A stretch of DNA of 62,828 nucleotides from an uncultured Clostridia bacterium (GTDB lineage Bacteria > Bacillota > Clostridia > TANB77 > CAG-508). Shown here one piece after another: positions 1 to 62,828 of this stretch. The DNA lies in the NCBI GenBank assembly GCA_947631495.1, contig CANRLO010000002.1:1-62828 (forward strand). The letters run 5' to 3'. How positions within the stretch are numbered: position 1 is the stretch's first letter; every line of letters starts with the position of its first letter. A model generated the notes under the pieces. The model searched no databases, was not told where the DNA came from, and saw only the letters and a list, made by a program, of their open reading frames with translations. A program made the position numbers and the translations under genes.

Positions 1-759
1 TTAGGAATGGCAGGATTAAATTTCCCTGAAAATGCAGACTATAAAGAAGAAAAAGAAAACAAAAATAATATAGCACCATTTGAATTTATTCCTTATGTAT
101 TAGCACAATGTGCAAATATTAGTGAAGTTAAAAAATTATTAGAAAGTATCAATATAGCATTAATCAACTTTAGCGAAGAATTACCAGCATCACCATTACA
201 TTGGATAATTGCAGATAAAGAATCTTCAATAATAGTGGAAAGTGTTAAAGAAGGACTTAAAATATATGAAAATCCAGTAGGTGTACTTACAAACAACCCA
301 ACATTTGACATTCAAATGTTTAACTTAAACAATTATATGAATTTATCAACTAAGCCACCTGTAAACAACTTTTCAAAAGAATTAAATTTAAAAACTTACA
401 GTAGAGGCATGGGTGCTATGGGATTACCAGGAGATTTATCTTCTGTATCTAGATTTGTAAAAGCAACCTTTACAAAAATGAATTCCATCTCTGGTGATTC
501 AGAATCAGAAAGTATTAGCCAATTCTTTCATATATTAGACAGTGTATGCCAACAAAGAGGTTGTGTATATATGGGAGAAAACCTATATGAAATAACCATT
601 TATAGCTCTTGCTGTAATATGGAAAAAGGAATTTACTATTATAAAACGTATGAAAATAGCCAAATTACTGCTATTAACATGAACAAAGAAAATTTAGATG
701 GAAATACTTTAGTAAGTTATGACTTAATAAAAGGGCAACAAATTTTAGAGCAAAATTAA
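1..759 (+). CDS. choloylglycine (bile-salt) hydrolase / linear amide C-N hydrolase family protein, C-terminal part; 5' end outside window
   Basis: Frame 1 is open from base 1 through the listed ATG at 7. Blocks PLHWIIADKESSIIVE, GVLTNNPTFD and SRFVKATF are recognised from Ntn-hydrolase bile-salt hydrolases. Confidence 0.7.
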   Translation, partial: LGMAGLNFPENADYKEEKENKNNIAPFEFIPYVLAQCANISEVKKLLESINIALINFSEELPASPLHWIIADKESSIIVESVKEGLKIYENPVGVLTNNPTFDIQMFNLNNYMNLSTKPPVNNFSKELNLKTYSRGMGAMGLPGDLSSVSRFVKATFTKMNSISGDSESESISQFFHILDSVCQQRGCVYMGENLYEITIYSSCCNMEKGIYYYKTYENSQITAINMNKENLDGNTLVSYDLIKGQQILEQN

Positions 760-768
760 GAAAAATTA

Positions 769-797
769 TTGACATAAAGCATAAGAAATAGTATAAT
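769..797 (+). promoter_or_regulatory. sigma-A type promoter upstream of the 36-nt repeat array
   Basis: TTGACA (769-774), 17-bp spacer, TATAAT (792-797); perfect consensus hexamers. Confidence 0.6.
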
Positions 798-895
798 GAA
801 TATACTAATATAGAATAGCTATTTAGTAATTCAAGTGTTTCTTAACTAAAAATAGTGAATTTAGTGAACACTTATGCTAGAACTAGCAAAAAGTT

Positions 896-1003
896 GGTGA
901 ATCCAGCCATTAAATTGGAACTTAAAAAAGCGGTGAATCCAGCCATTAAATTGGAATTAAAAAAAGCGGTGTTTCCAGCCATTAAATTGGAACTTAAAAA
1001 AGG
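896..1003 (+). ncRNA. toxI: ToxI-like type III antitoxin RNA: three tandem 36-nt repeats
   Basis: GGTGAATCCAGCCATTAAATTGGAACTTAAAAAAGC starts at 896, 932 and 968 (period exactly 36; 2-3 mismatches between copies). It lies between a consensus promoter and a terminator, directly upstream of a ToxN/AbiQ-like reading frame. Confidence 0.75.
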
Positions 1004-1033
1004 GGATTAGGGGCAAAACTCTAATCCTTTTGT
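1003..1033 (+). terminator. rho-independent terminator between repeat RNA and toxN remnant
   Basis: GGATTAG (1004-1010) pairs with CTAATCC (1021-1027), followed by TTTTGTATTG. This is the same position as the attenuating terminator of ToxIN loci. Confidence 0.7.
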
Positions 1034-1084
1034 ATTGTATTTCTATAGTTACTAATGTATAATTAAAATGCTGAGGAGGTAATT

Positions 1085-1371
1085 GTGATGATTATAAACT
1101 TAAAAATTGTTAGAGTTAATTCTGATTATTGTGATTATTTAAGAAAATATGATAATAAGGTGGCTTATAATAAAAACGAAAAAGAATTAAGACCTTTTAT
1201 AGGTTATTAAGAGAACAATTAGCTTGGCTAAATGCAAATTATCATCAAGTAAAAAATAAATCTTTTAAGTTATATCAATTATATAATAAAGGGAGATTAC
1301 CAGAAAACTTAAAATCGAGATGCTGTAATTTCAAATTACTAGAGGAAAAATGTATAGAATATAATAAATAG
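1085..1371 (+). pseudogene. toxN: ToxN/AbiQ-family type III toxin gene with internal deletion and frameshift
   Basis: GAGGAGG RBS then GTGATG. The 40-codon frame 1088-1210 (MIINLKIVRVNSDYCDYLRKYDNKVAYNKNEKELRPFIGY) resembles a ToxN/AbiQ N-terminus. A second frame 1213-1371 (...NKGRLPENLKSRCCNFKLLEEKCIEYNK) resembles the family C-terminus (CNF..LEEK). The central part of a ~170-aa toxin is missing. Confidence 0.65.
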
Positions 1372-1415
1372 CATCGTGGCATAAAATGAATTCATTTATA
1401 AATAGGAGACAAACT

Positions 1416-2081
1416 ATGGAAAAACAAGATTGGGAAGAATTAGAAAAATGGAACGAGCAAAGATTAGAGCAAGAAAAAGAAAAATTTGGATATTCTTATC
1501 AGGAAATAGAGGAAAAGAAACCACATAAAAAAGTAGAACAATTAGTAAAAGGACTAAAAATAACAGGAAACACCTTAAAAATATTTACTATTATAATATT
1601 TATAATAGCTGCTTTTAGTATTTTACTAATGCTATATATAAAATTTGCCAATATCAATGCACTAACAAATGCAGAAGTAATAAAAACAATTGAAAATATG
1701 TATCATACAAAAGTAAAATGTATACAAAAACAAGTAGATGAAGATGAAAATGGCACTTATCAATTAGAAGTAAAAGAAAATCCACAAATAAAATTTACAG
1801 CAATAAAAGAAAAAGGAACTTTAACAGAAGACTACTTAGACCAATGCCATAAATATTATTTTGAACATTGGGATAATCAGAAAAAACAAAACTTTATCGT
1901 AAACGAAAATATCAATCAAGGAGTACTTCAATATGAAACTTACATTGTTGTAAATACTCAAGAAGAAATAGAAAAAGACATGAATATAATAAAAGAATTT
2001 GCCACTTTCTGCAAAGAGCAATTTACACCAGCTTGGGAAATTTATTTGTTAAATGGTAATGAAAGGATTTATTCTAATTAG
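1416..2081 (+). CDS. hypothetical membrane-anchored protein
   Basis: ORF with an AGGAGA RBS before the ATG at 1416 (track start 1386 lacks an RBS). One hydrophobic helix (IFTIIIFIIAAFSILLMLYI); no recognised domain. Confidence 0.5.
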   Translation: MEKQDWEELEKWNEQRLEQEKEKFGYSYQEIEEKKPHKKVEQLVKGLKITGNTLKIFTIIIFIIAAFSILLMLYIKFANINALTNAEVIKTIENMYHTKVKCIQKQVDEDENGTYQLEVKENPQIKFTAIKEKGTLTEDYLDQCHKYYFEHWDNQKKQNFIVNENINQGVLQYETYIVVNTQEEIEKDMNIIKEFATFCKEQFTPAWEIYLLNGNERIYSN

Positions 2082-2157
2082 CATTATGATTGACAACTAT
2101 AACAAATTCATTTATAATAGAAAAAGTAAAAAGAAAAAATAGAAGGAGGAGTTATCC

Positions 2158-2883
2158 ATGAGTGGACATTCAAAGTGGCACAACATACAAGCCAAAAAAG
2201 GAAAGGCAGATGCCGCAAGAGGAAAAGTATTTACAAAATTAGGTAGAGAATTATTGATGGCAGTAAAACAAGGAGGACCAGACCCAGCAGGTAACTCTAA
2301 ATTAAAAGATGTTATAGCAAAATGTAAAGCAGCTAACATGCCAAACGATACAATAAACAATGCAATCAAAAAAGCAGCAGGAGCAGGAAACAACGAAAAC
2401 TATGAAGAAGTAATCTATGAAGGATATGGACCAAACGGAATTGCAGTTATTGTAGAAGCGGCAACCGATAATAAAAATAGAACAGCAGCAGACGTAAGAC
2501 ATGCATTTTCAAAATGTGGTGGAAACTTAGGAACAAATGGCTGTGTATCTTACTTATTTACAAAAAAAGGCGTTATTGTTATAGATAAATCAACTTGTAA
2601 ATTAGATGAAGATAGTTTAATGATGCTTGCAATCGAAGCAGGAGCAGAAGACTTTTCATCTGAAGAAGAAGTATATGAAATAACCACAACACCAGAAACA
2701 TTCTCAGAAGTAAGAGAAAAACTAGAAGCAGAAAACTTAGAATTCTTAGAAGCAGGGGTACAAATGGTACCATCAACCTATGTTGCATTAGACGAAGCAG
2801 GTGCAGGAAAAATGGAGCGCTTGCTAGACATGCTAGACGAATTAGATGATGTATCCGAAGTATATCATAACTGGGATGAATAA
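2158..2883 (+). CDS. yebC: YebC/PmpR-family transcriptional regulator
   Basis: N-terminus [31 protein letters not shown] is diagnostic of the YebC/TACO1 family; GGAGGAG RBS. Confidence 0.9.
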
Positions 2884-2920
2884 AATCAAAAGGAGAAAAA
2901 AGTTCTAAAATAATAAAAAA

Positions 2921-2950
2921 GACATATATATAATATATATGTCTTTTTTT
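2921..2950 (+). terminator. rho-independent terminator of yebC
   Basis: GACATATATA (2921-2930), loop taa, TATATATGTC (2934-2943), then a T7 run. Confidence 0.85.
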
Positions 2951-2963
2951 GTGTCTCTTTTTG

Positions 2964-3158
2964 GGTTACCTTTGGGGACGTTTCCTAAAGGGAAATTGAT
3001 AAGAAAAACGAAGCAAATTAAAGAGAATACATAATAAATTTAAATTTTTGTTAAAATTAAAGCAAAATCATTAGAAATAAACTTTTTTAGATTTTTATAA
3101 TTTCAAAAGTTACCAAAAGGGACAGATTTACCAAAAGTAAACGTCCCCAAAGGTAACC
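2964..3158. repeat. MITE/REP-like element A with 20-bp perfect terminal inverted repeats (GGGACG core)
   Basis: GGTTACCTTTGGGGACGTTT (2964-2983) and its exact reverse complement AAACGTCCCCAAAGGTAACC (3139-3158). The internal block GCAAATTAAAGAGAATACATAATAAA is shared with element B. Confidence 0.65.
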
Positions 3159-3204
3159 AAAATGTAAGTCCAAAAGTTACTAAAGGATGGGAAGGAAAGA
3201 AAAA

Positions 3205-4155
3205 ATGATTGCAATTCATCCTATATTAAAATGCTTTCCTCTAAAAGTGGCAAAGAAAATAGAAGATTATTTCCTTTCGGAAAATATCAATTTGAATTTA
3301 CTAGAGGAAATTCGCATTCGTACAAATCGTCCTATTTTACTTAAAGTAGGACAAGAAGAAAGAAAAGTAGAACATGTAATTTCGCAAGAAGAAATTCTAG
3401 AGACTCTGCAACATATTTGCGATAATTCCATATATAGCTATCAAAGCCAAATTTGCAAAGGTTATATCACTATGCAAGGTGGACATCGTGTTGGAATTAC
3501 TGGAAATGCAATAATTAAAGAAGGACAGGTTAGTAATATTAACTATATTTCTAGCCTTAATTTTCGTATTGCAAAACAGGTTCTAGGGGCTAGCAACAAA
3601 ATTTTAAAATATGTTATTAACGAAGAAGAAAATTCAGTTTTTAATACACTTATTGTTTCACCACCAGGAGCAGGAAAGACTACTATTTTAAGAGATTTGA
3701 TTCGTAAATTAAGCAATGGAATTGAACAAATCAATTTTCATGGAATAAATATAGGAGTAATTGACGAAAGAGGAGAAATTGCAGCTATGTATCGTGGCGT
3801 TCCACAAAATGATGTAGGCATTCGAACTGATGTATTAGACAATGTAAGTAAAGAAATAGGAATGAGCATGCTGGTACGTTCTATGGCGCCAAAAGTCATT
3901 GTAGCAGATGAAATAGGAAATCCAGAAGAAATAAAGCCTATCATGTATGCTATTTGTTCAGGAGTTAAAGGAATTTTTACAGCGCACGGAGCTTCTATTG
4001 AAGATATAAAATTAAATCCTACACTAAATGAACTTGCAGAAAATGGTGTATTTGAAAGAATTATTTTTTTAAACGATAAAAAAGAAAAAGGAGAAATTCA
4101 AAAAGTATATTGCTTGAATAAAATAGAAAAGCAATATGTTCTGTATAATAATTAA
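3205..4155 (+). CDS. spoIIIAA: stage III sporulation protein AA (ATPase)
   Basis: Walker A SPPGAGKTT, first gene of a spoIIIA-ordered operon. The ATG at 3205 has better RBS spacing than the track start 3187. Confidence 0.85.
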   Translation: MIAIHPILKCFPLKVAKKIEDYFLSENINLNLLEEIRIRTNRPILLKVGQEERKVEHVISQEEILETLQHICDNSIYSYQSQICKGYITMQGGHRVGITGNAIIKEGQVSNINYISSLNFRIAKQVLGASNKILKYVINEEENSVFNTLIVSPPGAGKTTILRDLIRKLSNGIEQINFHGINIGVIDERGEIAAMYRGVPQNDVGIRTDVLDNVSKEIGMSMLVRSMAPKVIVADEIGNPEEIKPIMYAICSGVKGIFTAHGASIEDIKLNPTLNELAENGVFERIIFLNDKKEKGEIQKVYCLNKIEKQYVLYNN

Positions 4156-4230
4156 ATATATTTATAGTTCTAAAAGCAAAATTCACTGCATATAATTAAG
4201 ATAGAAAATAAAAAGGACAAGGTAGTTGCC

Positions 4231-4740
4231 ATGCAAATAATCAAATGTGTAATTTTAGTACTTCTTTTTGCTTCTAGTAGTTACATAGGGGTGCTCATAG
4301 CAAAAAAATATCAAGCAAGAGTAAGAGAATTAAAAGAAATAAAAACCTCTCTTGCTATTTTTGCTACAAAAATAAAACTAACATATGAGCCAATTCCACA
4401 AATATTTGAAGAATTAGGGAATAGAGAACAAAATAATATATCTAATTTATTTCAGATAGCATCTAAAAACATGAAAGAACTGCCAGCAGGACAGGCTTGG
4501 CTAGAAGCCTTAGATAAAACAAATACAAATTTGAAAAAAGAAGATATAGAAGTATTAAAAGGATTAAGCAGTTTACTTGGAAAAGTAGATTTAGAAGGGC
4601 AAGTAAGCGAAATAGAATTAGTAGACCACTTTTTAGACAGACAAATAGAAATAGCACAAGAAGAAAGCAAAAAAAGTGAAAAAATGTATAAAACACTAGG
4701 TGTTACAGTAGGACTAGCAATGGTCATTGTCTTAATATAA
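4231..4740 (+). CDS. spoIIIAB: stage III sporulation protein AB
   Basis: ~170 aa with N- and C-terminal TM helices; position between spoIIIAA and spoIIIAC. Confidence 0.75.
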   Translation: MQIIKCVILVLLFASSSYIGVLIAKKYQARVRELKEIKTSLAIFATKIKLTYEPIPQIFEELGNREQNNISNLFQIASKNMKELPAGQAWLEALDKTNTNLKKEDIEVLKGLSSLLGKVDLEGQVSEIELVDHFLDRQIEIAQEESKKSEKMYKTLGVTVGLAMVIVLI

Positions 4741-4776
4741 ACAAAGAATAACTCACAAAAGAAAGGAAATAGAACA

Positions 4777-4971
4777 ATGGATATCAATTTATTATTTAAA
4801 ATAGCGGCAATAGGAATATTAGTAGCAGTTTTGCATCAAGTACTAGTACGTGCAGGTAGAGAAGACCAAGCTATGATGACAACTTTAGCCGGACTAGTTA
4901 TTGTGCTAAGTATGGTCATTAAAGAAATAAGTGCCTTATTTGACACAGTACGAACCATTTTTGGACTTTGA
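4777..4971 (+). CDS. spoIIIAC: stage III sporulation protein AC
   Basis: 64-aa two-TM protein MDINLLFKIAAIGILVAVL...VRAGREDQA..., typical SpoIIIAC. Confidence 0.85.
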   Translation: MDINLLFKIAAIGILVAVLHQVLVRAGREDQAMMTTLAGLVIVLSMVIKEISALFDTVRTIFGL

Positions 4972-5095
4972 TACATTAGGGACACTGATACATTAGGGAC
5001 GTTTCCTTTTGTATCATTTGTCCATTTTGATACATTAATAACAAATATAAAGCGAATTAAAGAAAATATATAATAAACGGAAAACGTCCCAAAAG
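4970..5095. repeat. MITE/REP-like element B (GGGACG core) between spoIIIAC and spoIIIAD
   Basis: GATACATTAGGGAC occurs twice (4970-, 4987-). GGGACGTTTCCTTTTG (4996-5011) faces GGAAAACGTCCC (5079-5090). It shares the internal block GCGAATTAAAGAAAATATATAATAAA with element A and starts inside the spoIIIAC stop codon. Confidence 0.6.
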
Positions 5096-5223
5096 AATTT
5101 AAAAGTTTAAAGAAGTTTAAAAAGTTCAAAATGTTAAACAAACGAACACAAAGAGAGTGGAGGAAAAAGTAGTGGAAGTTGTTAAAATAATACGGAATTG
5201 GACTAATAGCCTTAATTTTAATT

Positions 5224-5559
5224 ATGATATTAAAACAATATAAGCCAGAATATGTAATATATGTTTCATTACTTGCAGGAGCACTTATACTTGCATTAAC
5301 TTTTTCTAAAATTTCTGGCATTATAGAACTGTTAAATAGTTTAGCAGGAAAAATTTCAATACATAAAGAATTTATAACATTACTTATGAAAATTACAGGA
5401 ATTGCTATCTTAACAGAATTTGCAGTTAGCATTTGTAAAGATTCAGGAGAATCCGCTATTGCAAGCAAAATAGATATGGGAGGAAAAGTTATCATGATTT
5501 CTTTATCTATTCCAATTATTGCAGGACTTTTAGAAACGATGGTAAAGATTTTACCATAA
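5224..5559 (+). CDS. spoIIIAD: stage III sporulation protein AD (N-terminus apparently frameshifted, see findings)
   Basis: KQYKPEY...GIIELLNSLAGK...ITGIAILTEFAVSICKDSGESAIASKIDMGGKV matches the SpoIIIAD pattern. The expected first ~17 residues are split into another frame starting at GTG 5172. Confidence 0.75.
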   Translation: MILKQYKPEYVIYVSLLAGALILALTFSKISGIIELLNSLAGKISIHKEFITLLMKITGIAILTEFAVSICKDSGESAIASKIDMGGKVIMISLSIPIIAGLLETMVKILP

Positions 5560-5611
5560 CTATTGCTATAGCTATAATATAAAAAGAAACATGCACCAAA
5601 AGGAGACACAA

Positions 5612-6814
5612 ATGAAAAAAAAATTTACTTTTATTTTCCTTTTTTTTCTTGTACTTTTTCAATCTACTACTTGCTGGGCAGAAACAATTAAGGCAGAAAC
5701 AATTAATAAGAAAGAAAACTCTTATGCAGAAATTTCACAAGAAGAAATTTTAACTTCACAGCAAGAATCTCTTAACATTGGAAAATTTATAGAGGATGCA
5801 AAAAAATATACCTCAGAAGTGTTTGAAGATACAGATTATAATGATTTACTAACTTCTGCCATGACAGGAAATATAGACAATAAAACATTAGGTAAAAATA
5901 TTTTAAAAGTATTTGGAAAAGAAACGCTTGGCTCTATAAAAACGATTACTAGTATTATTATTGTTATTATTATTCATAGTATTTTGAAAAGTATTAGTGA
6001 AGGCTTAGGAAATGACGGTATTGCTAAAATTAGTTATTATGTACAATATATATTAATTGTAACTCTTATCATGAGTAATTTTGCAGATATTATTACTATG
6101 GTAAAAAATTCAGTTTCAAACTTAGTTGCATTTTCGAATACATTAATACCAATATTAATTACTTTGGTATTAACAACAGGAAATATAGTTTCTGCCAATT
6201 TATTGCAACCAATTTTATTATTTCTTGTGACCTTTATAGGAAATTTTATTATGAATGTTATTATTCCAGTCTTACTAGCATCAACGGTTTTAGGAATTAT
6301 TTCTAAAATATCTGATTATGTGCAATTAGATAGACTATCAAAATTCTTTAAATCTAGCATTGTTTGGGCTTTGGGTGTAGTTTTAACATTATTTGTAAGT
6401 TTGCTATCAGTAGAAGGAAGTTTAAGTAGTACTGTTGATGGTATAACGGCCAAAACTACCAAAGCTGCAGTTTCTAGTTTTATTCCTGTAGTAGGAAAAA
6501 TCTTAGGAGATGCAGTAGATACCGTAATTGGTTGTACTTCTATTTTAAAAAATGCGGTTGGTATTGTAGGAGTTATTGTTGTAATTGGAATTTGCATTGC
6601 ACCTATTATTAAATTATTAATGCTCATGGTAACGTATTACATAGGTTCAGCCATTTGTGAACCAATAGCAGATGAAAAAATTGTAAAATTATTAGCACAA
6701 ATGGGAGATACATTTAAAGTATTACTTGCTATATTATGCAGTTTATCAGTTATGCTAATCATTGGCACTACTTTAGTAATGAAAATTTCTAATAGTGGAC
6801 TGATGTATCGTTAA
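5612..6814 (+). CDS. spoIIIAE: stage III sporulation protein AE
   Basis: Signal peptide plus a polytopic membrane protein of ~400 aa in the operon position. AGGAGA RBS before ATG 5612. Confidence 0.85.
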   Translation: MKKKFTFIFLFFLVLFQSTTCWAETIKAETINKKENSYAEISQEEILTSQQESLNIGKFIEDAKKYTSEVFEDTDYNDLLTSAMTGNIDNKTLGKNILKVFGKETLGSIKTITSIIIVIIIHSILKSISEGLGNDGIAKISYYVQYILIVTLIMSNFADIITMVKNSVSNLVAFSNTLIPILITLVLTTGNIVSANLLQPILLFLVTFIGNFIMNVIIPVLLASTVLGIISKISDYVQLDRLSKFFKSSIVWALGVVLTLFVSLLSVEGSLSSTVDGITAKTTKAAVSSFIPVVGKILGDAVDTVIGCTSILKNAVGIVGVIVVIGICIAPIIKLLMLMVTYYIGSAICEPIADEKIVKLLAQMGDTFKVLLAILCSLSVMLIIGTTLVMKISNSGLMYR

Positions 6815-6842
6815 AAAAGCATACATTAGAAAGGACGGAAAA

Positions 6843-7466
6843 ATGAACTTTTTAAATTCGTGGTTACAAGGAATTATGATAGCTGTTATTGTATCAACTA
6901 TTATAGAAATGATAATTCCAAATGGTAATAGCAAGAAATATATTAAAGTAGTATTAGGTGTTTATGTCGTTTTCAACATTATTACTCCAGTAGTCAACAA
7001 ATTTTTTCATTCCGATTTTGAAATATCTTCTATTCTAAATATGGAAGAATATACAGAAAAAATGGAAGCATATGAAACAGATAGCAAAAATATAGAACAA
7101 TCAAATGAAAACAGCATTAAACAAATTTATGTATCGAATTTAAAAAAAGACATAAAAGCAAAATTAGAAGAAAGAGGTTACAAGGTAACACAAATAAAAA
7201 TAGAAATAGTAAATGACGATACATATCAAATTAAAAGTATTTTTCTTTCTTTAAATAAAAAAGAAGAAAAAGAAGAAACAAGCCAAACTACTAGTATTAA
7301 TGAAATAGAAATTGAAAAAATAGAAATTCAAGTAGGAGAAAAAGAACAAAAAGAAAATACAGAAAATAATAAACAGAACCAAATAATGGAAAACGAGAAA
7401 AAAGAAATAAAAAAGTATATAGCTTCTGTGTATGAAGTAAAAGAAAGTCAAATATATATAGAATAA
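6843..7466 (+). CDS. spoIIIAF: stage III sporulation protein AF
   Basis: N-terminus MNFLNSWLQGIMIAVIVSTIIEMIIPNGNSKKYIKVVLGVYV is typical SpoIIIAF; the C-terminal half is K/E-rich. Confidence 0.8.
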   Translation: MNFLNSWLQGIMIAVIVSTIIEMIIPNGNSKKYIKVVLGVYVVFNIITPVVNKFFHSDFEISSILNMEEYTEKMEAYETDSKNIEQSNENSIKQIYVSNLKKDIKAKLEERGYKVTQIKIEIVNDDTYQIKSIFLSLNKKEEKEETSQTTSINEIEIEKIEIQVGEKEQKENTENNKQNQIMENEKKEIKKYIASVYEVKESQIYIE

Positions 7467-7560
7467 AAAAGTATAAATAGTAATATAAAAAAATAGAAAT
7501 AAATTAAAAAGCAAGTAATTGCATATAAATGTAAAATACAAAAGAAAGCGAGGAAATAGC

Positions 7561-8187
7561 ATGTTAGAAGAACAAAAGAAAAAGCTAAAAGAAATATTTT
7601 CAATAAAACCAGGAGCAAATAACAAAAGAAAAATAGAAAATTTAGTAGTCTTTGTTATTCTTTTAATTATCACTTTAATTATTATCAATAGTGTTTGGAG
7701 TGTAGATAAAAAAGAAAACCAAAAATTACAGAACACAACAGATAAAGTGTTAGCAAAAGAAGATGCACAAGAAGCAAATATTGAGCAAACAACTTCTAGT
7801 GATTTAGAAGAAAAATTAAAAAACATTTTGCAAAAAATAGAAGGGGTTGGTAAGGTAGAAGTATTACTAACCTATTCTCAAAGTAGTCAAACAATGGCAA
7901 TGTATAATGAAGATAATACTAAAAGCGATACCGAAGAAACAGATACACGGGCGGAGGAAATCGAAAAATAAGTGAAAGTACAAATAAAAAGGAAGTTATC
8001 TACCAAGAAATAGATGGAGAAAAAATTCCAGTTACACAAAGTATTATTAAACCTAAAATAGAAGGCGCTATTATTGCCGCAAGCCGGAGCAAGTAATAGC
8101 AATATAAAAACAAATATTGTGCAAGCAGTAGAAGCTGCAACTGGACTTGCCACCCATAAAATTCAAGTATTTGAAATGGCAAACTAG
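7561..8187 (+). pseudogene. spoIIIAG: stage III sporulation protein AG, interrupted by two compensating frameshifts
   Basis: Frame A 7561-7971 ends ...SDTEETDTRAEEIEK*. The conserved continuation GGGNRKISESTNKKEVIYQEIDGEKIPVTQSIIKPKIEGAIIAA is in another frame (about 7950-8082). The conserved end GASNSNIKTNIVQAVEAATGLATHKIQVFEMAN* (8083-8187) is back in frame A. Confidence 0.75.
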
Positions 8188-8196
8188 TTACCATTG

Positions 8197-8343
8197 GGGA
8201 CGTTTCCTTTTGGTAAATCTGTCCCTTTTGGTAACTCTTTTAGAGATAAATTACTCAAAAGGAATAGATACTCCAAAGGAGGACACATACTCAAAAGGGA
8301 CAGATACTCGATTAGGAACAGACTTCCCAAAAGGAAACGTCCC
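8197..8343. repeat. MITE/REP-like element C with 17-bp perfect terminal inverted repeats
   Basis: GGGACGTTTCCTTTTGG (8197-8213) and CCAAAAGGAAACGTCCC (8327-8343); lies between spoIIIAG and spoIIIAH. Confidence 0.65.
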
Positions 8344-8375
8344 TAATGCATCAAAAGGGAAAAAAGGAGGAAAAA

Positions 8376-9008
8376 ATGCAAATTTTAAAAAGAAATCAAA
8401 TTATTATTTTAGTAGTTGCACTAATGCTAGTTTCAGCAGGTTACTTAAATTTTGTAACAAGACAAAACGAAAATACGATTGCTACTAGTGTACAAGATGA
8501 AAATATTCAAGTTGCAGGAATAGGAGATGCAAAATTAGTAAGCAGTAATGGAATAGTTGAACAAAACGAAATAATATCTGATGATTTAAATAATCAAAAT
8601 AACGTAATAGAAAATGAAATTGATGCGACTATTAGTACAAATAGCGATATAGCTCAAGACGATAGTAACTATTTTTCTTCATCTCGTTTGAACCGCGAAA
8701 CCATGTATTCACAAATGATAGAAAGTTATCAAAAGATATTAGAAAATGAATCTATTAGTGAAACACAAAAAGCTATTGCACAAACAGAAATACAAAATAT
8801 CAATAAAACGAAAAATAAAATTATGATATGTGAAAATTTAATAAAAACAAAGCAAATAGAAGATTTAGTAATTTTTGTAAATGATAAAAGTATTAGTGTT
8901 GTAGTAAAGGCAAATAAGCTAGAACAAGAGCAAATTGCGCAAATTCAAAATATTATTGCAAGAGAAATGGAAACAGATATTACTAATATTCATATTAGCA
9001 ATAAATAA
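8376..9008 (+). CDS. spoIIIAH: stage III sporulation protein AH
   Basis: AGGAGG RBS before ATG 8376, N-terminal TM anchor MQILKRNQIIILVVALMLVSAGYLNF, last gene of the operon. Confidence 0.7.
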   Translation: MQILKRNQIIILVVALMLVSAGYLNFVTRQNENTIATSVQDENIQVAGIGDAKLVSSNGIVEQNEIISDDLNNQNNVIENEIDATISTNSDIAQDDSNYFSSSRLNRETMYSQMIESYQKILENESISETQKAIAQTEIQNINKTKNKIMICENLIKTKQIEDLVIFVNDKSISVVVKANKLEQEQIAQIQNIIAREMETDITNIHISNK

Positions 9009-9131
9009 TATTGAAAAATATTACTGAAAAATATTACTGCAAAAAAAATTAAAAAAATGTCTTGTAAAAAATAAAATAATTGATATAATATTTAACATGT
9101 AAAAAAATAAGAAATTTAGGAGGAAAAATTT

Positions 9132-10271
9132 ATGGTAAAAAAAGTAGCAATACTTGCAAATGGAGGAGACGTATCAGGTTTTAATGCAGTAATTCGTGCA
9201 ATTGTTAAAACAGCAGAAAGTAATGGTGTAGAATGTTATGGCTTTATTGATGGGTATCGTGGGTTATTAAAGAATGATTATATAAAATTAAGCAGTGCAG
9301 ACACAGCATCTGGTATTTTACAAAAAGGTGGTTCAATTATTTCATCTTCAACAAATGCTAACGTATTTCGTTATAAAGTAGTAGATGAAAATGGAAATGT
9401 AACTTACCAAGATTTATCTGAAAAATGTGTACAAAATGTAAAAGAAGATGGATTTGATTGCATCTTTACATTAGGAGGAGATAGTACTCAAAAATCAGCA
9501 AGAGATTTCTCTTTAAGAGGAATTAATGTAATTGGTGTACCAAAAACAATTGATAACGATGTAGCTTGTACAGATATTACTTTTGGTTATAATACAGCAG
9601 TATCTGTTGCAACAGAAGCATTAGACAGACTTCATACAACAGCAGAAACACACAATAGAATTATGGTATTAGAAGTAATGGGAAGAGAAGCAGGATGGAT
9701 TGCATTAGAATCTGCTATTGCAGGTGGAGCAGATGTAGCCTTAATTCCAGAAATTCCATATGATATTAACAAAGCAGCAGAAGCAATAAAGAAAAGACAA
9801 GCTATTGGCAAAAACTTTAGCATTGTTGTTGTATCAGAAGGAGCTTTCCCAAAAGGTGGAGATGTATCAGTTGCTAACCAAAGAGATGGAGGAGAAGGTG
9901 TTATTAACATTCAACTTGGTGGCGCAGGAGAAAAAGTAGCAAAAGAACTAGAAAAATTAACAGGATTAACAGCAAGATGTACAGTTCTTGGCTATATGCA
10001 AAGAGGAGGAACTCCAACTGCATTTGACCGTGTACTTTCTACAAAATATGGTGCAAAAGCAATGGAATTAGCCTTAGAAGGAAAATTCAATGTACTAACA
10101 GTTTTAAAAGATGGAAAATTAGACTATGTTGATTTAGAAGATGTTGTAGGAAATAATAAAGAAATTGGTGCTGTACAAGGTGGTACTGCAGAAAGCAATG
10201 TAAGAATTGTAACTATGGACCATGATTTAGTAAAAACAGCAAGAGATATTGGAATTAACTTAGGAGATTAA
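9132..10271 (+). CDS. pfkA: 6-phosphofructokinase (ATP versus PPi dependence not resolved)
   Basis: VAILANGGDVSGFNAVIR, TLGGDST, PKTIDND and MGREAGWIAL are PFK family motifs. Confidence 0.88.
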   Translation: MVKKVAILANGGDVSGFNAVIRAIVKTAESNGVECYGFIDGYRGLLKNDYIKLSSADTASGILQKGGSIISSSTNANVFRYKVVDENGNVTYQDLSEKCVQNVKEDGFDCIFTLGGDSTQKSARDFSLRGINVIGVPKTIDNDVACTDITFGYNTAVSVATEALDRLHTTAETHNRIMVLEVMGREAGWIALESAIAGGADVALIPEIPYDINKAAEAIKKRQAIGKNFSIVVVSEGAFPKGGDVSVANQRDGGEGVINIQLGGAGEKVAKELEKLTGLTARCTVLGYMQRGGTPTAFDRVLSTKYGAKAMELALEGKFNVLTVLKDGKLDYVDLEDVVGNNKEIGAVQGGTAESNVRIVTMDHDLVKTARDIGINLGD

Positions 10272-10385
10272 AGTATTAAGAGGTTTCTTATTTTAGGAAG
10301 CCTCTTTCAAATATTAAAAAAAACGATTGAAATTAACCTTATTTTTTGCTACAATAGGAAAGAAATAAAACACAAGGAGAAAAAT

Positions 10386-12095
10386 ATGTTAGATTTTAAA
10401 GAAGAAATAGCACAAGCTTTACAAAAGGCTACAGGCTTAGAAAAAGAAGAATTAAAAAGTTATATTGAAATTCCAAAGGATGCTTCTATGGGAGACTATG
10501 CTTTCCCATGTTTTAAGCTTGCTAAAACATTAAAAAAAGCACCACCTGCAATTGCAGAAGAAATAAAAGGAAAATTACAAGTAAACGAAAGTATCATAAC
10601 TAAAGTAGAAATAGTAGGTGGCTACATAAATTTCTATGCAAATAACAATACTTTTATAAATGAAGTATTAAAAGAATATGATTCAAAAAAAGAACAATAT
10701 GGGAACTCTAATATGGGAGAAGAAAAAAACATTGTAATTGAATATTCTTCTCCAAATATTGCAAAGCCATTTCATATAGGACATTTACGTTCTACAGTTA
10801 TTGGAGGGGCTTTATACAAAATATACAAATTCTTAGGATACAATACCATAGGTATAAACCATTTAGGAGACTATGGTACACAATTTGGAAAGATTATTGA
10901 AGGCTACAAACGTTGGGGAGAAGAATATAAAGTAGAAGAAGAACCAATTGATGAGCTTACAAAAATTTATATAAGAATCAATAAATTGTGCGAAGAAGAT
11001 GAAGAAGTATTAAATCTTTGCCGAAATAACTTTAAAAAGTTAGAAGAAGGCGATGAATATTGCACAAAAATATGGCAAAAATTTAGAGACCTAAGCTTAA
11101 AAGAGTTTAAAAGAATTTATGATATGTTAAATATCAATTTTGACTCTTGGAATGGCGAAGCCTTCTATTTTGACAAAATGGATGAAGTTATAGAAAAATT
11201 ACAGAAAACAGGAAAATTAGTAGAATCAGAAGGTGCAAAAATTATTGATTTAACAGAACAAAATATGGCTCCTTGCATTATAGAAAAATCAAATGGTTCT
11301 ACTACTTATGCAACAAGGGATTTAGCTGCTATTTTATACCGTGCACGTACGTACGATTTTGATAAAGATATTTATGTAGTAGCCTATGAACAAAATTTAC
11401 ATTTTAAACAAGTATTCGAAGTAGCAAAATTATTAGGCTTAGATGAAAAATATGTAAATGGTCTAGAACATGTGCCTTTTGGCATGGTAAGACTAAAAAC
11501 AGGAAAAATGTCAACAAGAGAAGGAACGTTAATAAAGCTAGAAGATTTGCTTAATGAAGCAATTTCAAGAGCACTAAAAGTAGTAGAAGAAAAAAATCCA
11601 GATTTAGAAAATAAAGAAGAAGTAGCAAAAAAAGTAGGACTTGGAGCAGTAATCTTCAATGACTTATCAAATAGCAGAATTAAAGACGAAGTATTTGATT
11701 GGGACACCATGTTAAACTTCCAAGGGGAAACAGGTCCTTATGTGCAATATATTTATGTACGTACCAAAAGCGTACTTGAAAAAGCAGGCTATGTACCAGA
11801 ATATAAAGAAATAAATACAAAAAATTTAGCGGATGAAGCTTCTTGTAATGTAATAAAAACAATTGCAAACTTTGCAGATACATTAAAGCAAGTAGTAGAA
11901 AAAAATGAACCATCAATTCTTGCAAGGTATTTAATTGAACTTAGCCAAAGTTTTAGCAGTTTCTATAATAACAATAAAATTATTGGAGAAGAAAAAGAAG
12001 TACAAGATGCTCGTTTATACTTAACTTATATAGTAGGAAATATTTTAAAAACAGGAGCAAATTTACTAGGAATAGAAATGCCAGATAGAATGTAA
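10386..12095 (+). CDS. argS: arginine--tRNA ligase
   Basis: Class I HIGH motif (PFHIGHLRS), ArgRS N-terminal domain, C-terminus ending ...MPDRM. The leader is only ~115 nt, so there is no room for a T-box. Confidence 0.92.
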   Translation: MLDFKEEIAQALQKATGLEKEELKSYIEIPKDASMGDYAFPCFKLAKTLKKAPPAIAEEIKGKLQVNESIITKVEIVGGYINFYANNNTFINEVLKEYDSKKEQYGNSNMGEEKNIVIEYSSPNIAKPFHIGHLRSTVIGGALYKIYKFLGYNTIGINHLGDYGTQFGKIIEGYKRWGEEYKVEEEPIDELTKIYIRINKLCEEDEEVLNLCRNNFKKLEEGDEYCTKIWQKFRDLSLKEFKRIYDMLNINFDSWNGEAFYFDKMDEVIEKLQKTGKLVESEGAKIIDLTEQNMAPCIIEKSNGSTTYATRDLAAILYRARTYDFDKDIYVVAYEQNLHFKQVFEVAKLLGLDEKYVNGLEHVPFGMVRLKTGKMSTREGTLIKLEDLLNEAISRALKVVEEKNPDLENKEEVAKKVGLGAVIFNDLSNSRIKDEVFDWDTMLNFQGETGPYVQYIYVRTKSVLEKAGYVPEYKEINTKNLADEASCNVIKTIANFADTLKQVVEKNEPSILARYLIELSQSFSSFYNNNKIIGEEKEVQDARLYLTYIVGNILKTGANLLGIEMPDRM

Positions 12096-12199
12096 ATAAC
12101 AATAGACAAGTTATTAAAAAAATTAACTTAAATTGTCAAAGTAAAAATAAAAAACATGAAATAACACGAAATAACACGGAAATTTCTAAAAAAATTATA

Positions 12200-12228
12200 T
12201 TGAAAATTAAAAACAATTATATTATAAT
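12200..12228 (+). promoter_or_regulatory. sigma-A type promoter of the ATPase/RloB-like pair
   Basis: TTGAAA (12200-12205), 17 bp, TATAAT (12223-12228). Confidence 0.5.
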
Positions 12229-12262
12229 AAATAAAGTAAAATATGAAAAATGAGGTATCAAT

Positions 12263-13360
12263 ATGTTAAAAAAATTCGAAGTAAAAGGATACAAGAACTT
12301 CAAAAATAACTTTATATTTGACTTCTCTGATGTGAGAGATTATGATTTTAATCAGCAATGTATAGAAAATAATTTAGTAAATAATGCCATTTTATATGGA
12401 AAAAACGCAAGAGGAAAAACAAACTTAGGAAATGCTATTATGGATGTAAAGTATAATTTTTATAGAGAATTTTACATGTTTGATGATGAACAAGACAATT
12501 ATTTAAATGCAGACTCTAATACAGAATATGCAGAATTTAAATATATCTTCAAATTCGATGAAGATGAAGTAGAATATTATTATCAAAAAACAAATCGTTT
12601 CAAAATAAATTATGAAAAATTAACAATTAATCAACAATTATTATTTGAATATGATTCTAAAAATAAAATAGAAAAAACCAATAATATTGATTTAGTTAAT
12701 TTAGAAACATTAAATTGGAATTTAATAAAGGAAGATGATGAAATCAGTGTCTTAAACTATATTATTAGTCATATTCCAATGCCAGAAACAAATGTACTTA
12801 TGAAAACATATACCTTCATTAAAAATATGTGTCTTATTACTAATCGCAGTAGAATGTCTCCAATATTTAGAGGTTCTATTCGAAGAATTATTGAAAAGAA
12901 TCAAGTAAAAGAACTAGAAAAGTTTTTAAATGATTTTGGAATAGAAGAAAAATTAACTGTGAAAGAAATACCTTCTGGAGAAAAAGAATTATATTTTAAC
13001 CATAAAAAACCAATTAGAGTAATAGGAAATACATCTAGTGGAACCGATGCTTTAATTCAATTATTCCGCTATTATAAAGAAATTGAAGAACTTTCTTTTT
13101 TATATATTGATGAATTTGATGCATTTTATCATTATGAATTATCTGAAAGTGTTATTAAAATGTTGGGAAAAATCAAAAAATGTCAAACAATTACAACATC
13201 ACATAATACAAACTTATTAAGTAACCAAATAATGAGACCAGATTGTTTCTTTATTATAACCAAAGAAAAAGTAGTATCTATTGTAAATGCAACAGACAGA
13301 GAATTAAAAGAAGAACATAATTTAGAAAATTTATATAAAAGTGGGGAGTTCGGAAAATAA
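12263..13360 (+). CDS. AAA_21/ABC-type ATPase (RloA/AriA-like)
   Basis: Walker A YGKNARGKTN, Walker B FLYIDEFDAFYH, downstream TSHNTNLL. No transporter partner. Confidence 0.7.
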   Translation: MLKKFEVKGYKNFKNNFIFDFSDVRDYDFNQQCIENNLVNNAILYGKNARGKTNLGNAIMDVKYNFYREFYMFDDEQDNYLNADSNTEYAEFKYIFKFDEDEVEYYYQKTNRFKINYEKLTINQQLLFEYDSKNKIEKTNNIDLVNLETLNWNLIKEDDEISVLNYIISHIPMPETNVLMKTYTFIKNMCLITNRSRMSPIFRGSIRRIIEKNQVKELEKFLNDFGIEEKLTVKEIPSGEKELYFNHKKPIRVIGNTSSGTDALIQLFRYYKEIEELSFLYIDEFDAFYHYELSESVIKMLGKIKKCQTITTSHNTNLLSNQIMRPDCFFIITKEKVVSIVNATDRELKEEHNLENLYKSGEFGK

Positions 13361-13363
13361 AAC

Positions 13364-14104
13364 ATGACAAAAGTATTACTATTAGTCGAAGGTGAAAAAG
13401 AAGAAAAAAGAATATTAGAAAAAGTTCTACAAGAATACAATATAGGTTTTAATGTGGAAATATATTCATATAAAACTAATATATATGAATTATATGAAAA
13501 AATGTTTTTAGGAAGAGAAGATGATTTAGAAAATATTAAACTAATTGATTTTTTAAGAGCTAAAGACAAAGAAACTCAATTTCTACAAGAAAATTTTTCA
13601 GATATTATATTGGTTTTTGATTATGATGCACAAGATAATAGATTTTCTGAAGAAAGATTAGAGTTAATGTTGAAATTCTTTAATGAAAGTACAGAAAATG
13701 GTAAACTATATATTAACTATCCTATGGTAGAATCTTATAAACACTTTAAAAGTTATCCAGAAGATATAGAGTATAAAGATAGAAAAGTAAATGTAGAAGA
13801 TATCCAAAATAAAAAATACAAAGAAATTGTTTCAAAAGAAGCCAATATTACAGATATTAGAAAATGTAAAAAAGAACATTTTAATAGCATGATTAAGCAA
13901 AACATAAAAAAGGCAAATTATATTTTGAATGGAAATTATAACATTAGCGAAGAAAATATGAAAACTACCTATTTGAATATAAATCCAGTTCAAATAGCAA
14001 AAAAACAAAATGAAGCATGGAAAGGAAATGAAGCATTTCTTTATGTATTAAATACATGTTTATTCTTTGTTTGTGATTATAAATTTAAACTTATATTAGA
14101 ATAA
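13364..14104 (+). CDS. RloB-like / TOPRIM-like protein
   Basis: LLLVEGEKEE at the N-terminus, VFDYDAQD and INYPMVESY resemble the RloB motifs (EGE.TE, D.D, SNPCFE). Starts 4 nt after the ATPase gene. Confidence 0.5.
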   Translation: MTKVLLLVEGEKEEKRILEKVLQEYNIGFNVEIYSYKTNIYELYEKMFLGREDDLENIKLIDFLRAKDKETQFLQENFSDIILVFDYDAQDNRFSEERLELMLKFFNESTENGKLYINYPMVESYKHFKSYPEDIEYKDRKVNVEDIQNKKYKEIVSKEANITDIRKCKKEHFNSMIKQNIKKANYILNGNYNISEENMKTTYLNINPVQIAKKQNEAWKGNEAFLYVLNTCLFFVCDYKFKLILE

Positions 14105-14241
14105 AAACAGAATAAAAAGTAAAAAATATTGATAAAAAATAAAAAAAATTAAAAAAATTTAAAAAAATTTTGAAAAAAGTATTGCAATTAAAATATTTAA
14201 TGGTATAATTATTTCAAATTCATACGAAAGGAGAGATTTTA

Positions 14242-14763
14242 ATGAAAAAGACATTAGTAGTTTCATTACTTATGGTAGTAGTTTTAATGTTAGTTTGTAC
14301 GGGGGTTAATGCAGCTAATTATAGAGATATATTAAAAGCAAAAATCCTTGAGGAAGCTAAAAACGCTGGAATTACAATTGGTGAAAACGAAATCAATGCA
14401 GCTTTACCAGCTGAAGTTTCAGAAGAACAATACAATGCTGTCGTAGGCGAAATTAACGATATGAAAGCTGAGTATGGAGAAACTAAATTCGAAGATTTAT
14501 CAAAAGCAGATAAAGAAGCATTATTAGAAAGTGCACAAGCAGCAGCTAGCGTATTCGATATTACAATTACAGCTCAAAATGGTAACATAACAGTTACAAA
14601 CAAAGCTGGAAACACAATTGCTTCTAGAACTTATGATGCAAACGGAATTAAAACAGCTCAACAAACAGGTAGTGACAACTTAGTATATGTTGTATTAGCT
14701 GGTGTAGCAATTATTGCCATTGCTGGAACAGTAGTAGTTAAGAAAGCTAGAGCTAATGCGTAA
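14242..14763 (+). CDS. secreted cell-wall-anchored protein (sortase substrate candidate)
   Basis: Signal peptide MKKTLVVSLLMVVVLMLVCTGVNA. The C-terminus is AQQTGS + a hydrophobic stretch + KKARANA (sorting-signal architecture). Confidence 0.6.
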   Translation: MKKTLVVSLLMVVVLMLVCTGVNAANYRDILKAKILEEAKNAGITIGENEINAALPAEVSEEQYNAVVGEINDMKAEYGETKFEDLSKADKEALLESAQAAASVFDITITAQNGNITVTNKAGNTIASRTYDANGIKTAQQTGSDNLVYVVLAGVAIIAIAGTVVVKKARANA

Positions 14764-15382
14764 GCAATATTCTAAAAAGAATACAATACTAAAAGCAACT
14801 ATTAGAAACATAATAGTTGCTTTTGTATATGTAGCTATCTTTGTTGGCATAATAACATTACTTTTTTCATCAAAAATTAGTAAGGCAATATCACTAATTA
14901 ACATAGTTTCAAGTAACACAAGTAAAAAAGTTTTAAGTGAAGTAAAAATAGATTTAGAACATAATAAATTAGAAACATATCCAGAAATAGGAGACCGTTA
15001 TGGTACTCTTACAATAGAAAGCTTGGGGGTTAACCTTCCAATTTATTATGGAGATTCTCTTTCTATTTTAAGAAATGGAGTAGGACACTCAAGTTTTAGC
15101 TATTTCCCAGGGGAAGGTGGCTCTATTATATATATGGCACATAATACAAGAGGCTTCTTAAGAAAATTGCCAGAAATACAAGTAGGGGCTAAAATAAAAA
15201 TAAATACAGTGTATGGTGATTACACCTATACGGTAAATGAAACAAAAATTATTCATCAAACCGAAGAAGATGCTTTATACCTACAAAAGGATAAAGAAGT
15301 ATTAATATTATATACTTGCTATCCTGTTAATAGTATAGGGCATGCAACACATAGGTTCGTTACATACTCAAGTTTAGACTAA
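14756..15382 (+). CDS. sortase (class D-like)
   Basis: Catalytic-type His (YMAHNT), LILYTC Cys motif, downstream HRF Arg. The start overlaps the substrate gene stop (ATGCGTAA). Confidence 0.8.
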   Translation: MRKQYSKKNTILKATIRNIIVAFVYVAIFVGIITLLFSSKISKAISLINIVSSNTSKKVLSEVKIDLEHNKLETYPEIGDRYGTLTIESLGVNLPIYYGDSLSILRNGVGHSSFSYFPGEGGSIIYMAHNTRGFLRKLPEIQVGAKIKINTVYGDYTYTVNETKIIHQTEEDALYLQKDKEVLILYTCYPVNSIGHATHRFVTYSSLD

Positions 15383-15401
15383 AAAAGAAAGGGAAAATAA
15401 A

Positions 15402-16229
15402 ATGGTAAAAAAAATAGTATCCTATTTGATTGTATTTATATTAATTATTTTATTATTAGCTAGTACAGTTATCACAATTTTATCAAATACAATACTAAAA
15501 GAAGAATTCGTATTAGGATTAGTAGAAAAAAATAATTATTATTCAGAAGTTTATCATCAAATATTAGAAAATTTTAAAGACAATACAATACAATCTGGTT
15601 TAGAAGAAGATGTACTAGATGGCATTATGACAGAAGAACAAGTAGAACAGGATGTAAAATCTTTATTAGACTATTTATATACAGGAACAGAAATGTCAAT
15701 TGATACAGAAGGAGTAAAAACAAGATTACAAGAAAAAATTGATCAAGTAATTAAAGAAAATAATAAAAGAGTAAATAGTGACGAACAAATCGCTATTAAT
15801 ACATATGTTAATACAATTGGAAATATTTATGAAGATGGCATTACTTATGTAAAGAGTTATATTTCACAAATGCGTAATGTAGTTGAAAAAATACAAAATA
15901 TTCTTGCAAAAGTAACAATTGCAGTATATATAGCAACTATAGTTACGATTATTATTCTTCTTATTATAAATAAAAAAGAAGGATTCCAATATTTAGCCAT
16001 TTCTAGTTTGAGTTCTGGGGCATTATGTATTGCTCTAAAAATATTAGAGACATCTAGCATTAGAGTACAAAATATATTGATTTTTGGCAAGGCATTTTCA
16101 GCTGTTGTAATTAATATAATAGAAAGCATAATATTAAGCTTTGTAATAGCAGGTATTGTATTTTGCGTACTTGGTTTAATATTTAGCATTATAGGCAATA
16201 TAAAAACTGGAAAAAGAACAAAGGAATAA
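15402..16229 (+). CDS. hypothetical membrane protein
   Basis: ORF with an N-terminal TM helix and a C-terminal cluster of TM helices; no recognised domain. Confidence 0.45.
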   Translation: MVKKIVSYLIVFILIILLLASTVITILSNTILKEEFVLGLVEKNNYYSEVYHQILENFKDNTIQSGLEEDVLDGIMTEEQVEQDVKSLLDYLYTGTEMSIDTEGVKTRLQEKIDQVIKENNKRVNSDEQIAINTYVNTIGNIYEDGITYVKSYISQMRNVVEKIQNILAKVTIAVYIATIVTIIILLIINKKEGFQYLAISSLSSGALCIALKILETSSIRVQNILIFGKAFSAVVINIIESIILSFVIAGIVFCVLGLIFSIIGNIKTGKRTKE

Positions 16230-16233
16230 TATC

Positions 16234-16746
16234 ATGGAGACAACACAAATAAAATTTAAAAGAAATTTAATATTAAAAAGAATCATATTTTTATTTTTGC
16301 TACTTGCAACATTCTGTATCATTTTTAATTTTTCTTCACAAAATGGTATAGAATCTGGAAATCTTAGTAAGAAAGTAACTACATTTATAGTAGAAATATT
16401 TTCTAAATTTAAAACTATGAATTCTAGTATGAAGCTTCATTATATAGCAAAATTACATCCTATTGTTAGAAAACTAGCTCATTTTAGTATTTATACATTA
16501 GTGGGTTTTTCAATTATGGGATTTATGTGTACATTTAATATAAAAAATAAATATAAAGTGTTTGTTAGTATTGTAATTGGAGTTATATATGCAGTTACAG
16601 ATGAAATTCATCAAAGTTTCACACCAGGAAGAGGACCAAGCCCTATGGATGTTTGCATTGATTCATTGGGAGTTTTAACAGGAATTTTCATTATGATGCT
16701 TTTTGTAATATTTATAGAAGCAATTGCTGATTGGCTGAAAAGGTAA
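16234..16746 (+). CDS. VanZ-family membrane protein
   Basis: RKLAHFSIYTLVGF and DEIHQSFTPGRGPSPMDVCIDSLGV motifs. Confidence 0.8.
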   Translation: METTQIKFKRNLILKRIIFLFLLLATFCIIFNFSSQNGIESGNLSKKVTTFIVEIFSKFKTMNSSMKLHYIAKLHPIVRKLAHFSIYTLVGFSIMGFMCTFNIKNKYKVFVSIVIGVIYAVTDEIHQSFTPGRGPSPMDVCIDSLGVLTGIFIMMLFVIFIEAIADWLKR

Positions 16747-16767
16747 AAAAATAATTTATAATATAAA

Positions 16768-16808
16768 AAAGATTTTAGAGTTTTATAAAAATTCTAAAAT
16801 CTTTTTTT
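16768..16808 (+). terminator. rho-independent terminator
   Basis: AAAGATTTTAGA pairs with TCTAAAATCTTT, followed by a T-run. Confidence 0.8.
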
Positions 16809-16981
16809 GTGTGAAAATTAAAATATGTAATATTTTCCAAAATAATTAGTAACCAATATACATAAAAAAGTAAATTTAAAAAACTTAGATACCTAGAATC
16901 ACAATAATTCTAATAAAAATAGAAGATATTTATATTTTTTTCAAAAAACTTCAAAAAAAGCTAAAAAAAGACAATAAATGT

Positions 16982-17010
16982 TTGACATTATATAGAAAAA
17001 ATTATATAAT
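16982..17010 (+). promoter_or_regulatory. consensus sigma-A promoter of polysaccharide locus 1
   Basis: TTGACA (16982-16987), 17 bp, TATAAT (17005-17010), ~25 nt before the GGGGG RBS/ATG at 17035. Confidence 0.6.
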
Positions 17011-17034
17011 TATATTTACTAGGGGGAATTTAAA

Positions 17035-17751
17035 ATGGGTACAAATTTAGAACATGATAATGCCATTTTACTAGATGATGTCATACTAGAAACTCAAGTA
17101 AAACAAGAAGAAGCAGTTAGCAATGAAAAAATTATATATAGAACAATAAAAAGATTTGTAGATATTATTGGAGGTTTAGTAGGAGTAATAATTCTAATTC
17201 CAATAACAGCTATTTTATACATAGTAAACAAAATATCAAAAGAAAATAAAGGACCATTGTTTTTTGACCAATTACGCATAGGAAAAGACGGAAAAGAATT
17301 TAAATTATATAAATACCGTTCTATGGTAATGCATGCAGATGAAAAACTATGGGAATATTTAAACGAAAATGAAGAAGCAAGAGAGGAATACCATAAATAT
17401 AAAAAATTAAAGAATGACCCTAGAATTACAAAGCTAGGTAATTTTTTAAGAAAAACAAGTTTAGATGAGTTACCTCAATTAATAAATGTATTAAAAGGTG
17501 AAATGAGTTTAGTAGGACCACGTCCATACCTTTATAGAGAAAAGGAAGATATGGGAAGCAAATATCAACAAATTATAACAGTTAAGCCAGGTCTTACTGG
17601 TTTATGGCAAGTAAGTGGTAGAAGCGGTGTTGATTTTGAAGAAAGATTAAATATAGATATTAAATATCTTAAAGAAAAAAACTTATGGCTAGATTTTACA
17701 ATACTTCTAAAAACATTTTTAAAAGTTTTTAGAGGAGGGGGAGCAATCTAA
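17035..17751 (+). CDS. priming sugar-phosphate transferase (bacterial sugar transferase family), locus 1
   Basis: KRFVDIIGG...LYKYRSM...DPRITKLGNFLRKTSLDELPQLINVLKGEMSLVGPRP, the classic PF02397-type motif string. Confidence 0.88.
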   Translation: MGTNLEHDNAILLDDVILETQVKQEEAVSNEKIIYRTIKRFVDIIGGLVGVIILIPITAILYIVNKISKENKGPLFFDQLRIGKDGKEFKLYKYRSMVMHADEKLWEYLNENEEAREEYHKYKKLKNDPRITKLGNFLRKTSLDELPQLINVLKGEMSLVGPRPYLYREKEDMGSKYQQIITVKPGLTGLWQVSGRSGVDFEERLNIDIKYLKEKNLWLDFTILLKTFLKVFRGGGAI

Positions 17752-18971
17752 TGCGAATATTATTAGTAAATAAATTTCATTATTTAAAAGGTGGAAGTGA
17801 AAAGTACTACTTTGAATTAGCAGAATTATTAAAGGAAAAAGGACACGAAGTAGCTTTTTTTTCTATGAAAGATGAAAAAAATATTAAAACAGAATGTAAA
17901 GAATATATGGTAGAAAATACAGATATGGATAGCAAAAACATTTTTAAGGCATTTGATATTATATATTCTAAAGCTAACAAGAAAAAAATGATAGAAGCTA
18001 TAGAAGATTTTAAGCCAGATATTGTTCATATTAATAATTTTCAAAGACAATTATCAGCTTCAATTATTGATGCAATAAAAGAAAAAAATATACCAATTGT
18101 ATTTACTGCACATGATTTACAAGCAGTATGTCCTGTAAGTGCTATGCTTAATAAAGGTAAAATATGTGAAAAATGTAAAGGTGGTAAATATTATAATTGT
18201 TTTAAAAATAAATGTACTAAAGAATCAAGAAGTAAGAGTTTAGCTAATATGATTGAGGCATATTATTATAAATGTAAAAAAATATATCAAAATATTGATT
18301 GTATTATAACTCCATCTGAGTTTGTAAAAAGGAAAATTCAAGAAGATAATATAAATTTAAAAAACATAGAAGTAATTCCTAATTTTGTAGATATTAATAA
18401 ATTTCAAAATTATCAAATAGAAGATGAAAATTATGTTTTATTTTCTGGCAGATTATCTATAGAAAAAGGTATTATCAATGTAGTAAAGGCATTTAGTAAT
18501 ATACCAAATGGAAAATTATATATTGCTGGTAATGGACCAGAAAAAGATAATATAACAAAAATAATAAGAGATAATCAACTAGAGAAAAAAGTAAAATTAT
18601 TAGGCTTTTTATCTCAAGAAGAGTTAAAAGAATATTTAAGAAAAGCAACTTGTTTAGTATTACCATCTATATGGTACGAAAATTGTCCATATTCCATTAT
18701 AGAAGCATTTGCTATGGGAAAACCAGTTATTTCAACTCAAGTTGGTGGAATTCCAGAATTAGTGAAAGAAAATGTAAATGGATTTTTATATGATTATGAT
18801 AATATAGAAGAACTAACAAAAATTTTAAATAATATATTACAAAATAAGGAAAAAGCAAAAAAATTAGGGGAAAATGCTAAATTAGATGCTATAAATAGAT
18901 ATTCAAAAGAAGCGTATTATAATAAAATAATGCAAATATATAGTAAAGTTTTAAGTTGGGATGAAAAATGA
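17751..18971 (+). CDS. GT4-family glycosyltransferase
   Basis: [18 protein letters not shown]-terminus and C-terminal [27 protein letters not shown] motif. Confidence 0.8.
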
Positions 18972-19675
18972 ATAGATTATTAAATAAAATAATAAGTAAA
19001 ATAAAAAAAGAAGATTACGAAATAGATAAAAATATAACTTTTTTAGTAATTGTTAGTATAATTTACGAAAAAATATGGATGTTACTAAGAGGTTTTAAAT
19101 ACAAGCTTTTCTTAAAAAAATCAAAAGGTTTGCTATTTATAGGTAAGAGAGTAAAAATGAAAAATTGCAAAAAAATAAATTTTTTAGGTAGCGCAACCAT
19201 TGAAGATGGATGTGCAATAAATGCGCTATCTAAGAATGGCATTACAATTGGTAACAATTTTTCTTTAGGAAGAAATAGCATAATAGAATGTACAGGTGTT
19301 ATTAGAGAACTAGGAGAAGAATTAGTTATTGGAGAAAATGTAGGAATTGCAGCAAATGCATTTATTGCAATGAGAGGAAAAGTAGAAATAGGGGATAATA
19401 CTATTTTTGGACCAGGAGTGAGCATTCATGCAGAAAATCACAATTTTGATAATTTAGAAAAACCAATTAAACTACAAGGGGCAACAAGAAAAGGAATAAA
19501 AATAGGTCAAGATTGTTGGATAGGAAGTAAAGTTATTATACTAGATGGTGTTCACATAGGTAATCATACTATCATTGCCGCTGGAGCAGTAGTAAACAAA
19601 GATATACCTGATTATGCTATTGCAGGAGGGATACCTGCAAAGATAATAAAAATGCGAAAGGAAAATGAAAAATGA
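18968..19675 (+). CDS. hexapeptide-repeat (LbH) acetyltransferase
   Basis: Repeated [LIV]G hexapeptides: [45 protein letters not shown]. Confidence 0.75.
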
Positions 19676-20847
19676 AAAATAAGAAATTAAATGGTACGAT
19701 TATAGTAACATATAGATGTAATGCAAGATGTACTATGTGCAATCGATATAAATGTCCTTCAAAACCAGAAGAAGAACTAAGTATTGAAACAATTAAAAAA
19801 TTGCCAAAGATGTATTTTACAAATATAACAGGTGGGGAGCCATTTATAAGAGAAGATTTATCAGACATTGTAAGAGAATTATATAAAAAGTCAGATAGAA
19901 TTGTCATTTCCACAAATGGTTTCTTTACAGACAGAATTATAAAATTATGTGAAGAGTTTCCAAATGTAGGAATAAGAATTTCAATTGAAGGATTAGAAGA
20001 AACCAATAATAAAATTAGAGGATTAGAAGACGGATTTAATAAAGGTTATTCTACTTTAAAAAAATTGGTAGAAATGAAACATCCAGATGTTGGTTTTGGA
20101 ATGACAGTACAAGATGCAAACGCAAAAGATTTAGTAGCGCTATATAATTTGTCAAATGAACTAAATATGGAATTTGCAACAGCATCATTACATAATAGTT
20201 TTTATTTTGTAGAAGCAAAAAATATTATAAAAGATAGAATGATGGTAGGAAAAGAGTTTGAAAATTTAATAAATGAATTATTAAAATCAAATTCACCAAA
20301 AAAATGGTTTAGAGCATACTTTAATCATGGCTTAATTAACTACATTTTTGGGCAAAAGAGATTATTACCTTGTGATATGGCATTTGATACTTTCTTTATT
20401 GATCCATATGGTGATGTAATGCCATGTAATGGAACAAAAGATAAAGAAGTGATGGGAAATTTAAATGAACAATCTTGGGAAGAACTATGGAATTCAGAAC
20501 AAGCAGATAAAGTTAGAAATAAAGTAAGACATTGTGACAGACAATGTTGGATGATAGGTTCTGTAAGCCCTGCTATGCATAAATATATATGGAAACCAAC
20601 ATTATGGGTAGTAAAACATAAATTTTTAAAATTCTATAAGAAACAAAAATATTCTATGTTTGAAAATAAGATAGTAAGAGATTATAGAGATGGAAAAGTA
20701 AGCAAAGAAGAATTAGATAAATGTTCTACTTGTGATATGAATTGTATTATTAATAATGGATTATCAGAAGCATCAAAAGAACAATTAAAAAATAAAACAG
20801 GTGAAGAAATAGTAAATGAAGATATTGCAAAGCAATTTCAAAAATAG
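19672..20847 (+). CDS. radical SAM protein with Cys-rich C-terminal (SPASM-like) region
   Basis: CNARCTMC (CxxxCxxC) near the N-terminus, GGEPF; C-terminal C..C clusters (PCDMAF...MPCNG...HCDRQC). Confidence 0.75.
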
Positions 20848-20865
20848 ATAAAGAAGGAAGTAAAT

Positions 20866-21819
20866 ATGATAAAAAACTCTGAAAACCTTGCGACTGTACA
20901 CACAGATAATTTAAACAACAAAAGAATTGAATGGATAGATATTGCAAGAGGAATTTGTATGTTGTGTGTTATGATTAGCCATACAGGTTTGTGTCCTGTA
21001 TTATATAGAATGATATTTGGTCCATTCTTTCTTTCAATGTTTTTCTTTATATCTGGGTATTTATTTAATCCCAATAAAAATATAAAAGAATATATTAAAA
21101 GAAAGACAAAAACTTTATTAGTACCTTTTATAGTATTTGGGTTAATTAATATATTTTTAAGACAGATATTAACATTTAATGAAAAAGTAGGCTTAATAGA
21201 ACAATTAAAAGATTTTATATTACAAATAGGCAATAGTGCAGGATTATGGTTTATTGCATGTTTATATATTGCAAGTTTAGTATTTTACTTACTTAATTAT
21301 TATATAAAGAATAATAAAGTGTATATAGAGGTTATAACTATTTTAGCAATAATATTTGCTATATATAACAAAATAATAGGAATTGAATTACCTTGGCATA
21401 TTCAAAAATTAGGTTGGGCTATATTCTTTATGGGGTTAGGAAAAATATATAAAGAAACATTAGAAATAAAACTAAAAAAATATGAAAATAGTATAAATCT
21501 TTTATATGGAATATTATTATATATTGCTTTACTAATATTTAATTGGTTATTTTTTAAAAATACTTATACATCTATTAATACATATGATGCTAGTATAGTA
21601 ATGCAATTCTTATTAAGTATAGTATCAATATGGGACTTAAGTCTTATTGTAAAATTATTTATAAAAAGTAAATTTATAAAATTTATAGGGCAAAATACAT
21701 TAATATATTTTGCTTTTCATGGAAAAGTTCAAAGTTTATTAATGAAGGTATTAAATTATTTTATAACAATAAATTCTGGAGAATTTTTTTATAATAAGTA
21801 TTATTATAACATTTGCTGA
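20866..21819 (+). CDS. acyltransferase-3 family membrane O-acyltransferase, 3' end out of frame at a T7 tract
   Basis: IEWIDIARGICMLCVMISHTG start motif, polytopic. The last TM helix and the KYFPWMLGRK tail are readable only in the +1 frame after T7 (21784-21790). Confidence 0.7.
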   Translation: MIKNSENLATVHTDNLNNKRIEWIDIARGICMLCVMISHTGLCPVLYRMIFGPFFLSMFFFISGYLFNPNKNIKEYIKRKTKTLLVPFIVFGLINIFLRQILTFNEKVGLIEQLKDFILQIGNSAGLWFIACLYIASLVFYLLNYYIKNNKVYIEVITILAIIFAIYNKIIGIELPWHIQKLGWAIFFMGLGKIYKETLEIKLKKYENSINLLYGILLYIALLIFNWLFFKNTYTSINTYDASIVMQFLLSIVSIWDLSLIVKLFIKSKFIKFIGQNTLIYFAFHGKVQSLLMKVLNYFITINSGEFFYNKYYYNIC

Positions 21820-21887
21820 AGCATTAGTTTTAATATTACCAACAAGTATTATAAATAAATATTTTCCATGGATGTTAGGGAGAAAGT

Positions 21888-23009
21888 ATGAAAATTGCAA
21901 TGATAGGACATAAAAGAATTCCTTCGAGAGAAGGAGGAGTAGAAATTGTAGTAGAAGAATTATCTACTAGACTTGTACAAGAAGAACATCAAGTAGATGT
22001 GTATAATAGAATGGGAAAAAATGTACAAGATAAAAAAATAGACAAAAACAAAAAGAAACTAAAATATTATAATGGTGTAAAAATTATTACAATACCTACA
22101 ATAAATAAAAAAGGAATAGATGCATTAATATATAGCTTTTTAGCTAGTATACGTGCACTGTTTGGAAAATATGATGTTTTACATTATCATGCAGAAGGTT
22201 CTTGCGCTATGCTATGGATACCACATTTATTTAAGAAAAAGATTATTGTTACAATACATGGTTTAGATTGGCAAAGATCAAAATGGGGAGGATTTGCAAC
22301 AAGATATATTAAGTTTGGAGAAAAATTAGCGGCGAAGTATGCTGATGAAATAATAGTACTTTCAAAAGGAGTACAAAAATATTTCAAAGATACTTATAAT
22401 AGAGATACTAATTTTATTCCAAATGGAGTAAATAAACCTATTATAAGGGAACCAAAAATTATAAAGGAAAAATACAATTTAAATAAAGATGATTATATTT
22501 TATTTTTAGCAAGAATTGTACCTGAAAAGGGATTACATTATTTACTAGATGCATTTAAACAAATAGATACAAATAAAAAATTAGTTATAGCAGGCGGAGC
22601 AAGCCATACTAATGACTATTTAGAAGAAATAAAGAAAAAAGCAAGTGAAGATAGTAGAGTTATTATGACAGGATTTGTGCAAGGACAAGAACTTGAAGAA
22701 TTGTATAGCAATTGTTATTTGTATTGTTTACCTAGTGATGTTGAGGGAATGCCAATTTCATTATTAGAAGCAATGAGTTATGGATGTAATTGTTTAGTTA
22801 GCAATATAGAAGAAAACATTCAAATAACAGATAATTTTGCAAATAGTTTTGAAAAGGGGAATATTCAAGATTTAAAAGAAAAATTAGAAAAATGTTTAAA
22901 TCAAAGATTTATGTTTAATAAAGAAATCTCAGATTATATAATACAAAAATACAGTTGGGAAAATGTTGTTAATAAAACAAAACTATTATATGAAAAAATG
23001 CAAAGATAA
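21888..23009 (+). CDS. GT4-family glycosyltransferase (DUF1972-type N-terminus)
   Basis: MKIAMIGHKRIPSREGGVEIVVEEL N-terminus and EGMPISLLEAMSYG C-terminal motif. Confidence 0.78.
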   Translation: MKIAMIGHKRIPSREGGVEIVVEELSTRLVQEEHQVDVYNRMGKNVQDKKIDKNKKKLKYYNGVKIITIPTINKKGIDALIYSFLASIRALFGKYDVLHYHAEGSCAMLWIPHLFKKKIIVTIHGLDWQRSKWGGFATRYIKFGEKLAAKYADEIIVLSKGVQKYFKDTYNRDTNFIPNGVNKPIIREPKIIKEKYNLNKDDYILFLARIVPEKGLHYLLDAFKQIDTNKKLVIAGGASHTNDYLEEIKKKASEDSRVIMTGFVQGQELEELYSNCYLYCLPSDVEGMPISLLEAMSYGCNCLVSNIEENIQITDNFANSFEKGNIQDLKEKLEKCLNQRFMFNKEISDYIIQKYSWENVVNKTKLLYEKMQR

Positions 23010-23022
23010 AGGGGATAAAAAG

Positions 23023-24153
23023 GTGAAAATACTAATAGTCAGACTATTTCCAAATGAAATAAATATTAATAATTATAATGTACAAGAAATAGGATTAGCA
23101 AAAGCATTAGTAAAAAAAGGACATCAATGCGATATAGTATTATATACAAAAGGAAAAGAGAGACAAGAAACAATAGAAGTTAAAGATAAAAAGTCTATAA
23201 CTATTTTTTGGATGAGAGGTATTAATTTTCTAAAAAATGGATTATATTCAAATAAAATTATATATCTTTCTAAAAATTATGATATTGTGCAAAGTAGTGA
23301 GTATGATCAACTTTATAATATAAAACTTAGACGAAAAATAAATAAAAAACTTATAATATACCATGGTCCATATTATGATAAATTTAATAAAGAATATAAT
23401 TTAAAATGTAATATATTTGATATGCTCTTTTTAAGTAATGAATATAAAAATGTAAAATTTATTACTAAAAGTGAACTAGCAACAAACTTCTTGAAAGAAA
23501 AAGGTTTTAAAGATGTAACTACAATAGGAGTAGGATTAGATAAAGATAAATTTATAAATAATGTTCCTAATAAGGACATAATAAATAAATTGAAAGATAA
23601 TAAAAAATATCTTTTATATATTGGCAAGATAGAAGAAAGAAGAAACACATTATTCTTAATAAAACTTTTAAAGAATATTAGTATGAAGAATGAAGATGTT
23701 AAATTAGTATTGATAGGAAATGGAACCAAAAAGTATGTGCAAAAAGTATTTAATTATGCTAAAGAATTAAATGTATATGATAAAATAATATATTTTAATA
23801 AAATTGTACAAAATGAAATAAGTACATTATATAAAAAATGTGATATTTTTGTTTTACCAACGGAATATGAAATATTTGGGATGGTAATGTTAGAAGCAAT
23901 GTATTTTGGACTTCCTGTAATTACAACTCTAAATGGAGGATCTAGTACAGTAATAGAAGATGGTAAAGATGGTTATATTTGCAATAATAGTGATGTAAAA
24001 GAGTGGACAAATAAAATTGAATATCTATTTAACAATAAAGAAAAATATAATAGTATAAGTAAGAAAGCAACTCAAAAAATTGTAAATCATTATATATGGG
24101 ATAGTATAGCTAATAAATTTATAAAAATATATCAAAAGTTGCTAAAAGAATAA
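23023..24153 (+). CDS. GT4-family glycosyltransferase
   Basis: E.FGMVMLEAMYFGLPVITTLNGGSSTVIEDGKDG motif. Start uncertain (GTG 23023 after GGGG; ATG 22990 also in frame). Confidence 0.75.
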   Translation: MKILIVRLFPNEININNYNVQEIGLAKALVKKGHQCDIVLYTKGKERQETIEVKDKKSITIFWMRGINFLKNGLYSNKIIYLSKNYDIVQSSEYDQLYNIKLRRKINKKLIIYHGPYYDKFNKEYNLKCNIFDMLFLSNEYKNVKFITKSELATNFLKEKGFKDVTTIGVGLDKDKFINNVPNKDIINKLKDNKKYLLYIGKIEERRNTLFLIKLLKNISMKNEDVKLVLIGNGTKKYVQKVFNYAKELNVYDKIIYFNKIVQNEISTLYKKCDIFVLPTEYEIFGMVMLEAMYFGLPVITTLNGGSSTVIEDGKDGYICNNSDVKEWTNKIEYLFNNKEKYNSISKKATQKIVNHYIWDSIANKFIKIYQKLLKE

Positions 24154-24177
24154 CATAAGATGTAGGAGTAAAAATAA

Positions 24178-25407
24178 ATGGAAGTAATAAAGCGTGTTCT
24201 AACAAAAATTCAATTATTTAATATATATTGTTTATTAATATTTTGTATTTTTAATGGGGTTATATATTGGAGTAAATTCAATTTAAATTATTTAGATGAA
24301 TTTATAATAATACTTATATTAGTAATCAATATACTTATCAATGATAAGATAGTAATTAATAAGAAAAAAATAATATTATTGATATCTTATTTTTTAATAT
24401 CTATAATTACTTTAATAATAAGAGCATATGACGTAGAAGCTTATGTAATAGATTTGATATACACAATAAAACCTTTTATATTAATTGAAGTAATATCGAG
24501 CCTAAAATTAAATACAAAACAATTTGATAGATGTATGAATTTTTTTATAATATTAAATACTTTTTCAATTTTTTATGGATTTTATAATTCATATTTGTCA
24601 CATCAAGGAATATATATAACAAATGGTTTATATAGAGATTGGGTATATAGAATAGAGGGCTTTAGTGGACATCCAGCCAATATGGCATCTTTATGTTTGT
24701 TTACAATTGTATATATAGTAAATAAAATGCAAATAATAAAAAATCAAAACACAAAAAGTATTATGAAAGTTATCCAAATAGGACTTGTATTATTAAATAT
24801 AGTAGCTATATATTATACGCTAGCAAGAGTACAATTATTTGCGTTAATATTATATTTCTTATTTTTAATATATAATAAAATAAAGAGATATAATAAAAAA
24901 GTTTTATTTATAATCTTGATAGTCACTATTACTATAATAGCAATAATCATAAGCATGAATATTGAAAAAATACTATATGAATATGAAGGAGATTTTGAAA
25001 ATGCAATTAGATTTTATGCAATTAGTAAAATACCAGAGGTATTAAATAAATATCCAATACTAGGAACATCATTAGGAAGTTTTAGTACAGAGGAATCAAT
25101 AAAAAATAATAGTTATGTATATACAGAATTTCAATTTGCAACATATATATTAAATACAGCAAAAGAAGTATCTACTTCACTCTTTGAGAGCAATTTTGCA
25201 AAACAGATGATACAAACAGGGTTATTAGGTACACTTTTATATTATTCATATTTTTATATATTATATAAAGAAAATAAAAATAATTTTCATGCAAAATATT
25301 GGATATTATTTGTAGTTGCTAATAGTATATTAAATTTGATTTATTCAGTACAAATATTAGTTCCGTTAGCTTTAATTATAAGTAATTTTAAGGAGGAAAA
25401 TGAATGA
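24178..25407 (+). CDS. wzy: O-antigen/capsule repeat-unit polymerase-like membrane protein (Wzy type)
   Basis: ~10 TM helices, a large loop with GFSGHPANMAS, and locus context. Confidence 0.6.
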   Translation: MEVIKRVLTKIQLFNIYCLLIFCIFNGVIYWSKFNLNYLDEFIIILILVINILINDKIVINKKKIILLISYFLISIITLIIRAYDVEAYVIDLIYTIKPFILIEVISSLKLNTKQFDRCMNFFIILNTFSIFYGFYNSYLSHQGIYITNGLYRDWVYRIEGFSGHPANMASLCLFTIVYIVNKMQIIKNQNTKSIMKVIQIGLVLLNIVAIYYTLARVQLFALILYFLFLIYNKIKRYNKKVLFIILIVTITIIAIIISMNIEKILYEYEGDFENAIRFYAISKIPEVLNKYPILGTSLGSFSTEESIKNNSYVYTEFQFATYILNTAKEVSTSLFESNFAKQMIQTGLLGTLLYYSYFYILYKENKNNFHAKYWILFVVANSILNLIYSVQILVPLALIISNFKEENE

Positions 25408-26309
25408 AAATATCTTTTTTGATATTACATTATAAAAATATTACAGAAACAATAGAATGTATAGAATCAATTAAAGAAAATGTAAAATATGAAGATTATA
25501 GTATAGTTATTGTAGATAATGGTTCTAATAATGGAACAGGAGAAGAATTATTACAGAAATACAAATTAAATAAAAAAATTACTATTATAATAAGTAAAGA
25601 AAATTTAGGATTTGCAAATGGAAACAATTTGGGATTTAAATATATTAAAGAAAATTTGAATACAGATTTTATAGTTATGATTAATAGTGATACAATAATT
25701 GAACAACATGATTTTTGTGAAAAAATAGTAGAAAATCATGAAAAATATAAATTTGATGTTTGTGGTATAGATATATTACTGCCAAATGGAGAACATAGTA
25801 ATCCCACAATACCAAGTAATTCAAGTCTAAATGATATAAAAAGGACAATAAAAATTGTAGAAAAAGAGAAAAAAATATATATACATAATTTAGGAACTTT
25901 TTATAGACTAATAAACCGATTTATTAGTAAGATAAAAAAGAATAAAAGAGAGATTAATTATAATAGGAAGATTTTAGATTGTATAAAAGAAAATGTACAA
26001 TTACATGGAGCAGCGCTTATTTTTTCTAAATCATATATAAATAGGTATGATGGATTATATAAAGGTACATTTTTATATTTTGAGGAAGTGGCATTAAGGT
26101 ATATAGCAGAAAGAGATAATCTAAAACTAATATATACACCAAATATAAAGATAATTCATAAAGTTTCACAAACAACGAAAAATATAAATAAGAATTGGAA
26201 AAAACGACATATTTTTTATTGTGATAATGTATTGAATTCTGCAACAAATCTTGCTAATTATATAGAAACAGATAAATCAAATGTATGGAAGAAAGAAAAA
26301 GATGAGTAA
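25404..26309 (+). CDS. GT2-family glycosyltransferase
   Basis: ISFLILHYKN...IVIVDNGSNNGT...GFANGNNLG...INSDT motif order. Confidence 0.75.
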   Translation: MKISFLILHYKNITETIECIESIKENVKYEDYSIVIVDNGSNNGTGEELLQKYKLNKKITIIISKENLGFANGNNLGFKYIKENLNTDFIVMINSDTIIEQHDFCEKIVENHEKYKFDVCGIDILLPNGEHSNPTIPSNSSLNDIKRTIKIVEKEKKIYIHNLGTFYRLINRFISKIKKNKREINYNRKILDCIKENVQLHGAALIFSKSYINRYDGLYKGTFLYFEEVALRYIAERDNLKLIYTPNIKIIHKVSQTTKNINKNWKKRHIFYCDNVLNSATNLANYIETDKSNVWKKEKDE

Positions 26310-27777
26310 AAGTATAAAAAAGAATTATATATATAATTTAATATATCAAATATTTATTATGATTATTCCACTAATTACAACTCCATATTTATCTAGAGTA
26401 ATGGGAGCAGAGAAAATAGGAATATATAGTTACACGTATTCTATTGTTACATATTTTATATTATTTGGTAGTTTAGGTATATCAACATATGCTAAAAGAG
26501 AAATAGCATATGTACAAGATAATATTAAACAAAGGACTAAAATTTTTTGGGAAATATTTACATTAAAGACAATAACTATACTAATATCAATGGTAATATA
26601 TTTTTTTGTTTTTGCATTTAATAATGAATACTCTATATATTATATAATATTATTACTTGAAATTTTTGCTAATATTTTTGATATAAGTTGGTTTTTTCAA
26701 GGATTAGAAGATTTTAAAAAGGTAGTATTGAGAAATTCTATAGTAAAAATATTACTAACTATTTTAATCTTTATAGTAGTGAAAAATAATTCTGATTTAT
26801 GGAAATACTTTGTAATAGTAACTTTATCAACATTTTTAGGCAATATATCATTTTTTATAGGTATTAAAAAATATTTATGTAAATTAGAAGAAAAATTAGA
26901 AATAAAAAAACATATAAAGCCAGCTATAATGTTATTATTACCACAAATAGCAATACAAGTATATACAGTATTAGATAAAGTAATGCTTGGAAGTATGATA
27001 GAGAATAAAAGTGAAGTAGGATATTATGAACAAGCAAGTAAAATAGTAAGAATAGGATTAACAGTAGTAACAACTATAGGTGTAGTTGTTTCTACACGTA
27101 TAGCTAATATTTATTCAAAAGGGAATACTAAAGAAATTGAAAATAGGATTTATAAAAGTTTTAAATTTATATGGCTACTTGGTTTCCCAATTATGATAGG
27201 TTTTATTATATCAGCAAATAATTTTGTGCCTTGGTTTTATGGAGATGGATATGATAAAGTTAAAATGTTGATAAAACTCTTTAGCCCTATTGTTATTTTT
27301 GTTGGAATTTCTAATGTAATAGGATCTCAATATTTAGTTCCAACATCAAAGCAAAATAAATATACAATTGCAGTAATAGTAAGTGCTATAGTTAATGTAT
27401 TTCTAAACTTTTTATTAATTCCTAAATTTTTATCAATAGGTGCAACTATATCATCTGTAATTGCCGAGTTCTTTGGTATGCTTATACAAATTATATTTGT
27501 AAGAAAAGAATTAAATATTATAAAAATATTATATTCAACAAAAAAATATTTAATTTCTGCTTCAATTATGGGAATAGTAGTAGAAATTATATCTAGACAA
27601 TGGCAGTCTAGTATACTTAATACAATTATAATAGTTCTTATTAGTTGTTTTGTATATGGTGCTATGCTCATAATTATAAAAGAAGAATTTACAAGCACTT
27701 TTATAAAAAGTATCAAATATAAAATTATACAAATAGGAGGAAAATATGAAAGAAAAAATAAGAAAGATTTATTATAA
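26302..27777 (+). CDS. wzx: Wzx-type polysaccharide flippase (MOP superfamily), locus 1
   Basis: N-terminal NYIYNLIYQIF..IIPLITTPYLSRVMGAEKIGIYSY motif, ~14 TM helices. ATG 26302 overlaps the upstream stop. Confidence 0.8.
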   Translation: MSKSIKKNYIYNLIYQIFIMIIPLITTPYLSRVMGAEKIGIYSYTYSIVTYFILFGSLGISTYAKREIAYVQDNIKQRTKIFWEIFTLKTITILISMVIYFFVFAFNNEYSIYYIILLLEIFANIFDISWFFQGLEDFKKVVLRNSIVKILLTILIFIVVKNNSDLWKYFVIVTLSTFLGNISFFIGIKKYLCKLEEKLEIKKHIKPAIMLLLPQIAIQVYTVLDKVMLGSMIENKSEVGYYEQASKIVRIGLTVVTTIGVVVSTRIANIYSKGNTKEIENRIYKSFKFIWLLGFPIMIGFIISANNFVPWFYGDGYDKVKMLIKLFSPIVIFVGISNVIGSQYLVPTSKQNKYTIAVIVSAIVNVFLNFLLIPKFLSIGATISSVIAEFFGMLIQIIFVRKELNIIKILYSTKKYLISASIMGIVVEIISRQWQSSILNTIIIVLISCFVYGAMLIIIKEEFTSTFIKSIKYKIIQIGGKYERKNKKDLL

Positions 27778-28603
27778 AATTCTTTGGATGTTACCAAAAA
27801 AAATAGCAATAAAAATAAAGTATAGAGTTGCAACTGGTAAAAAATTAGATATGAAAAATCCTAAAGATTTTAATCAGAAAGTATTATATTTGTTAGCAAA
27901 TAAGTATGGAAATTTAGAAACAAAATGTGCTGATAAATATAAAGTTAGAGAATTTGTAAAAGAAAAGGGTTTAGAAGAATATTTACCAAAACTTTATGGT
28001 GTTTTTAATGATGCTAAAGAGATAAATTTTGACGAATTACCAGAAGAATATGTATTAAAAACTAATCATGGATCAGGATGTACTATTATTAAACAAAAGG
28101 AACAACAAATAGATAAAGATAGTACAATAAATAAGTTAAATGAATCTTTAAAAATTAATTATGCAAAAAAAGGATTAGAATATCAGTATAATAAAATAAA
28201 GCCTTTAATTATATGTGAAGAATATTTGAAAGAAGAAGGAAAAACAAATCCAACTGATTATAAATTCTATGGCTTTAATGGCAAAATAGAATGCATTTTA
28301 TTATGTAGTAATAGGGATAAAGATTTAAAATTAGATTATTATGATTTAGATTGGAACGTAATAGATAACTATTCAAAAAAGGAGTATCAAAGTAATATTA
28401 CATATGAAAAACCAAAAAATTTAAAAAGAATGATAGAAATCAGTTCAATTTTATCAAAAGATTTTCCATTTGTAAGAGTAGACTTATATAACATTAATGG
28501 AAAAATATATATAGGTGAAATGACCTTTACTCCTTCAGGTGGAATTCTTAAAACTAATACTCAAGAATTTTTAGATTACTTTGGAACATTAATTCATATC
28601 TAG
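27746..28603 (+). CDS. TupA-like ATP-grasp amidoligase family protein, locus 1
   Basis: YVLKTNHGSG, DYKFYGFNGK and RVDLYNINGKIYIGEMTFTP are characteristic of ATPgrasp_TupA proteins. Confidence 0.7.
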   Translation: MKEKIRKIYYKILWMLPKKIAIKIKYRVATGKKLDMKNPKDFNQKVLYLLANKYGNLETKCADKYKVREFVKEKGLEEYLPKLYGVFNDAKEINFDELPEEYVLKTNHGSGCTIIKQKEQQIDKDSTINKLNESLKINYAKKGLEYQYNKIKPLIICEEYLKEEGKTNPTDYKFYGFNGKIECILLCSNRDKDLKLDYYDLDWNVIDNYSKKEYQSNITYEKPKNLKRMIEISSILSKDFPFVRVDLYNINGKIYIGEMTFTPSGGILKTNTQEFLDYFGTLIHI

Positions 28604-28614
28604 GAGATAGTGAA

Positions 28615-29751
28615 ATGAAAAATAAAATTTTTTTCGCAGGAGATTTTTTAATATCACATGGAATTAATAATTATAAAATAATAGATGAAAAGTTACAAAA
28701 AAAGATAGATGAATGTGATATAGTATGTTGTAATTTTGAAGGACCTATCGTAGTAGATACACAAGCAAAAAAGAAAAAAATAGGACCAAATATAAATAAT
28801 AATAAAGAAAATGCAGAAAAACTAATTAAAAGTAATTTTAATTTGTTTTGTTTAGCTAATAATCATATATTTGATTATGGGATAGAAGGCATAACAAATA
28901 CAATAAATTTTTTTAAAGAAAGAAATGTAAAATATATAGGAGCAAATATAGATACAGAAGAAATATATCAAGAATTTATAAAAAAAATTAATGGTATAAA
29001 AGTAGGAATCATAAATGTTGCAGAAAATGGTTTTGGAGCTGCTATAGAAAATGAAGAATATGGTTATGCTTATATGTTCAATAAAAGAGCAATAAATAAA
29101 ATTAAAGAAGTTAGACAACAAGTAGATAAATTAATACTTGTTGTACATGCAGGTGCAGAACACTGGGATATACCACTTCAAGAAATTAGAGATTCCTATA
29201 AAATGTTTATAGATATGGGAGTAGATATAATCATAGGACATCACCCACATGTGCCACAAGGAATTGAACAATACAAAAACGGTTTAATTGTATATAGTTT
29301 AGGAAATTTTGCATTTGATAGAGGACAAGGACCATTGAATAATCATACATATTCCATTATAATAACTTTATTAAATGATAACACTTTTGAATATGAATTA
29401 GTACCTATTACATTTGACAATAATGTTATAAGTATTGATACTTCATCTCAAAATGTTTTAGAAGGCAAATTTGAAAAATTATGTGCTATTTTAGAAAATA
29501 ATGAGCAATATAAAGAAGAAATGAATAGAAATTGTATAACATATTATGAATACTATAAAGGAACCTATAGCAGGATATTTTGTATCTATAAAGGAAGTAT
29601 AAAAGAAAGAATGAAAGGTTTTATAAAAAAATATATACTAAGACAAAAATTTCAAGATATCTGGTTATATCATAATATTAACATAGAAACACATTTATGG
29701 ATATGCAAAAGAGCAACAAGACTAATATTAAAGCAAAAAAATATATTGTAA
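28615..29751 (+). CDS. CapA-family (PGA_cap, metallophosphatase-like) protein
   Basis: FAGDFL...CNFEGPI...ANNHIFDYG...HAGAEH...GHHPHV motif series. Confidence 0.72.
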   Translation: MKNKIFFAGDFLISHGINNYKIIDEKLQKKIDECDIVCCNFEGPIVVDTQAKKKKIGPNINNNKENAEKLIKSNFNLFCLANNHIFDYGIEGITNTINFFKERNVKYIGANIDTEEIYQEFIKKINGIKVGIINVAENGFGAAIENEEYGYAYMFNKRAINKIKEVRQQVDKLILVVHAGAEHWDIPLQEIRDSYKMFIDMGVDIIIGHHPHVPQGIEQYKNGLIVYSLGNFAFDRGQGPLNNHTYSIIITLLNDNTFEYELVPITFDNNVISIDTSSQNVLEGKFEKLCAILENNEQYKEEMNRNCITYYEYYKGTYSRIFCIYKGSIKERMKGFIKKYILRQKFQDIWLYHNINIETHLWICKRATRLILKQKNIL

Positions 29752-29777
29752 TAAAAAGAATAAAAGGAGAAATAATA

Positions 29778-30941
<1,164 letters not shown>

Positions 30942-30956
30942 ATTAGGAGGAAACAC

Positions 30957-32123
30957 ATGAAAATCGCAGTAGCAGGAACAGGATATGTAGGACTATCATT
31001 AGCAACACTATTAAGCCAAAAGAACGAAGTAGTTGCATTAGATATAGTACCAGAAAAAGTAAAGATGATAAACAATAGAATATCACCTATCAAAGATAAA
31101 GAAATAGAAGAATATCTACAAACTAAAAATCTAAATTTAAGAGCAACTTTAGATTACAAAGATGCTTTTAATGGAGCACAATATATTATTATAAGTACTC
31201 CAACTAATTATGACGATGTTACAAATTATTTTGATACATCAAGTGTAGAAGATATTATACAAAAGGTAATTAGTATGAATATCGATACAACAATGGTAGT
31301 CAAATCAACAATACCAGTTGGATTTATAGAAAATATGAAAGAAAAATATAATATAGATAATATTATGTTTTCACCAGAATTTTTAAGAGAAGGACGAGCT
31401 TTATACGATAATTTATATCCATCTAGAATAATAGTAGGCGAAAAAAGTAAAAGAGCAGAAATATTTGCAAACTTATTAAAAGAATGTTCTTTAAAAGAAG
31501 ATGTAACAATAAAATATATGAATAGTACAGAAGCAGAAGCGGTTAAACTATTTGCCAATACATACTTAGCATTAAGAGTATCTTATTTTAATGAATTAGA
31601 TACCTATGCAGAATTAAATGGATTAAATACACAAGATATTATTGAAGGAGTAGGATTAGACCCTAGAATAGGAACTCATTATAATAATCCATCTTTCGGC
31701 TATGGTGGTTATTGTTTGCCAAAAGATACAAAACAATTATTAGCAAATTATAGTAAAGTGCCACAAAATCTAATAGAAGCTATTGTAAAATCAAATGATA
31801 CCAGAAAAGACCATATAACAAATATGATAATGAAGAAAGAACCTAAAGTAGTAGGAATATATAGACTAACTATGAAAACAAATTCCGATAATTTCAGATG
31901 TAGTGCAATACAAGGAATTATTGAAAGATTAAAAAATGAAAATGTAGAAATTGTAATTTTCGAACCAACATTAAAAGAAAATACATTTAATGGATGCAAA
32001 GTAATCAATGATTTTAATGAGTTTAAGAATATAGCAGATGTTATTTTAGCAAATAGAATAGATGAAAGTATAAAAGAAGTACAGTATAAAGTATATACTA
32101 GAGATTTATATAGTAAAGATTAA
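30957..32123 (+). CDS. ugd: UDP-glucose 6-dehydrogenase, copy 1
   Basis: MKIAVAGTGYVGLS Rossmann start and [10 protein letters not shown] catalytic Cys motif; 388 aa. Confidence 0.92.
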   Translation: MKIAVAGTGYVGLSLATLLSQKNEVVALDIVPEKVKMINNRISPIKDKEIEEYLQTKNLNLRATLDYKDAFNGAQYIIISTPTNYDDVTNYFDTSSVEDIIQKVISMNIDTTMVVKSTIPVGFIENMKEKYNIDNIMFSPEFLREGRALYDNLYPSRIIVGEKSKRAEIFANLLKECSLKEDVTIKYMNSTEAEAVKLFANTYLALRVSYFNELDTYAELNGLNTQDIIEGVGLDPRIGTHYNNPSFGYGGYCLPKDTKQLLANYSKVPQNLIEAIVKSNDTRKDHITNMIMKKEPKVVGIYRLTMKTNSDNFRCSAIQGIIERLKNENVEIVIFEPTLKENTFNGCKVINDFNEFKNIADVILANRIDESIKEVQYKVYTRDLYSKD

Positions 32124-32147
32124 ATAAAATTAGTTAATGATAAAAAG

Positions 32148-32181
32148 AAACACATATGAAAAAAGCATATGTGTTTTTTTT
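32148..32181 (+). terminator. rho-independent terminator closing locus 1
   Basis: AAACACATATG (32148-32158) pairs with CATATGTGTTT (32166-32176), followed by a T-run; an A-run upstream makes it potentially bidirectional. Confidence 0.85.
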
Positions 32182-32227
32182 ATATTCATTTTTTAATTTG
32201 AAATCATATACTTTTACATACAAAAAA

Positions 32228-32253
32228 TTTCGTAAAGTTAATTCCTTTACGAA
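32228..32253. promoter_or_regulatory. left 26-bp inverted repeat; candidate tyrosine-recombinase core site (9-7-9)
   Basis: TTTCGTAAAGTTAATTCCTTTACGAA. Arms TTCGTAAAG / CTTTACGAA around the asymmetric spacer TTAATTC. Exact reverse complement at 33562-33587. Confidence 0.7.
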
Positions 32254-32263
32254 CATCAAAACT

Positions 32264-32292
32264 ATTATAGCTGAAAAGAAAACAAAAAGCAA
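32264..32292 (-). promoter_or_regulatory. outward-facing promoter-like element at the left edge of the invertible segment
   Basis: On the minus strand: TTGCTT (32292-32287), 17 bp, TATAAT (32269-32264). The predicted start is ~10 bp from the left repeat. AT-rich background makes chance hexamers common. Confidence 0.35.
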
Positions 32293-32556
32293 GTTTTTTC
32301 TATAAATTTCGTCAAAAAATAAGTAGAAATATGTTTTCATAATGCAATATATAAAAAAATCAAAATTAGCTATTATAGTATAATTTTGTAAGTATAACCT
32401 TTTAAATAACGAAAGAAAACTAATTTATAAATAAAATTTTTAAACTAAGTTGCCCACAGACAGAGGCAAAATAAGGATAAAAACTAGTTTGAAAGAAATA
32501 ATCTTTCGTTGCTATGTTTGCCTTGTGAGCAAAGCCAGAAAGGGATGTAATTTAAA

Positions 32557-33495
32557 ATGAACATTTTAACACTAAAAGTAAAAAAGAATAAATCAATAAC
32601 ATTAGAAGAAATTATTGATAGTTGGCTACTCTACAAAAGATGTAAACTAAAGGAATCTACTTATTATCGTTACCAGTATATTATAAAAAAATATATATTG
32701 CCTAGCTTAGGAAAGGAAAAAATAGTATACCTACAACATTATGATTTTAATCTTTTTATCGATAAACTGATAGATAGTTTATCACCTAAAACGGCAAAAG
32801 ATATTATCATTGTACTAAAATCAATTCTAAAATATGCAGAAAGAAAATATAATTTTGATTTTAAACTAGATTTAATAACACTACCTAAATATCAACCAGA
32901 AGAAATCCAAATTTTAAGTAAAAAAGAGAAACAACAATTAGAAGAAATGTGTTATAAAAATGCAACATTCCGTAATATTGGCATTCTAATTTGCTTGAAT
33001 ACAGGAATACGCATTGGAGAAATTTGTGCTCTTACATGGAAAAACATTAACTTAGAAAGAGATACCTTAGTTATTAATAAAACAATGCAAAGAATTTATA
33101 AGGATAAAAATAATACAATTATTTTAATAGATACTCCAAAAAGTAAAAAATCGATTCGTGAAATACCAATTTCAAAAAAACTCCATAACCTTTTATTAGA
33201 AATAAAAAATAACAATAAGTTTAATGGAGATGAATTTTTTCTCACAGGGGAAAATAACAAATTTATAGAACCTAGAAATTATCAATATATGTTTAAAAAA
33301 TGCCTGAACGAATGTAATATAAAGGAATATAACTTTCATGCATTAAGACATACATTTGCTACAAACTGTATTGAAATAGGAATGGATGTAAAATCTTTAA
33401 GTGAAATTTTAGGACATGCAAGCGTTGATATTACTTTAAATAAATATGTTCATTCTTCTTTAAAAACGAAAAAAATTTATTTGGAAAAACTATAA
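32557..33495 (+). CDS. tyrosine site-specific recombinase (phage-integrase family)
   Basis: N-terminal SAM-like domain. Catalytic signature RIGEICALTW (R), HALRHTFAT (HxxR), LGHASVDITLNKYVH (H...Y). Confidence 0.88.
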   Translation: MNILTLKVKKNKSITLEEIIDSWLLYKRCKLKESTYYRYQYIIKKYILPSLGKEKIVYLQHYDFNLFIDKLIDSLSPKTAKDIIIVLKSILKYAERKYNFDFKLDLITLPKYQPEEIQILSKKEKQQLEEMCYKNATFRNIGILICLNTGIRIGEICALTWKNINLERDTLVINKTMQRIYKDKNNTIILIDTPKSKKSIREIPISKKLHNLLLEIKNNNKFNGDEFFLTGENNKFIEPRNYQYMFKKCLNECNIKEYNFHALRHTFATNCIEIGMDVKSLSEILGHASVDITLNKYVHSSLKTKKIYLEKL

Positions 33496-33549
33496 AAACT
33501 ATTATGAAGTGAAATACAAATTTTCATTTCATAATAGTTTTTTCTTTTT
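33496..33549 (+). terminator. strong rho-independent terminator after the recombinase gene, still inside the invertible segment
   Basis: AAACTATTATGAA (33496-33508) pairs with TTCATAATAGTTT (33528-33540), plus an inner TGAAA/TTTCA pairing, then TTTCTTTTT. Confidence 0.85.
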
Positions 33550-33561
33550 GCCTAAAAGTAT

Positions 33562-33587
33562 TTCGTAAAGGAATTAACTTTACGAAA
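33562..33587. promoter_or_regulatory. right 26-bp inverted repeat; candidate recombinase core site in opposite orientation
   Basis: TTCGTAAAGGAATTAACTTTACGAAA; the spacer GAATTAA is the reverse complement of the left spacer. Confidence 0.7.
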
Positions 33588-33616
33588 AAAAATTAGGTGA
33601 TAGCAAATGGAAGAAA

Positions 33617-34873
33617 ATGCAGTCAAAAAGCGGGTTTTATACTACAACTTACAAAATACGACTTTATACAAATCATTTAAATTACATCAAAAATACTGAA
33701 GTAATTTATAACGAAACAATTCTAAAGTACTACAACTTATTATTTGACAATTTAGAATTTTTAAACCTATCAAATCAAAATTGTTTGAGAGAGTTAGAAA
33801 AATTAACAATCAAAAGTAAAACAGGAGAAAAGCCAAAAGATTATATAGAACAAGATATTCCTATGTACTTAAGGAGAGCAGCTATCAATCAAGCAATCGG
33901 ATATGTTAGAAGTTATCAAACTGCACTTAATAATAAAATGTCAAGTAATAATCTAGAAAATACAGAATTGCTTAGGAATTCATTAAATGAAAAACAAAAA
34001 ACAAAGATAACGATTAATAAAGCAACAGCATTTCATTCTTCAATTATGCTCTACAAAGGAATGTATAAAGACTTATATGAAGATAGAATCACAATAAAAC
34101 TTTTTGATGGCGAAAGTTGGAGATGGTTTCCAACCAAAATAAAAGGTAGAAAAATTAATGAAAATGCAGAGATTCTATCACCAAGTATTGTTGTAAAAAA
34201 AGACCTTGTTATGCTTCATCTTCCAGTAAAAGAAGAAATAGAAGATGTAACACCAATAAAAGAAAGGATGCAACAAGAACATATTCAAGTATGTGGCATT
34301 TCGTTTTCAAACACAGATAGTTTTGCTATATGTGTGGTACTTGATGAAAGCAAAAACATAATAAAAGCAAAATTTATTAAAGGTGGAAACGAATATAGAA
34401 ATGCAACACACACCATATTAGCAAAAATTAAAAAACATAAACAAAATGGACAAAAATTTTCACAAAGAGACCATAAACATTATTGGGAAAAATTAAACAA
34501 CATAAGTGATTATTATGCTCACAAAGTAAGTAAAGAAATTATTAATTTTTGTATTGAAAACAATGCTCCAATTATTGCTATAGCAGACATGGAAGAAGAT
34601 GTAAGTAAGCATTTTGGCAAGAAAGTAGGAAAGTATAGTCCAATTTATCTAAGAAAAAGGATTATTTCCTATTTACAATATAAGGCATTCAAACAAGGAA
34701 TTCTCATTACAAAAGTAAGAAGAAACTATACTGCAAGCAAGTGCTATATATGTAGGACAAATATCAAAAGGAACGGAAGCAAATACAATTGTGAGAATGG
34801 GCATCAAGGAGATTATTTTTTTAATTCAGCAATGAATATAGCAATCATGTGCTTAAAAAAATTTGGCAAATAA
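33617..34873 (+). CDS. TnpB-like (IS605 OrfB family) protein, RuvC catalytic positions apparently substituted
   Basis: YKIRLYTN N-terminal motif, zinc ribbon CYICRT...CENGH, NSAMNIA tail. GISFS replaces GIDLG, IIAIADM replaces hhhhEDL, DYFFNSAM replaces D.NAA. No adjacent tnpA. Confidence 0.7.
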   Translation: MQSKSGFYTTTYKIRLYTNHLNYIKNTEVIYNETILKYYNLLFDNLEFLNLSNQNCLRELEKLTIKSKTGEKPKDYIEQDIPMYLRRAAINQAIGYVRSYQTALNNKMSSNNLENTELLRNSLNEKQKTKITINKATAFHSSIMLYKGMYKDLYEDRITIKLFDGESWRWFPTKIKGRKINENAEILSPSIVVKKDLVMLHLPVKEEIEDVTPIKERMQQEHIQVCGISFSNTDSFAICVVLDESKNIIKAKFIKGGNEYRNATHTILAKIKKHKQNGQKFSQRDHKHYWEKLNNISDYYAHKVSKEIINFCIENNAPIIAIADMEEDVSKHFGKKVGKYSPIYLRKRIISYLQYKAFKQGILITKVRRNYTASKCYICRTNIKRNGSKYNCENGHQGDYFFNSAMNIAIMCLKKFGK

Positions 34874-34903
34874 TTTCAAAATAAATTTAAAACTAAAAAT
34901 TAA

Positions 34904-34972
34904 ATTTGAATAGAATTCAAATCCTAAGAAGAAACACTTAGGTATGCAATAAAACTATATGCTTTATTGCAT
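34904..34972 (+). ncRNA. three consecutive stem-loops 3' of the tnpB-like gene; candidate guide-RNA (omega-RNA-like) scaffold end
   Basis: ATTTGAAT/ATTCAAAT (34904-34922), CCTAAG/CTTAGG (34923-34942), ATGCAATAAA/TTTATTGCAT (34944-34972). Confidence 0.3.
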
Positions 34973-35079
34973 GTGTTGAATATCGCAATTTTACATAGTC
35001 AAAGTGTAAATAAAGAACGGAGTAATCCAACAATATTCAGAGATGCCAAATTGAATCATTTCAAAAAGAGGGGACAAAC

Positions 35080-35718
35080 ATGAAAAAGGGTTATAAATAC
35101 ATAAAAAGAGGAATAGATATTCTATTTTCTACAATTGCACTAATTTTATTGTTACCAATTTTTATAGTAGTAGCGATTGCAATAAAAATAGATTCAGAAG
35201 GACCAATTATATATAAGTCAAAAAGAATAGGTAAAAACTGCAAACCATTTTATACATATAAATTTAGAAGTATGAAAACAAACAGAAAAGAATTAGATGG
35301 AACATTAACACATGAACAAATGGTTACAAGAGTAGGAAAATTCATAAGAAAGACAAGCATTGATGAACTTCCACAATTAATAAATATTTTAAAGGGAGAT
35401 ATGAGTTTTATTGGGCCTAGACCATGGATTCCAGAATACTATGAATGGTTTACAGATGAGCAAAAAAGAAGGGTAAGTGTATTACCAGGAATTTCAGGTT
35501 TAGCTCAAGTAAAAGGGAGAAACGGAATTAATATCTTTAAAAAAATAGAGTATGACTTAGAGTATGTAGATAACATAAGTTTGTGGTTAGATATAAAGCT
35601 TGTTTTTGAAACTATTGTACAAGTGTTTAAAAAGACAAATGCAGAAATATCAGAACAGGGAATAAAGGAAGAAATTGAAGATTTAAAGAAACAAGAAAGT
35701 TATTCAAAAGCAATATAA
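35080..35718 (+). CDS. priming sugar-phosphate transferase (small PGT, CapM/PglC-like), locus 2
   Basis: KRGIDILFS...PIIYKSKRIG...YKFRSM...TRVGKFIRKTSIDELPQLINILKGDMSFIGPRP. Confidence 0.88.
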   Translation: MKKGYKYIKRGIDILFSTIALILLLPIFIVVAIAIKIDSEGPIIYKSKRIGKNCKPFYTYKFRSMKTNRKELDGTLTHEQMVTRVGKFIRKTSIDELPQLINILKGDMSFIGPRPWIPEYYEWFTDEQKRRVSVLPGISGLAQVKGRNGINIFKKIEYDLEYVDNISLWLDIKLVFETIVQVFKKTNAEISEQGIKEEIEDLKKQESYSKAI

Positions 35719-35774
35719 TGTTAGAAATTAGGGCTCTGTAATAAAATTATTAAGTGTTCAAAATAGGAGTTGAA

Positions 35775-36992
35775 ATGATGAAAATATTAGTTGTATGTCA
35801 ATATTATTATCCGGAACCACTAAGAATTACTGATATATGTGAACAACTTGTTATTGCCGGTCATGAAGTAACCGTGATAACTGGTTATCCAAATTATCCT
35901 ATGGGTGATATATATGATGGATATAAAAACAAGGATCATGTTAATGAAACAGTAAACGGTGTAAAAATTCATAGATGCTATACTATTCCAAGAAAAAGAG
36001 GAGCAATAATGAGAATTTTAAATTATTATAGTTTTGCTTTATCTTCAGTTTTATATGCAAAAAAAATAAAACAAGATTATGATGTTGTTTTTGTTAATCA
36101 ATTGTCTCCAATAATGATGGCAAATGCTGGTATAGTATATAAGAAAAAACATCATAAACAACTTATTTTGTACTGTTTAGATATTTGGCCAGAAAGTTTA
36201 ACGGTAGGAGGAATAAAAAAGAAATCATTGATATTTAAATATTTTCACAAGGTTTCAAAAAAAATATATACTCAATGTGACAAAATTTTAATTACTTCTA
36301 AAATGTTTGAAGATTATTTAAAAGAAAATTTTAATATTGCAGATGAAAAAATATTTTATTTGCCACAATATGCTGAAGAAATATTTGACAAAGAAGAGTG
36401 TAAAAAAATCAATAATAATGAAGAAATAAATCTGGTATTTGCTGGAAATATTGGAAAGGCTCAAAGTATTGATACTATATTAGAGGCTGCAAATATTTTA
36501 AAAAATAATAGAAAAATTATTTTTCATATTATAGGTGATGGGTCAGAATATAAACATTGTTGTATGAAAATAGCTGAATTACATTTAAATAACATTATTA
36601 TGCATGGAAGAAAGCCTCTTAGTGAAATGATAAGATATTATAAAATGGCTGATGCCATGTTAATAACTTTATCTGGAAAATCTTTAATATCAAAAACATT
36701 GCCCGGAAAAATTCAATCGTATATGGTTGCAGGAAAGCCAATAATTGGTGCTGCTAATGGAGAAACTAAACTTGTAATAGAAGAAGCAAATTGTGGGTTT
36801 TGTGGAAGTGCAGACAATGCGGATGAATTAGCAGAAAACATAGTTAGATTTATAAACTGTGAAAATAAAGAAGAATTAGGAATAAATTCATATAAATACT
36901 ATGAGCAAAATTATTCTAAAGAAAAATTCTTAAATAAATTAGTCGAAGAATTAAAAAAAGTTAAGGGGGAAAAAATAAATGAGCATTTTTAA
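35775..36992 (+). CDS. GT4 glycosyltransferase, WbuB-like (L-FucNAc transferase type)
   Basis: MKILVVCQYYYPEPLRITDICEQLVIAGHEVTVITGYPNYP start typical of WbuB/WcaI-like enzymes; sits directly before fnlABC-like genes. Confidence 0.7.
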   Translation: MMKILVVCQYYYPEPLRITDICEQLVIAGHEVTVITGYPNYPMGDIYDGYKNKDHVNETVNGVKIHRCYTIPRKRGAIMRILNYYSFALSSVLYAKKIKQDYDVVFVNQLSPIMMANAGIVYKKKHHKQLILYCLDIWPESLTVGGIKKKSLIFKYFHKVSKKIYTQCDKILITSKMFEDYLKENFNIADEKIFYLPQYAEEIFDKEECKKINNNEEINLVFAGNIGKAQSIDTILEAANILKNNRKIIFHIIGDGSEYKHCCMKIAELHLNNIIMHGRKPLSEMIRYYKMADAMLITLSGKSLISKTLPGKIQSYMVAGKPIIGAANGETKLVIEEANCGFCGSADNADELAENIVRFINCENKEELGINSYKYYEQNYSKEKFLNKLVEELKKVKGEKINEHF

Positions 36993-37989
36993 AGATAAAG
37001 TATTATTGATAACCGGAGGAACTGGCTCATTTGGAAATGCAGTATTAAAAAGATTTTTAGATACGGATATTAAAGAGATTAGAATATTTTCTCGTGATGA
37101 AAAGAAACAAGAAGATATGAGAATTAAATATAAAAATGATAAAATTAAATTTTACATAGGCGATGTAAGAGATTACAGAAGTATTGATGACGCTATGGAT
37201 GGAGTAGATTATATTTTTCATGCAGCAGCTTTAAAACAAGTACCTAGTTGTGAATTTTATCCTATTCAAGCTGTAAAAACTAATATTTTAGGTACAGAAA
37301 ATGTTTTAGAAGCAGCTATTAATCATAATGTAAAAAAGGTAATTGTTTTATCAACAGATAAAGCTGCTTATCCAATTAATGCTATGGGTATGAGTAAGGC
37401 AATGATGGAAAAAGTGGCTGTAGCTAAAGGAAGAGATTTAAGAACTAACCAAACAATTATCTGTAGAACAAGATATGGAAATGTTATGGCTTCGCGTGGA
37501 AGTGTAATTCCTCTATTTTGTGAACAAATTGAACAAGGCAAGCCTTTAACTATAACTAATCCAGATATGACTAGATTTATGATGACTTTAGAGGATGCTG
37601 TAGATTTGGTTATATATGCCTTTGAAAATGGAAAACAAGGAGATTTATTTGTTCAAAAAGCTCCTGCTGCAACAATAGATACTTTAGCAAAGGCTGTTAA
37701 AGAATTAAAACATAGTGATTTACCTATCAATTGTATTGGAACAAGACATGGCGAAAAACTTTTTGAAGTTTTAGTAACAAAAGAAGAAATGGTTAATGCT
37801 GAGGATATGGGGAATTACTATAGAATCCCTGCAGATAATAGAAATTTAAATTACCAAAAGTATGTAGATCAGGGAAATGCTGATATAGAAAATATTGTTG
37901 ATTACAATTCACACAATACTTATAGACTTAATATAGAAGAAATGAAAAAATTATTACTAAAATTAGATTTATTTAATGATTGTAAATAA
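36979..37989 (+). CDS. fnlA: UDP-GlcNAc 4,6-dehydratase/5-epimerase (FnlA/CapE/WbjB type)
   Basis: KVLLITGGTGSFGNAVLKRFL start, SDR with the STDKAAYPINAMGMSKAMME motif; first of a three-gene L-FucNAc set. Confidence 0.82.
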   Translation: MSIFKDKVLLITGGTGSFGNAVLKRFLDTDIKEIRIFSRDEKKQEDMRIKYKNDKIKFYIGDVRDYRSIDDAMDGVDYIFHAAALKQVPSCEFYPIQAVKTNILGTENVLEAAINHNVKKVIVLSTDKAAYPINAMGMSKAMMEKVAVAKGRDLRTNQTIICRTRYGNVMASRGSVIPLFCEQIEQGKPLTITNPDMTRFMMTLEDAVDLVIYAFENGKQGDLFVQKAPAATIDTLAKAVKELKHSDLPINCIGTRHGEKLFEVLVTKEEMVNAEDMGNYYRIPADNRNLNYQKYVDQGNADIENIVDYNSHNTYRLNIEEMKKLLLKLDLFNDCK

Positions 37990-37999
37990 GGAGAAGTTA

Positions 38000-39139
38000 A
38001 TGAAAGTACTAGTAACTGGTTCAAATGGGTTTGTAGGAAAAAACTTAATAAGCAATTTAAGTTTAAATGATGATATTGAAATATATAAATTTGATATAGA
38101 TAATACATTAGAAGAATTAGATGCATATACCAAAACTTGTGATTTTGTATTCCATTTAGCTGGAATAAATAGGCCACAAAATCCACAGGAATTTATGGAA
38201 GGTAATTTTGGATTTACAACAACATTATTAGAATATCTAAAAAAAAATAATAATAAATGCCCAATAATGATATCATCATCTATTCAAGCTGAACTAGACA
38301 ATGATTATGGCAAGTCTAAAAAAGCTGGCGAAGAATTATTATTTAACTATGGCAAAGATAATAATGTAAAAGTATTTGTATATAGATTTCCAAATTTGTT
38401 TGGAAAGTGGTGTAAACCTAACTATAATAGCGTAATAGCCACTTGGTGTTATAATATTTCACATAATATAGAGGTAAGTATAGATGTTCCTTCAAAGGAA
38501 TTACAATTAGCATATATAGATGATGTTTGTGCAGAACTTATTAAATGTTTAAATAATGAAGAAACTAAAGATGGAAGGTATTGTATTGTTCCTACTACTT
38601 ACAAAAAATCATTAGGAAATATATTATCTTTAATTAAATCTTTTAAAAATAATGATAGGGGAATTATGGTCCCATCTACTGGTGATACATTTACTAAAGA
38701 TTTATATGCTACCTATATAAGTTATGTACCTTTAGAAGAGTTAGTAGTTGATTTAGAAGAGCATAGAGATAATAGAGGTGTATTTTGCGAGCTATTTAGA
38801 ACTAAAGAAGCAGGCCAAGTGTCAGTTTCAACAACAAATCCTAATATTGTTCGCGGTGGACATTATCATAATACTAAAATGGAAAGATTTATTGTAATTA
38901 AAGGTAAAGCAAAAATTGAATTTGAACATGTAATAACTCATGAAAAATATAAATTTGAAGTAAGTGGAGATAAATTACAATATGTAACTATACCTGTTGG
39001 ATATCAACATAGCATCAATAATATTGGAGATGGTGAATTAGTTTTAATACTTTGGGCTAATGAATTGTTTGACCCTAATATACCGGATACTTATGTAATG
39101 AAGGAGGAAAAAAGTGAAACTGATAAAAGATTACAGTAA
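38000..39139 (+). CDS. fnlB: FnlB/CapF/WbjC-type reductase with C-terminal cupin domain
   Basis: MKVLVTGSNGFVGKNL Rossmann start and C-terminal GGHYH...cupin-like region. AGGAGA RBS before ATG 38000. Confidence 0.75.
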   Translation: MKVLVTGSNGFVGKNLISNLSLNDDIEIYKFDIDNTLEELDAYTKTCDFVFHLAGINRPQNPQEFMEGNFGFTTTLLEYLKKNNNKCPIMISSSIQAELDNDYGKSKKAGEELLFNYGKDNNVKVFVYRFPNLFGKWCKPNYNSVIATWCYNISHNIEVSIDVPSKELQLAYIDDVCAELIKCLNNEETKDGRYCIVPTTYKKSLGNILSLIKSFKNNDRGIMVPSTGDTFTKDLYATYISYVPLEELVVDLEEHRDNRGVFCELFRTKEAGQVSVSTTNPNIVRGGHYHNTKMERFIVIKGKAKIEFEHVITHEKYKFEVSGDKLQYVTIPVGYQHSINNIGDGELVLILWANELFDPNIPDTYVMKEEKSETDKRLQ

Positions 39140-40301
39140 CATTAAGTGGAAAGAAAACGGAAAATTAAAATTGCTTATTATAGTGGGAACTCGACCAGAA
39201 ATAATAAGGTTATCAGCAGTTATAACAAAGTGTCGAAAATATTTTGATTGCATTTTAGCTCATACGGGTCAAAATTATGATTACAACTTAAATGGTGTTT
39301 TTTTTAAAGATTTAAAACTTGAAAATCCTGAAGTTTATTTAGACACAGTAGGTAATGATTTAGGAGAAACAGTTGGAAATATTATTGCCACTTCCTATAA
39401 ATTAATGGAACAAATTAAACCAGATGCATTACTAATACTAGGAGATACAAATAGTTGTTTATCTGCTATAAGTGCAAAAAGATTACATATACCAATATTC
39501 CATATGGAAGCAGGAAATAGATGTAAAGATGAATGTTTACCAGAAGAAACAAATAGGAGAATTGTTGATATTATTTCTGATGTGAATTTAGCTTATTCAG
39601 AACATGCTAGAAAGTATTTACATGAATGTGGTCTTCCTAAAGAAAGAGTATATGTAACAGGATCTCCAATGGCAGAAGTATTGCAAAATAATATCAAAGA
39701 TATTGAAGCATCAAATATACTTACTAGATTAAAACTAGAGCCTAAAAAGTATATTTTACTTTCTGCTCATAGAGAAGAAAATATTGATACTAAAGAAAAC
39801 TTTGAAAATCTATTTACTGCTATCAATAAGATGGCTGAAAAGTATGATATGCCAATACTATATTCATGTCACCCAAGAAGTAAAAAAAGACTTGAATCAA
39901 GTGGCTTTAAGCTTGATGAAAGAGTAATAATGCATTCTCCACTTGGTTTTCATGATTACAATAATTTGCAAATGAATGCATTTGCAGTAGTAAGTGACTC
40001 AGGGACTCTTCCAGAAGAATCAAGTTTTTATATAAGTATAGGAAAGCCATTTCCAGCTATTTGTATTAGAACAAGTACTGAAAGACCTGAAGCACTAGAT
40101 AAAGCAACGTTTATTTTAGCAGGAATAAATGAAAAAAATTTACTTCAAGCAGTTGATACGGCAGTAGAAATGAATAAGGATAACAATATTGGAATACCAG
40201 TCCCAGATTATGTAGAACAGAATGTTAGTATAAAAGTGGTTAAAATAATTCAAAGTTATACAAGCATAGTAAATAGAGTTGTATGGAAAAACGAAAAATA
40301 G
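39114..40301 (+). CDS. fnlC: non-hydrolysing UDP-N-acetylhexosamine 2-epimerase (FnlC/CapG/WbjD type)
   Basis: LLIIVGTRPEIIRLS, LGDTNS and HMEAGNR motifs. GTG start with an AAGGAGG RBS. Confidence 0.82.
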   Translation: MKLIKDYSNIKWKENGKLKLLIIVGTRPEIIRLSAVITKCRKYFDCILAHTGQNYDYNLNGVFFKDLKLENPEVYLDTVGNDLGETVGNIIATSYKLMEQIKPDALLILGDTNSCLSAISAKRLHIPIFHMEAGNRCKDECLPEETNRRIVDIISDVNLAYSEHARKYLHECGLPKERVYVTGSPMAEVLQNNIKDIEASNILTRLKLEPKKYILLSAHREENIDTKENFENLFTAINKMAEKYDMPILYSCHPRSKKRLESSGFKLDERVIMHSPLGFHDYNNLQMNAFAVVSDSGTLPEESSFYISIGKPFPAICIRTSTERPEALDKATFILAGINEKNLLQAVDTAVEMNKDNNIGIPVPDYVEQNVSIKVVKIIQSYTSIVNRVVWKNEK

Positions 40302-40962
40302 GTTGTGTGAAAAAAATAGATGACATAACGACTATGATTTTAATAAAAAAGAAGAAAAAATATAGAAAAATGTATTAAATTATAAATAAGAAAATGTGAG
40401 TAAAATTAAGAAAAGCATGATATAAAAAGAAGTGTAATAAGTCTGTACGGAATGACGATAGAATTAGAAATTTATAAAAAATACCAAATAAAGAGAAAAA
40501 GCATGAGCCAAAGAACTATGAACAAATGATAAGAGTGAAAAAGAGTATAAGTAAATGTAAAGAATATGAGCTTTGTAAAAAAAAATTACAGAAATAGATG
40601 AGTATATTTTTTATTAAAATTAGAAAGTTTAGAAATAAATATTTTGAAAATAGTAAGCATTTTTAACAATATCAATGCCAACATAAAATATAAAAATACC
40701 ACTTTTCAAAAATATTAATAATGATGATAAGCTTCAATATGTGTTTATTCTTATAGATTTGTGTGACATAAAAGCTCAAAGATAAAAAGACTGAGGTTTA
40801 TTCAACCAATAAATAATTAAAAGAAAAAAATGAAAAATCTAAAGAAAAAACATATTTATTTTAAAAATATAAGTCAAATATAGATAATTAAATTTAGTTG
40901 TTGATAACTTTATTATAAATAACGGTATAATATTTCAGATAAAAAAGGAGAATAAAGAAATT

Positions 40963-42129
40963 ATGAAAATAGCAGTAGCAGGAATAGGATATGTAGGACT
41001 ATCATTAGCAACACTATTAAGTCAAAAAAATGAAGTAGTTGCATTAGATATAGTACCAGAAAAAGTAGAGATGATAAACAATAGAATATCACCTATCAAA
41101 GATAAAGAAATAGAAGAATATCTACAAACTAAAAATCTAAATTTAAGAGCAACTCTAGATTATAAAGATGCTTTTAATGGGGCTCAATATGTAATAATAA
41201 GTACACCAACTAATTATGATGATGTTACAAATTATTTTGATACATCAAGTGTAGAAGATATTATACAAAAGGTAATTAGTATGAATATCGACACAACAAT
41301 GGTAGTAAAGTCAACAATACCAGTAGGATTTATAGAAAACATGAAAGAAAAATATAATATAGATAATATAATGTTTTCACCAGAATTTTTAAGAGAAGGA
41401 CGAGCTTTATACGATAATTTATATCCATCAAGAATTATAGTAGGAGAAAAAAGTAAAAGAGCAGAAATATTTGCAAACTTATTAAAGGATTGTTCATTAA
41501 AACAAGATGTAACAATAAAATATATGAATAGTACAGAGGCAGAAGCGGTTAAACTATTTGCCAATACATACTTAGCATTAAGAGTATCATATTTTAATGA
41601 GTTAGATACATATGCAGAGATAAATGGATTAAATACACAAGATATTATTGAAGGAGTAGGGTTAGACCCTAGAATAGGAACTCATTATAATAATCCATCC
41701 TTTGGGTATGGTGGTTATTGTTTGCCAAAAGATACAAAGCAATTATTAGCAAATTATAGTAAAGTGCCACAAAATCTAATAGAAGCTATTGTAAAATCAA
41801 ATGATACCAGAAAAGACCATATAACAAATATGATAATGAAAAAAGAACCTAAAGTAGTAGGAATATATAGATTAACTATGAAAACAAATTCTGATAACTT
41901 CAGATGTAGTGCAATACAAGGTATTATTGAAAGACTAAAAAATAAAAACATTGAAATTATTATATATGAACCAACATTAAAAGAGAATACATTTAATGAA
42001 TGCAAAGTAATCAATGATTTTAATGAGTTTAAAAATAAAGCAGATGTTATTTTAGCTAATAGGATAGATGAAAGTATAAAAGAAGTAAAAGATAAAGTAT
42101 ATACTAGAGATTTATATAGTGAAGATTAA
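40963..42129 (+). CDS. ugd: UDP-glucose 6-dehydrogenase, copy 2
   Basis: Differs from copy 1 at 15 of 388 residues (counted from the supplied translations); 9 of the differences fall in the last ~65 residues. Confidence 0.92.
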
Positions 42130-42203
42130 TAAAAAAATATTATGTAAGGATTTAAATACTTATTTCAAAGTGAAAAAATCATAAAAGTACTGATAAAAAG
42201 TAC

Positions 42204-42223
42204 GGTTGAATGTCAATAGTTAG
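42204..42223 (+). repeat. 20-bp direct repeat, copy 1 (GGTTGAATGTCAATAGTTAG)
   Basis: Exact second copy at 48088-48107. Confidence 0.9.
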
Positions 42224-42248
42224 AAAGAAATATGAAAGTGGTGATAAG

Positions 42249-43451
42249 ATGAATATATTAGCATTAACAAGTGTATATCCACAACCAGATGATGGTGAAA
42301 CTCCTGCAACATATACTGTACAATATTTTTGTGAACAATGGGTTAAAAAGGGTAATAATGTTATAGTAATTCAAAATTCGAGTAGATTCCCAAAATTTTT
42401 TTATAAATTATCAAAAAAATTTGAAAAGAAATTAGCAGCTAGATTAGGTTTTAATGTTCCAAAAAAGGAATCAATAAAAAATATATATAGAGTGGAAAAT
42501 GGTGTCAAAATATATAGATTTCCTATGAAGAAAATAATTCCACATTCAAAATTTCGAAAAGGAGAAATAACTAGACAAGTTGATATTATTGTTAAAACAT
42601 TAAAAGATAATCATTTTAAACCAGATATTATTATTTCTCATTGGGTAAATCCACAAATTGATATTATTATAAAATTAAAAAAATTTTATAATGCAAGAAC
42701 TTCACTAGTATTTCATAATGATTGTACGAAATACAATATAGAAAAATTAGCATTAAAAGAAAAAATATTAAATATTGATGCAATAGGTTGTAGGTCATTA
42801 AAAAGTAGTAAAGATGTTCAAAATCTTCTAAACTTAAAAAAAGAACCATTTGTATGCTATTCTGGTGTGCCAGATGAGCTTGCATATAAATATAAAGACA
42901 AATTACCAAGTAAGAAAAAAAATTCATTTATATATGTTGGAAGATTAGTTAAATATAAAAATGTTGATAAAATATTAATAGCACTTTCAAGAGCTTTTCC
43001 TCAAAAAAATTTTGAATTGAAAGTAATTGGTGTAGGAGGAGAATTAAAATCTCTCATTAATTTATCAAAATCGTTAAATATTGAAAAAAATGTTTGTTTT
43101 TTGGGACAAATAAGCAGAAAAGAAGTTTTTGATTTCCTTTCAAAAGCTGAAACTTTTATTATGATTAGTAACAATGAAACATTTGGAATGGTTTATTTAG
43201 AAGCTATGGCAATGGGATGTATAACTATTGCATCTAGAAATGGTGGTGTTGATGGTATTATTAAAAATGGTATTAATGGTTATTTATCTGAACAAGGTAA
43301 TGAGAATGATTTAGCTAACGTGATAAATATAATAAAAAAATTGAATAATAAAGAAAAAGAAAATATGCAAATGAATGCAGTCAAAACAGCAATAGAGTTT
43401 TCCGATTCAAAAGTATCAGATAAGTATTTAGATAACATAAAGGAATGGTAA
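42249..43451 (+). CDS. GT4-family glycosyltransferase
   Basis: ETFGMVYLEAMAMGCITIASRNGGVDGIIKNGINGYL motif. Start at 42249 (MNILALTSVYP) or 42210. Confidence 0.78.
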   Translation: MNILALTSVYPQPDDGETPATYTVQYFCEQWVKKGNNVIVIQNSSRFPKFFYKLSKKFEKKLAARLGFNVPKKESIKNIYRVENGVKIYRFPMKKIIPHSKFRKGEITRQVDIIVKTLKDNHFKPDIIISHWVNPQIDIIIKLKKFYNARTSLVFHNDCTKYNIEKLALKEKILNIDAIGCRSLKSSKDVQNLLNLKKEPFVCYSGVPDELAYKYKDKLPSKKKNSFIYVGRLVKYKNVDKILIALSRAFPQKNFELKVIGVGGELKSLINLSKSLNIEKNVCFLGQISRKEVFDFLSKAETFIMISNNETFGMVYLEAMAMGCITIASRNGGVDGIIKNGINGYLSEQGNENDLANVINIIKKLNNKEKENMQMNAVKTAIEFSDSKVSDKYLDNIKEW

Positions 43452-43455
43452 AATT

Positions 43456-44577
43456 ATGAATAAACAAATAGAATTTATTATTTTTTGGATAACAATAATT
43501 ATAGTTATATTATTTTCATTCATTAGTTATAAGATTAAGAAAAAGGAACAAAAAATTATTGTGTTTTTATTTATGGCAGTATTTTGTTTTTTATATTCGT
43601 ATAGAACTTTAGGTATGGATATTAAAAATTATATTCAATCATATGACTATTTTACTGTAGACCACTTATTAAGAAGATTAGAATTACCATCCCTATTTTC
43701 TTATGAATATGAGCCTTTATATTTTTTGATATTATTTATATCAAAAAATATGCTTTTTACTTTTCAACAATGTCAATTGATATTTTATTCAATTTCTAGT
43801 CTTATATTTTTTTACTTTATTTGTAAAAAAACTAATTATCCATTAATAGCTTATTTTTTATTTATGATAGAAATGATGTTTCATTTTGACTTAACAAGAT
43901 TCTTTATTGCTGCTTCTTTTATATGTATTGGATTTTATTGTAATAAAAAATTTTTTAAATACTTTTTCTATTTTATTGCATTTTGCTTTCATTATTCAAG
44001 TATATTCTTCTTAATTTTAGAATTATTGACTAAACTATTTGCTAAATTAAAAAATAAAAAATTAATTCTTATTTTTTATATGCTTATATTTATATTTTTT
44101 ATACTTTTGAAATTTGTTGATTTATCATTTTTAAGTAATTCTAACTTTAAGCTTTTATTTAAATTTCAATATTACATGACAAATAAAAATTCATCTTTTT
44201 CAGATATTCCTGTTATGAGATTTTTATACATATTAATAAATGTTTATCCGATTTATATGAGTTATAAATTAGTTAAGCTATTAAATAAAGTAGATATATT
44301 AGATAAGCATAGAAATATGATTTCTACTATTTCTTCAATTACTCAAAATGGCATTTTTTTAAGTTTGTTATTTCTTTTATTTTTTCAAAATTATCAATTG
44401 GCATTTAGAGTAGTACTATTATCATATTTTATGATTTTTATTCCATTATCTGATATTGTTGGTAATGGCTTGAAAAATGGGAAAATTTCAAAGAATGCAT
44501 TAAAAATTATTTTTAATTTATTCTTTTTTGATATATTAATGTCAGCCTATTATATTGGAATATCAATTGTTTATTAA
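43456..44577 (+). CDS. wzy: EpsG-family / Wzy-type polymerase-like membrane protein, locus 2
   Basis: Polytopic, F/I/L-rich, ~370 aa; locus context. Confidence 0.55.
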   Translation: MNKQIEFIIFWITIIIVILFSFISYKIKKKEQKIIVFLFMAVFCFLYSYRTLGMDIKNYIQSYDYFTVDHLLRRLELPSLFSYEYEPLYFLILFISKNMLFTFQQCQLIFYSISSLIFFYFICKKTNYPLIAYFLFMIEMMFHFDLTRFFIAASFICIGFYCNKKFFKYFFYFIAFCFHYSSIFFLILELLTKLFAKLKNKKLILIFYMLIFIFFILLKFVDLSFLSNSNFKLLFKFQYYMTNKNSSFSDIPVMRFLYILINVYPIYMSYKLVKLLNKVDILDKHRNMISTISSITQNGIFLSLLFLLFFQNYQLAFRVVLLSYFMIFIPLSDIVGNGLKNGKISKNALKIIFNLFFFDILMSAYYIGISIVY

Positions 44578-44738
44578 AAAAATAACTAAAATTGAAAGTG
44601 AATTTATACTAAATTAATCATTCTAACAAAATTTATAAACTATATTATACAACTAATTGTATAATAAATATTAAATAGAAAGGATTAATCAATTATAGAA
44701 TAATTACTATTTCTATAAAATGATTTATTAGGTGAAAT

Positions 44739-45653
44739 ATGATATCACAAATATACCATTTTTTAGATGGAAAATATGAATCTAAAATTTATATTTATTA
44801 TTATAGATTTTTTAAATTAATAATTAATATTTTTTATCCTCTGTATATAAGAATAACTAAAAGAAAGAAATTAAATAGTAAATCTAATTTAATAGTGTCA
44901 CTAACATCATTTCCAACAAGAATAAAAAAAATATATTTAGTAATAGAGTCATTATTAAGACAAAATGTTATGCCTAAAAAAATTATTCTTTATTTATCTT
45001 TAAAACAATTTAATGGATATGAGGACTTACCTAAAAAATTAAAAAAATTATGTGAAAAAGAGCTACTAAATATAAAGTTTGTTGATGAAGACTTTAAATC
45101 TCATAAAAAGTATTTTTATACTGTGAAAGATATGAACTGCGATTTTATTACAGTTGATGATGATATGATTTATCCTGAAGATTTAATTGAAATATTTTTT
45201 AATGGTCAATTTAAATATAAAAATACAATTTGTTGTTTATGGGCAGATAAAATAACAGTTTTTAATCATAAGGTAGATTTATACAAAAATTGGAAAATAA
45301 ACACTAAAAAATGTGAACCACGCTATGATATATTGCCTATTGGTTGTGCAGGAATATTTTATCCTAAAAATTGTTTTCAAAAAGATCGATTGTTAAATTA
45401 TAAAGATTTCATGAATTTATGCCCAAGTGCTGATGATTTATGGTTAAAACTTAATTCTGTTTTGAGTGGTATTAAATCAGTGCAACTTGATGATTATCAT
45501 CATTTTGTATTTATAGATTTGCTAATAAAAAATAATAAGAAATTGTGTAATGAAAATGTTAAAAATTCAAAAAATGATGAACAATTAGAAAAAATGTTGA
45601 TAAAATATCCTAATTTTGTTAAAGAAATTGAAACGGAGGTAAAAAATGAGTAA
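44739..45653 (+). CDS. putative glycosyltransferase (SLTSFPTR-type)
   Basis: LIVSLTSFPTRIKKIYLVIESLLRQNVMPKKIILYLS and VDDDMIYP (DxD-like) motifs. Confidence 0.45.
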   Translation: MISQIYHFLDGKYESKIYIYYYRFFKLIINIFYPLYIRITKRKKLNSKSNLIVSLTSFPTRIKKIYLVIESLLRQNVMPKKIILYLSLKQFNGYEDLPKKLKKLCEKELLNIKFVDEDFKSHKKYFYTVKDMNCDFITVDDDMIYPEDLIEIFFNGQFKYKNTICCLWADKITVFNHKVDLYKNWKINTKKCEPRYDILPIGCAGIFYPKNCFQKDRLLNYKDFMNLCPSADDLWLKLNSVLSGIKSVQLDDYHHFVFIDLLIKNNKKLCNENVKNSKNDEQLEKMLIKYPNFVKEIETEVKNE

Positions 45654-47070
45654 GCTTAAGTTGAATGTTATATACAATTTTTTATATCAATTTTTTGTTT
45701 TGTGTTTTCCGTTAATAGTTGCACCTTATTTATCAAGGACACTAGGCGCAAATGGGATAGGTATTTATTCATATAATTATTCTATTGCATATTATTTTGT
45801 ATCTTTTGCAGCACTTGGATTAAGTAATTATGGAACAAAAGTAATATCATCCAAATTAAATGAATCAAAGGAAGTGTTATCAAAGACATTTTGCGAAATA
45901 TATTGCGTACAATTTATTTTTGCTATTTTGTCCATAATTCTTTATGTGTGTTATCTTACAATATCAAAATTTAATATATATTCTGTTATTTTTAGCTTTT
46001 ATGTTTTATCATCGCTATTTGATATTACTTGGTTCTTTTTTGGAATAGAAGACTTTAAAAGTGTTTTAAGAAAAAATATATTGATTAAGATTATAACAAC
46101 TATTTTGATATTTAGTTTTATTCATTCTGATAGTGATATCAAAATCTATTGCTTAATTATGTCAATCAGTTTTTTAATATCTCAATTATTACTTTGGATA
46201 AGATTAAAGAGATATGTACAATTTGTAAAAGTAAATATTTTAAAATCAATGAAGAATCATTTGCCTGGAAATTTTAAATTATTTATTCCAGTTATTGCTG
46301 TAAGTATTTACAAATATATGGATAAAATCATGCTAGGTAGTATTTCTTCAAAATTAAATTTAGGGTATTATGAAAATGTTGAAAAAATTGTTAATATTCC
46401 AGTAGCTTTTATTACAGCACTTGGAACCGTTATGTTATCAAGAATTTCAATGTTACATGCAAACGGAAATATAAAAAAAAGGGAAGAATATTTACATACG
46501 TCAATTGTTTTTACAGGATTTTTATCATTTGCAATGATTTTTGGCATTTTGGGAATAGCAGATTTATTGATACCAATATATTTTGGAAAAGGATTTTTAC
46601 CATGTATTAATCTTTGCTATTATATGATTCCAACAGTTATTTTTCTTGGATTATCAAATGTTATAAGGACACAGTATTTAATTCCTTTAAACGAAGAGAA
46701 AATTTATATTTTATCCGTATGCTATGGTGCAATAATTAATTTTATATTGAATAGTATTTTAATTCCTATAAAATCAGCTAGCGGTGCAGCTTTTTCTACT
46801 TTAATAGCTGAAGTTGTTGTTTTTTTGTATCAGTTTATAAAAACAAAGAAAAAGATTAATATTAATAAAGAATTAAAACAAATTGTGGGATTTATGATTA
46901 TTGGAATTATTATGTATATTACAATCATAAATATTCATTTTTTTAGTAATAATATTTATAATTTACTTATAAGAATTTTTATAGGTTCTATAATTTATAT
47001 ATGTTTGTCGTTGATTTATATATCAACAGTATTGAAGGAATATAAGAAATATTTTTATTTAAAAAATTAA
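45646..47070 (+). CDS. wzx: Wzx-type polysaccharide flippase, locus 2
   Basis: NVIYNFLYQFF..PLIVAPYLSRTLGANGIGIYSY N-terminus parallels the locus-1 Wzx; polytopic. Confidence 0.8.
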   Translation: MSKLKLNVIYNFLYQFFVLCFPLIVAPYLSRTLGANGIGIYSYNYSIAYYFVSFAALGLSNYGTKVISSKLNESKEVLSKTFCEIYCVQFIFAILSIILYVCYLTISKFNIYSVIFSFYVLSSLFDITWFFFGIEDFKSVLRKNILIKIITTILIFSFIHSDSDIKIYCLIMSISFLISQLLLWIRLKRYVQFVKVNILKSMKNHLPGNFKLFIPVIAVSIYKYMDKIMLGSISSKLNLGYYENVEKIVNIPVAFITALGTVMLSRISMLHANGNIKKREEYLHTSIVFTGFLSFAMIFGILGIADLLIPIYFGKGFLPCINLCYYMIPTVIFLGLSNVIRTQYLIPLNEEKIYILSVCYGAIINFILNSILIPIKSASGAAFSTLIAEVVVFLYQFIKTKKKININKELKQIVGFMIIGIIMYITIINIHFFSNNIYNLLIRIFIGSIIYICLSLIYISTVLKEYKKYFYLKN

Positions 47071-47088
47071 AGAAAATGGAGAATAATT

Positions 47089-48027
47089 ATGAAAAAAATT
47101 AAAATGATAATTAGAAATTTTGACCCCTTATATAGAGTATATTCAAAATATATTGAAAAAAAATACAAGAAAAAATATGAAAAAGCTGTAAAAAGTGATA
47201 GTTTGTTAAAGTTGCTTGATAATAATTATTATAAAAAAACAGGAAATAGATTATCGAACCCTCCAAAAACCTACACAGAAAAAATTCAATATTCAAAATT
47301 ATTTGCTCTTTCACCAGAAAAAACATTATTATCAGATAAATATATGGTAAGAGAATGGGTTAAGAAAAAAATTGGAGATAAATATTTAATTCCATTATTA
47401 GGTGTATGGAATAATTTTGAAGAAATTGATTTTTCATCTTTACCTGATAAATTTGTGTTAAAAACAAATCATGCAAGTGGAACAAATGTTATTGTCAAAT
47501 CAAAAAAGGATATTAATTTAAAAAAATTAAAGAAAAAATTTAACTTTTGGTTACATCAAAACTTTGCTTTTGCTGGAAAAGGATATGAAATGCATTATTC
47601 TAATATAAAGCCCAAAATAATATGTGAAAAATATGTTGTTGATAAAAAAGGTGAATTAAATGATTATAAGTTTTTATGTTTTAATGGTAAACCTTATTAT
47701 TGTTGGGTTGATATTGATAGAAATACTAATCATAAAAGGAATGTCTATGACATGAATTGGCAATTACAAGAATGGAATCAATTTTTTCCAAATAGTAATA
47801 GAAATGTTAGTAAGCCTGAAAATTTTGACGAGATGGTAAGAGTAGTAAAGGCATTATCAGAAGGATTCCCACATGTTAGAGTTGATTTATATAATGTAGA
47901 TGGCAAGATATACTTTGGAGAGATGACATTTACCAATGGTAAAGGATATGAACGAATTTATCCTGAAAAGTATGATGAAGAATTGGGAAAATTATGGAAA
48001 GAAGATTTTAATATAACAAAAAAATAA
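47089..48027 (+). CDS. TupA-like ATP-grasp amidoligase family protein, locus 2
   Basis: FVLKTNHASG, DYKFLCFNGK and RVDLYNVDGKIYFGEMTFT; a divergent paralogue of 27746-28603. Confidence 0.7.
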   Translation: MKKIKMIIRNFDPLYRVYSKYIEKKYKKKYEKAVKSDSLLKLLDNNYYKKTGNRLSNPPKTYTEKIQYSKLFALSPEKTLLSDKYMVREWVKKKIGDKYLIPLLGVWNNFEEIDFSSLPDKFVLKTNHASGTNVIVKSKKDINLKKLKKKFNFWLHQNFAFAGKGYEMHYSNIKPKIICEKYVVDKKGELNDYKFLCFNGKPYYCWVDIDRNTNHKRNVYDMNWQLQEWNQFFPNSNRNVSKPENFDEMVRVVKALSEGFPHVRVDLYNVDGKIYFGEMTFTNGKGYERIYPEKYDEELGKLWKEDFNITKK

Positions 48028-48087
48028 TTTTCTTGTAATATTTTAAAATAAATAATGGTTCTATAATATTAGTTGAGACAAAAAATT

Positions 48088-48107
48088 GGTTGAATGTCAA
48101 TAGTTAG
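48088..48107 (+). repeat. 20-bp direct repeat, copy 2
   Basis: GGTTGAATGTCAATAGTTAG, identical to 42204-42223. Confidence 0.9.
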
Positions 48108-48146
48108 GGTAGAAAACTTTGAAAGCTTTCTACCTAAGCTTTTTTA
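48108..48146 (+). terminator. terminator-like hairpins closing locus 2
   Basis: GGTAGAAA pairs with TTTCTACC, and alternatively AAAGCTT pairs with AAGCTTT, followed by a T-run. Confidence 0.5.
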
Positions 48147-48919
48147 ATGAAATTTAATGTTTACATCTAAAAATAGCTGAAAATATGTAATTGAAAGGAT
48201 ATTTAAATGACCAATTAATAAATTGGCTATTTAAAGTTATTAAATTTATTTTTTTATCTGTTTAATAATAAAATTCTAGTTTTTAAATGTAGAATATCTA
48301 GTTTTCTATAATCAACACGAAGTTTTTCAGAGTAATTTATTAAAATATAAGATAGTTCGTCTTTTTGGTCATCTATTTTTAAATTACACTGCCTAGAAAG
48401 AAGTAATTTTCTTGAATGTTTAAAATAAATTCTTTTACTTTTAGGTAAGTTTTTTTGTACTTCAATTCTAATTTTATTAACAGAATCACAAGCATATCTA
48501 AAGAAATTTTTTAAAAATTAAGTATAGAATTAATAGAAAAAATTAAAAAAAAGGAAACAACAAAGGTTAAAAATATTAGTGAACTTAATAAAAATGTATG
48601 GAATATAGTATTAGATAAAGAGAAAAATCACCTGCTTAAAACAATATAATATAGTTATGTTAAATAGTATAGTTACTAGCAAAAACTATACTATTTTTTT
48701 ATATAATATTTAATAAGCAAATTTTTCTAAACCAATTGACGATTTTTAAAACATAATATATACTAAGAAAAAAGTTAGAAATTGAAGCAAGTAATATATA
48801 ATAAAGTCGAAAAATGTCGAACGATTCTTATTGAAAATTATTGTAAAATATTGACAATTGACATAATACAGAATAAAATAATAAATGAAAAATAAACTAA
48901 GAGAAAAGGAGAAATTTAT

Positions 48920-49735
48920 ATGGATAAAAACACTATAACTCGTCAATCTTTAAAATCTAATTTTCTTAGACAAACAATCATTAGAATAGACCATGATATG
49001 TTATTTGATAAAGACATTCAAAACTATATAGAAAGCATCTATCCATATTTAATAGAAAATAGTTACAAAATGAATTCCAATACAATGTCTAACTATAATG
49101 TAAATATAAATATGGATGAACTTAATAATATAGCCAACTCAATCAACACAAATACTGAAAACTATACATCATTTAAAAATGAAATGAAAGATATCATAAT
49201 TGATATTACAAAAGAAGCTACTACTTTAACAATTTCATATAATAAATATGAAAGCTTTGAAGAAATTTATAAAGTATTTAGCAAATTAGTAGAAGTGTTA
49301 TCAGAAATAAGAGTCGGTTTTTCTTTTAATAGAATAGGTCTTAGAAAAATTAATGTATTTTTTATCAAAAATATACAAAATATTAATAATTATTTAGAAG
49401 AAACAGCATTTTGTTTAACAAATTTTATAAATAATAAACCAATAAATTTCGAAGTAAAAAATATAGTAGAAACTTTTAAAATCGAAGAATATAAAGTAAA
49501 TAAAAATGTAACAGCAGCAAAAGGAGTTTTCTTAGACGAAAATAAGCAAGAAAAAGAAGCATATCAAGTTATGTTAGATATAGATATTTATAATGATGAA
49601 ATGAGAGATAACACTGAAAATATTATGAATATGAATGACATCGTTTTCGAAATATATAAAGATTCATTAAAATATAAATTTTTACAAGAACTAAAAAACG
49701 AAAATTATAGAGATGAGGAGATATTAAATATATAA
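48920..49735 (+). CDS. uncharacterised protein, TIGR04255-like
   Basis: Size ~270 aa. N-terminal LRQTIIRIDHDMLF and central NRIGLRKIN resemble what I remember of the TIGR04255 family (RIGLRYIN). Promoter-like TTGACA (48851)-17-TAAAAT upstream. Confidence 0.45.
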   Translation: MDKNTITRQSLKSNFLRQTIIRIDHDMLFDKDIQNYIESIYPYLIENSYKMNSNTMSNYNVNINMDELNNIANSINTNTENYTSFKNEMKDIIIDITKEATTLTISYNKYESFEEIYKVFSKLVEVLSEIRVGFSFNRIGLRKINVFFIKNIQNINNYLEETAFCLTNFINNKPINFEVKNIVETFKIEEYKVNKNVTAAKGVFLDENKQEKEAYQVMLDIDIYNDEMRDNTENIMNMNDIVFEIYKDSLKYKFLQELKNENYRDEEILNI

Positions 49736-49905
49736 TGGAAAATAATTTTAGAATAACAACCACCAATATAACAGTATCAAGTCCAATTAGAAAATCAACA
49801 AATATCAAACCAAATATTATATCAATGTCAACGTCTGAAACAGAATTTGGCAAAGTAATTTCCTATAAAAATAAAAAGGAGTATGAGCAATATAGAAGAA
49901 TATAA
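49735..49905 (+). CDS. small hypothetical ORF (56 aa), translationally coupled
   Basis: Its ATG overlaps the upstream TAA (TAATG) and it runs 23 nt into the next gene; not in the ORF track (below its length cut-off). Coding status uncertain. Confidence 0.3.
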   Translation: MENNFRITTTNITVSSPIRKSTNIKPNIISMSTSETEFGKVISYKNKKEYEQYRRI

Positions 49906-50905
49906 AACAACCCATATAGTAAAAGAAGAATTAATATTAAAAATATTTGTTATTGGCTACAGCCCAATGGGAGAAAGCATTGTAATATTGGTTATGGCAG
50001 ATAATATAGTGAAGTTTTCAGCAGTAATCGATTGCTTTGAAAGTTCAACTACAAACTTAACATTAGATATATTAAAAGAATATAATATAGAAGAATTAAA
50101 TTTAATATGCTTAACTCATCCCGATAAAGACCATTGCAAAGGGTTAGAAAAAGTATTAGAAAAAATTAATAGTAAAACTAAAATATTATATCCTACTAAT
50201 ATATTTAACGATTCTTATTATGATAGAGATGTGAAAATAGCAGTAGGTAAAATTGGAGAATTATTTGCATTAAGGAAAGATGATTCCAATAAGCCAATAT
50301 TAAAAGGATGTGCTGGTAACAATTTAATACAAACAATGGAATTTCAACATGAAACGAATGGTTATAGATATCCATTATATATCAATACATATTCTCCAGT
50401 ATCGGAGATTAATGATAGATATAGCGCTAAAAACTTCTTAAAAGGAGAGAATATCTATCATAATGCTCATAATAATTTATCTATAATGTCATCCTTATCG
50501 TTAGGAGATTTTAAAGTATTATTATGTAGTGATATTGAAAATGATAGTATAGATATTGTAAAAAGGGATTTAAATCAAGATGGTAGAGATTTTTTTTCTT
50601 ATGCAATTGATTTTTTTAAAATACCACATCATTGCTCAAATGGCTCAAAAAATATATTAAACTTACTAAAAAATATTCTTATTCCAACTTCTGTTACAAC
50701 AGTCTATCGAGTGGGAAATGTTAGCTTGCCAGATAAGCAAATGTTGGAACAATATAAAGCAAAATTAGATACAATATATTGTACAAGCAATATTAAAGAA
50801 AATGAAAATAAGTATGGCTATGGAATAGTAGAAGTTACGGTTAATATATTTAATCGTACTATCAAAATAGAAGATATGAAATATGATTCTGTTCAAATAA
50901 AATAA
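49883..50905 (+). CDS. MBL-fold (ComEC-type) metallo-hydrolase domain protein
   Basis: ICLTHPDKDHCKGL (HxHxDH-variant as in ComEC-like MBL domains) and FKIPHHCSNGS (cf. PHHGS). Confidence 0.55.
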   Translation: MSNIEEYKTTHIVKEELILKIFVIGYSPMGESIVILVMADNIVKFSAVIDCFESSTTNLTLDILKEYNIEELNLICLTHPDKDHCKGLEKVLEKINSKTKILYPTNIFNDSYYDRDVKIAVGKIGELFALRKDDSNKPILKGCAGNNLIQTMEFQHETNGYRYPLYINTYSPVSEINDRYSAKNFLKGENIYHNAHNNLSIMSSLSLGDFKVLLCSDIENDSIDIVKRDLNQDGRDFFSYAIDFFKIPHHCSNGSKNILNLLKNILIPTSVTTVYRVGNVSLPDKQMLEQYKAKLDTIYCTSNIKENENKYGYGIVEVTVNIFNRTIKIEDMKYDSVQIK

Positions 50906-50974
50906 ATTAATTCAAATTTTATTGACGTTTTCACAAACATAATATATACTGAAAAAAGAAATGGAGAAAAAAAT

Positions 50975-51823
50975 ATGGCAATAATTATGGATGGAAAAGC
51001 ACTTGCAAAAAAAATAAGGGAGCAAGTAAAAGAAGAAGTAGAAACATTAAAACAAAAAAATATAATTCCAAAATTAGCAGTAATCATGGTAGGAGAAGAC
51101 CCAGCATCAAAAGTATATGTAAGAAATAAAAGCAAAGCATGTAATGAAGTAGGCATTGCATATGAAGAATTTTTACTAAAAGAAAATACTACAATGGAAG
51201 AACTTTTAAAAGTAATAAAAGAATTAAATGAAAGAAAAGATATTCATGGAATTCTATTACAAAGTCCTATTCCAAAGCCTTTAGATATTTATACAGCCTT
51301 TGAAACAATTGATTATAGAAAAGATGTCGACGGCTTTCATCCAATTAATATTGGAAGACTAACACTAAAAAGACAAACTTTTATTTCGTGTACACCACAT
51401 GGAGTTATGAAATTACTAAAAGAATATAATATCAATTTGCAGGGGGCAAATGTAGTTATTTTAGGAAGAAGTAACATTGTAGGCAAACCACTAGCACAAT
51501 GCTTACTTAATGAAGATGCAACAGTTACTATCTGTCATTCAAAAACAAAAAATGTAGGAGAAATTACGAAAAATGCAGATATAGTCATTTCTGCCATTGG
51601 AAAACCAAAATTTGTAACAAAAGATATGGTAAAAGAAAATGCAGTTGTTATTGATGTTGGAATTAATAGATTAGAAACTGGTTTAGTAGGAGATGTCGAT
51701 TTTGAAGAAGTTGCAAAAAAAGCATCATATATCACACCAGTGCCAGGGGGAGTTGGTCCAATGACAATAGCAATGTTACTACATAATGTAGTTATTGCAG
51801 CAAAATATTTAGAAGAAAAATAA
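50975..51823 (+). CDS. folD: bifunctional methylenetetrahydrofolate dehydrogenase/cyclohydrolase
   Basis: IIMDGKALAKKIREQVKEEV start, VGEDPASKVYVRNK, GRSNIVGKP and PVPGGVGPMTIAML motifs. Confidence 0.92.
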   Translation: MAIIMDGKALAKKIREQVKEEVETLKQKNIIPKLAVIMVGEDPASKVYVRNKSKACNEVGIAYEEFLLKENTTMEELLKVIKELNERKDIHGILLQSPIPKPLDIYTAFETIDYRKDVDGFHPINIGRLTLKRQTFISCTPHGVMKLLKEYNINLQGANVVILGRSNIVGKPLAQCLLNEDATVTICHSKTKNVGEITKNADIVISAIGKPKFVTKDMVKENAVVIDVGINRLETGLVGDVDFEEVAKKASYITPVPGGVGPMTIAMLLHNVVIAAKYLEEK

Positions 51824-51993
51824 GTAATAATATATATAAACAAAGAGTAAAAGTATATATTAAGAAAAATAAAATTTATATAAAAGGGCTTAATTATTAA
51901 AATTAGGCTCTTTTTATATTTTAGGGACGGAGGAAAAAATATAAAAATTTATTACTATGTGACCTTCAAAGCAAAGTGAGAAAGGAATATAAA

Positions 51994-52866
51994 ATGGAAG
52001 ATTTAAAATATTGGATATGGTTATCAAAAATACCGGGATTAGGAAGTATCAAAACACAAAGGTTATTAAATATTTATCATAATCCTAAAGAAATTTGGAA
52101 AATCGAAAAAGAAGAATTAAAACATATAGAAGGTATAGGAGAAAAGCTAGCAGAGGAAATTTCAAAACAAGAATATAGAGAAAAATTAGATGAAATACAA
52201 GAAAAAATGAAAGAGGAAAAAATAGAACTAATTACTTTTCAAAATGAAGCTTATCCTAAAAATTTAAGACAATTATATGATAAACCAATTAGTTTATATG
52301 TAAAAGGAAATAAATCAATTTTAAATCAATTTTCACTAGCTATAATTGGTTGTAGGGAGAATTCTACTTATGGAAAAGAAGTAGCAACAGCAATAGGAAA
52401 AGGGTTAGCTAAAAGAGGTATTATAACAATTAGTGGCTTAGCACGAGGTATTGATAGTATATCTCATAAGGCAACTATAGAGGAAAATGGAAAAACAATT
52501 GCTGTTATAGGGAGTGGAATTGATTGCATTTATCCTGAAGAAAATACAAATCTAGCAAAAGAAATTGTAGAAAAAGGTGGTATTATAGTAAGTGAATATC
52601 CACCAGAAACAAAAGCAGAAAAAATGAATTTTCCTGCCCGAAATCGAATTATTAGCGCATTATCTTCTGGTGTTATTGTAATAGAGGCAAAAAAGAAAAG
52701 CGGTACCATGTCAACTGTAGATTTTGCTTTAGAACAAGGAAAAATGGTATTTTCTATTCCTGGAAATATTACGAATAAAAATGCAGAAGGAACAAATGAT
52801 TTAATTAAGCAAGGGGCAAAATGTGTTACTTGTATGCAAGATATTTTGGAAGAATATTATTTTTAA
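51994..52866 (+). CDS. dprA: DNA processing protein DprA (Smf)
   Basis: IIGCRENSTYG, SGLARGIDSISH and NFPARNRIISALS motifs. ATG 51994 has the better RBS. Confidence 0.85.
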   Translation: MEDLKYWIWLSKIPGLGSIKTQRLLNIYHNPKEIWKIEKEELKHIEGIGEKLAEEISKQEYREKLDEIQEKMKEEKIELITFQNEAYPKNLRQLYDKPISLYVKGNKSILNQFSLAIIGCRENSTYGKEVATAIGKGLAKRGIITISGLARGIDSISHKATIEENGKTIAVIGSGIDCIYPEENTNLAKEIVEKGGIIVSEYPPETKAEKMNFPARNRIISALSSGVIVIEAKKKSGTMSTVDFALEQGKMVFSIPGNITNKNAEGTNDLIKQGAKCVTCMQDILEEYYF

Positions 52867-52885
52867 AGAAAATTATGTAAAATAC

Positions 52886-52914
52886 TTGAAAATAAGAATA
52901 TAATATAGTATAAT
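52886..52914 (+). promoter_or_regulatory. consensus sigma-A promoter of the 34-nt repeat RNA
   Basis: TTGAAA (52886-52891), 17 bp, TATAAT (52909-52914). Confidence 0.55.
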
Positions 52915-52956
52915 CAATATACTAAGAAGGATGTTATAAAAAACATCAAAATGAGA

Positions 52957-53058
52957 GAGGTCCTGCTATAGTGGACGATTTAAAATTGGAGAGGTCTTGC
53001 CTTAGTAGACGATTAAAAATGAGAGAGGTCCTGCTTTAGTGGACAATTTAAAATAGGG
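52957..53058 (+). ncRNA. small RNA candidate made of three tandem 34-nt repeats
   Basis: The GAGGTC anchor occurs at 52957, 52991 and 53025 (period exactly 34). Unit is approximately GAGGTCCTGCTATAGTGGACGATTTAAAATTGGA. Flanked by a consensus promoter and a 12-bp-stem terminator. Confidence 0.55.
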
Positions 53059-53096
53059 GCTATTATACGGTTAACGTATAGTAGCCTTTATTTGTT
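53058..53096 (+). terminator. rho-independent terminator of the repeat RNA
   Basis: GGCTATTATACG pairs with CGTATAGTAGCC (one G-T pair), then TTTATTTGTTTG. Confidence 0.8.
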
Positions 53097-53204
53097 TGTA
53101 ATTTTCTACTATTAGAACAAAAATGTAAAGAATATCACACAAAAGGTTGCACAAAAAAATAAGGTTTGTTATAATGCAGGTAGAAATAAAATAGGAGAAA
53201 ACAA

Positions 53205-54506
53205 ATGCAAACCGAAAGTACAATAGAAGAAATAAAAGAAGATTCAAAAGAAGAAAAAGAATTACAAAGAAAAAAAGAAAATAATATAAAATTATATCCC
53301 ATTTACAAAACGCTTTCATGGGATTTATTATTCTATTATGCTATTATTTATCTATTCCTAACCATAGAAAAGGGATGTAGTGCAGCACAAGTATTAAAAT
53401 TAGATGCTTTTTATATTTTATTTAAATTTTGTATGCAAATACCATGCACTTTATTGATTCAAAAAATAGGTAAAAGAAAGAGTTTAATTGTTGCTAATCT
53501 TGTTTTAGCTATTCACATATTAATTATTATGTTTGCAATTGATTTCAATATGATAATTATATCTCAAATATTATGTGCTTTTTCTTTTATTGTTAAAGGT
53601 ACCTGCGAAACAGATATGTTATACGATTCTTTAGAACACGGAGAAAAAAGAGGAGTAATTTTTGCAAAAATAGATGGAAAAGCAACGTCAAAGTATTATT
53701 ATATTGATGCTATTTCTGCGGTACTTTCTGGATTTTTATTTGTCGTAAATCATTATATTCCAATGATACTATGTTTTGTAATTTTGCTTATATCCCTAGT
53801 TTTATCTCTTAAATTTGAAGAAGTTCATACAGAAAAAGGCAAAATGCAAATTAAGGAAGAAATTAAAAATATTAAATTTGGATTTAAGAGTATTTGGCAA
53901 TCAAAGAGATTAAAAAGCTTGCTTATTTTTAATGCTATTTTTATAGGAATTATTAAAATTTTGCAAAATATCAGAAATACTATTTTATTAGAAATAGGAG
54001 TACCAGAGCAATATTTTGGTATTATTATCGCTATTTTCGGAATTGTTTTAGGAATTACTGCTAAAAATCAAGGAAGAATCCATAAAAAATACCATAATAA
54101 AACTCTTACTGTTATATCTCTTCCATTTGTTATTTCTTTCATTATGGTAGGCACAATATTATTGTGCAATTTCAGCAAACCTGTTACTATTACACTTGTT
54201 TTAATTTTCTTTGCTATACAACATGCAGTAAGAGGACCATATTATGTACTAATAAAACAATATATGAATAATTTTACAAATAGCGAAAAACGAATTAAAA
54301 TTGCAACTGTAAACAATTTAATCGAAAATATTGTTGCTTCTATCCTAGTATTTGGTGCATCTTATATGGTAGATGTGTTACCAATAGCTTATACAACCAT
54401 AATAATAGGCTGTATATCAACTGTTTGCTTTATTCTATTATTAGATCATATGAGAGGAACAGTTGGTTTAAAACCAGAAGAATATAGTAAAAAAGAAATT
54501 TTATAA
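53205..54506 (+). CDS. MFS-type transporter
   Basis: 12-TM-like profile with a charged N-terminal tail; substrate not inferable. Confidence 0.6.
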   Translation: MQTESTIEEIKEDSKEEKELQRKKENNIKLYPIYKTLSWDLLFYYAIIYLFLTIEKGCSAAQVLKLDAFYILFKFCMQIPCTLLIQKIGKRKSLIVANLVLAIHILIIMFAIDFNMIIISQILCAFSFIVKGTCETDMLYDSLEHGEKRGVIFAKIDGKATSKYYYIDAISAVLSGFLFVVNHYIPMILCFVILLISLVLSLKFEEVHTEKGKMQIKEEIKNIKFGFKSIWQSKRLKSLLIFNAIFIGIIKILQNIRNTILLEIGVPEQYFGIIIAIFGIVLGITAKNQGRIHKKYHNKTLTVISLPFVISFIMVGTILLCNFSKPVTITLVLIFFAIQHAVRGPYYVLIKQYMNNFTNSEKRIKIATVNNLIENIVASILVFGASYMVDVLPIAYTTIIIGCISTVCFILLLDHMRGTVGLKPEEYSKKEIL

Positions 54507-54697
54507 AAGTAGAAAAATAAGAAAACATATACAATAAAAAATAAATTAAAATTTTATAAAAGTAGAAAAAAGGTTTGACAAATAAAGAAAGTTAATAGAT
54601 AATAAAACTATCAAAAGAAGAAAATTTTTCGTTGAAGAAAATCTAATTTTCAATTACGAAAAATTATGTTTTAAAGTTACAAAGGAGGAAAATAAAC

Positions 54698-57262
54698 ATG
54701 TACGTGTTTAATAAAATCACGGTTAATCCACAATTACCAAAAAGAATTGAAGAATTGGACAAAATTGCAAATAATTTATGGTGGTCTTGGAATACAGAAT
54801 TTTTAAGACTATTCAAACAAATAGATATAGATTTATGGGAAACAGTTGAAAAAAATCCAGTTAAATTTTTAAAACTAGTAGCACAAGAAAAATTAGAAGA
54901 AGCTTCTCAAAATCCAAGCTTTTTAAAAGCTTACGATAAAATGGTAGAAAATTTTGAAGCTTATCAAAATAGCAAATCAACGTGGTTTTCTAGAAATTAT
55001 CCAGAAAATAAAAACGATTTAATTGCATATTTTTCAGCAGAATATGGATTAGACCAAATCTTATCCATTTATTCTGGTGGACTTGGCATTTTATCTGGAG
55101 ACCATTTGAAATCTGCAAGTGATTTAGGTATTCCACTTGTTGCAGTTGGTTTGTTATATAAAAACGGGTACTTCCATCAAAAAATTAATGGTTATGGAGA
55201 CCAAGAAACTGAATATAGAAAATTAGATATTTCTCATCTTCCAATAAAACCAGTAAAAGATGTAGAGGGAAAAGATTTAATTCTTTCTTTAAAATTTCCA
55301 AAGAGAAAATTGTATTTAAAAGTATGGCAAATACAAGTAGGAAGAGTTAATTTGTATTTAATGGATTCAGATATTGAAGAAAATCATGAAGAATATAGAA
55401 ATGTAACCACAACCCTATATGGTGGCGACCAAGAAATGCGTATTAAGCAAGAAATGGTACTTGGAATGGCAGGAGTAAACTTACTAAAAAGTTTAGGATT
55501 AAATCCAACCGTTTACCATATGAACGAAGGACATTCTTCTTTCTTAATTATAGAATTAATCAAAAATGTAATGAAAGAAAAGCAAGTTTCCTTTGAAATG
55601 GCAAGAGATATTGTTTCTTCTAAAACAGTATTTACTACACATACGCCAGTTCCAGCAGGAAATGATATTTTTCCATTAGACTTAGTAGAAAAATATTTTA
55701 AAGAAGAATGGGAAGCCTTAGGAATTTCTAGAGAACAATTCTTTAAAATGGGAATGGAACCAGATCCAAAGCCAAATGCAGGCTTCAATATGGGAATTTT
55801 AGCCCTAAAAGTAGCAGGTAAGAAAAATGGTGTAAGCAAGCTTCATGGAGCAGTTTCCAGAGAATTATTTAATGATGTATGGCCAGAAATTGCAGCAGAT
55901 GAATCTCCAATTACGCATGTAACAAACGGAATTCACACATGTTCATGGCTTTGTCAAAATTTAAAAGAATTATATAATGAATATTTAATGCCATATTGGC
56001 AAGACCATATTTACCAAGATAGTACTTGGGAGAAAATTGAAGATATTCCAGATGAAAAATTGTGGAATGCACATATGGAAAGAAAACAAAAGCTAATGGA
56101 AGTAGCAAGGCAAAATATTACTGAAAGGCTTAGAAGAAGTGGCTATCGTTACGAAGAAATTAACGCAATTACTTCAAAATTAAATCCAAATACACTAACC
56201 ATTGGTTTTGCAAGAAGATTTGCAACTTATAAAAGAGCAACCTTATTATTCCGTGATTTAGAAAGAATTACACAAATTCTAAATAATGCAGATAGACCAG
56301 TACAAATTATCATTGCAGGAAAAGCACATCCAGCAGATAAAGAAGGACAAGATTTAATCAAATATATTCATGAAATATCTATGAAGCCACAATTTAAAGG
56401 AAAAGTATTCTTACTAGAAAATTACAATATTGCTATGTCTCGTTACTTAGTAAGTGGTGTTGATGTTTGGTTAAATACACCAAGACGCCCAATGGAGGCT
56501 TCTGGCACAAGTGGACAAAAAGCTTCTGTTAATGGTGCTGTAAATTTTAGTATTCTAGATGGTTGGTGGGCAGAAGGCTACAATCAAAAGAATGGTTGGG
56601 CAATTGGAACAAATGCTGAATATGAAAACTATGAAATACAAGATAATGCCGATAGCGAAAGCATTTATCAAATTTTAGAAAATAAAATTATACCAGCTTA
56701 TTATGAAAAAGACGAAAATGGTATTTCTAAAAAGTGGATGGAATACATGAAAAATTCTATCATGTCCACAGGTGGAAAATATAGCACAGCAAGAATGTTA
56801 GTAGATTACACAACACAATTATACATGCCACTTGCAAACCTTTACCATAAATATTATGAAAGTTTAGAAGAAGTAGCAAAATACAATAGCTTTAAACAAG
56901 AATTATATAACAACTGGGATGATATTCAAATTACAGAAGGAAACAATTTAGATAATATTGTTATGGATGCAGGAAACAACATTGAAGTAACGTGCAAAGT
57001 AAAACTTCCTCATATTATGCCAGAAAATATCGAAGCACAAGTATATTATGGAAAAATTAGAGAAAATGGGGTAGTAGAAAAAATTGCAGTAATTCCAATG
57101 GAATTAGTAGAAGGAAATGAAGAAGAAAGGACATATACTTATAAAGCAAAAATTGAACTTACTACTGGTGGAGATTATGGCTATACCTTCCGTGTAATGC
57201 CAAAACACGAAATGTTATTAGATTCTGAAAATTTGAATTTAGTAAAATGGATTGTGAAATAG
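54698..57262 (+). CDS. glgP: alpha-glucan phosphorylase (GT35, GlgP family, long archaeal/clostridial type)
   Basis: NNLWWSWN, YFSAEYG, GGLGILSGDH, TVFTTHTPVPAGND, EASGTSGQKA (PLP-Lys region); 854 aa. Confidence 0.88.
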   Translation: MYVFNKITVNPQLPKRIEELDKIANNLWWSWNTEFLRLFKQIDIDLWETVEKNPVKFLKLVAQEKLEEASQNPSFLKAYDKMVENFEAYQNSKSTWFSRNYPENKNDLIAYFSAEYGLDQILSIYSGGLGILSGDHLKSASDLGIPLVAVGLLYKNGYFHQKINGYGDQETEYRKLDISHLPIKPVKDVEGKDLILSLKFPKRKLYLKVWQIQVGRVNLYLMDSDIEENHEEYRNVTTTLYGGDQEMRIKQEMVLGMAGVNLLKSLGLNPTVYHMNEGHSSFLIIELIKNVMKEKQVSFEMARDIVSSKTVFTTHTPVPAGNDIFPLDLVEKYFKEEWEALGISREQFFKMGMEPDPKPNAGFNMGILALKVAGKKNGVSKLHGAVSRELFNDVWPEIAADESPITHVTNGIHTCSWLCQNLKELYNEYLMPYWQDHIYQDSTWEKIEDIPDEKLWNAHMERKQKLMEVARQNITERLRRSGYRYEEINAITSKLNPNTLTIGFARRFATYKRATLLFRDLERITQILNNADRPVQIIIAGKAHPADKEGQDLIKYIHEISMKPQFKGKVFLLENYNIAMSRYLVSGVDVWLNTPRRPMEASGTSGQKASVNGAVNFSILDGWWAEGYNQKNGWAIGTNAEYENYEIQDNADSESIYQILENKIIPAYYEKDENGISKKWMEYMKNSIMSTGGKYSTARMLVDYTTQLYMPLANLYHKYYESLEEVAKYNSFKQELYNNWDDIQITEGNNLDNIVMDAGNNIEVTCKVKLPHIMPENIEAQVYYGKIRENGVVEKIAVIPMELVEGNEEERTYTYKAKIELTTGGDYGYTFRVMPKHEMLLDSENLNLVKWIVK

Positions 57263-57340
57263 ACAAAAGCTAAATATCAATAATTATGATAGTAAAATAA
57301 AAAAGTTAAATATCAATATTGGTGGAAAACTTTAAAAGAA

Positions 57341-57369
57341 AAGCCTCAGGGAGTTTATCCCTGAGGCTT
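57341..57369. terminator. bidirectional terminator shared by glgP and the convergent small gene
   Basis: AAGCCTCAGGG pairs with CCCTGAGGCTT, with an A-run upstream and a T-run downstream. Confidence 0.8.
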
Positions 57370-57648
57370 TTCTGCCTGAGTAATTTCAAAATTATTCCCG
57401 AATGAATAGGTATGCCCAATAAGATTTACTGTTACATCAAGTTTAATGCGCTTCATTAATGCTTCCATTTGTTCCTGATAAAGCATAACATTATAAATCT
57501 TAAATACTTGAGGCAGTTCATCGGGATGAAGTTCGTTGTTAAATGCAATAGAAATTAACTGAATAAAAACTTCATTCTCATACAAACCTCTGTGTTCAGC
57601 ACGATTTTCATCGCGCAACTGTGCAAGTGTGTCATAAAGGTTACTCAT
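57355..57648 (-). CDS. hypothetical protein (97 aa)
   Basis: One of only two convincing minus-strand genes in the window (with 62284-62472). GGAGGG RBS before its ATG. Visibly less AT-rich than its neighbours. No domain recognised. Confidence 0.55.
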   Translation of the reverse strand: MSNLYDTLAQLRDENRAEHRGLYENEVFIQLISIAFNNELHPDELPQVFKIYNVMLYQEQMEALMKRIKLDVTVNLIGHTYSFGNNFEITQAEKPQG

Positions 57649-58015
57649 AATATTTTTCCCTCCTATAATTATAGTGTAAGGTTTTTGGTTACAAATAGCA
57701 TATTGCTAACAATAAAGTAATTTTATCATATCTTACATAAAAGCACAAGTGCCTTAGAAAAAAATATCAAAGAGAATTATAAATATAAATGTTTGTAGTA
57801 AAGTGTGACATATGTTTGAAAAACCTATATTGAGATTAAAAATAATTTAGAAATTGTTGTATTACAATTGATGTGAAACAAAGTTATAAAAATTGAATAA
57901 GTGATTAAAAATAAATTAGAAATACTATTGAAGCAAAAAAATAATAATGATATAATTTAAATCGGTTAGAATATAATAAAAAGAAAAAGAAAATGCTTAG
58001 GAGGAAATAAAAAAT

Positions 58016-59446
58016 ATGAGAAAAACAAAAATTGTATGCACAATTGGACCAGCAACAAAAGAAGTAGAAACATTAAAAAAACTAATTTTAGCAGGAATGA
58101 ATGTAGCAAGAATCAACTTTTCACATGGAAATTATGAGGACCAAAAAGGATATATAGAAGCAATAAAACAAGCAAGAGAAGAGTTAAACATGCCAGTTGC
58201 TTTACTTTTAGATACACAAGGGCCAGAAATAAGAACAGGAAAATTAGAGCAAATGCCAGTAGAATTAAAAGCACATGATATTTTCACTTTAGTTAATGAA
58301 GATATAATAGGAAATAAAGAAAGAGTAAGCATTAGCTATAAAGAACTATATAAAGACATAAAAGTAGGCACACAAATTTTAATAGATGATGGAAAAATAG
58401 AATTACAAGTAAAAGAAATTAGAGGTAAAGATGTAGTATGTGAAGTCATGAATGGAGGAATGCTTGGAAATAGAAAAAGCATTAACTTACCAGGAACTCA
58501 TGTAAACTTACCATCATTAAAAGAAAAAGACATTCAAGATTTAAAAGATGGATGCAAAGCAGACTTTGACTTTGTAGCAGCTTCATTTGTAAGGTCAAAA
58601 GAAGATGTAATAGCAATAAGAAAAGTACTAGACGAAAATGGTGGAAAAGAAATTAAAATTATTGCAAAAATAGAAAACCAAGAAGGAATTGACAACTTAG
58701 ATGAAATTATAGAAGTAAGCGACGGAATCATGGTAGCAAGAGGGGACTTAGGAGTAGAAATTCCATTTTACGAAGTACCAATCATGCAAAAAAGATTCAT
58801 ACAAAAATGCAATGATGCAGGAAAATTAGTAATTACAGCAACACAAATGCTAGACTCTATGACAGAAAATCCAAACCCAACAAGAGCAGAAGTAAGCGAC
58901 GTAGCAAATGCTATCTTTGACGTCACAGGAGCCATTATGCTATCTGGAGAAAGCGCAATGGGCAAATATCCTGTAAAATGCGTGGAAACAATGAATAATA
59001 TAGCACGTGCAGTAGAAGGTTACATTAAATATTGGAAAAGATTCACCAGAAGAGAACACGACTTAAGTGATTTAGATTATGAATTTAACCTAAACCATAG
59101 TGTAACAACAACAGCTATGGAAATGAAAGCAAAAGCAATCTTTGCATATACCGAAACAGGAAACACACCAAGAATGCTAGCAAGCTTCTTGCCAGCCTGT
59201 CCAATATATGCGCTAACCAATAATGAAAAAACTTATCGCCAATTAGCACTTGCATGGAACACAACACCAATCTTAATAAAAGGAAAAAATAAGCCAAACG
59301 ACATAATAGCAGAGGGGCTAGAAGAAGCAAAAAGACGTGGCTATGTACAAGAAGGAGACATCGTAGTACTAGCAGGTGGAGCCTCAATTCTAACTGACCA
59401 CGACGAAGCCATGAACAGAACTATTGGGGGAGTACTAAAAATTTAA
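58016..59446 (+). CDS. pyk: pyruvate kinase
   Basis: MRKTKIVCTIGPA start, NVARINFSHG, MVARGDLGVEIP; 476 aa without a PEP-utiliser extension. Confidence 0.93.
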   Translation: MRKTKIVCTIGPATKEVETLKKLILAGMNVARINFSHGNYEDQKGYIEAIKQAREELNMPVALLLDTQGPEIRTGKLEQMPVELKAHDIFTLVNEDIIGNKERVSISYKELYKDIKVGTQILIDDGKIELQVKEIRGKDVVCEVMNGGMLGNRKSINLPGTHVNLPSLKEKDIQDLKDGCKADFDFVAASFVRSKEDVIAIRKVLDENGGKEIKIIAKIENQEGIDNLDEIIEVSDGIMVARGDLGVEIPFYEVPIMQKRFIQKCNDAGKLVITATQMLDSMTENPNPTRAEVSDVANAIFDVTGAIMLSGESAMGKYPVKCVETMNNIARAVEGYIKYWKRFTRREHDLSDLDYEFNLNHSVTTTAMEMKAKAIFAYTETGNTPRMLASFLPACPIYALTNNEKTYRQLALAWNTTPILIKGKNKPNDIIAEGLEEAKRRGYVQEGDIVVLAGGASILTDHDEAMNRTIGGVLKI

Positions 59447-59452
59447 TTTTGG

Positions 59453-59527
59453 AAATTTTAGGGACGGGTCTAAAAATTTAAGACTCGTCCTTTTATTTAA
59501 ATTTTAGGGACGGGTCTAAAAATTTAA
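59453..59527. repeat. REP-like cluster upstream of the Y1 transposase gene (two direct 29-bp copies plus an inverted partial copy)
   Basis: AAATTTTAGGGACGGGTCTAAAAATTTAA at 59453-59481 and 59499-59527. GGACGGGTC pairs with GACTCGTCC, followed by TTTT, which also serves as the pyk terminator. Confidence 0.8.
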
Positions 59528-60455
59528 TATAAAAAAATTAATATTCACTATAATAAAAATGTAGAAAAATATAATTTTATGTCAATAAAAAATAGTTGAA
59601 AAAATTTTATAAAACTGATATAATTACTAATATTTATTTCAAAATGTTTAAAATCAAAAAGGAGAATTATGCCAAGAATTTCAAGAGAAACTTTTCGTTC
59701 TGGTTTTTTTCATATCATGGTACAAGGAATTAATAAAGAATATATTTTCAAAGAAAAGGAAAATAAAGAAAAATACATGTATCTTATGAAAAAATATTAC
59801 TCAAGTTATAAATTAAAAATAATTGCATATTGCATTATGAATAATCATGTTCATTTAATTATCTATTCGGATGATATTAATCAAATTTCAGAATATATGC
59901 ATAAAATAAATTCTATTTATGCGATGGATTATAATAGAAATCATAAACGAGTAGGTTATTTATTTAGAGACAGGTATAAAAGTCAGTATATATATAATAA
60001 AGAATATTTATTAAAATGCGTAAAATATATTCATATGAATCCTGTTAAAGCTAGAATAGTTGTAAATGAATGCGACTATTTATATTCTTCTTACAATGAC
60101 TTTAAGAATAAAAGTAATTTTGTAGATGATAGTGTAATAAACTTAGTTTTTAGCAATGAAGATGAGATAGCATTTTTTAATAATATGACAGATATTGATA
60201 TAGAAATTATGGATATAGATAGAGATGATGAAAATTTCAAAATAGCAGTAAAAAATTATCTTAAAAAAAGAAATATAAGTATGGAAGAAATTAAAAATAA
60301 CAAAGAATATATACATGATTTTATATATAATTTAATGAAAAAAGGTTATAAGCAAAAACAAATTGCAAAGGAAATAGGAGTAAGCAATGCTACAGTATGT
60401 TTAATAGCTAAGAAAAATAAAAATAATTAAATTTTTAGACCCGTCCCTAAAATTT
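59499..60455 (+). mobile_element. RAYT-like gene bracketed by perfect 29-bp inverted repeats
   Basis: 59499-59527 and 60427-60455 are exact reverse complements; the right copy overlaps the stop codon. Confidence 0.75.
59669..60430 (+). CDS. IS200-like Y1 (HUH) transposase, RAYT-like, with C-terminal HTH
   Basis: HVHLII (HUH), YLFRDRYKSQYI and YIHMNPVKARIV motifs of the Y1_Tnp/RAYT family. C-terminal YKQKQIAKEIGVSNATV is HTH-like. Confidence 0.78.
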   Translation: MPRISRETFRSGFFHIMVQGINKEYIFKEKENKEKYMYLMKKYYSSYKLKIIAYCIMNNHVHLIIYSDDINQISEYMHKINSIYAMDYNRNHKRVGYLFRDRYKSQYIYNKEYLLKCVKYIHMNPVKARIVVNECDYLYSSYNDFKNKSNFVDDSVINLVFSNEDEIAFFNNMTDIDIEIMDIDRDDENFKIAVKNYLKKRNISMEEIKNNKEYIHDFIYNLMKKGYKQKQIAKEIGVSNATVCLIAKKNKNN

Positions 60456-60531
60456 ACAAAAACCCCTTTTAAAATAAAGAAAAATATTATAAAATAGAGA
60501 AAATTATTTAGAATTAGAAAAAGAGGAAATT

Positions 60532-62217
60532 ATGAATAAAAAATGGGAATGCCATGTTGCAGATGAAGAAAAAGTTAGAAAAATTGCAGAAGAATATAAT
60601 GTTAGCACTTTACTTGCAAAAATTTTAGTGAATAAAAATTTATTAGAAAAACAAGAGATTGATTTATTTTTAAAACCAACTAGACATGATTTTTACAATC
60701 CGTTTTTAATGCCAGATATGGAAAAAGCAGTAGAGAGAATTATAAAAGCCATAGAAAGCAAAGAAAAGATGATTATTTATGGAGATTATGACGTAGATGG
60801 TATTACAAGTATTACAGTATTAAAAAAGTTTTTATTAGAACGAAATGCAAATGTATCTGAATATATTCCAAGTAGATTAGAAGAAGGCTACGGGCTAAAT
60901 AAAGAGGCTATTAAAAAAATAGTAGAAGAAGGAAATACTTTAATGATTACAGTAGATTGTGGAATTTCTGGTATAGATGAAATTGAATATGCCAATTCTT
61001 TGGGGCTAGAAACCATTGTAACAGACCATCACGAACCAGGAGAGATTTTACCAAATGCCTTAGCGGTAGTAGATGCAAAGCGTAAAGATAATCAGTATCC
61101 TTTTAATCAACTAGCAGGTGTAGGGGTTAGCTTTAAGTTAATTCAAGCTCTTTCTCAAAAATTGAATTTAGACGAGAAAGAATATTTGAAATATTTAGAT
61201 ATTGTTTGCATAGGAACGATTTCCGACATTGTGCCTTTGGTAGATGAAAATAGAGTAATTGCAAAATTGGGCTTAAAGTTAGTAGAAGTAACTAAAAATA
61301 TAGGGCTTAAAACTTTATTAGAAGTTTCTGGCTACAAACAAGTAGATTCAACTACTATTTCTTTTGGACTAGCTCCTCGTATAAATGCTTGTGGAAGAAT
61401 AGGAAAAGCGCAAGAGGCTTTACAATTATTTTTAACAGAAGATAGAAGTGAAGCCAGACAAATTGCAGAAAAACTAAATGAATATAATAAGCAAAGACAA
61501 GAAATTGAAAAAGAAATTTTTGAAGAAGCAAAAGAGCAAGTAGAAAAAGAGAAACAAGAAAAGCAAGTCTTGGTATTAGGAAGTGATGGCTGGCATCACG
61601 GAGTAATAGGAATAGTAGCTTCTAAAATAACAGAATTATATTTTAAACCAAGTATTCTTATTTGCTTTGAAGGAGAAGATGGAAAAGGCTCTGGTAGAAG
61701 CATTCCAGGTTTTGATTTATATGAAGCATTAAGCAAATGTAATACCTATTTAGAAAAATATGGTGGACACTCTATGGCAGTAGGTGTTGGAGTAAAAAAA
61801 GAAAATTTTGAAAAATTTAAAGAAGATTTTGAAAAATATGCACAAAATAGCAATATATGTGATATAATACCGATAATTCCTATTGATGAGGAAATTTCTC
61901 TGCAAGATGTAAGCTTAAAAGCAGTGCAAGAATTAAGTTTATTAGAGCCTTTTGGAGAAGCCAATAAAATGCCAGTATTTTTATATAAAAACTTAAAAAT
62001 ACACTCCATTCGAACTTTATCAGAAGGAAAGCATATTAAATTAACTCTGCAAGATAACAATTTCTATATAGATGCCATTGGTTTTCAATTAGGACATTTA
62101 GCAGAAGAATATCAAATTGGAGATAAAATTGACGTTGTAGGAACATTAGAAATCAACGAGTTTAATGGAAGGCAAAGCGTGCAAATTAATTTGAAGGATT
62201 TGAGAAAGTCGTACTAA
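60532..62217 (+). CDS. recJ: single-stranded-DNA-specific exonuclease RecJ
   Basis: DHH motifs IIYGDYDVDGITS, TVDCGIS and VTDHH, then DHHA1 GGHSMAVG. Confidence 0.92.
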   Translation: MNKKWECHVADEEKVRKIAEEYNVSTLLAKILVNKNLLEKQEIDLFLKPTRHDFYNPFLMPDMEKAVERIIKAIESKEKMIIYGDYDVDGITSITVLKKFLLERNANVSEYIPSRLEEGYGLNKEAIKKIVEEGNTLMITVDCGISGIDEIEYANSLGLETIVTDHHEPGEILPNALAVVDAKRKDNQYPFNQLAGVGVSFKLIQALSQKLNLDEKEYLKYLDIVCIGTISDIVPLVDENRVIAKLGLKLVEVTKNIGLKTLLEVSGYKQVDSTTISFGLAPRINACGRIGKAQEALQLFLTEDRSEARQIAEKLNEYNKQRQEIEKEIFEEAKEQVEKEKQEKQVLVLGSDGWHHGVIGIVASKITELYFKPSILICFEGEDGKGSGRSIPGFDLYEALSKCNTYLEKYGGHSMAVGVGVKKENFEKFKEDFEKYAQNSNICDIIPIIPIDEEISLQDVSLKAVQELSLLEPFGEANKMPVFLYKNLKIHSIRTLSEGKHIKLTLQDNNFYIDAIGFQLGHLAEEYQIGDKIDVVGTLEINEFNGRQSVQINLKDLRKSY

Positions 62218-62230
62218 AAAACAAATAAAA

Positions 62231-62263
62231 AATCAACAATATCTTTTTTTGATATTGTTGATT
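62231..62263. terminator. 13-bp-stem hairpin between convergent recJ and the small membrane gene
   Basis: AATCAACAATATC pairs with GATATTGTTGATT. The T-run lies on the minus-strand side, so it is mainly a terminator for the minus-strand gene. Confidence 0.6.
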
Positions 62264-62283
62264 AAAAAAATTAGTTCATGCAA

Positions 62284-62472
62284 TTAACTTAATTTAATTG
62301 CTAAAAGTACTATGTACAACAAAAAAGTAATACATAGAAAAAAAAGTGAAATAATAATTAGCGCTTTTCCAAGCAAAGCAAGTGAAGGTAGAAATAAATA
62401 GATAAGACACCCCACAATGCAAGTTATAATAGTAAATATAATGGGCGGAATAAAATTTTTAAATGTTTTCAT
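62284..62472 (-). CDS. small two-TM membrane protein (62 aa)
   Basis: GGAGG RBS on the minus strand before the ATG, two hydrophobic helices, terminator downstream. Confidence 0.5.
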   Translation of the reverse strand: MKTFKNFIPPIIFTIITCIVGCLIYLFLPSLALLGKALIIISLFFLCITFLLYIVLLAIKLS

Positions 62473-62589
62473 AGGGAACCTCCTTTATGAAACAAGCTTG
62501 TAAAAATAGTTCATTTTTACAATTAACAATTGGTAACACAAGAATAATATCATAAAAAAATAGAAAAGTCAACATAAGGAAGTGAAAAA

Positions 62590-62828
62590 ATGCAAGAAGC
62601 AAAAGTACAATACACTATAGATGATATAGTAAACAAAATGAAAAAGAATAACAGAAAAACAGATACAAAGCTAATTTTAAAGGCTTACAACTATGCAAAG
62701 GAGAGCCACGCAGGCCAACTAAGAAAATCAGGAGAGCCATATATTATTCATCCTGTGCAAGTAGCCTATACATTAGCAGAATTAGGTTTAGACGATGCAA
62801 CCATTTGTGCAGCGCTTCTTCATGATGT
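62590..62828 (+). CDS. relA: RelA/SpoT-family (p)ppGpp synthetase/hydrolase, N-terminal part; 3' end outside window
   Basis: [49 protein letters not shown] is the HD-domain start of RelA/SpoT homologues. Confidence 0.88.
   Translation, partial: [79 protein letters not shown]

Follow-up and report, generated by a model that had tools for sequence, protein, structure and literature searches.

The window analysed here is the whole of a 62,828-nucleotide stretch of contig CANRLO010000002.1, from an uncultured Clostridia bacterium. Near its 5' end lies what is probably (at a likelihood of about 0.75) a chromosomal locus of the ToxIN family (type III toxin-antitoxin/abortive infection) at an early stage of decay. 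The type of locus is a known one and, as read from the sequence, its antitoxin array is whole and the catalytic middle of its toxin is lost. The features of this locus, and a second array further along the window, are as follows:

760..1401, + strand, toxIN cassette (accessory insert)
769..797, + strand, sigma-70 promoter TTGACA-17-TATAAT (12/12 consensus positions)
789-808, + strand, palindromic box TAGTATAATgAATATACTAA holding the promoter -10 region (sequence)
798..887, + strand, putative transcribed leader of ~85-90 nt with hairpins (predicted fold)
876-887, + strand, hairpin GCTAGAACTAGC immediately 5' of the first repeat (fold)
888..1002, + strand, toxI array of three antitoxin units and a partial fourth (TRF, fold, covariation)
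888-923, 924-958 and 959-995, + strand, the toxI units (unit starts 888, 924, 959)
1000..1040, + strand, intrinsic terminator between toxI and toxN, GGATTAG...CTAATCC followed by TTTTGTATTGT (terminator scan and fold)
1056-1063, + strand, conserved TGTATAAT upstream of toxN (read from sequence)
1073-1079, + strand, toxN ribosome-binding site GAGGAGG (read from sequence)
1088..1210, + strand, toxN 5' remnant, codons 1-39 plus an out-of-frame Tyr and a stop from the deletion (Pfam ToxN_toxin)
1203..1204, + strand, deletion junction, ATAGG joined to TTATTAAG (alignment to L006 and L001)
1204..1371, + strand, toxN 3' remnant, codons 113-167 plus stop, out of frame, untranslated (Pfam ToxN_toxin)
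52886-53135, second ToxI-like array, almost toxin-less, of other specificity (sequence)

In an intact ToxIN system the toxI repeats are transcribed from one promoter, and termination is leaky enough for a minority of transcripts to read through into toxN. ToxN is a sequence-specific endoribonuclease which cleaves the repeat RNA into single units of ~36 nt, and the pseudoknots of ToxI bind ToxN and block its active site. The first-pass annotation had claimed this architecture for the locus, and every element that it named was found, with shifts of a few bases. The same layout of promoter, array and terminator is present in L001, in the sister species L006 and in ~77 loci from metagenome-assembled genomes (MAGs) of gut Clostridia and Bacilli.

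The cassette is bounded on its 5' side by a choloylglycine-hydrolase (CBAH) gene (7-759), past whose stop codon the insert begins, and on its 3' side by the gene of a 221-aa membrane protein (1416-2081), ahead of whose ribosome-binding site the insert ends. Contigs of a related rabbit-gut strain (run X5) have an empty site, with 756/758 fused straight to 1399/1402, and those of other related rabbit-gut strains carry a different short insert at the same place (X6, X7, X8). In L006 the cassette occupies the equivalent position and its toxN is intact.

The promoter was placed correctly from the outset, matches the consensus at every position and is 100% identical in L006. Apart from this site, the palindromic box TAGTATAATgAATATACTAA has an exact copy only at the second array (52906-52925). 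The distance from promoter to array is ~90 nt, vs ~30 nt in most relatives, and the intervening leader differs from that of L006 by 6.7% and a 6-nt indel. The hairpin directly before the first repeat is kept across family members (GCTAGAAATAGC in relatives). The terminator, first reported at 1003-1033, has its hairpin and T-tail at 1000-1031; it is the dominant hairpin in the fold, it shows 0/31 differences from L006, and an equivalent hairpin is found in L001 and other relatives. A terminator scan of the + strand from 600 to 2200 gave 1 match, vs 0.4 expected from shuffles. Further downstream, the TATAAT at 1056-1063 recurs at that position in L001, L006, L111, L181 and L201, and may act as a promoter. 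The ribosome-binding site that had been described ahead of a ToxN/AbiQ-like ORF is GAGGAGG, followed by the ATG at 1088.

TRF reports the toxI tandem repeat as 3.2 copies of a 36-nt period (score 186). Three tandem 36-nt repeats had been described earlier, which holds; the start then given, 896, marks the GGTG within the first unit, and the array begins at 888. An equivalent array of ~3 units is found upstream of toxN in the ~77 related loci. Each unit is predicted to fold as an H-type pseudoknot, in which stem 1 is formed by positions 9-11 and 19-21 and stem 2 by 15-18 and 29-32. Among 113 unique units, all pairs of stem 1 are standard, with G9-C21 replaced by A-U in 4 units. The outer pair of stem 2, U15-A32, is U-A in 87, C-G in 21 (from 11 loci) and non-Watson-Crick in 5, and compensatory stem variants (GGCA/TGCC, TCCG/CnGGA) were also seen. 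Base pairs were counted under an explicit alignment rule blind to complementarity; a MAFFT alignment of 120 repeat units, in which units with shorter linkers were left-justified, was left out of the pair counts. This covariation supports a ToxI-type pseudoknot with both helices, which remains a predicted structure. An ORF spanning the repeats (855-1010) was considered as a gene and rejected: the units of relatives are 34-37 nt long, not multiples of three, which excludes a coding repeat. The Rfam ToxI model RF02519 found no match in 600-1500 even at E = 10, and an Rfam scan of the whole window gave nothing at gathering score. Since RF02519 is a narrow 34-nt model (gathering score 50 bits), missing its threshold is no argument against a ToxI-like function.

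The first-pass annotation had proposed a profile search of the two toxin fragments and a mapping of the deletion against intact homologues, and both bore it out. Its N-terminal fragment of ~40 codons is the 40/41-codon ORF from the ATG at 1088 to the TAA at 1208-1210, which matches positions 1-35 of 159 in Pfam PF13958 ToxN_toxin (E = 4.9e-9, 37 bits). The C-terminal fragment, LLREQL...CCNFKLLEEKCIEYNK with its stop at 1369-1371, matches positions 108-159 (E = 3.2e-8, 34.3 bits); it lies in another frame and ends where it had been said to, and it starts at 1204 rather than 1213. Both remnants pass the curated Pfam cut-off of 25 bits, and fused they reach 63.5 bits (E = 3.3e-17). The PADLOC AbiQ profile is split in the same way, with both fragments named AbiQ; an NCBIfam search with the fragments gave no match. 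The 5' remnant is 90-95% identical to the corresponding part of five intact homologues (P0001, P0004, P0005, P0012, P0045) and 78-83% identical to four others (P0002, P0003, P0015, P0054). The toxN gene is pseudogenised: the toxin is dead, and only a 40-residue N-terminal peptide can be made. For annotation, this means that the 40-aa ORF gets called as a weak ToxN match.

Alignment to the syntenic L006 locus (93% identical, with an intact toxN of 167 aa) and to L001 shows that a single stretch of 220 nt is missing, corresponding to residues 40-112 plus one base. The loss of the catalytic middle, as originally described, is thereby mapped, and with it the shift of frame: 1088 mod 3 = 2 and 1204 mod 3 = 1, consistent with a 220-nt loss. 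The ends joined by the deletion show no microhomology. The identical junction occurs in L002 and L003, from other samples, and is spanned with zero differences by a 154-nt Logan unitig of run X1 (1088-1241). The deleted part takes in the Ser54-Ser55-Pro-Lys57 loop as well as most of the beta-core. The active-site residues of ToxN(Pa) are Tyr29, Lys33, Thr52, Ser53 and Lys55 (PMC5086642). In the alignment, Ser54, Ser55 and Lys57 are the equivalents of Thr52, Ser53 and Lys55, and all three are gone; the only active-site equivalent left is Arg35 (Lys33 in ToxN(Pa)).

The deletion is recent: the remnants hold only 2 + 7 substitutions relative to L006 and no further lesions. In the coding part of the 5' remnant (from 1088) both changes are synonymous; of the 7 in the 3' remnant 5 are synonymous, and at both non-synonymous sites the window retains the family-consensus residue. 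No stops or indels have been added to either remnant. For comparison, the neighbouring CBAH gene diverges from that of L006 by 7.0%. Only the sister species (L006, X10, X12) yielded the intact allele, and in the window's own species either the allele is the deleted one or the cassette is absent. With so recent a deletion, an intact antitoxin says nothing about selection. The array differs from that of L006 at 0/115 positions, and the array with its terminator at 0/146, whereas flanking non-coding DNA differs by 7-10%. This invariance shows purifying selection somewhere on the two lineages, which may in part have acted after the deletion.

Type III systems are recognised by short repeats of 31-62 nt, in 1.9-5.6 copies, upstream of a toxin (PMC3401426); the array here has 36 nt × 3.2 copies. 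Further features of ToxIN are a toxin homologous to ToxN, a palindromic terminator, a -35/-10 promoter and repeats that form pseudoknots (PMC3401426), and each of these has its counterpart at the locus, the last as a predicted fold. A complete toxin ORF with its active-site residues is what the window's toxN lacks. The original assignment as ToxIN/AbiQ-like stands, since both fragments match the ToxN profile, and can be refined: the nearest solved relative is the ToxN of Bacillus thuringiensis (pAW63; PDB 4ATO), which matches the intact orthologue over residues 6-166 with E = 2.1e-26. That system likewise has a Firmicutes host and a short array (~34-36-nt repeats, ~three copies) followed by a terminator and toxN. 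The protein identity is low, the match being at profile level, and the window differs in the sequence of its 36-nt repeat and in the deletion of its toxin. Pectobacterium atrosepticum ToxIN (pECA1039; 2XD0/2XDB/2XDD) shares the order of promoter, tandem 36-nt repeats, terminator and toxN. Its ToxI pseudoknot is similar in having two nested 3-4-bp stems and belongs to Group I of Blower et al. (2012; PMC3401426); common to both is the Group I loop pattern, in which loop 1a-2a has 3 nt, loop 2a-1b is very short and loop 1b-2b has at most 7 nt. The (T/S)-S-P-K active-site loop is also kept in the intact orthologue. In contrast, the Pectobacterium system is plasmid-borne, Gram-negative and has 5.5 repeats (vs 3.2 in the window), and its toxin (2XD0) is a more distant match than that of Bacillus (E = 2e-21). 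Cross-talk between distant ToxI/ToxN pairs is not expected (PMC5086642). AbiQ/antiQ of Lactococcus lactis (PDB 4GLK), an abortive infection system of the same Pfam/PADLOC superfamily, has an antiQ array of ~35 nt x 2.8 copies, and among the solved relatives AbiQ lies furthest away (E = 1.2e-10).

Blower et al. (2012, NAR; PMC3401426) had already noted loci of type III that combine full repeats and terminators with partial toxins; in Bryantella formatexigens cptIN, for instance, the toxins are 45 and 66 aa long. Those were mostly cptIN and were left uninterpreted, whereas alignment with a syntenic orthologue whose toxin is intact places the lesion in the window to the exact base, and the frequency of such loci in one ToxIN clade is estimated here at about one third of alleles.

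This estimate draws on a wider survey. A homologue search found 780 proteins, most of 166-168 aa. Among MAGs of gut Clostridia and Bacilli the present ToxIN clade is very widespread, at least 390 toxN matches having come from the species-representative genomes scanned. Of 36 distinct alleles in a metagenome sample anchored on toxI, 13 lacked an intact toxN and 23 had one, in a census that took in loci with at least one perfect unit and to which decayed arrays are invisible. The toxin-less alleles keep promoter and terminator, and all their recognisable units retain all seven base pairs (28/28); the mean number of units is 2.15, vs 2.65 in the others. The break points of the truncated alleles vary, leaving residues 1-43, 1-60, 1-96, 1-109, 1-138, 142-167 only, or none. 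Independent in-frame internal deletions of toxN are present in P0021, P0075, P0027, P0086 and P0032. Several disrupted alleles recur across samples at ~99.2% identity, and in L023 a decayed copy lies 2 kb away from an intact paralogue. Toxin-first decay is common within this clade. The ToxI unit itself is almost invariant over dozens of species, between which the ToxN proteins share only 60-90% identity. Contigs from metatranscriptomes of relatives cover arrays, one of them including the -10 box, hence possible DNA carry-over; RNA runs of other gut communities gave conserved words only, on contigs that may include DNA. In IMG/VR viral contigs, a scan with the unit of the first array returned 4 single chance-level matches, no arrays and no toxN.

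The same 63-kb window holds two toxin-less arrays of different specificity. At the second, the toxin is cut down to ~11-13 codons, a state common to strains whose flanking genes differ by 2.5-9%, and this array is older as a toxin-less one than the lesion at 769-1371. It scores 24.1 bits (E = 0.033) against RF02519, under the gathering score of 50 bits. Past its terminator there is homology to L056 too weak to serve as evidence (23/37 positions). A BLAST search of plasmids with the second array gave no match. A toxIN carrying its unit type was found on a viral contig, and one of its repeats has identical solitary counterparts in ~70 phage contigs, often beside tRNA genes. The contigs with such solitary units are large gut-phage contigs. 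Between strains, the module shows 2 differences in 163 nt, vs ~10 in 250 nt of flank, numbers that are too few to weigh, with repeat copies collapsed in the unitigs.

The history proposed for the first locus begins with an intact ToxIN pair. For toxin-antitoxin pairs toxin-first is the only route of decay, because prior loss of the antitoxin is lethal. Here a single 220-bp deletion removed ToxN residues 40-112 and shifted the frame, and the antitoxin would still be whole also because too little time has passed since the deletion for neutral decay to show in an array of 115 nt. The array is probably still transcribed, to judge only by its perfect, conserved promoter, into a precursor of ~235 nt that would end at the terminator and stay unprocessed, since no ToxN is present to cut it. 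Its RNA would have no target encoded at the locus, which would therefore no longer provide abortive-infection defence or addiction. Ordinary toxin-first decay is probably the best reading of these data, and simple decay is more economical than a retained decoy. From the locus alone the two are inseparable, because the deletion is too recent; the family-wide data keep the decoy idea alive, unproven.

That idea holds that the toxI array is kept by selection as an RNA antidote which neutralises homologous ToxN from elsewhere, whether from a paralogous toxIN in the same genome (where it would add to the antitoxin dose) or from incoming plasmids, prophages or phages that bear toxIN. On balance it is unlikely, though it has precedents. 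The pseudo-ToxI of phage PhiTE, an antitoxin sequence with no adjacent cognate toxin, can neutralise a toxin whose gene lies elsewhere (Blower et al., 2012, PLoS Genetics; PMC3475682); orphan type II antitoxins do likewise and have been proposed as anti-addiction modules (PMC7192599). These are the model behind the idea, which also fits the solitary ToxI-like units of phages. The PhiTE element is phage-borne, has 1.5 repeats and is protective only after expansion; compared with it, neutralisation by the window's array is putative. The ToxI precursor neutralises ToxN(Pa) without processing (PMC5086642), and with a near-invariant unit one array could plausibly cover many incoming ToxN proteins. 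The 13 toxin-less alleles with promoter, terminator and structurally perfect units, the recurrence of disrupted alleles in different samples, the decayed copy beside a paralogue in L023, the reduced-toxin state shared by strains at the second array and the viral toxIN with the second unit type all speak in favour. Against it, the deletion at 1203/1204 is too recent to reveal constraint after it, the census counted only loci with at least one perfect unit and leaves decayed arrays unseen, toxin-less arrays have somewhat fewer units, as erosion predicts, and comparing strains at the second locus gives no statistical power. Moreover, the whole cassette has gone from related strains with nothing in its place, and arrays of the first type were not found on IMG/VR viral contigs. 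The broader proposition, that toxin-less ToxI arrays in gut Clostridia are maintained, and perhaps spread, as promoter-array-terminator cassettes acting as RNA antidotes against element-delivered ToxN, is likewise unlikely. The frequency of toxin-less arrays, with all seven base pairs kept in their recognisable units, and the older second array would also fit selective retention.

It is very improbable that the remnant has gained a new function, with the 40-residue peptide or the remnant RNA serving, for example, as a ToxI-binding or regulatory peptide or as a partner that acts on other ToxN proteins in a dominant-negative way. Neither the ribosome-binding site nor the start codon has been damaged, the peptide matches the family consensus, and the activity of partial toxins was left open by Blower et al. 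(PMC3401426); yet the peptide lacks the beta-core and 3/5 active-site residues, the other truncated alleles of the family are broken at many places and favour no one product, and recency accounts for the sequence conservation. An artefact, either mis-assembly of the metagenome at the repeats or repeats that belong to a repetitive peptide (ORF 855-1010), has the least to commend it and is hardly credible. Logan unitigs do collapse repeat copies, and in L003 the array and remnant are joined to different upstream sequence exactly at the first repeat. However, the deletion junction lies 200 nt from the repeats and recurs in three assemblies, each from another sample, and in a unitig obtained independently, the join of promoter to array is common to L002 and the sister species L006, and units of 34-37 nt with compensatory changes across the family indicate RNA, not a reading frame. 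L003 was also considered as a genuine second genomic context and set aside: it is probably chimeric, with its breakpoint exactly at repeat 1 and 2.3x coverage.

Under the preferred reading of toxin-first decay, the locus is a cleanly documented death of a type III module, in which one frameshifting deletion took the catalytic core and left the RNA antitoxin gene whole; as such it is unsurprising. Across the clade, about one third of antitoxin arrays are estimated to be without a working toxin. If the antidote reading were true, the window would contain two antidote genes of different specificity (769-1040 and 52886-53093), the palindromic promoter box common to both would hint at common regulation, and there would be a parallel to the solitary ToxI-like units beside tRNA genes in many gut phages. 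Orphan arrays of this kind, if functional, would form a simple RNA-only layer in the economy of defence and counter-defence in the gut.

The first locus of the window was found to belong to the ToxIN family and to have been pseudogenised recently. Its promoter, 36-nt repeats, terminator, ribosome-binding site and toxN reading frame are all present in the sequence, in the ToxIN-like layout described by the first-pass annotation:

769-797, + strand: sigma-70 promoter TTGACA-17-TATAAT, a perfect consensus match
888-1002, + strand: toxI array; Tandem Repeats Finder, 36-nt unit AAAAAGCGGTGAATCCAGCCATTAAATTGGAACTTA, 3.2 copies, score 186
1000-1031, + strand: intrinsic terminator, hairpin and T-tail; terminator scan and predicted fold
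1073-1079, + strand: toxN ribosome-binding site GAGGAGG, then ATG at 1088
1203/1204, + strand: deletion junction, ATAGG followed by TTATTAAG; alignments to the related loci L006 and L001

The toxI units start at 888, 924, and 959. The terminator is the sole + strand terminator-like site in 600-2200 (shuffles give 0.4), and its hairpin is the dominant element in the predicted fold of the putative transcript. The reading frame from ATG 1088 contains 39 ToxN codons followed by Tyr and a stop (1208-1210), and LLREQLAWLNANYHQVKNKSFKLYQLYNKGRLPENLKSRCCNFKLLEEKCIEYNK is encoded in a different frame that begins at 1204 and has its stop at 1369-1371. Of the two toxin fragments originally annotated, the N-terminal one (about 40 codons from 1088) was retained; the C-terminal one had been started at 1213 and was corrected to read from 1204. 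A conserved TATAAT (TGTATAAT in the window, 1056-1063) was also observed 3' of the terminator and upstream of the toxN ribosome-binding site, with equivalent placement in the homologous loci L001, L006, L111, L181, and L201. This conservation suggests that toxN may have its own weak promoter, beyond terminator read-through alone.

Profile searches placed both fragments in the ToxN/AbiQ family. The N-terminal peptide matched positions 1-35 of 159 of the Pfam model ToxN_toxin (PF13958; E = 4.9e-9) and the C-terminal peptide positions 108-159 (E = 3.2e-8). Both exceed the Pfam curated cut-off, and the joined peptide reached E = 3.3e-17. Matches to the PADLOC AbiQ model were split between the fragments as in Pfam, and an NCBIfam search of the toxN fragments gave no match. 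The joined peptide has 780 relatives in a large protein collection, almost all of them 166-168 aa long and bearing PF13958; in the alignment with them the window peptides form the two ends and about 73 middle residues are absent. The best match among solved structures was Bacillus thuringiensis ToxN (4ATO, E = 2e-26), followed in order by Pectobacterium ToxN, E. coli ToxN 7D8O, and AbiQ. Short and colleagues reportedly found in 2013 that ToxN(Bt) cleaves within an A-run; by analogy, processing here would naturally fall in the A5-7 tract between the units.

The missing residues were traced by alignment to intact homologues. L001 is a metagenome contig with a different genomic context, the same three repeats, a terminator, and a 167-aa toxN. 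L006 comes from a rabbit-gut MAG (GCA_947626735.1, "uncultured Clostridia bacterium") and is syntenic with the window; its upstream choloylglycine hydrolase (CBAH) has 96% protein identity to that of the window, and its DNA is 93% identical over window 1-1414. Relative to both, a single 220-nt block is missing from the window, with no visible microhomology at the junction. The block length, not divisible by three, puts the toxN remnants in different frames. The loss removes residues 40-112 of the toxN product, which bears out the proposed deletion of the catalytic middle. The catalytic Thr52-Ser53-Pro-Lys55 of ToxN(Pa) (residue list from PMC5086642) corresponds in a HMMER alignment to Ser54-Ser55-Pro-Lys57 of the L006 protein, all within the deleted block. 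Judged from the sequence, the window's toxin is dead, because the active-site residues are within that block and only Arg35, the Lys33 equivalent, is left. An assembly error was ruled out as the source of the deletion by the identical junction in L002 (another sample, 99.9% identity over 4.2 kb), in L003 (a third assembly), and in a 154-nt Logan unitig from rabbit gut metagenome run X1, which covers 1088-1241 with 0 differences. As a separate observation, in L003 1-567 the sequence upstream of the array and deleted toxN departs right at repeat 1, giving way to an FtsW/RodA-like ORF and a toxI promoter typical of the family; this join is probably a chimeric low-coverage assembly across conserved repeats.

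The repeats were further analyzed as RNA in 80 loci taken from species-representative genomes via the toxN protein. In almost all, a 34-37-nt unit of the same consensus is repeated 2-4 times (usually 3.2) and lies 60-120 nt upstream of the toxN start. The varying unit length is incompatible with a coding repeat. Variation among the 120 unique units was found to be compensatory. Stem 1 (9-11 with 19-21) is mostly G-C, G-C, U.G, with A-U, G-C, C-G or U-A as alternatives. Stem 2 (15-18 with 29-32) is UCCA/UGGA in most units; CCCA/UGGG occurs in 21 units from 11 loci, vs 5 non-Watson-Crick cases, and GGCA/UGCC and UCCG/C-GGA are further variants. The two stems interleave as a predicted H-type pseudoknot with loops of 3, 0-1, and 7 nt, lengths in keeping with the ToxI template that Blower et al. 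(2012; PMC3401426) call Group I. The intact form of the first locus also matches the family means in that study (repeat 38 nt, 2.8 copies, toxin 168 aa).

The age of the deletion was assessed by comparison with L006, the sister-species locus:

Differences between the window and L006, by segment
CBAH gene: 7.0% (42 synonymous, 11 non-synonymous)
Leader: 6.7%, plus a 6-nt indel
Repeat array: 0/115
Terminator: 0/31
Spacer 3' of the terminator: 9.8%
toxN 5' remnant: 2.5%
toxN 3' remnant: 4.2%

In the toxN remnants, 7 of 9 coding substitutions are synonymous. The window holds the family consensus at both non-synonymous sites, and therefore these changes arose on the L006 side. The deletion appears very recent relative to the 7% split, because the window remnants are free of additional stops, indels, and amino-acid changes. 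The identity of array and terminator reflects selection during the toxin's lifetime and is uninformative on later selection. Within the window's own species, the cassette was either absent or present as the deleted allele (window, L002, L003, X1); the intact allele was seen in the sister species only (L006, runs X10 and X12). In X5 contigs the site is empty, with 756/758 fused directly to 1399/1402, and runs X6, X7, and X8 carry another short hairpin insert (ACAGGGACGGAGCA...TGCTACGTCCCT) between the same two genes. From this distribution, the 643-bp cassette is an accessory insert that fits precisely between the preceding stop codon and the ribosome-binding site of the following gene. The cassette is polymorphic in the species (window 756-1402; runs X5-X8).

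It is established that the toxin cannot be made and that promoter, array, and terminator are intact, and the first-pass annotation was correct in its observation and main interpretation of a ToxIN-type locus with a dead toxin. The array transcript would still be made, as a precursor of about 235 nt (from ~804 to ~1040), and would be left unprocessed because processing requires ToxN. The few transcripts passing the terminator would allow translation of a 40-residue peptide, and abortive-infection defence and addiction would be gone at this locus. In a toxin-antitoxin pair the toxin must be lost first, so an intact antitoxin beside a broken toxin is the expected first stage of decay. Such ordinary toxin-first decay is the favoured reading, with a probability of roughly three in four.

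That the array has been kept as an antidote after the toxin's death is unlikely by comparison; this second idea of the first-pass annotation was examined across the family. Of 42 genuine loci from a metagenome scan anchored solely on the ToxI unit, 23 have an intact toxN ORF (167-178 aa) and 3 run off their contigs; toxN is disrupted or missing in the other 16, which make up 13 distinct alleles (L099, L100, L111, L129, L134, L142, L145, L164, L175, L176, L181, L197, and L201). Internal frameshifting deletions resembling that of the window were found in L134 and L165, and another in L145; toxN is truncated in L129, L142, and L197 and frameshifted in L164 and L175. Residues 1-43 alone remain in L100 and L136, the last 26 codons alone in L111 and L167, and a 24-codon scrap in L181; L099, L176, and L201 lack toxN wholly and retain promoter, array, and terminator. 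Three disrupted alleles recur across different samples at ~99.2% identity, and five different in-frame internal deletions were present among protein-level matches. All seven pairs are kept in 28/28 recognisable units of disrupted loci vs 60/61 in intact loci, with mean unit numbers of 2.15 vs 2.65. Toxin loss with the array kept is therefore frequent; however, this does not prove selection, because the sample admitted only arrays with at least one perfect unit and because partial toxins with full repeats were already noted by Blower et al. (PMC3401426). Toxin-first decay remains preferred for the first locus. As side observations, 13 of 36 distinct alleles of this ToxIN clade in the ToxI-anchored sample have disrupted or absent toxN with promoter, structurally perfect units, and terminator kept, and neighbouring pairs of type III loci occur in some genomes. 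The L023 pair comprises a decayed copy (480-830, = L181; 2 units, terminator, 24-codon toxN scrap) and, 2 kb downstream of it, an intact paralogue (3001-3501); in L011, an intact toxIN (3001-3501) is followed by a distant, 37% identical ToxN paralogue (4478-4987) with its own array (37 nt x 2.8).

A second ToxI-like array was found between dprA and an MFS transporter gene of the window, and its unit type recurs in a viral element:

52886-52914: promoter, 11/12 consensus positions, then a 5' hairpin
52948-53054: second ToxI-like array; Tandem Repeats Finder on the whole window, 3.1 x 34 nt, AAAATGAGAGAGGTCCTGCTTTAGTGGACGATTT
53051-53093: strong terminator
53097-53135: candidate toxN tail remnant, 11-13 codons, CNFLLLEQKCKEY (CNFLLLEQKC...), directly 3' of the terminator
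L213 8213-8870, minus strand: viral toxIN element

No toxin gene lies 3' of the second array, where the promoter and ORF of the MFS transporter come next. Two compensatory pairs (C-G to U-A, A-U to G-C) within a predicted ToxI-like pseudoknot set unit 2 apart from units 1 and 3; Rfam ToxI (RF02519) matched one unit weakly (24 bits, E = 0.033, below the gathering score). The segment at 53097-53135 matches the 3' end of toxN in the first locus at 31/39 nt and resembles the closing codons of a deleted toxin; its peptide is too short for Pfam. In the sister species the site is empty, the dprA stop being followed immediately by the MFS promoter, and therefore the second module is a ~262-nt insertion, flanked by TAAAGAA. 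Toxin loss here is older, because X5, X6, and X8 share the module and its terminator-to-remnant junction, despite 2.5-9% divergence of flanking genes. Differences within the module are too few to gauge constraint. Another species carries a toxin-less copy upstream of feoAB (L056). In the viral element (L213, L256, L262, L282), a 178-aa ToxN (Pfam E = 1.2e-32) lies 3' of two second-type units and their terminator, so the unit is a genuine antitoxin type. Both window arrays carry a 20-nt box, TAGTATAATnAATATACTAA, over their -10 regions (789-808 and 52906-52925), with palindromic arms TAGTATA and TATACTA. The window contains no other exact copies, and 5 matches at up to 3 mismatches vs 0.7 expected from shuffles. 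Most first-array relatives have a different promoter, TTGCATATAAT, ~30 nt from the array; the shared box could be a common operator or a promoter swap. Elsewhere in the window, a perfect (AC)27 tract at 29801-29855, encoding (Thr-His)n, was observed within the 5' part of the coding sequence for a 414-aa acyltransferase-like membrane protein (29697-30941), downstream of a CapA-like gene; the tract resembles a dinucleotide switch for phase variation of a surface-modifying enzyme.

A scan of IMG/VR viral contigs with the second unit type gave 74 contigs with a unit-like match (loci L208-L308, e.g., L208, L214, L216, L231, and L237). In 70 of these a single unit was found and no ToxN, with tRNA genes within 1.5 kb in 43 of the 70. 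The commonest phage unit, GGAGAGGTCTTGCCTTAGTAGACGATTAA, is identical to the window's second-array unit 2 (52985-53013). Phage units retain complementarity at the variable stem pair throughout, with U-A in 48, C-G in 29, U.G in 1, and C.A in 0. These solitary units resemble the pseudo-ToxI of phage PhiTE (PMC3475682) and, by that analogy, may be pseudo-ToxI decoys serving as a widespread RNA counter-defence. The first locus alone is of modest interest; the frequent toxin-less arrays, the second array in the window, and the matching solitary phage units may be worth experiments.

Follow-up and report, generated by a model that had tools for sequence, protein, structure and literature searches.

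Phage resistance, immune recognition and colonisation are all influenced by phase-variable capsules, which are well mapped in Bacteroides and poorly in Clostridia. The capsule invertons of Bacteroides are small segments that hold only a promoter, the recombinase being encoded elsewhere (the Mpi/Tsr recombinases, of which Mpi is a serine enzyme that acts globally). In Salmonella, the invertase Hin is a serine enzyme that needs a Fis-bound enhancer, and fljA encodes the repressor of the alternative flagellin. Gut Clostridia are known to carry invertons of about 230 bp with a tyrosine recombinase nearby (inverton group 139, recombinase group 35). On the side of TnpB relatives, TldR and dCas12f are RNA-guided transcription factors whose groups are linked to fliC, oppF, Clostridial flagellin/csrA and sigma-E (Wiegand et al., bioRxiv 2023.11.30.569447; PMC12259090). 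Altae-Tran et al. (PNAS 2023, PMC10691335) described catalytically inactivated TnpB genes preceded by an integrase-like tyrosine recombinase. The recombinase lies "in a seemingly random orientation" and is "often surrounded by inverted repeats", and some loci have the repeats alone. The loci in those passages appear to be of the same kind as the one presented here. The main text of that paper does not mention the word "polysaccharide" (0 mentions), and its passages on the recombinase-TnpB association do not refer to inversion switching or phase variation. The association as such was already catalogued in 2023, and what is new here, going by those passages, is its reading as a promoter inversion.

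Positions 32228-33587 of the window, that is, of the whole 62.8-kb stretch of DNA analysed, probably constitute a self-contained invertible promoter cassette that acts as an ON/OFF switch for the polysaccharide locus downstream (locus 2), a model well supported by sequence comparison with relatives. The cassette is bounded by a 26/26 inverted pair, TTTCGTAAAGTTAATTCCTTTACGAA at 32228-32253 and its reverse complement at 33562-33587, with 1308 nt between the copies. The left site, on the leader side, reads TTTCGTAAAG-TTAATTC-CTTTACGAA, in which two inverted 9-bp arms enclose a short asymmetric crossover spacer of 7 bp, as in core-type sites; the right site is its exact reverse complement. A scan of the whole window for this arm-N7-arm pattern, allowing up to 3 mismatches, found just these two places and no third recombination site, against a shuffle expectation of 0.01 and with at least 2 matches in 0/100 shuffles. 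The cores (TTAATTC on the left, GAATTAA on the right) read in inverted orientation, and it is an established mechanism that tyrosine recombinases acting on inverted cores produce inversion, not excision. On the minus strand, the left site forms a hairpin followed by ATTTTTTGTA (32219-32253), a terminator-like stop for a promoter firing out of the cassette in the present orientation, and the same hairpin plus T-run context is found at the OFF-side flank of four relatives (L087, L093, L009 and L010). The right site is followed by an A-run, a ribosome-binding site AGGTGA (33595-33600) and the start of a TnpB-like gene. The original prediction had described the exact 26-bp repeat, the arm-spacer-arm layout, the opposite core directions and the minus-strand hairpin with its ATTTTTTGTA tail; identity and shuffle control confirm the first, the sequence itself the second and third, and a terminator scan the last. 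In the wider family, the arms measure 9-11 bp and the central region 5-7 nt, and the sites co-vary with the recombinase protein.

The sole substantial open reading frame between the sites (32557-33495, plus strand) encodes, as had been proposed, a tyrosine recombinase of 312 aa, in which a SAM-like N-terminal domain is joined to a catalytic domain of the phage-integrase family (PF00589, 6e-29; PF14659, 6e-10). The catalytic residues R152, H261xxR264, H287 and Y297 (the R...HxxR...H/W...Y signature) are all present and are invariant in 25 homologues, and the nearest solved relative is the integrase of Tn1549 (3e-19, catalytic motifs aligned). The profile matches (PF00589, PF14659 and a sub-threshold PF22022) do not include the serine recombinase domain PF00239. 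A serine DNA invertase of the Hin/Gin/Cin type is ruled out since the serine (resolvase) catalytic domain is lacking; the description "Hin-like" is thus right for the topology and wrong for the enzyme class. Scores far under the cut-offs likewise rule out a FimB/FimE-type invertase (NF007370, 20.9 bits vs 221; NF007371, 18.7 vs 222) and XerA, XerC or XerD (104 bits vs 220, 76.9 vs 335 and 65.5 vs 330, respectively). The other 312-aa reading frame of the window (47089-48027) is not a second recombinase, being an unrelated TupA-like ATP-grasp protein. Inversion is predicted to be catalysed by the cognate enzyme encoded inside the cassette. The recombinase gene is closed by an intrinsic terminator (33495-33549, plus strand), which the terminator scan returned as a 20-bp-stem hairpin with a T-run at 33495-33541, in agreement with the long hairpin noted earlier. 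As long as the cassette keeps its present orientation, this terminator is predicted to stop transcripts before they reach the right site and the operon beyond it. A hairpin plus T-run stands at the equivalent place in L087 and L008 despite a different sequence. The arms of the hairpin in the window extend to 42 nt and could fold on the minus strand too.

A leader (32254-32556, plus strand) separates the left site from the recombinase gene, whose own promoter presumably lies there. The leader also holds, on the minus strand, a predicted outward-facing promoter, P_out (32264-32292), with the -35 element TTGCTT at 32292-32287, a 17-nt spacer and the -10 element TATAAT at 32269-32264, ending 10 nt from the left site. 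These hexamers are present exactly as first proposed. Because its -35 element matches TTGACA at 3/6 positions only, P_out is missing from a consensus promoter scan; moreover, such a scan returned fewer promoter-like matches in this AT-rich region (26% GC) than in shuffled sequence (14 found vs 24.6 expected), and promoters were therefore judged by conservation. The motif TTG(C/A)(T/A)(T/A)-16/17-TA(T/A)AAT occurs at the same position in L087, L093, L096, L101, L009 and L010, and position, spacing and hexamers are kept in seven cassettes whose leaders have otherwise diverged. It is this conservation, and not the consensus match itself, that argues for P_out. In a relative found in the other orientation (L096/L008), P_out stands directly upstream of the ribosome-binding site and ATG of the TnpB-like gene, which is the arrangement predicted for the flipped state. 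The leader in the window is 304 nt long vs 89-151 nt in relatives (about 150 bp longer), and contains a further promoter-like match, TTGAAA-18-TATGTT with a TG motif (32489-32518, plus strand). We infer that P_out is active and that it is the sole promoter of locus 2. The claim that 34874-35079 offers no convincing promoter for this locus has, nevertheless, to be softened: one weak match, TTAAAA-18-TAGAAT (34887-34916), was found there, from which locus 2 may be transcribed whatever the orientation of the cassette.

The position of the cassette between two capsule loci was correctly recognised, each flank being a complete polysaccharide locus with its own Bac_transf initiating transferase, glycosyltransferases and Wzx-type flippase. 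The last gene of locus 1, ugd, is followed by a terminator at 32143-32181 (plus strand; a 16-bp stem then a T-run), and the minus strand also scored there (32176-32148). A (CA)n tract, a candidate for length variation, occupies 29802-29855. Locus 2, the predicted regulated operon (35080-48027, plus strand), starts with a Bac_transf gene (35080-35718) and continues with glycosyltransferases, epimerases, a Wzx flippase and the TupA-like ATP-grasp gene. In relatives, the TnpB-like gene is followed by Bac_transf or CapD-type Polysacc_synt_2 genes; the upstream neighbour varies (ugd, a flippase, a histidine kinase or an amidase), and the TnpB-like gene and polysaccharide operon downstream are constant. 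The original prediction had spoken of an ON/OFF or capsule-type switch; the ON/OFF control of locus 2 is retained, and a swap between loci 1 and 2 is not.

The tnpB-like gene, at first treated as an incidental neighbour, turns out to encode a conserved nuclease-dead protein that belongs to the module together with a structured RNA. The gene (33607-34873, plus strand; reading frame from ATG 33617, 418 aa) gives weak profile matches to PF07282 and PF01385 and 59.9 bits for NF040570 vs a cut-off of 100. Its AF2 model (pLDDT 88.6) matches AsCas12f in Foldseek (3e-15, TM 0.61), with further matches to ISFba1 TnpB, ISDra2 TnpB and dCas12f. The RuvC residues are lost, E324 of AsCas12f aligning to Ala and D401 to Phe. 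GIS replaces GID, and the RuvC-I/II columns of 35 homologues are devoid of acidic residues; for RuvC-I, this call was made from the spacing of motifs and the alignment of the family, since the alignments to solved TnpB begin after RuvC-I. The protein thus combines a TnpB/Cas12f fold with an inactivated nuclease, like TldR. An active IS200/IS605/IS607 TnpB is ruled out by the missing RuvC D-E-D triad. A search of the window with its own protein (tblastn) returned only the gene itself and no further TnpB-like copy; with this single copy and an integrase-type enzyme as the sole neighbouring recombinase, the locus does not look like an active IS element with a TnpA partner. In relatives, the gene invariably separates the invertible element from the gene that opens the polysaccharide operon, and on these comparative grounds it belongs to the conserved module and is no IS remnant carried along as a passenger. 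In the window, the ATG next to the ribosome-binding site (33607) is not in the TnpB-like reading frame; the junction of the two frames is AAA-AAG-CGG (33625-33633), where CGG is a codon with 0 uses in 12,159 codons. This conserved frameshift site may add a third, translational gate in the window's clade.

Just 3' of the dead TnpB gene lies a conserved structured non-coding RNA element of 135 nt (34919-35053, plus strand), another feature in common with TldR, whose conservation exceeds that of the TnpB-like protein. Covariation is evident in 13/34 pairs that are compensatory, and in 15/24 pairs of the homologous element of human-gut relatives. A covariance model finds the element at the same position in 9 loci (96-147 bits), with weaker matches in distant loci, and no Rfam family matched it or any other part of the window. 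The element is a candidate omega/guide-RNA scaffold. The 16-mers after the scaffold gave no match above chance in the window (12 near-matches vs 9.2 expected) and no consistent match across six loci.

These elements suggest a simple mechanism. The resident tyrosine recombinase would recombine the two inverted 26-bp sites and so flip the 1308-bp interior, which has the recombinase and its own terminator at one end and the outward-reading P_out at the other. In the OFF state, the one sequenced here, P_out would face the 3' end of ugd and run into the site hairpin with its T-run and then the ugd terminator, and the recombinase terminator would shield the downstream genes. In the ON state, a distance of about 60 nt would separate P_out from the dead TnpB gene downstream of it, with the site hairpin now followed by the A-run and ribosome-binding site instead of a T-run, and transcription would proceed through the dead TnpB gene, the structured RNA and polysaccharide locus 2.

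Support for such a switch comes from relatives. The cassette is a member of a large gut-Clostridia family with the layout site, leader, recombinase, terminator and inverted site, and among the gut metagenomes in which the module occurs are those of rabbit, human and ruminants. In 47/73 informative genome loci, the recombinase is flanked by inverted repeats of 18 bp or more, with arms that co-vary with the protein; the recombinases are 38-87% identical, each with its own co-varying site pair. Cassette, dead TnpB and polysaccharide operon stay together as a trio while other neighbours change. Among 64 informative metagenome loci, 54 show the recombinase immediately ahead of the dead TnpB, 33 in divergent and 21 in co-directional orientation. 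Both orientations occur even inside clusters of TnpB-like genes that share 93% or more of their DNA sequence (15 vs 10, 4 vs 8 and 2 vs 1). In one pair (L110 and L111), the flanks are 98% collinear and the interior is inverted at 98.5% identity, with 17-bp overlaps at the repeats. In another locus (L099), the terminal 55 nt of the contig are exact reverse complements (a 29-nt TnpB flank plus the 26-nt site), so that the same flank stands at both ends; its interior is identical to that of L096, and both junctions are found in one sample. Cassette-only contigs of 1180 and 1187 bp exist as well. Moreover, recombinase-less loci show at the same spot an invertible segment of about 0.5 kb, with the same outward promoter, flipped between samples. 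From these assemblies, natural inversion of homologous cassettes is real, and the search of related genomes proposed at the outset has produced both the co-varying sites and the two orientations at the same locus.

The relatives are thus inverted or not, and the cassette of the window itself was met in one orientation only, which raises the idea that the switch is frozen or flips very rarely, so that the cassette is effectively locked co-directionally, with locus 2 silent or otherwise driven. We consider this unlikely. No flipped copy of the exact cassette was found among 7 copies (7/7 in the window's orientation, at low coverage), including the 6/6 contigs retrieved by exact-protein lookup of the recombinase; the lookup of the exact dead TnpB gave two contigs, both already among these, and that of the exact Ugd no record. 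Samples ERR10663734 and ERR10663735 and the runs behind ERZ27249300, ERZ27249068 and ERZ27249295 are among those with this cassette. The clade at 82-87% identity shares this orientation, and about 20 contigs with a complete recombinase in the 82-100% identity range, mostly of low coverage, gave neither a flipped copy nor a mixed junction. Among the closest homologues, on cassette-sized contigs, P0003 is co-directional again; P0005 and P0006 have 1.3-2x coverage and are uninformative, as is the end of L005 inside the right site, given its coverage of about 3x. However, assemblies report the majority orientation, and at the 3-5x or so of most contigs a minority state would be invisible. In the same clade, the dead-TnpB frame is offset from the RBS-proximal start, and the weak promoter-like match ahead of the RNA element could suit a locked cassette; yet the sites still agree with each other at 26/26 positions, the recombinase frame is intact with all its catalytic residues, and the hexamers and spacing of P_out are retained across four diverged lineages of this very clade. 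We infer that the window's own copy still flips.

A mobile element, with the recombinase as integrase or transposase, the repeats as attachment sites or ends and the TnpB relative as an accessory gene, is very improbable and was rejected. It would agree with the 2023 catalogue, which in its passages on the association files it under transposases and takes the repeats as "indicative of attachment sites" (Altae-Tran et al., PMC10691335), with the Tn1549 integrase as best solved relative, and with the large serine recombinases seen near some cassettes of the wider family. However, the cassette holds a fixed position between the same two types of neighbours across species at 33-100% protein identity, and the loci were seen to differ by inversion in place between unchanged flanks, and not by having or lacking the element. 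Inverted site cores give inversion instead of excision, and excision cannot yield the same flank at both ends of L099. In addition, the repeats do not enclose the TnpB relative, which has lost its RuvC residues. Hardly to be credited is an inversion that mainly serves a role other than locus 2, be it that the recombinase controls itself when it is uncoupled from an external promoter, or that locus 1 is subject to antisense or terminator effects, for although the recombinase is now co-directional with locus 1, P_out is antisense to ugd and the 42-nt arms could fold on the minus strand, a strong terminator separates ugd from the cassette, the upstream neighbour is not conserved when the dead TnpB and polysaccharide operon always follow downstream, and the same promoter is found in recombinase-less invertons at the same place.

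With the promoter switch as the preferred reading, the module looks like a common Clostridial route to a phase-variable capsule. As a working guess, the dead TnpB and its RNA would form an RNA-guided regulator made in the ON state only. It is conceivable, but we hold it as tentative, that this regulator is expressed phase-variably to coordinate surface-polysaccharide expression. By analogy with fljA downstream of hin or with UpxZ in Bacteroides, it might silence competing loci; alternatively, it might be needed for its own operon. A candidate RNA-guided regulator is in this way placed under the control of DNA inversion, at the head of polysaccharide operons. If true, the very production of an RNA-guided factor that binds DNA or RNA would depend on inversion, and domesticated TnpB would have a physiological role that is new and widespread in gut Clostridia. 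The module also offers a testable function for a class of inactivated TnpB earlier catalogued without explanation.

Compared with described systems, the locus would share with the Bacteroides invertons ON/OFF phase variation by a short invertible promoter immediately ahead of polysaccharide operons, of which the gut commensal has several, and putative regulators in place of biosynthetic enzymes as the first genes of the operon. It differs in that its recombinase is a tyrosine enzyme inside a 1.36-kb inverton instead of being encoded elsewhere, and in that the leading genes are a dead TnpB and an RNA where Bacteroides has the NusG-like UpxY/UpxZ. As in Salmonella hin/hix, where the operon includes a regulator (fljA), the recombinase gene lies within the segment and a predicted end promoter would read outward into a downstream operon, but Salmonella uses a serine enzyme and flagellin genes, whereas arm-spacer-arm tyrosine sites and polysaccharide genes are found here. 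In E. coli fimS (FimB/FimE), C. difficile RecV and inverton group 139, a tyrosine recombinase flips a promoter segment between short inverted repeats and surface structures are phase-varied, as predicted here; in these cases, however, the recombinase stands outside the invertible DNA. The cassettes described here measure 1.2-1.5 kb vs about 230-650 bp for the example invertons of a published inverton survey, and by this comparison size-limited inverton searches may overlook them. The described TldR/dCas12f groups are similar in having a nuclease-dead TnpB/Cas12f-fold protein of about 400 aa, a structured RNA directly downstream and surface-structure genes beside it; they are without polysaccharide or recombinase linkage, and no guide-target match was found for the present locus. 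Finally, where the passages of PMC10691335 file the association with transposons and take the repeats as attachment sites, the loci compared here display in-place inversion, a conserved P_out and a constant polysaccharide operon, and the published "seemingly random" orientation of the recombinase would arise because it represents the two states of a promoter switch.

The window is very AT-rich (GC content 25.9%), and its closest relatives are metagenome-assembled genomes of uncultured gut Clostridia, many of them from rabbit gut. The cassette lies between two polysaccharide loci, each of which is complete; a stretch of about 0.9 kb past the end of the second one (48028-48920) is AT-rich and holds no ORF of at least 150 aa. 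The left site (32228-32253, TTTCGTAAAGTTAATTCCTTTACGAA, 26 bp) and the right site (33562-33587), its exact reverse complement, consist of 9-bp palindromic arms around an asymmetric 7-bp core, and the two cores are oppositely oriented. The exact inverted pair and the arm-spacer-arm layout with opposed cores of the original prediction were thus borne out by the sequence. The arm-N7-arm pattern, with up to 3 mismatches, occurs at two places in the 62.8 kb, both of them the cassette sites, against a shuffle expectation of 0.01. As had been claimed, the sole gene between the sites encodes a 312-aa tyrosine recombinase (32557-33495; PF00589, 6e-29, and PF14659). Its catalytic residues (R152, H261, R264, H287, Y297) are invariant across 25 homologues; the best relative of solved structure, the Tn1549 integrase, has its own at aligned positions. 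By NCBIfam cut-offs, the protein does not belong to the Xer, integron or FimB/E types.

Homologues of the recombinase, of about 300-315 aa, number in the thousands. Among loci from 80 species-level genomes, 73 of them informative, an inverted site pair, 18 bp or longer, brackets the recombinase gene in 47. The left site is usually found 90-450 bp 5' of the recombinase start and the right site at most 300 bp past the stop (about 70-110 bp in the closest relatives). Moreover, the site arms co-vary with the recombinase protein across the family (TTTCGTAAAG, TTTCGCAGAG, TGTCGTAGAG, TCGCTTAGT and others), the pattern expected for an enzyme and its own recognition sites. Two loci of the wider family carry three site copies, L068 (5523-5543 with 6977-6997 and 7080-7100) and L072 (5538-5562 and 5616-5636 with 7009-7033); the third copy would permit alternative, shufflon-like inversions or an additional small inverton next to the recombinase. 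Wider-family cassettes without the dead TnpB (L026, L032, L050, L064, L067, L075; L025, L048, L058) have varied neighbours, some surface-related (Wzz, Wzy, a DegT aminotransferase, a TadZ-like pilus gene), others coding for a secreted-protease-like protein or a Ser/Thr kinase. Three of these cassettes adjoin large serine recombinases, an indication that some copies reside in mobile elements.

All six other contigs with the exact recombinase are oriented like the window, as are all contigs of the clade at 82-87% identity. The flipped orientation expected in related genomes was therefore absent from the exact cassette and from this clade, but it was found in more distant relatives. Between the same two neighbours, the cassette lies the other way round in the related contigs L008 and L096 (65% identity), with 16 bp separating its leader-side site from the TnpB-like start codon; L101, a sister cassette, has the window's orientation. 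Cassette-only contigs of 1180 bp run exactly from site to site in three samples, others measure 1187 bp, and a 42-kb contig ends 29 nt beyond the site. The usual largest metaSPAdes k-mer is 55 nt. In the 1238-bp contig L099 (about 32x coverage), the interior matches L096 exactly, and the outermost 55 nt at one end, formed by 29 nt of TnpB flank and the 26-nt site, recur in perfect reverse complement at the other end. Reads of one sample thus link the TnpB flank to both cassette ends; since the 26-bp repeat is shorter than this 55-nt overlap and k-mer, the repeat alone should not break the assembly.

The two orientations also turn up in metagenomes. In 54 of the 64 informative human-gut and other metagenome loci encoding a relative of the TnpB-like protein, a family recombinase lies immediately 5' of the TnpB-like gene, divergent in 33 and co-directional in 21, and the coordinates of divergent and co-directional loci mirror each other. 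Both orientations occur within clusters of TnpB-like genes sharing at least 93% DNA identity (15 versus 10, 4 versus 8 and 2 versus 1). When two such loci, L110 and L111, are compared, both flanks are collinear at 98% and the segment 2458-3972 is exactly inverted at 98.5%, with a 17-bp overlap with the flank alignments at each repeat.

An outward promoter, TTGCTT-17-TATAAT, had been proposed on the minus strand at 32292-32264; the sequence is present, although its -35 element is weak and the promoter scan did not list it. The scan did recover all the terminators claimed, namely those after the recombinase and ugd, and the left site, which is terminator-like when read on the minus strand. A promoter-like element, TTG(C/A)(T/A)(T/A)-16/17 nt-TA(T/A)AAT, points outward from the leader-side site in seven cassettes and ends 10-20 nt from it, with a TG extended -10 in several. 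The recombinases of these cassettes are 58-100% identical to that of the window and their leaders are otherwise diverged; this conservation lends real weight to the predicted promoter. In the co-directional state, a T-run follows the site hairpin on the outward transcript in 5 of 6 such loci, and the recombinase's own terminator separates it from the downstream genes. In the flipped state, seen in L096, the TnpB-like gene's RBS and ATG come directly after the site hairpin, which matches the promoter placement predicted for that state. The window's right junction reads site, A-run, AGGTGA and ATG, and the 29 nt between the right site and the TnpB-like gene leave no space for a further promoter. 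The window's leader (304 nt versus 89-151 nt in relatives) is about 150 bp longer, the extra stretch lying within 32320-32500 and including a GC-containing hairpin (32450-32469) marked as a terminator-like feature of the minus strand.

Ten loci have no adjacent recombinase. In four of them (L115, L120, L125, L126), a segment of about 0.5 kb occupies the same position and its orientation differs between samples; 17-bp inverted repeats, TTCTAAGAAATGCGGCA, delimit it in L120 (e.g. 3492-3967) and L126. In three others (L166, L182, L169), inverted-repeat pairs end just 5' of the TnpB-like gene. The outward promoter of the recombinase-less segment, TTGACT-17-TAAACT, is shared with the recombinase-bearing cassette of the related locus L110. 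Thus, the recurring element is an invertible promoter, with the recombinase gene inside it in most lineages but not all, and at the four loci the recombinase must act in trans.

The TnpB-like gene (33617-34873) gives weak matches to TnpB/Cas12f models, and its predicted structure, which is confident (pLDDT 88.6), agrees over the full length with those of Cas12f, TnpB and natural dCas12f. Sequence and profile alignments place Ala at the catalytic E324 and Phe at D401 of AsCas12f, and the GIDxG motif reads GIS. None of 35 homologues (33-86% identity) has an acidic residue at the RuvC-I or RuvC-II columns; the RuvC-III Asp is kept in a few distant ones. In all loci inspected, the gene lies between the invertible element and the first polysaccharide operon gene, which is Bac_transf in the AT-rich clade and a CapD-type Polysacc_synt_2, then an aminotransferase, in human-gut relatives; the genes on the cassette's other side vary among species. 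The dead-TnpB ORF is not in frame with the RBS-proximal ATG (33607, after AGGTGA). The same offset is present in each of the four lineages in the window's clade (window, L087, L093, L189), two of which have no in-frame ATG ahead of the first beta strand. The frames meet at AAA-AAG-CGG (33625-33633, in the region 33595-33640), CGG being used in 0 of the window's 12,159 codons, and a +1 (or -2) shift there would produce the N-terminus MEENAVK(K)SGFY..., which agrees with those that more distant relatives encode in frame. The offset is either a programmed frameshift candidate or a shared defect.

Right after the TnpB-like stop codon, a 135-nt non-coding element (34919-35053) is conserved better than the protein; of its 34 predicted pairs, 13 show compensatory changes. 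A covariance model trained on eight copies of the element recovers it, in the same place, in nine loci (96-147 bits). Eight are the training sequences themselves or identical copies; the independent match is locus L107 (96 bits), and distant loci match more weakly. Human-gut relatives have a homologous element sharing the helix GAATATCGC...ATTCA(G/A)AG, with 15 of 24 pairs compensatory. No Rfam family was found for it. In locus L161, the model matches upstream rather than downstream of the dead-TnpB gene (1751-1937; 31 bits, E 0.004), which may be a second or displaced copy. Position and structure show the same anatomy as TnpB omega-RNAs and TldR guide RNAs. RNA-guided DNA binding by the dead TnpB is proposed as a hypothesis, because no target for the segment after the scaffold was found in the window or the relatives' loci.

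In the first polysaccharide locus, a perfect (CA)27 tract (29802-29855), the only long dinucleotide repeat in the window, lies in the 5' coding part of an Acyl_transf_3 (O-acyltransferase) gene with a likely start at ATG 29778 and is translated as a His-Thr run; contig L001 starts close by. Since one unit more or fewer would change the reading frame, the tract is a likely slipped-strand switch that turns capsule acylation ON or OFF.

The original observation of inverted sites bracketing a recombinase is confirmed. Its phase-switch mechanism is supported, at the level of sequence comparison, by inversion in relatives and the conserved promoter, although this copy was seen only in the predicted OFF state. 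Capsule-locus promoter inversion is classic in Bacteroides, and both E. coli and C. difficile have promoter switches that depend on tyrosine recombinases. The cassette is best read as a tyrosine-recombinase inverton carrying its own enzyme, a variant of this known switch type; of greater interest is its predicted control over a conserved dead TnpB and RNA heading a polysaccharide operon. A survey of a defined gut community reported Clostridia invertons of about 230 bp with a tyrosine recombinase nearby but outside. The TldR/dCas12f groups described in bioRxiv 2023.11.30.569447 and PMC12259090 are linked to fliC, oppF, flagellin/csrA and sigma-E, whereas linkage to polysaccharide loci or recombinases is absent from them. 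The nearest precedent is Altae-Tran et al. 2023 (PMC10691335), whose passages on inactivated TnpB describe at least three independent associations with integrase-like tyrosine recombinases. They give the orientation of the recombinase as seemingly random and mention inverted repeats that often surround it and are sometimes present without a recombinase. That description fits the present loci accurately but classes them under transposons; the present analysis adds the reading of the two recombinase orientations as two states of a phase switch, with a polysaccharide operon as the constant downstream partner.

Follow-up and report, generated by a model that had tools for sequence, protein, structure and literature searches.

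What does a TnpB-like gene do between an invertible DNA switch and a capsule operon? The question is raised by a stretch of 62,828 nucleotides (the window) from an uncultured Clostridia bacterium. An earlier note, made from the letters alone, had picked out this gene as a possible RNA-guided regulator, functionally comparable to fljA in Salmonella flagellar phase variation and switched together with polysaccharide locus 2. We compared the window with 78 related loci. The features on which the argument rests are as follows.

32143..32181 (no strand assigned): bidirectional intrinsic terminator-like hairpin at the end of polysaccharide locus 1 (terminator scan, sequence)
32228..32253 (no strand assigned): left recombination site IRL, a perfect 26-nt inverted repeat with 33562-33587
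32264..32292 (minus): predicted outward-facing promoter inside the inverton, TTGCTT-17-TATAAT (sequence; conserved position in relatives)
32557..33495 (plus): tyrosine recombinase (invertase) gene within the invertible segment (Pfam Phage_integrase 6e-29, Phage_int_SAM_3)
33495..33541 (plus): strong terminator hairpin behind the recombinase gene, a 20-pair stem followed by a T-run
33562..33587 (no strand assigned): right recombination site IRR; the TnpB-like start codon follows 30 nt downstream (inverted-repeat comparison)
33617..34873 (plus): gene for a predicted nuclease-dead TnpB-family (TldR-like) protein of 418 aa (Pfam/NCBIfam, alignment, AlphaFold/Foldseek, dN/dS)
34916..35050 (plus): conserved structured RNA of about 135 nt, a putative omega-RNA-derived scaffold (alignment, RNAalifold, covariance model, nhmmer, covariation test), with helices P1 (34923-34942) and P2 (34946-34970), a long-range helix (34976-34983 with 35033-35040) and an inner hairpin (34989-35011)
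35051..35079 (plus): variable sequence right 3' of the scaffold (UUGAAUCAUUUCAAAAAGAG...), at the guide position and containing the RBS of the next gene (sequence comparison)
35080..35718 (plus): initiating sugar transferase, the first biosynthetic gene of polysaccharide locus 2 (Pfam Bac_transf 2e-65)

Protein fold and RuvC triad

The 418-aa reading frame was confirmed at its reported position, and so was the zinc ribbon that had been read from it. Of the profiles that match the protein, Pfam Cas12f1-like_TNB passes its curated cutoff (E 1.5e-8), and OrfB_IS605 and NCBIfam guided_TnpB stay below theirs. The four residues of the ribbon (C376-x2-C379...C392-x3-H396) are invariant in 69 family sequences. 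The N-terminal domain is of the Aq_aa04 type. The AlphaFold model (pLDDT 90.2, pTM 0.81) found its best PDB matches in Cas12f and TnpB ternary complexes (Foldseek; E 2e-15, TM 0.62), at the top AsCas12f, CnCas12f, OsCas12f, ISFba1 TnpB and ISDra2 TnpB, and the dCas12f structures 9n9m and 9n9c were also among the fold matches. The model, of high confidence, and these matches reveal a complete WED-REC-RuvC-TNB architecture.

The earlier note had judged by eye that all three catalytic positions of RuvC are replaced and had proposed to check this by alignment and structure. We placed the triad columns by alignment with relatives that retain D-E-D and with E324 and D401 of AsCas12f, and found S229 (GISFS), A323 (IAIADM) and F401 (DYFFN) in the window protein, in agreement with that judgement. 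These columns are variable and non-acidic throughout the family, and all three residues are lost in every aligned member, while the triad is retained in more distant relatives that serve as the outgroup. Judged from alignment and structural model, the product of the ORF at 33617-34873 is a protein of the TnpB/Cas12f fold that has lost its RuvC triad.

The invertible switch and the surface operon

The segment 32228-33587 is a tyrosine-recombinase inverton, that is, a phase-variation switch. This had been proposed before, and it is borne out by the perfect 26-nt repeats, the recombinase between them and the occurrence of both orientations across genomes. The left site is built of 9-bp palindromic arms, TTCGTAAAG and CTTTACGAA, around an asymmetric 7-nt core; the window holds only two such sites, with 0.01 expected by chance. 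Between relatives the inverton interiors invert and the flanks are colinear. For instance, the interiors of L007 and L008 are 81% identical as reverse complement and 57% in direct comparison, and those of L020 and L024 are 96% identical when inverted, compared with 52% directly. Recombinase homologues lie within inverted repeats in 20 related loci, 13 in forward and 7 in reversed orientation. We also considered that the recombinase and the tnpB-like gene together form a transposon, and rejected this, since the repeats bracket only the recombinase segment, which inverts between genomes while its flanks stay colinear.

An exact inverted repeat of at least 14 nt was found just upstream of 44 of 66 family genes, compared with 4 of 224 control positions. 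Of these 44, 30 have the right copy of the repeat 13-49 nt before the start codon. Some family loci carry short invertons without a local recombinase, or serine-invertase switches.

Our analysis adds to the earlier account that the inverton promoter in the window reads leftwards through IRL, which is the OFF orientation for the TnpB-like gene. The promoter position is conserved in L001, L004, L005 and L007, and in L008 and L009 the promoter points into the gene. In the close relative L002 the promoter segment is inverted and lies directly upstream of the gene, corresponding to the ON state of the same switch. Because the promoter points away from the TnpB-like gene, the window is predicted to be OFF, for the gene and its RNA as well as for locus 2. 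In this state the hairpin at 33495..33541 would block read-through into the gene, and leftward transcripts that start at the switch promoter would end at the hairpin at 32143..32181.

Pfam searches confirmed both polysaccharide loci of the window and, with them, the placement of the gene downstream of the switch and upstream of capsule locus 2. The genes that come after the initiating sugar transferase in locus 2 include those for glycosyltransferases, an epimerase and a flippase, and ugd. Most loci have a polysaccharide-biosynthesis gene as their first downstream ORF; L031 and L056 are different, with the TnpB-like gene placed behind adhesin genes and beside a Hin-like invertase. The order that recurs across the family is inverton, dead TnpB, RNA, surface-structure operon. 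The clade comprises 140 clusters at 50% identity (E 1e-30 or better), one cluster at 90% identity alone holding 3,289 sequences, and its carriers include the cultivable gut commensals Blautia, Coprococcus comes, Eubacterium callanderi and Anaerotruncus. Among the carriers are Anaerotruncus colihominis DSM 17241 (CP102255), Bariatricus massiliensis AT12, Blautia faecis DFI.3.66 and Coprococcus comes MSK.16.63.

The partner RNA and its possible targets

Three stem-loops had been noticed behind the stop codon and likened to part of an omega-RNA scaffold. The stem-loops at 34900-34972 are real, and two of the three are helices P1 and P2 of the larger conserved RNA at 34916-35050. Its 3' motif is CAGAGAUGCCAAA, and the family scaffold ends in GAAGUUAUAAAA (CCAAA in the window), after which the variable sequence starts. 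In a covariation test 90.4% of cells were paired, compared with 65% in shuffles, and compensatory changes were seen in 32 of 35 pairs; slid controls gave 37-50%. Using a covariance model plus an nhmmer profile for the broad family, we found the RNA adjoining at least 68 of 80 family genes in the same orientation; in L009-L011 it lies upstream of the gene. A second match in L009 (7551-7666) is weak and overlaps an ORF start, and was dismissed. No Rfam family matched the RNA, either at the gathering threshold or at E up to 10.

The gene of P0279, a relative that retains D-E-D, stands beside a Y1 TnpA gene. Directly after its stop codon the covariance model gave a weak match (E 0.004, 20.8 bits; filters off, about 15 kb searched), which has GUGCUACGAG in common with the E. 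callanderi scaffolds. Sequence comparison supports the view that the RNA behind the window gene is an omega-RNA-like partner, resembling the RNA behind an active IS200/IS605 relative.

At a probability of about 0.5, our main reading is that a domesticated TldR-type protein and its RNA, switched together with locus 2, bind a matching DNA site and block transcription there without cutting. The dead TnpB would bind the structured RNA encoded immediately behind its gene, both heading the polysaccharide operon of locus 2. Their transcription would require that the inverton flips, so that its promoter faces the gene across the right repeat. With the switch ON, the ribonucleoprotein would most likely recognise the matching site through the variable RNA tail and a short motif beside the site (TAM). 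Repression of a competing set of genes would thereby be tied to the capsule switch. The guide and the TAM, the target, and the acts of DNA binding and repression are the inferred parts of this model.

A regulator co-switched in the manner of FljA is a reasonable model because the coupling to switch and capsule operon is conserved across the family. This part of the earlier proposal stands, along with the dead TnpB and the RNA; the proposed target does not. At the locus-1 promoter (16982-17010), which had been named as the place to start, the best match is a 9-mer, at chance level. The sequence 35051-35079 has no other match of 12 nt or more in the 62.8-kb window, and the sole exact match of at least 11 nt is one 11-mer inside locus 2. 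A stretch resembling the guide, to the left of IRL in both the window and L001, amounts to just 7-10 nt with indels and was rejected.

Complementarity in the 2.2-kb stretch preceding every family gene, which covers the inverton and the recombinase, showed no convincing enrichment over cross-locus controls: matches of at least 12 nt occurred in 8.6% of own pairs and 2.0% of cross pairs, a gap that is partly due to base composition and the duplicate loci L052/L053. Cross-targeting of other family-locus promoters in the same genome, with anchored 16-mers and mismatches allowed, was at control level except for paralogous self positions. A metagenome scan with one Blautia-type guide (L079), self loci excluded, returned 12 matches, all in unrelated environmental contigs and none extendable. 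A 14-nt match inside a gene in L041b was not significant after multiple testing. The reading with a target in trans is weakened because no complementary target was found in the window, the upstream regions, the family promoters or the metagenome scan. A match may have been missed, since short guides of about 9 nt escape sequence detection. The guide of the oppF-associated TldR is of this kind (9 nt; PMC13622181), and such a guide here would explain the difficulty of finding targets by sequence.

The junction behind the scaffold bears on an alternative that we regard as unlikely, though it deserves to be weighed: action only in cis, on the mRNA of its own operon or the encoding DNA, without a programmable target in trans. 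Occlusion of the RBS, protection of the mRNA 3' end or a local roadblock would tune the following genes. The searches, which detected no trans target, agree with this, and so does the constant placement of the RNA in the operon's own orientation and transcript, in the leader or at the end. In compact loci the sequence after the scaffold doubles as RBS (L009-L011) or terminator (stem in L031) within about 3-10 nt, which leaves little space for a dedicated guide. Indels also separate orthologues at the point where scaffold passes into guide (5 nt for the window and L001, 1 nt for L020 and L024), and these differences between close relatives weaken the reading of a trans-acting guide. Purely cis action is opposed by the sharp, guide-like divergence of paralogues, whose similarity ends at the scaffold 3' end or within about 15 nt of it (exactly there in L031 and L056). 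It also sits poorly with a protein that keeps the whole architecture at high model confidence and shares the REC-helix motif P-x-Y-[FL]-R-R-A-A-I with nuclease-active relatives, and with three papers on TnpB, TldR and dCas12f (PMC10705468, PMC13622181, PMC13472631), in which DNA targeting is the only function described for this protein family.

Still less probable, in our judgement, is that the ribonucleoprotein binds at or near a recombination site or the recombinase gene and locks or biases the ON orientation. The closeness of the right repeat to the start codon would fit such a role, as would the first 13 post-scaffold nucleotides of L059, which match the outer arm of the palindromic recombination site, but this match is not significant after multiple testing. 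Post-scaffold sequences lack general complementarity to the inverton or its flanks, and the family also accompanies recombinase-less invertons and serine-invertase switches, which argues against switch control.

Ancestry and relation to known systems

The RNA-guided repressor that we favour presupposes a domesticated protein, and the neighbourhood of the gene is consistent with this. As the earlier note had stated, no transposase adjoins it: its immediate neighbours are the tyrosine recombinase and the Bac_transf gene, and no serine recombinase adjoins it in the window. No TnpA was found in the window or the 78 related loci (1.38 Mb; tblastn with two approximate TnpA query sequences). The gene is present in one copy in the window, and near-identical copies were absent among the window and related loci; the paralogues of a single genome share 61-90% identity and occupy separate surface-structure loci. 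An intact D-E-D triad, or identical copies accompanied by TnpA, would have pointed to an ordinary element according to the earlier note, and the family loci examined contain neither. The family is under purifying selection (dN/dS 0.09-0.21). The active relative L094 did not yield definable transposon ends or a TAM; all copies retrieved represent one insertion, and a hairpin at the left end was not observed.

The results support the 418-aa protein as a nuclease-dead TnpB descendant, rather than an ordinary IS605 element. It shares fold, Aq_aa04 N-terminal domain and TNB zinc ribbon with IS200/IS605 TnpB (the L094 element, ISDra2 TnpB), which likewise has a similar RNA encoded straight after the gene, but it lacks D-E-D, TnpA and multicopy behaviour.

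We think it very improbable that the protein still cuts DNA through a relocated, non-canonical active site. An alternative position is possible for one RuvC residue (Wiegand et al., PMC10705468), D234 hardly varies, and D324 and D399 of the window protein are near canonical positions. However, all three canonical columns are variable and non-acidic, the D324 and D399 columns are not conserved (relatives have K or P, and N), and D234 pairs with non-conserved loop residues of active relatives. The idea of an ordinary or decaying IS200/IS605 tnpB, a solo IS remnant lying beside a capsule locus by chance, has in its favour the TnpB family match and the IS-like 3'-end RNA, but is already contradicted by the strong purifying selection, the family-wide loss of the triad, the related loci without TnpA or near-identical copies, and a placement with invertons and surface operons that is conserved across many genera.

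To our knowledge, only three TldR contexts are known (fliC, oppF and csrA). The dead-TnpB family is best read as a new TldR-like clade that is built into surface operons under phase variation. There is a precedent in the TldRs, which repress under RNA guidance and whose genes accompany that of an alternative surface antigen (PMC10705468, PMC13622181); a 2026 preprint regards the functions of most of their clades as unclear and more domestications as still to be discovered (PMC13622181). The fliC-associated TldR of Enterobacteriaceae prophages (PMC10705468; PMC13418256) is also a TnpB descendant with an inactivated RuvC, a scaffold RNA just downstream and a co-encoded alternative surface antigen. 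The window protein differs in lineage, with its Aq_aa04-type N-terminal domain and Cas12f as the closest solved structures, and is full length with a zinc ribbon, whereas many TldRs are C-terminally truncated. Its gene is chromosomal, in Clostridia and under an invertible promoter, rather than phage-borne, and the cargo is capsule or adhesin genes instead of flagellin.

The oppF- and csrA-associated clades (PMC13622181) are likewise host-encoded Firmicutes dead TnpBs with a guide RNA. The family studied here instead accompanies invertons together with operons for surface polysaccharides or adhesins, and searches of the 79 sequences (78 related loci plus the window) gave no homologue of flagellin, CsrA or FliW. 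In Bacteroidetes, nuclease-dead Cas12f and sigma-E carry out RNA-guided transcription activation of susCD-type operons (PMC13472631), another case of a dead miniature type-V/TnpB-fold protein and guide RNA exapted for transcription control. In contrast to that system, the neighbouring genes that were scanned included neither an ECF sigma factor nor an HTH partner.

Co-transcribed regulators that rank competing surface loci or switches include FljA (Salmonella hin/fljBA), UpxZ (Bacteroides capsule loci) and PapB-type proteins. They too are passengers of a phase-variable surface operon, but the likeness would be functional only: they are conventional proteins of fixed specificity and show no homology, whereas specificity here would be programmed by RNA. 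We tentatively extend the model, at somewhat less than even odds, to the proposal that each inverton-controlled surface operon in gut Clostridia brings its own dead-TnpB/guide-RNA pair, which silences competing loci or freezes other switches. If true, the pair would be the guide-RNA equivalent of FljA, UpxZ or PapB, with a specificity that could be rewired by a few nucleotides behind the scaffold.

The module is sharply bounded (inverton, gene, RNA, operon), and the question is therefore directly testable. An RNA-guided regulator at this place would join the fields of RNA-guided transposon exaptation and phase variation, and would offer compact natural CRISPRi-like parts from gut anaerobes. 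It would also explain how Firmicutes coordinate multiple phase-variable surface structures. The recurrence of the module across gut Clostridia suggests that surface phase variation has a further layer, programmed by RNA and so far undescribed.

Nuclease-dead TnpB-like protein and its ancestry

The window has a G+C content of 26% and contains the following gene:

33617-34873, + strand, TnpB-like ORF of 418 aa

The product of this gene (the window protein) scored above the curated cutoff of the Pfam family Cas12f1-like_TNB; its matches to OrfB_IS605 and NCBIfam guided_TnpB fell short of the respective cutoffs. Its closest solved sequences were AsCas12f and related Cas12f/TnpB proteins. The AlphaFold model, built from an alignment of 69 sequences, was confident (pLDDT 90.2, pTM 0.81). 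The best structural match of the model was 8dzj (E 1.9e-15, TM 0.62), with Cas12f/TnpB ternary complexes matched over the full length; ISFba1 TnpB, ISDra2 TnpB and dCas12f were also matched. Given the family, nearest-solved-sequence and structural matches, the window protein has the TnpB/Cas12f fold and comprises WED, REC, RuvC and zinc-ribbon parts.

The earlier note had judged by eye that all three RuvC catalytic residues are replaced, and the profile and joint alignments bore this out. In the profile alignment, the catalytic residues E324 and D401 of AsCas12f pair with A323 and F401 of the window protein. A family-profile search of 1.84 billion representative proteins returned 140 clusters at E <= 1e-30, together with more distant full-length relatives, 20-25% identical, that retain the canonical (V/I)DL(G/N), (V/I)FE(N/H)L and (N/H)AD(L/F)NA motifs. 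The D, E and D columns of these relatives correspond to S229, A323 and F401 in the joint alignment. Across the family the three columns are variable and non-acidic, and the nearby acidic residues D324 and D399 are not conserved. The observation of a dead TnpB-like ORF at this place was confirmed as a whole. For its identity as a dead TnpB that lies behind a phase switch and has a partner RNA, we put the probability at about 0.9.

A word-indexed search found 365 homologues, the best 120 of which are mostly ~400 aa long and 33-84% identical. Scanning one genome per species yielded 78 loci, in Clostridia. The nearest relatives among them are rabbit-gut MAGs, and further carriers include Blautia, Coprococcus comes, Bariatricus, Frisingicoccus, Eubacterium callanderi/limosum, Anaerotruncus, Acetivibrio and Peptococcaceae. 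Same-genome paralogues share 61-90% identity, and no TnpA was detected in the window or the 78 loci with two approximate query sequences; this differs from the identical copies with TnpA partners that the note had associated with an ordinary IS605-family element. The dN/dS of six pairs was 0.09-0.21. We read the family as domesticated rather than as an insertion sequence.

The outgroup that retains D-E-D, annotated as IS605 OrfB/TnpB, has the same Pfam domains (PF27142 'Aq_aa04' and PF07282). The gene of P0279, a D-E-D-retaining relative encoded in locus L094, lies directly 3' of a Y1 TnpA gene. The shared domains and this neighbor indicate that the window protein descends from bona fide IS200/IS605 TnpBs, and that its lineage has lost the nuclease residues, the transposase partner and multicopy behavior. 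The active tnpA(Y1)-tnpB IS200/IS605 element (L094:2037-3948) is inserted next to a NotI-type restriction-modification system. A resembling RNA occupies 3791-3948, and a hairpin at ~3991-4010 is likely to belong to the right end.

Invertible switch and surface-structure genes

Upstream of the gene, and in the related locus L002, we identified:

32228-32253 and 33562-33587, perfect 26-nt inverted repeats flanking a tyrosine recombinase gene
32292-32264, - strand, outward promoter TTGCTT-17-TATAAT, just inside the left repeat
L002:63-166, flipped repeat-plus-promoter segment

The two repeats are the only such sites in the window, and each has 9-bp palindromic arms around an asymmetric core. A strong terminator lies 3' of the recombinase gene. 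No promoter stands ahead of the TnpB-like gene in this orientation, so the window is read as OFF. In L001, L004, L005 and L007 the promoter has the same position and faces away from the gene; L008 and L009 have a reversed recombinase and a promoter facing into the gene. The protein of L002 is 86% identical, and directly upstream of its gene this locus has the left repeat and promoter segment of the window in reverse orientation (88% identity), which identifies it by sequence as the ON state of the window's own switch.

Related genomes are colinear in the flanks but carry the segment interiors in opposite orientations. L007 and L008 share 81% identity as reverse complement versus 57% direct, and L020 and L024 share 96% versus 52%. 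An exact inverted repeat of at least 14 nt with its right arm just upstream of the gene was found for 44 of 66 genes, compared with 4 of 224 random anchors in the same loci; in 30 of the 44 the right arm is 13-49 nt from the start codon. The repeats enclose a recombinase in 20 loci (13 forward, 7 reversed), and many other loci have short invertible promoters of 130-460 bp. The window recombination sites are hairpins with T-rich flanks and may double as terminators. The ~335-bp invertons of E. callanderi (L038, L040, L062, L076, ~9595-9990) each contain two TGGTCA-N5-6-TGGTCA direct-repeat pairs, to which a conventional regulator could bind.

Polysaccharide loci lie on both sides in the window, each beginning with a Bac_transf gene. 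Across the family, the first downstream ORF is Bac_transf in 20 of 74 cases and an epimerase or Polysacc_synt_2 in ~15; the remaining named ones are glycosyltransferase and UDP-glucose dehydrogenase. In Frisingicoccus (L031) and in L056, large MucBP/Listeria-Bacteroides-repeat/DUF11 adhesin genes instead precede the gene, which forms the last cistron. Behind it come the RNA and a terminator, and a Hin-like serine invertase lies nearby with a ~70-bp inverton:

L031:2388-11350 and L056:3800-11400, adhesin-type modules, FctA pilin nearby
L031:6928-7043, ~70-bp inverton

In this subtype two modules stand in tandem with the Hin-like serine invertase between them. Flagellin, csrA and fliW were absent from every locus examined. 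Judged by gene content, the common theme of the cargo is phase-variable surface structures. Locus 2, the polysaccharide locus downstream of the gene, contains a 660-nt gene-less, very AT-rich gap (40302-40962) before its second UDP-glucose dehydrogenase gene (40963), and therefore may be two transcription units.

Partner RNA and candidate guide

34916-35050, + strand, structured RNA of ~135 nt with four helices, common to ten close loci
35051 onward, + strand, predicted guide, UUGAAUCAUUUCAAAAAGAG

The stem-loops reported past the stop codon proved to be parts of this larger conserved element. Compensatory changes occur in 18 of 35 predicted pairs among the ten close loci. In a 28-sequence alignment, 90.4% of cells were paired versus 65% in shuffles, and double changes were found in 32 of 35 pairs (slid controls, 37-50%). 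With a covariance model and an nhmmer profile, the RNA was found adjoining 68 of 80 family genes on the same strand, just downstream in 65 and just upstream, between switch and gene, in L009-L011. The Blautia version has diverged, and no Rfam family matched the RNA. The covariance model, built from AT-rich Clostridial sequences only, gave a weak match directly past the active tnpB stop codon in L094 (E 0.004, 20.8 bits; filters off, ~15 kb searched). Its P1 motif and a string, GUGCUACGAG, recur in the E. callanderi scaffolds. The simplest reading of the RNA is an omega-RNA-derived scaffold. A weak promoter-like TTAAAA-18-TAGAAT (34887-34916, 9/12) ends exactly at the scaffold start and may transcribe the RNA separately, although in this AT-rich stretch the frequency of such matches is below chance.

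The scaffold ends in a conserved motif, GAAGUUAUAAAA in most loci and CAGAGAUGCCAAA in the window, with unrelated sequence beyond. Nucleotide similarity between within-genome paralogues ends at this 3' end or no more than ~15 nt from it, and exactly there in L031 and L056, as would be expected of a scaffold/guide junction.

Known TldR guides may be only 9 nt long (PMC13622181). The predicted guide matched no target within the 62.8-kb window, including the promoter of locus 1, the other polysaccharide locus. For the family's predicted guides, we found nothing convincing upstream of family genes and, within each genome, no match at the promoter regions of the sister loci; a Blautia-type guide (L079) gave only chance matches in metagenomes. 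Three observations weaken a simple guide model: junction indels separate close relatives, the post-scaffold sequence overlaps the ribosome-binding site of the next gene, and compact loci place a ribosome-binding site or terminator almost directly behind the scaffold. This leaves two live alternatives, a role in cis on the operon that contains the gene and control of the switch.

In Bariatricus massiliensis, the first 13 post-scaffold nt (L059:11341-11353) equal the outer arm of a palindromic recombination site (L059:9759-9803) located 200 nt 5' of that scaffold's gene, and the first 14 nt past another scaffold match a site within a gene of the neighboring module (L041:2650-2663); both are suggestive, with no significance after multiple testing. 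A GC-rich E. callanderi hairpin, AGGGAACGnnGCCCTCAnCGTTCC (L038:11584-11612, L040:10932-10960; also L040 ~11705 and L038:10796), occurs inside the longer gene and ~22 nt past the scaffold, and might mark the guide 3' end or be a small repeat element. Blautia loci L019, L021, L027 and L017 have a poly-G tract of variable length (9, 9, 6 and 4 G), ~30 nt past the scaffold (alignment A6 columns 300-312), between it and the first polysaccharide gene and within what may be a mini-ORF; slipped-strand changes in the tract could provide a further layer of phase variation.

Proposed function

Published TldR clades are associated with fliC, oppF and csrA (PMC13622181), and in Bacteroidetes dead Cas12f and sigma-E activate transcription (PMC13472631). 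The window protein resembles TldRs in ancestry and anatomy, guide-target pairing and repression being putative, and so is functional TldR membership. Unlike the published clades, its family is a new lineage with inverton-driven expression and new cargo. Full-text literature searches turned up no dead TnpB tied to invertons, capsule loci or adhesins, and members may sit unremarked among the 506 proteins listed by Wiegand et al.

Because of the homology with TldRs (PMC10705468; PMC13622181), the protein is most likely an RNA-guided, non-cutting DNA-binding regulator co-expressed with the switched operon. We give roughly even odds to RNA-guided regulation in trans, and locus 1 is an unlikely specific target. 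The earlier interpretation is partly supported: it stands for a dead TnpB with an RNA behind a switch, and has no support for the locus-1 promoter, where no match was found. The promoter of locus 1 (16982-17010) is a near-consensus TTGACA-17-TATAAT; the locus lacks an inverton and looks constitutive. If it is, turning the switch ON would leave both loci transcribed unless locus 1 is repressed.
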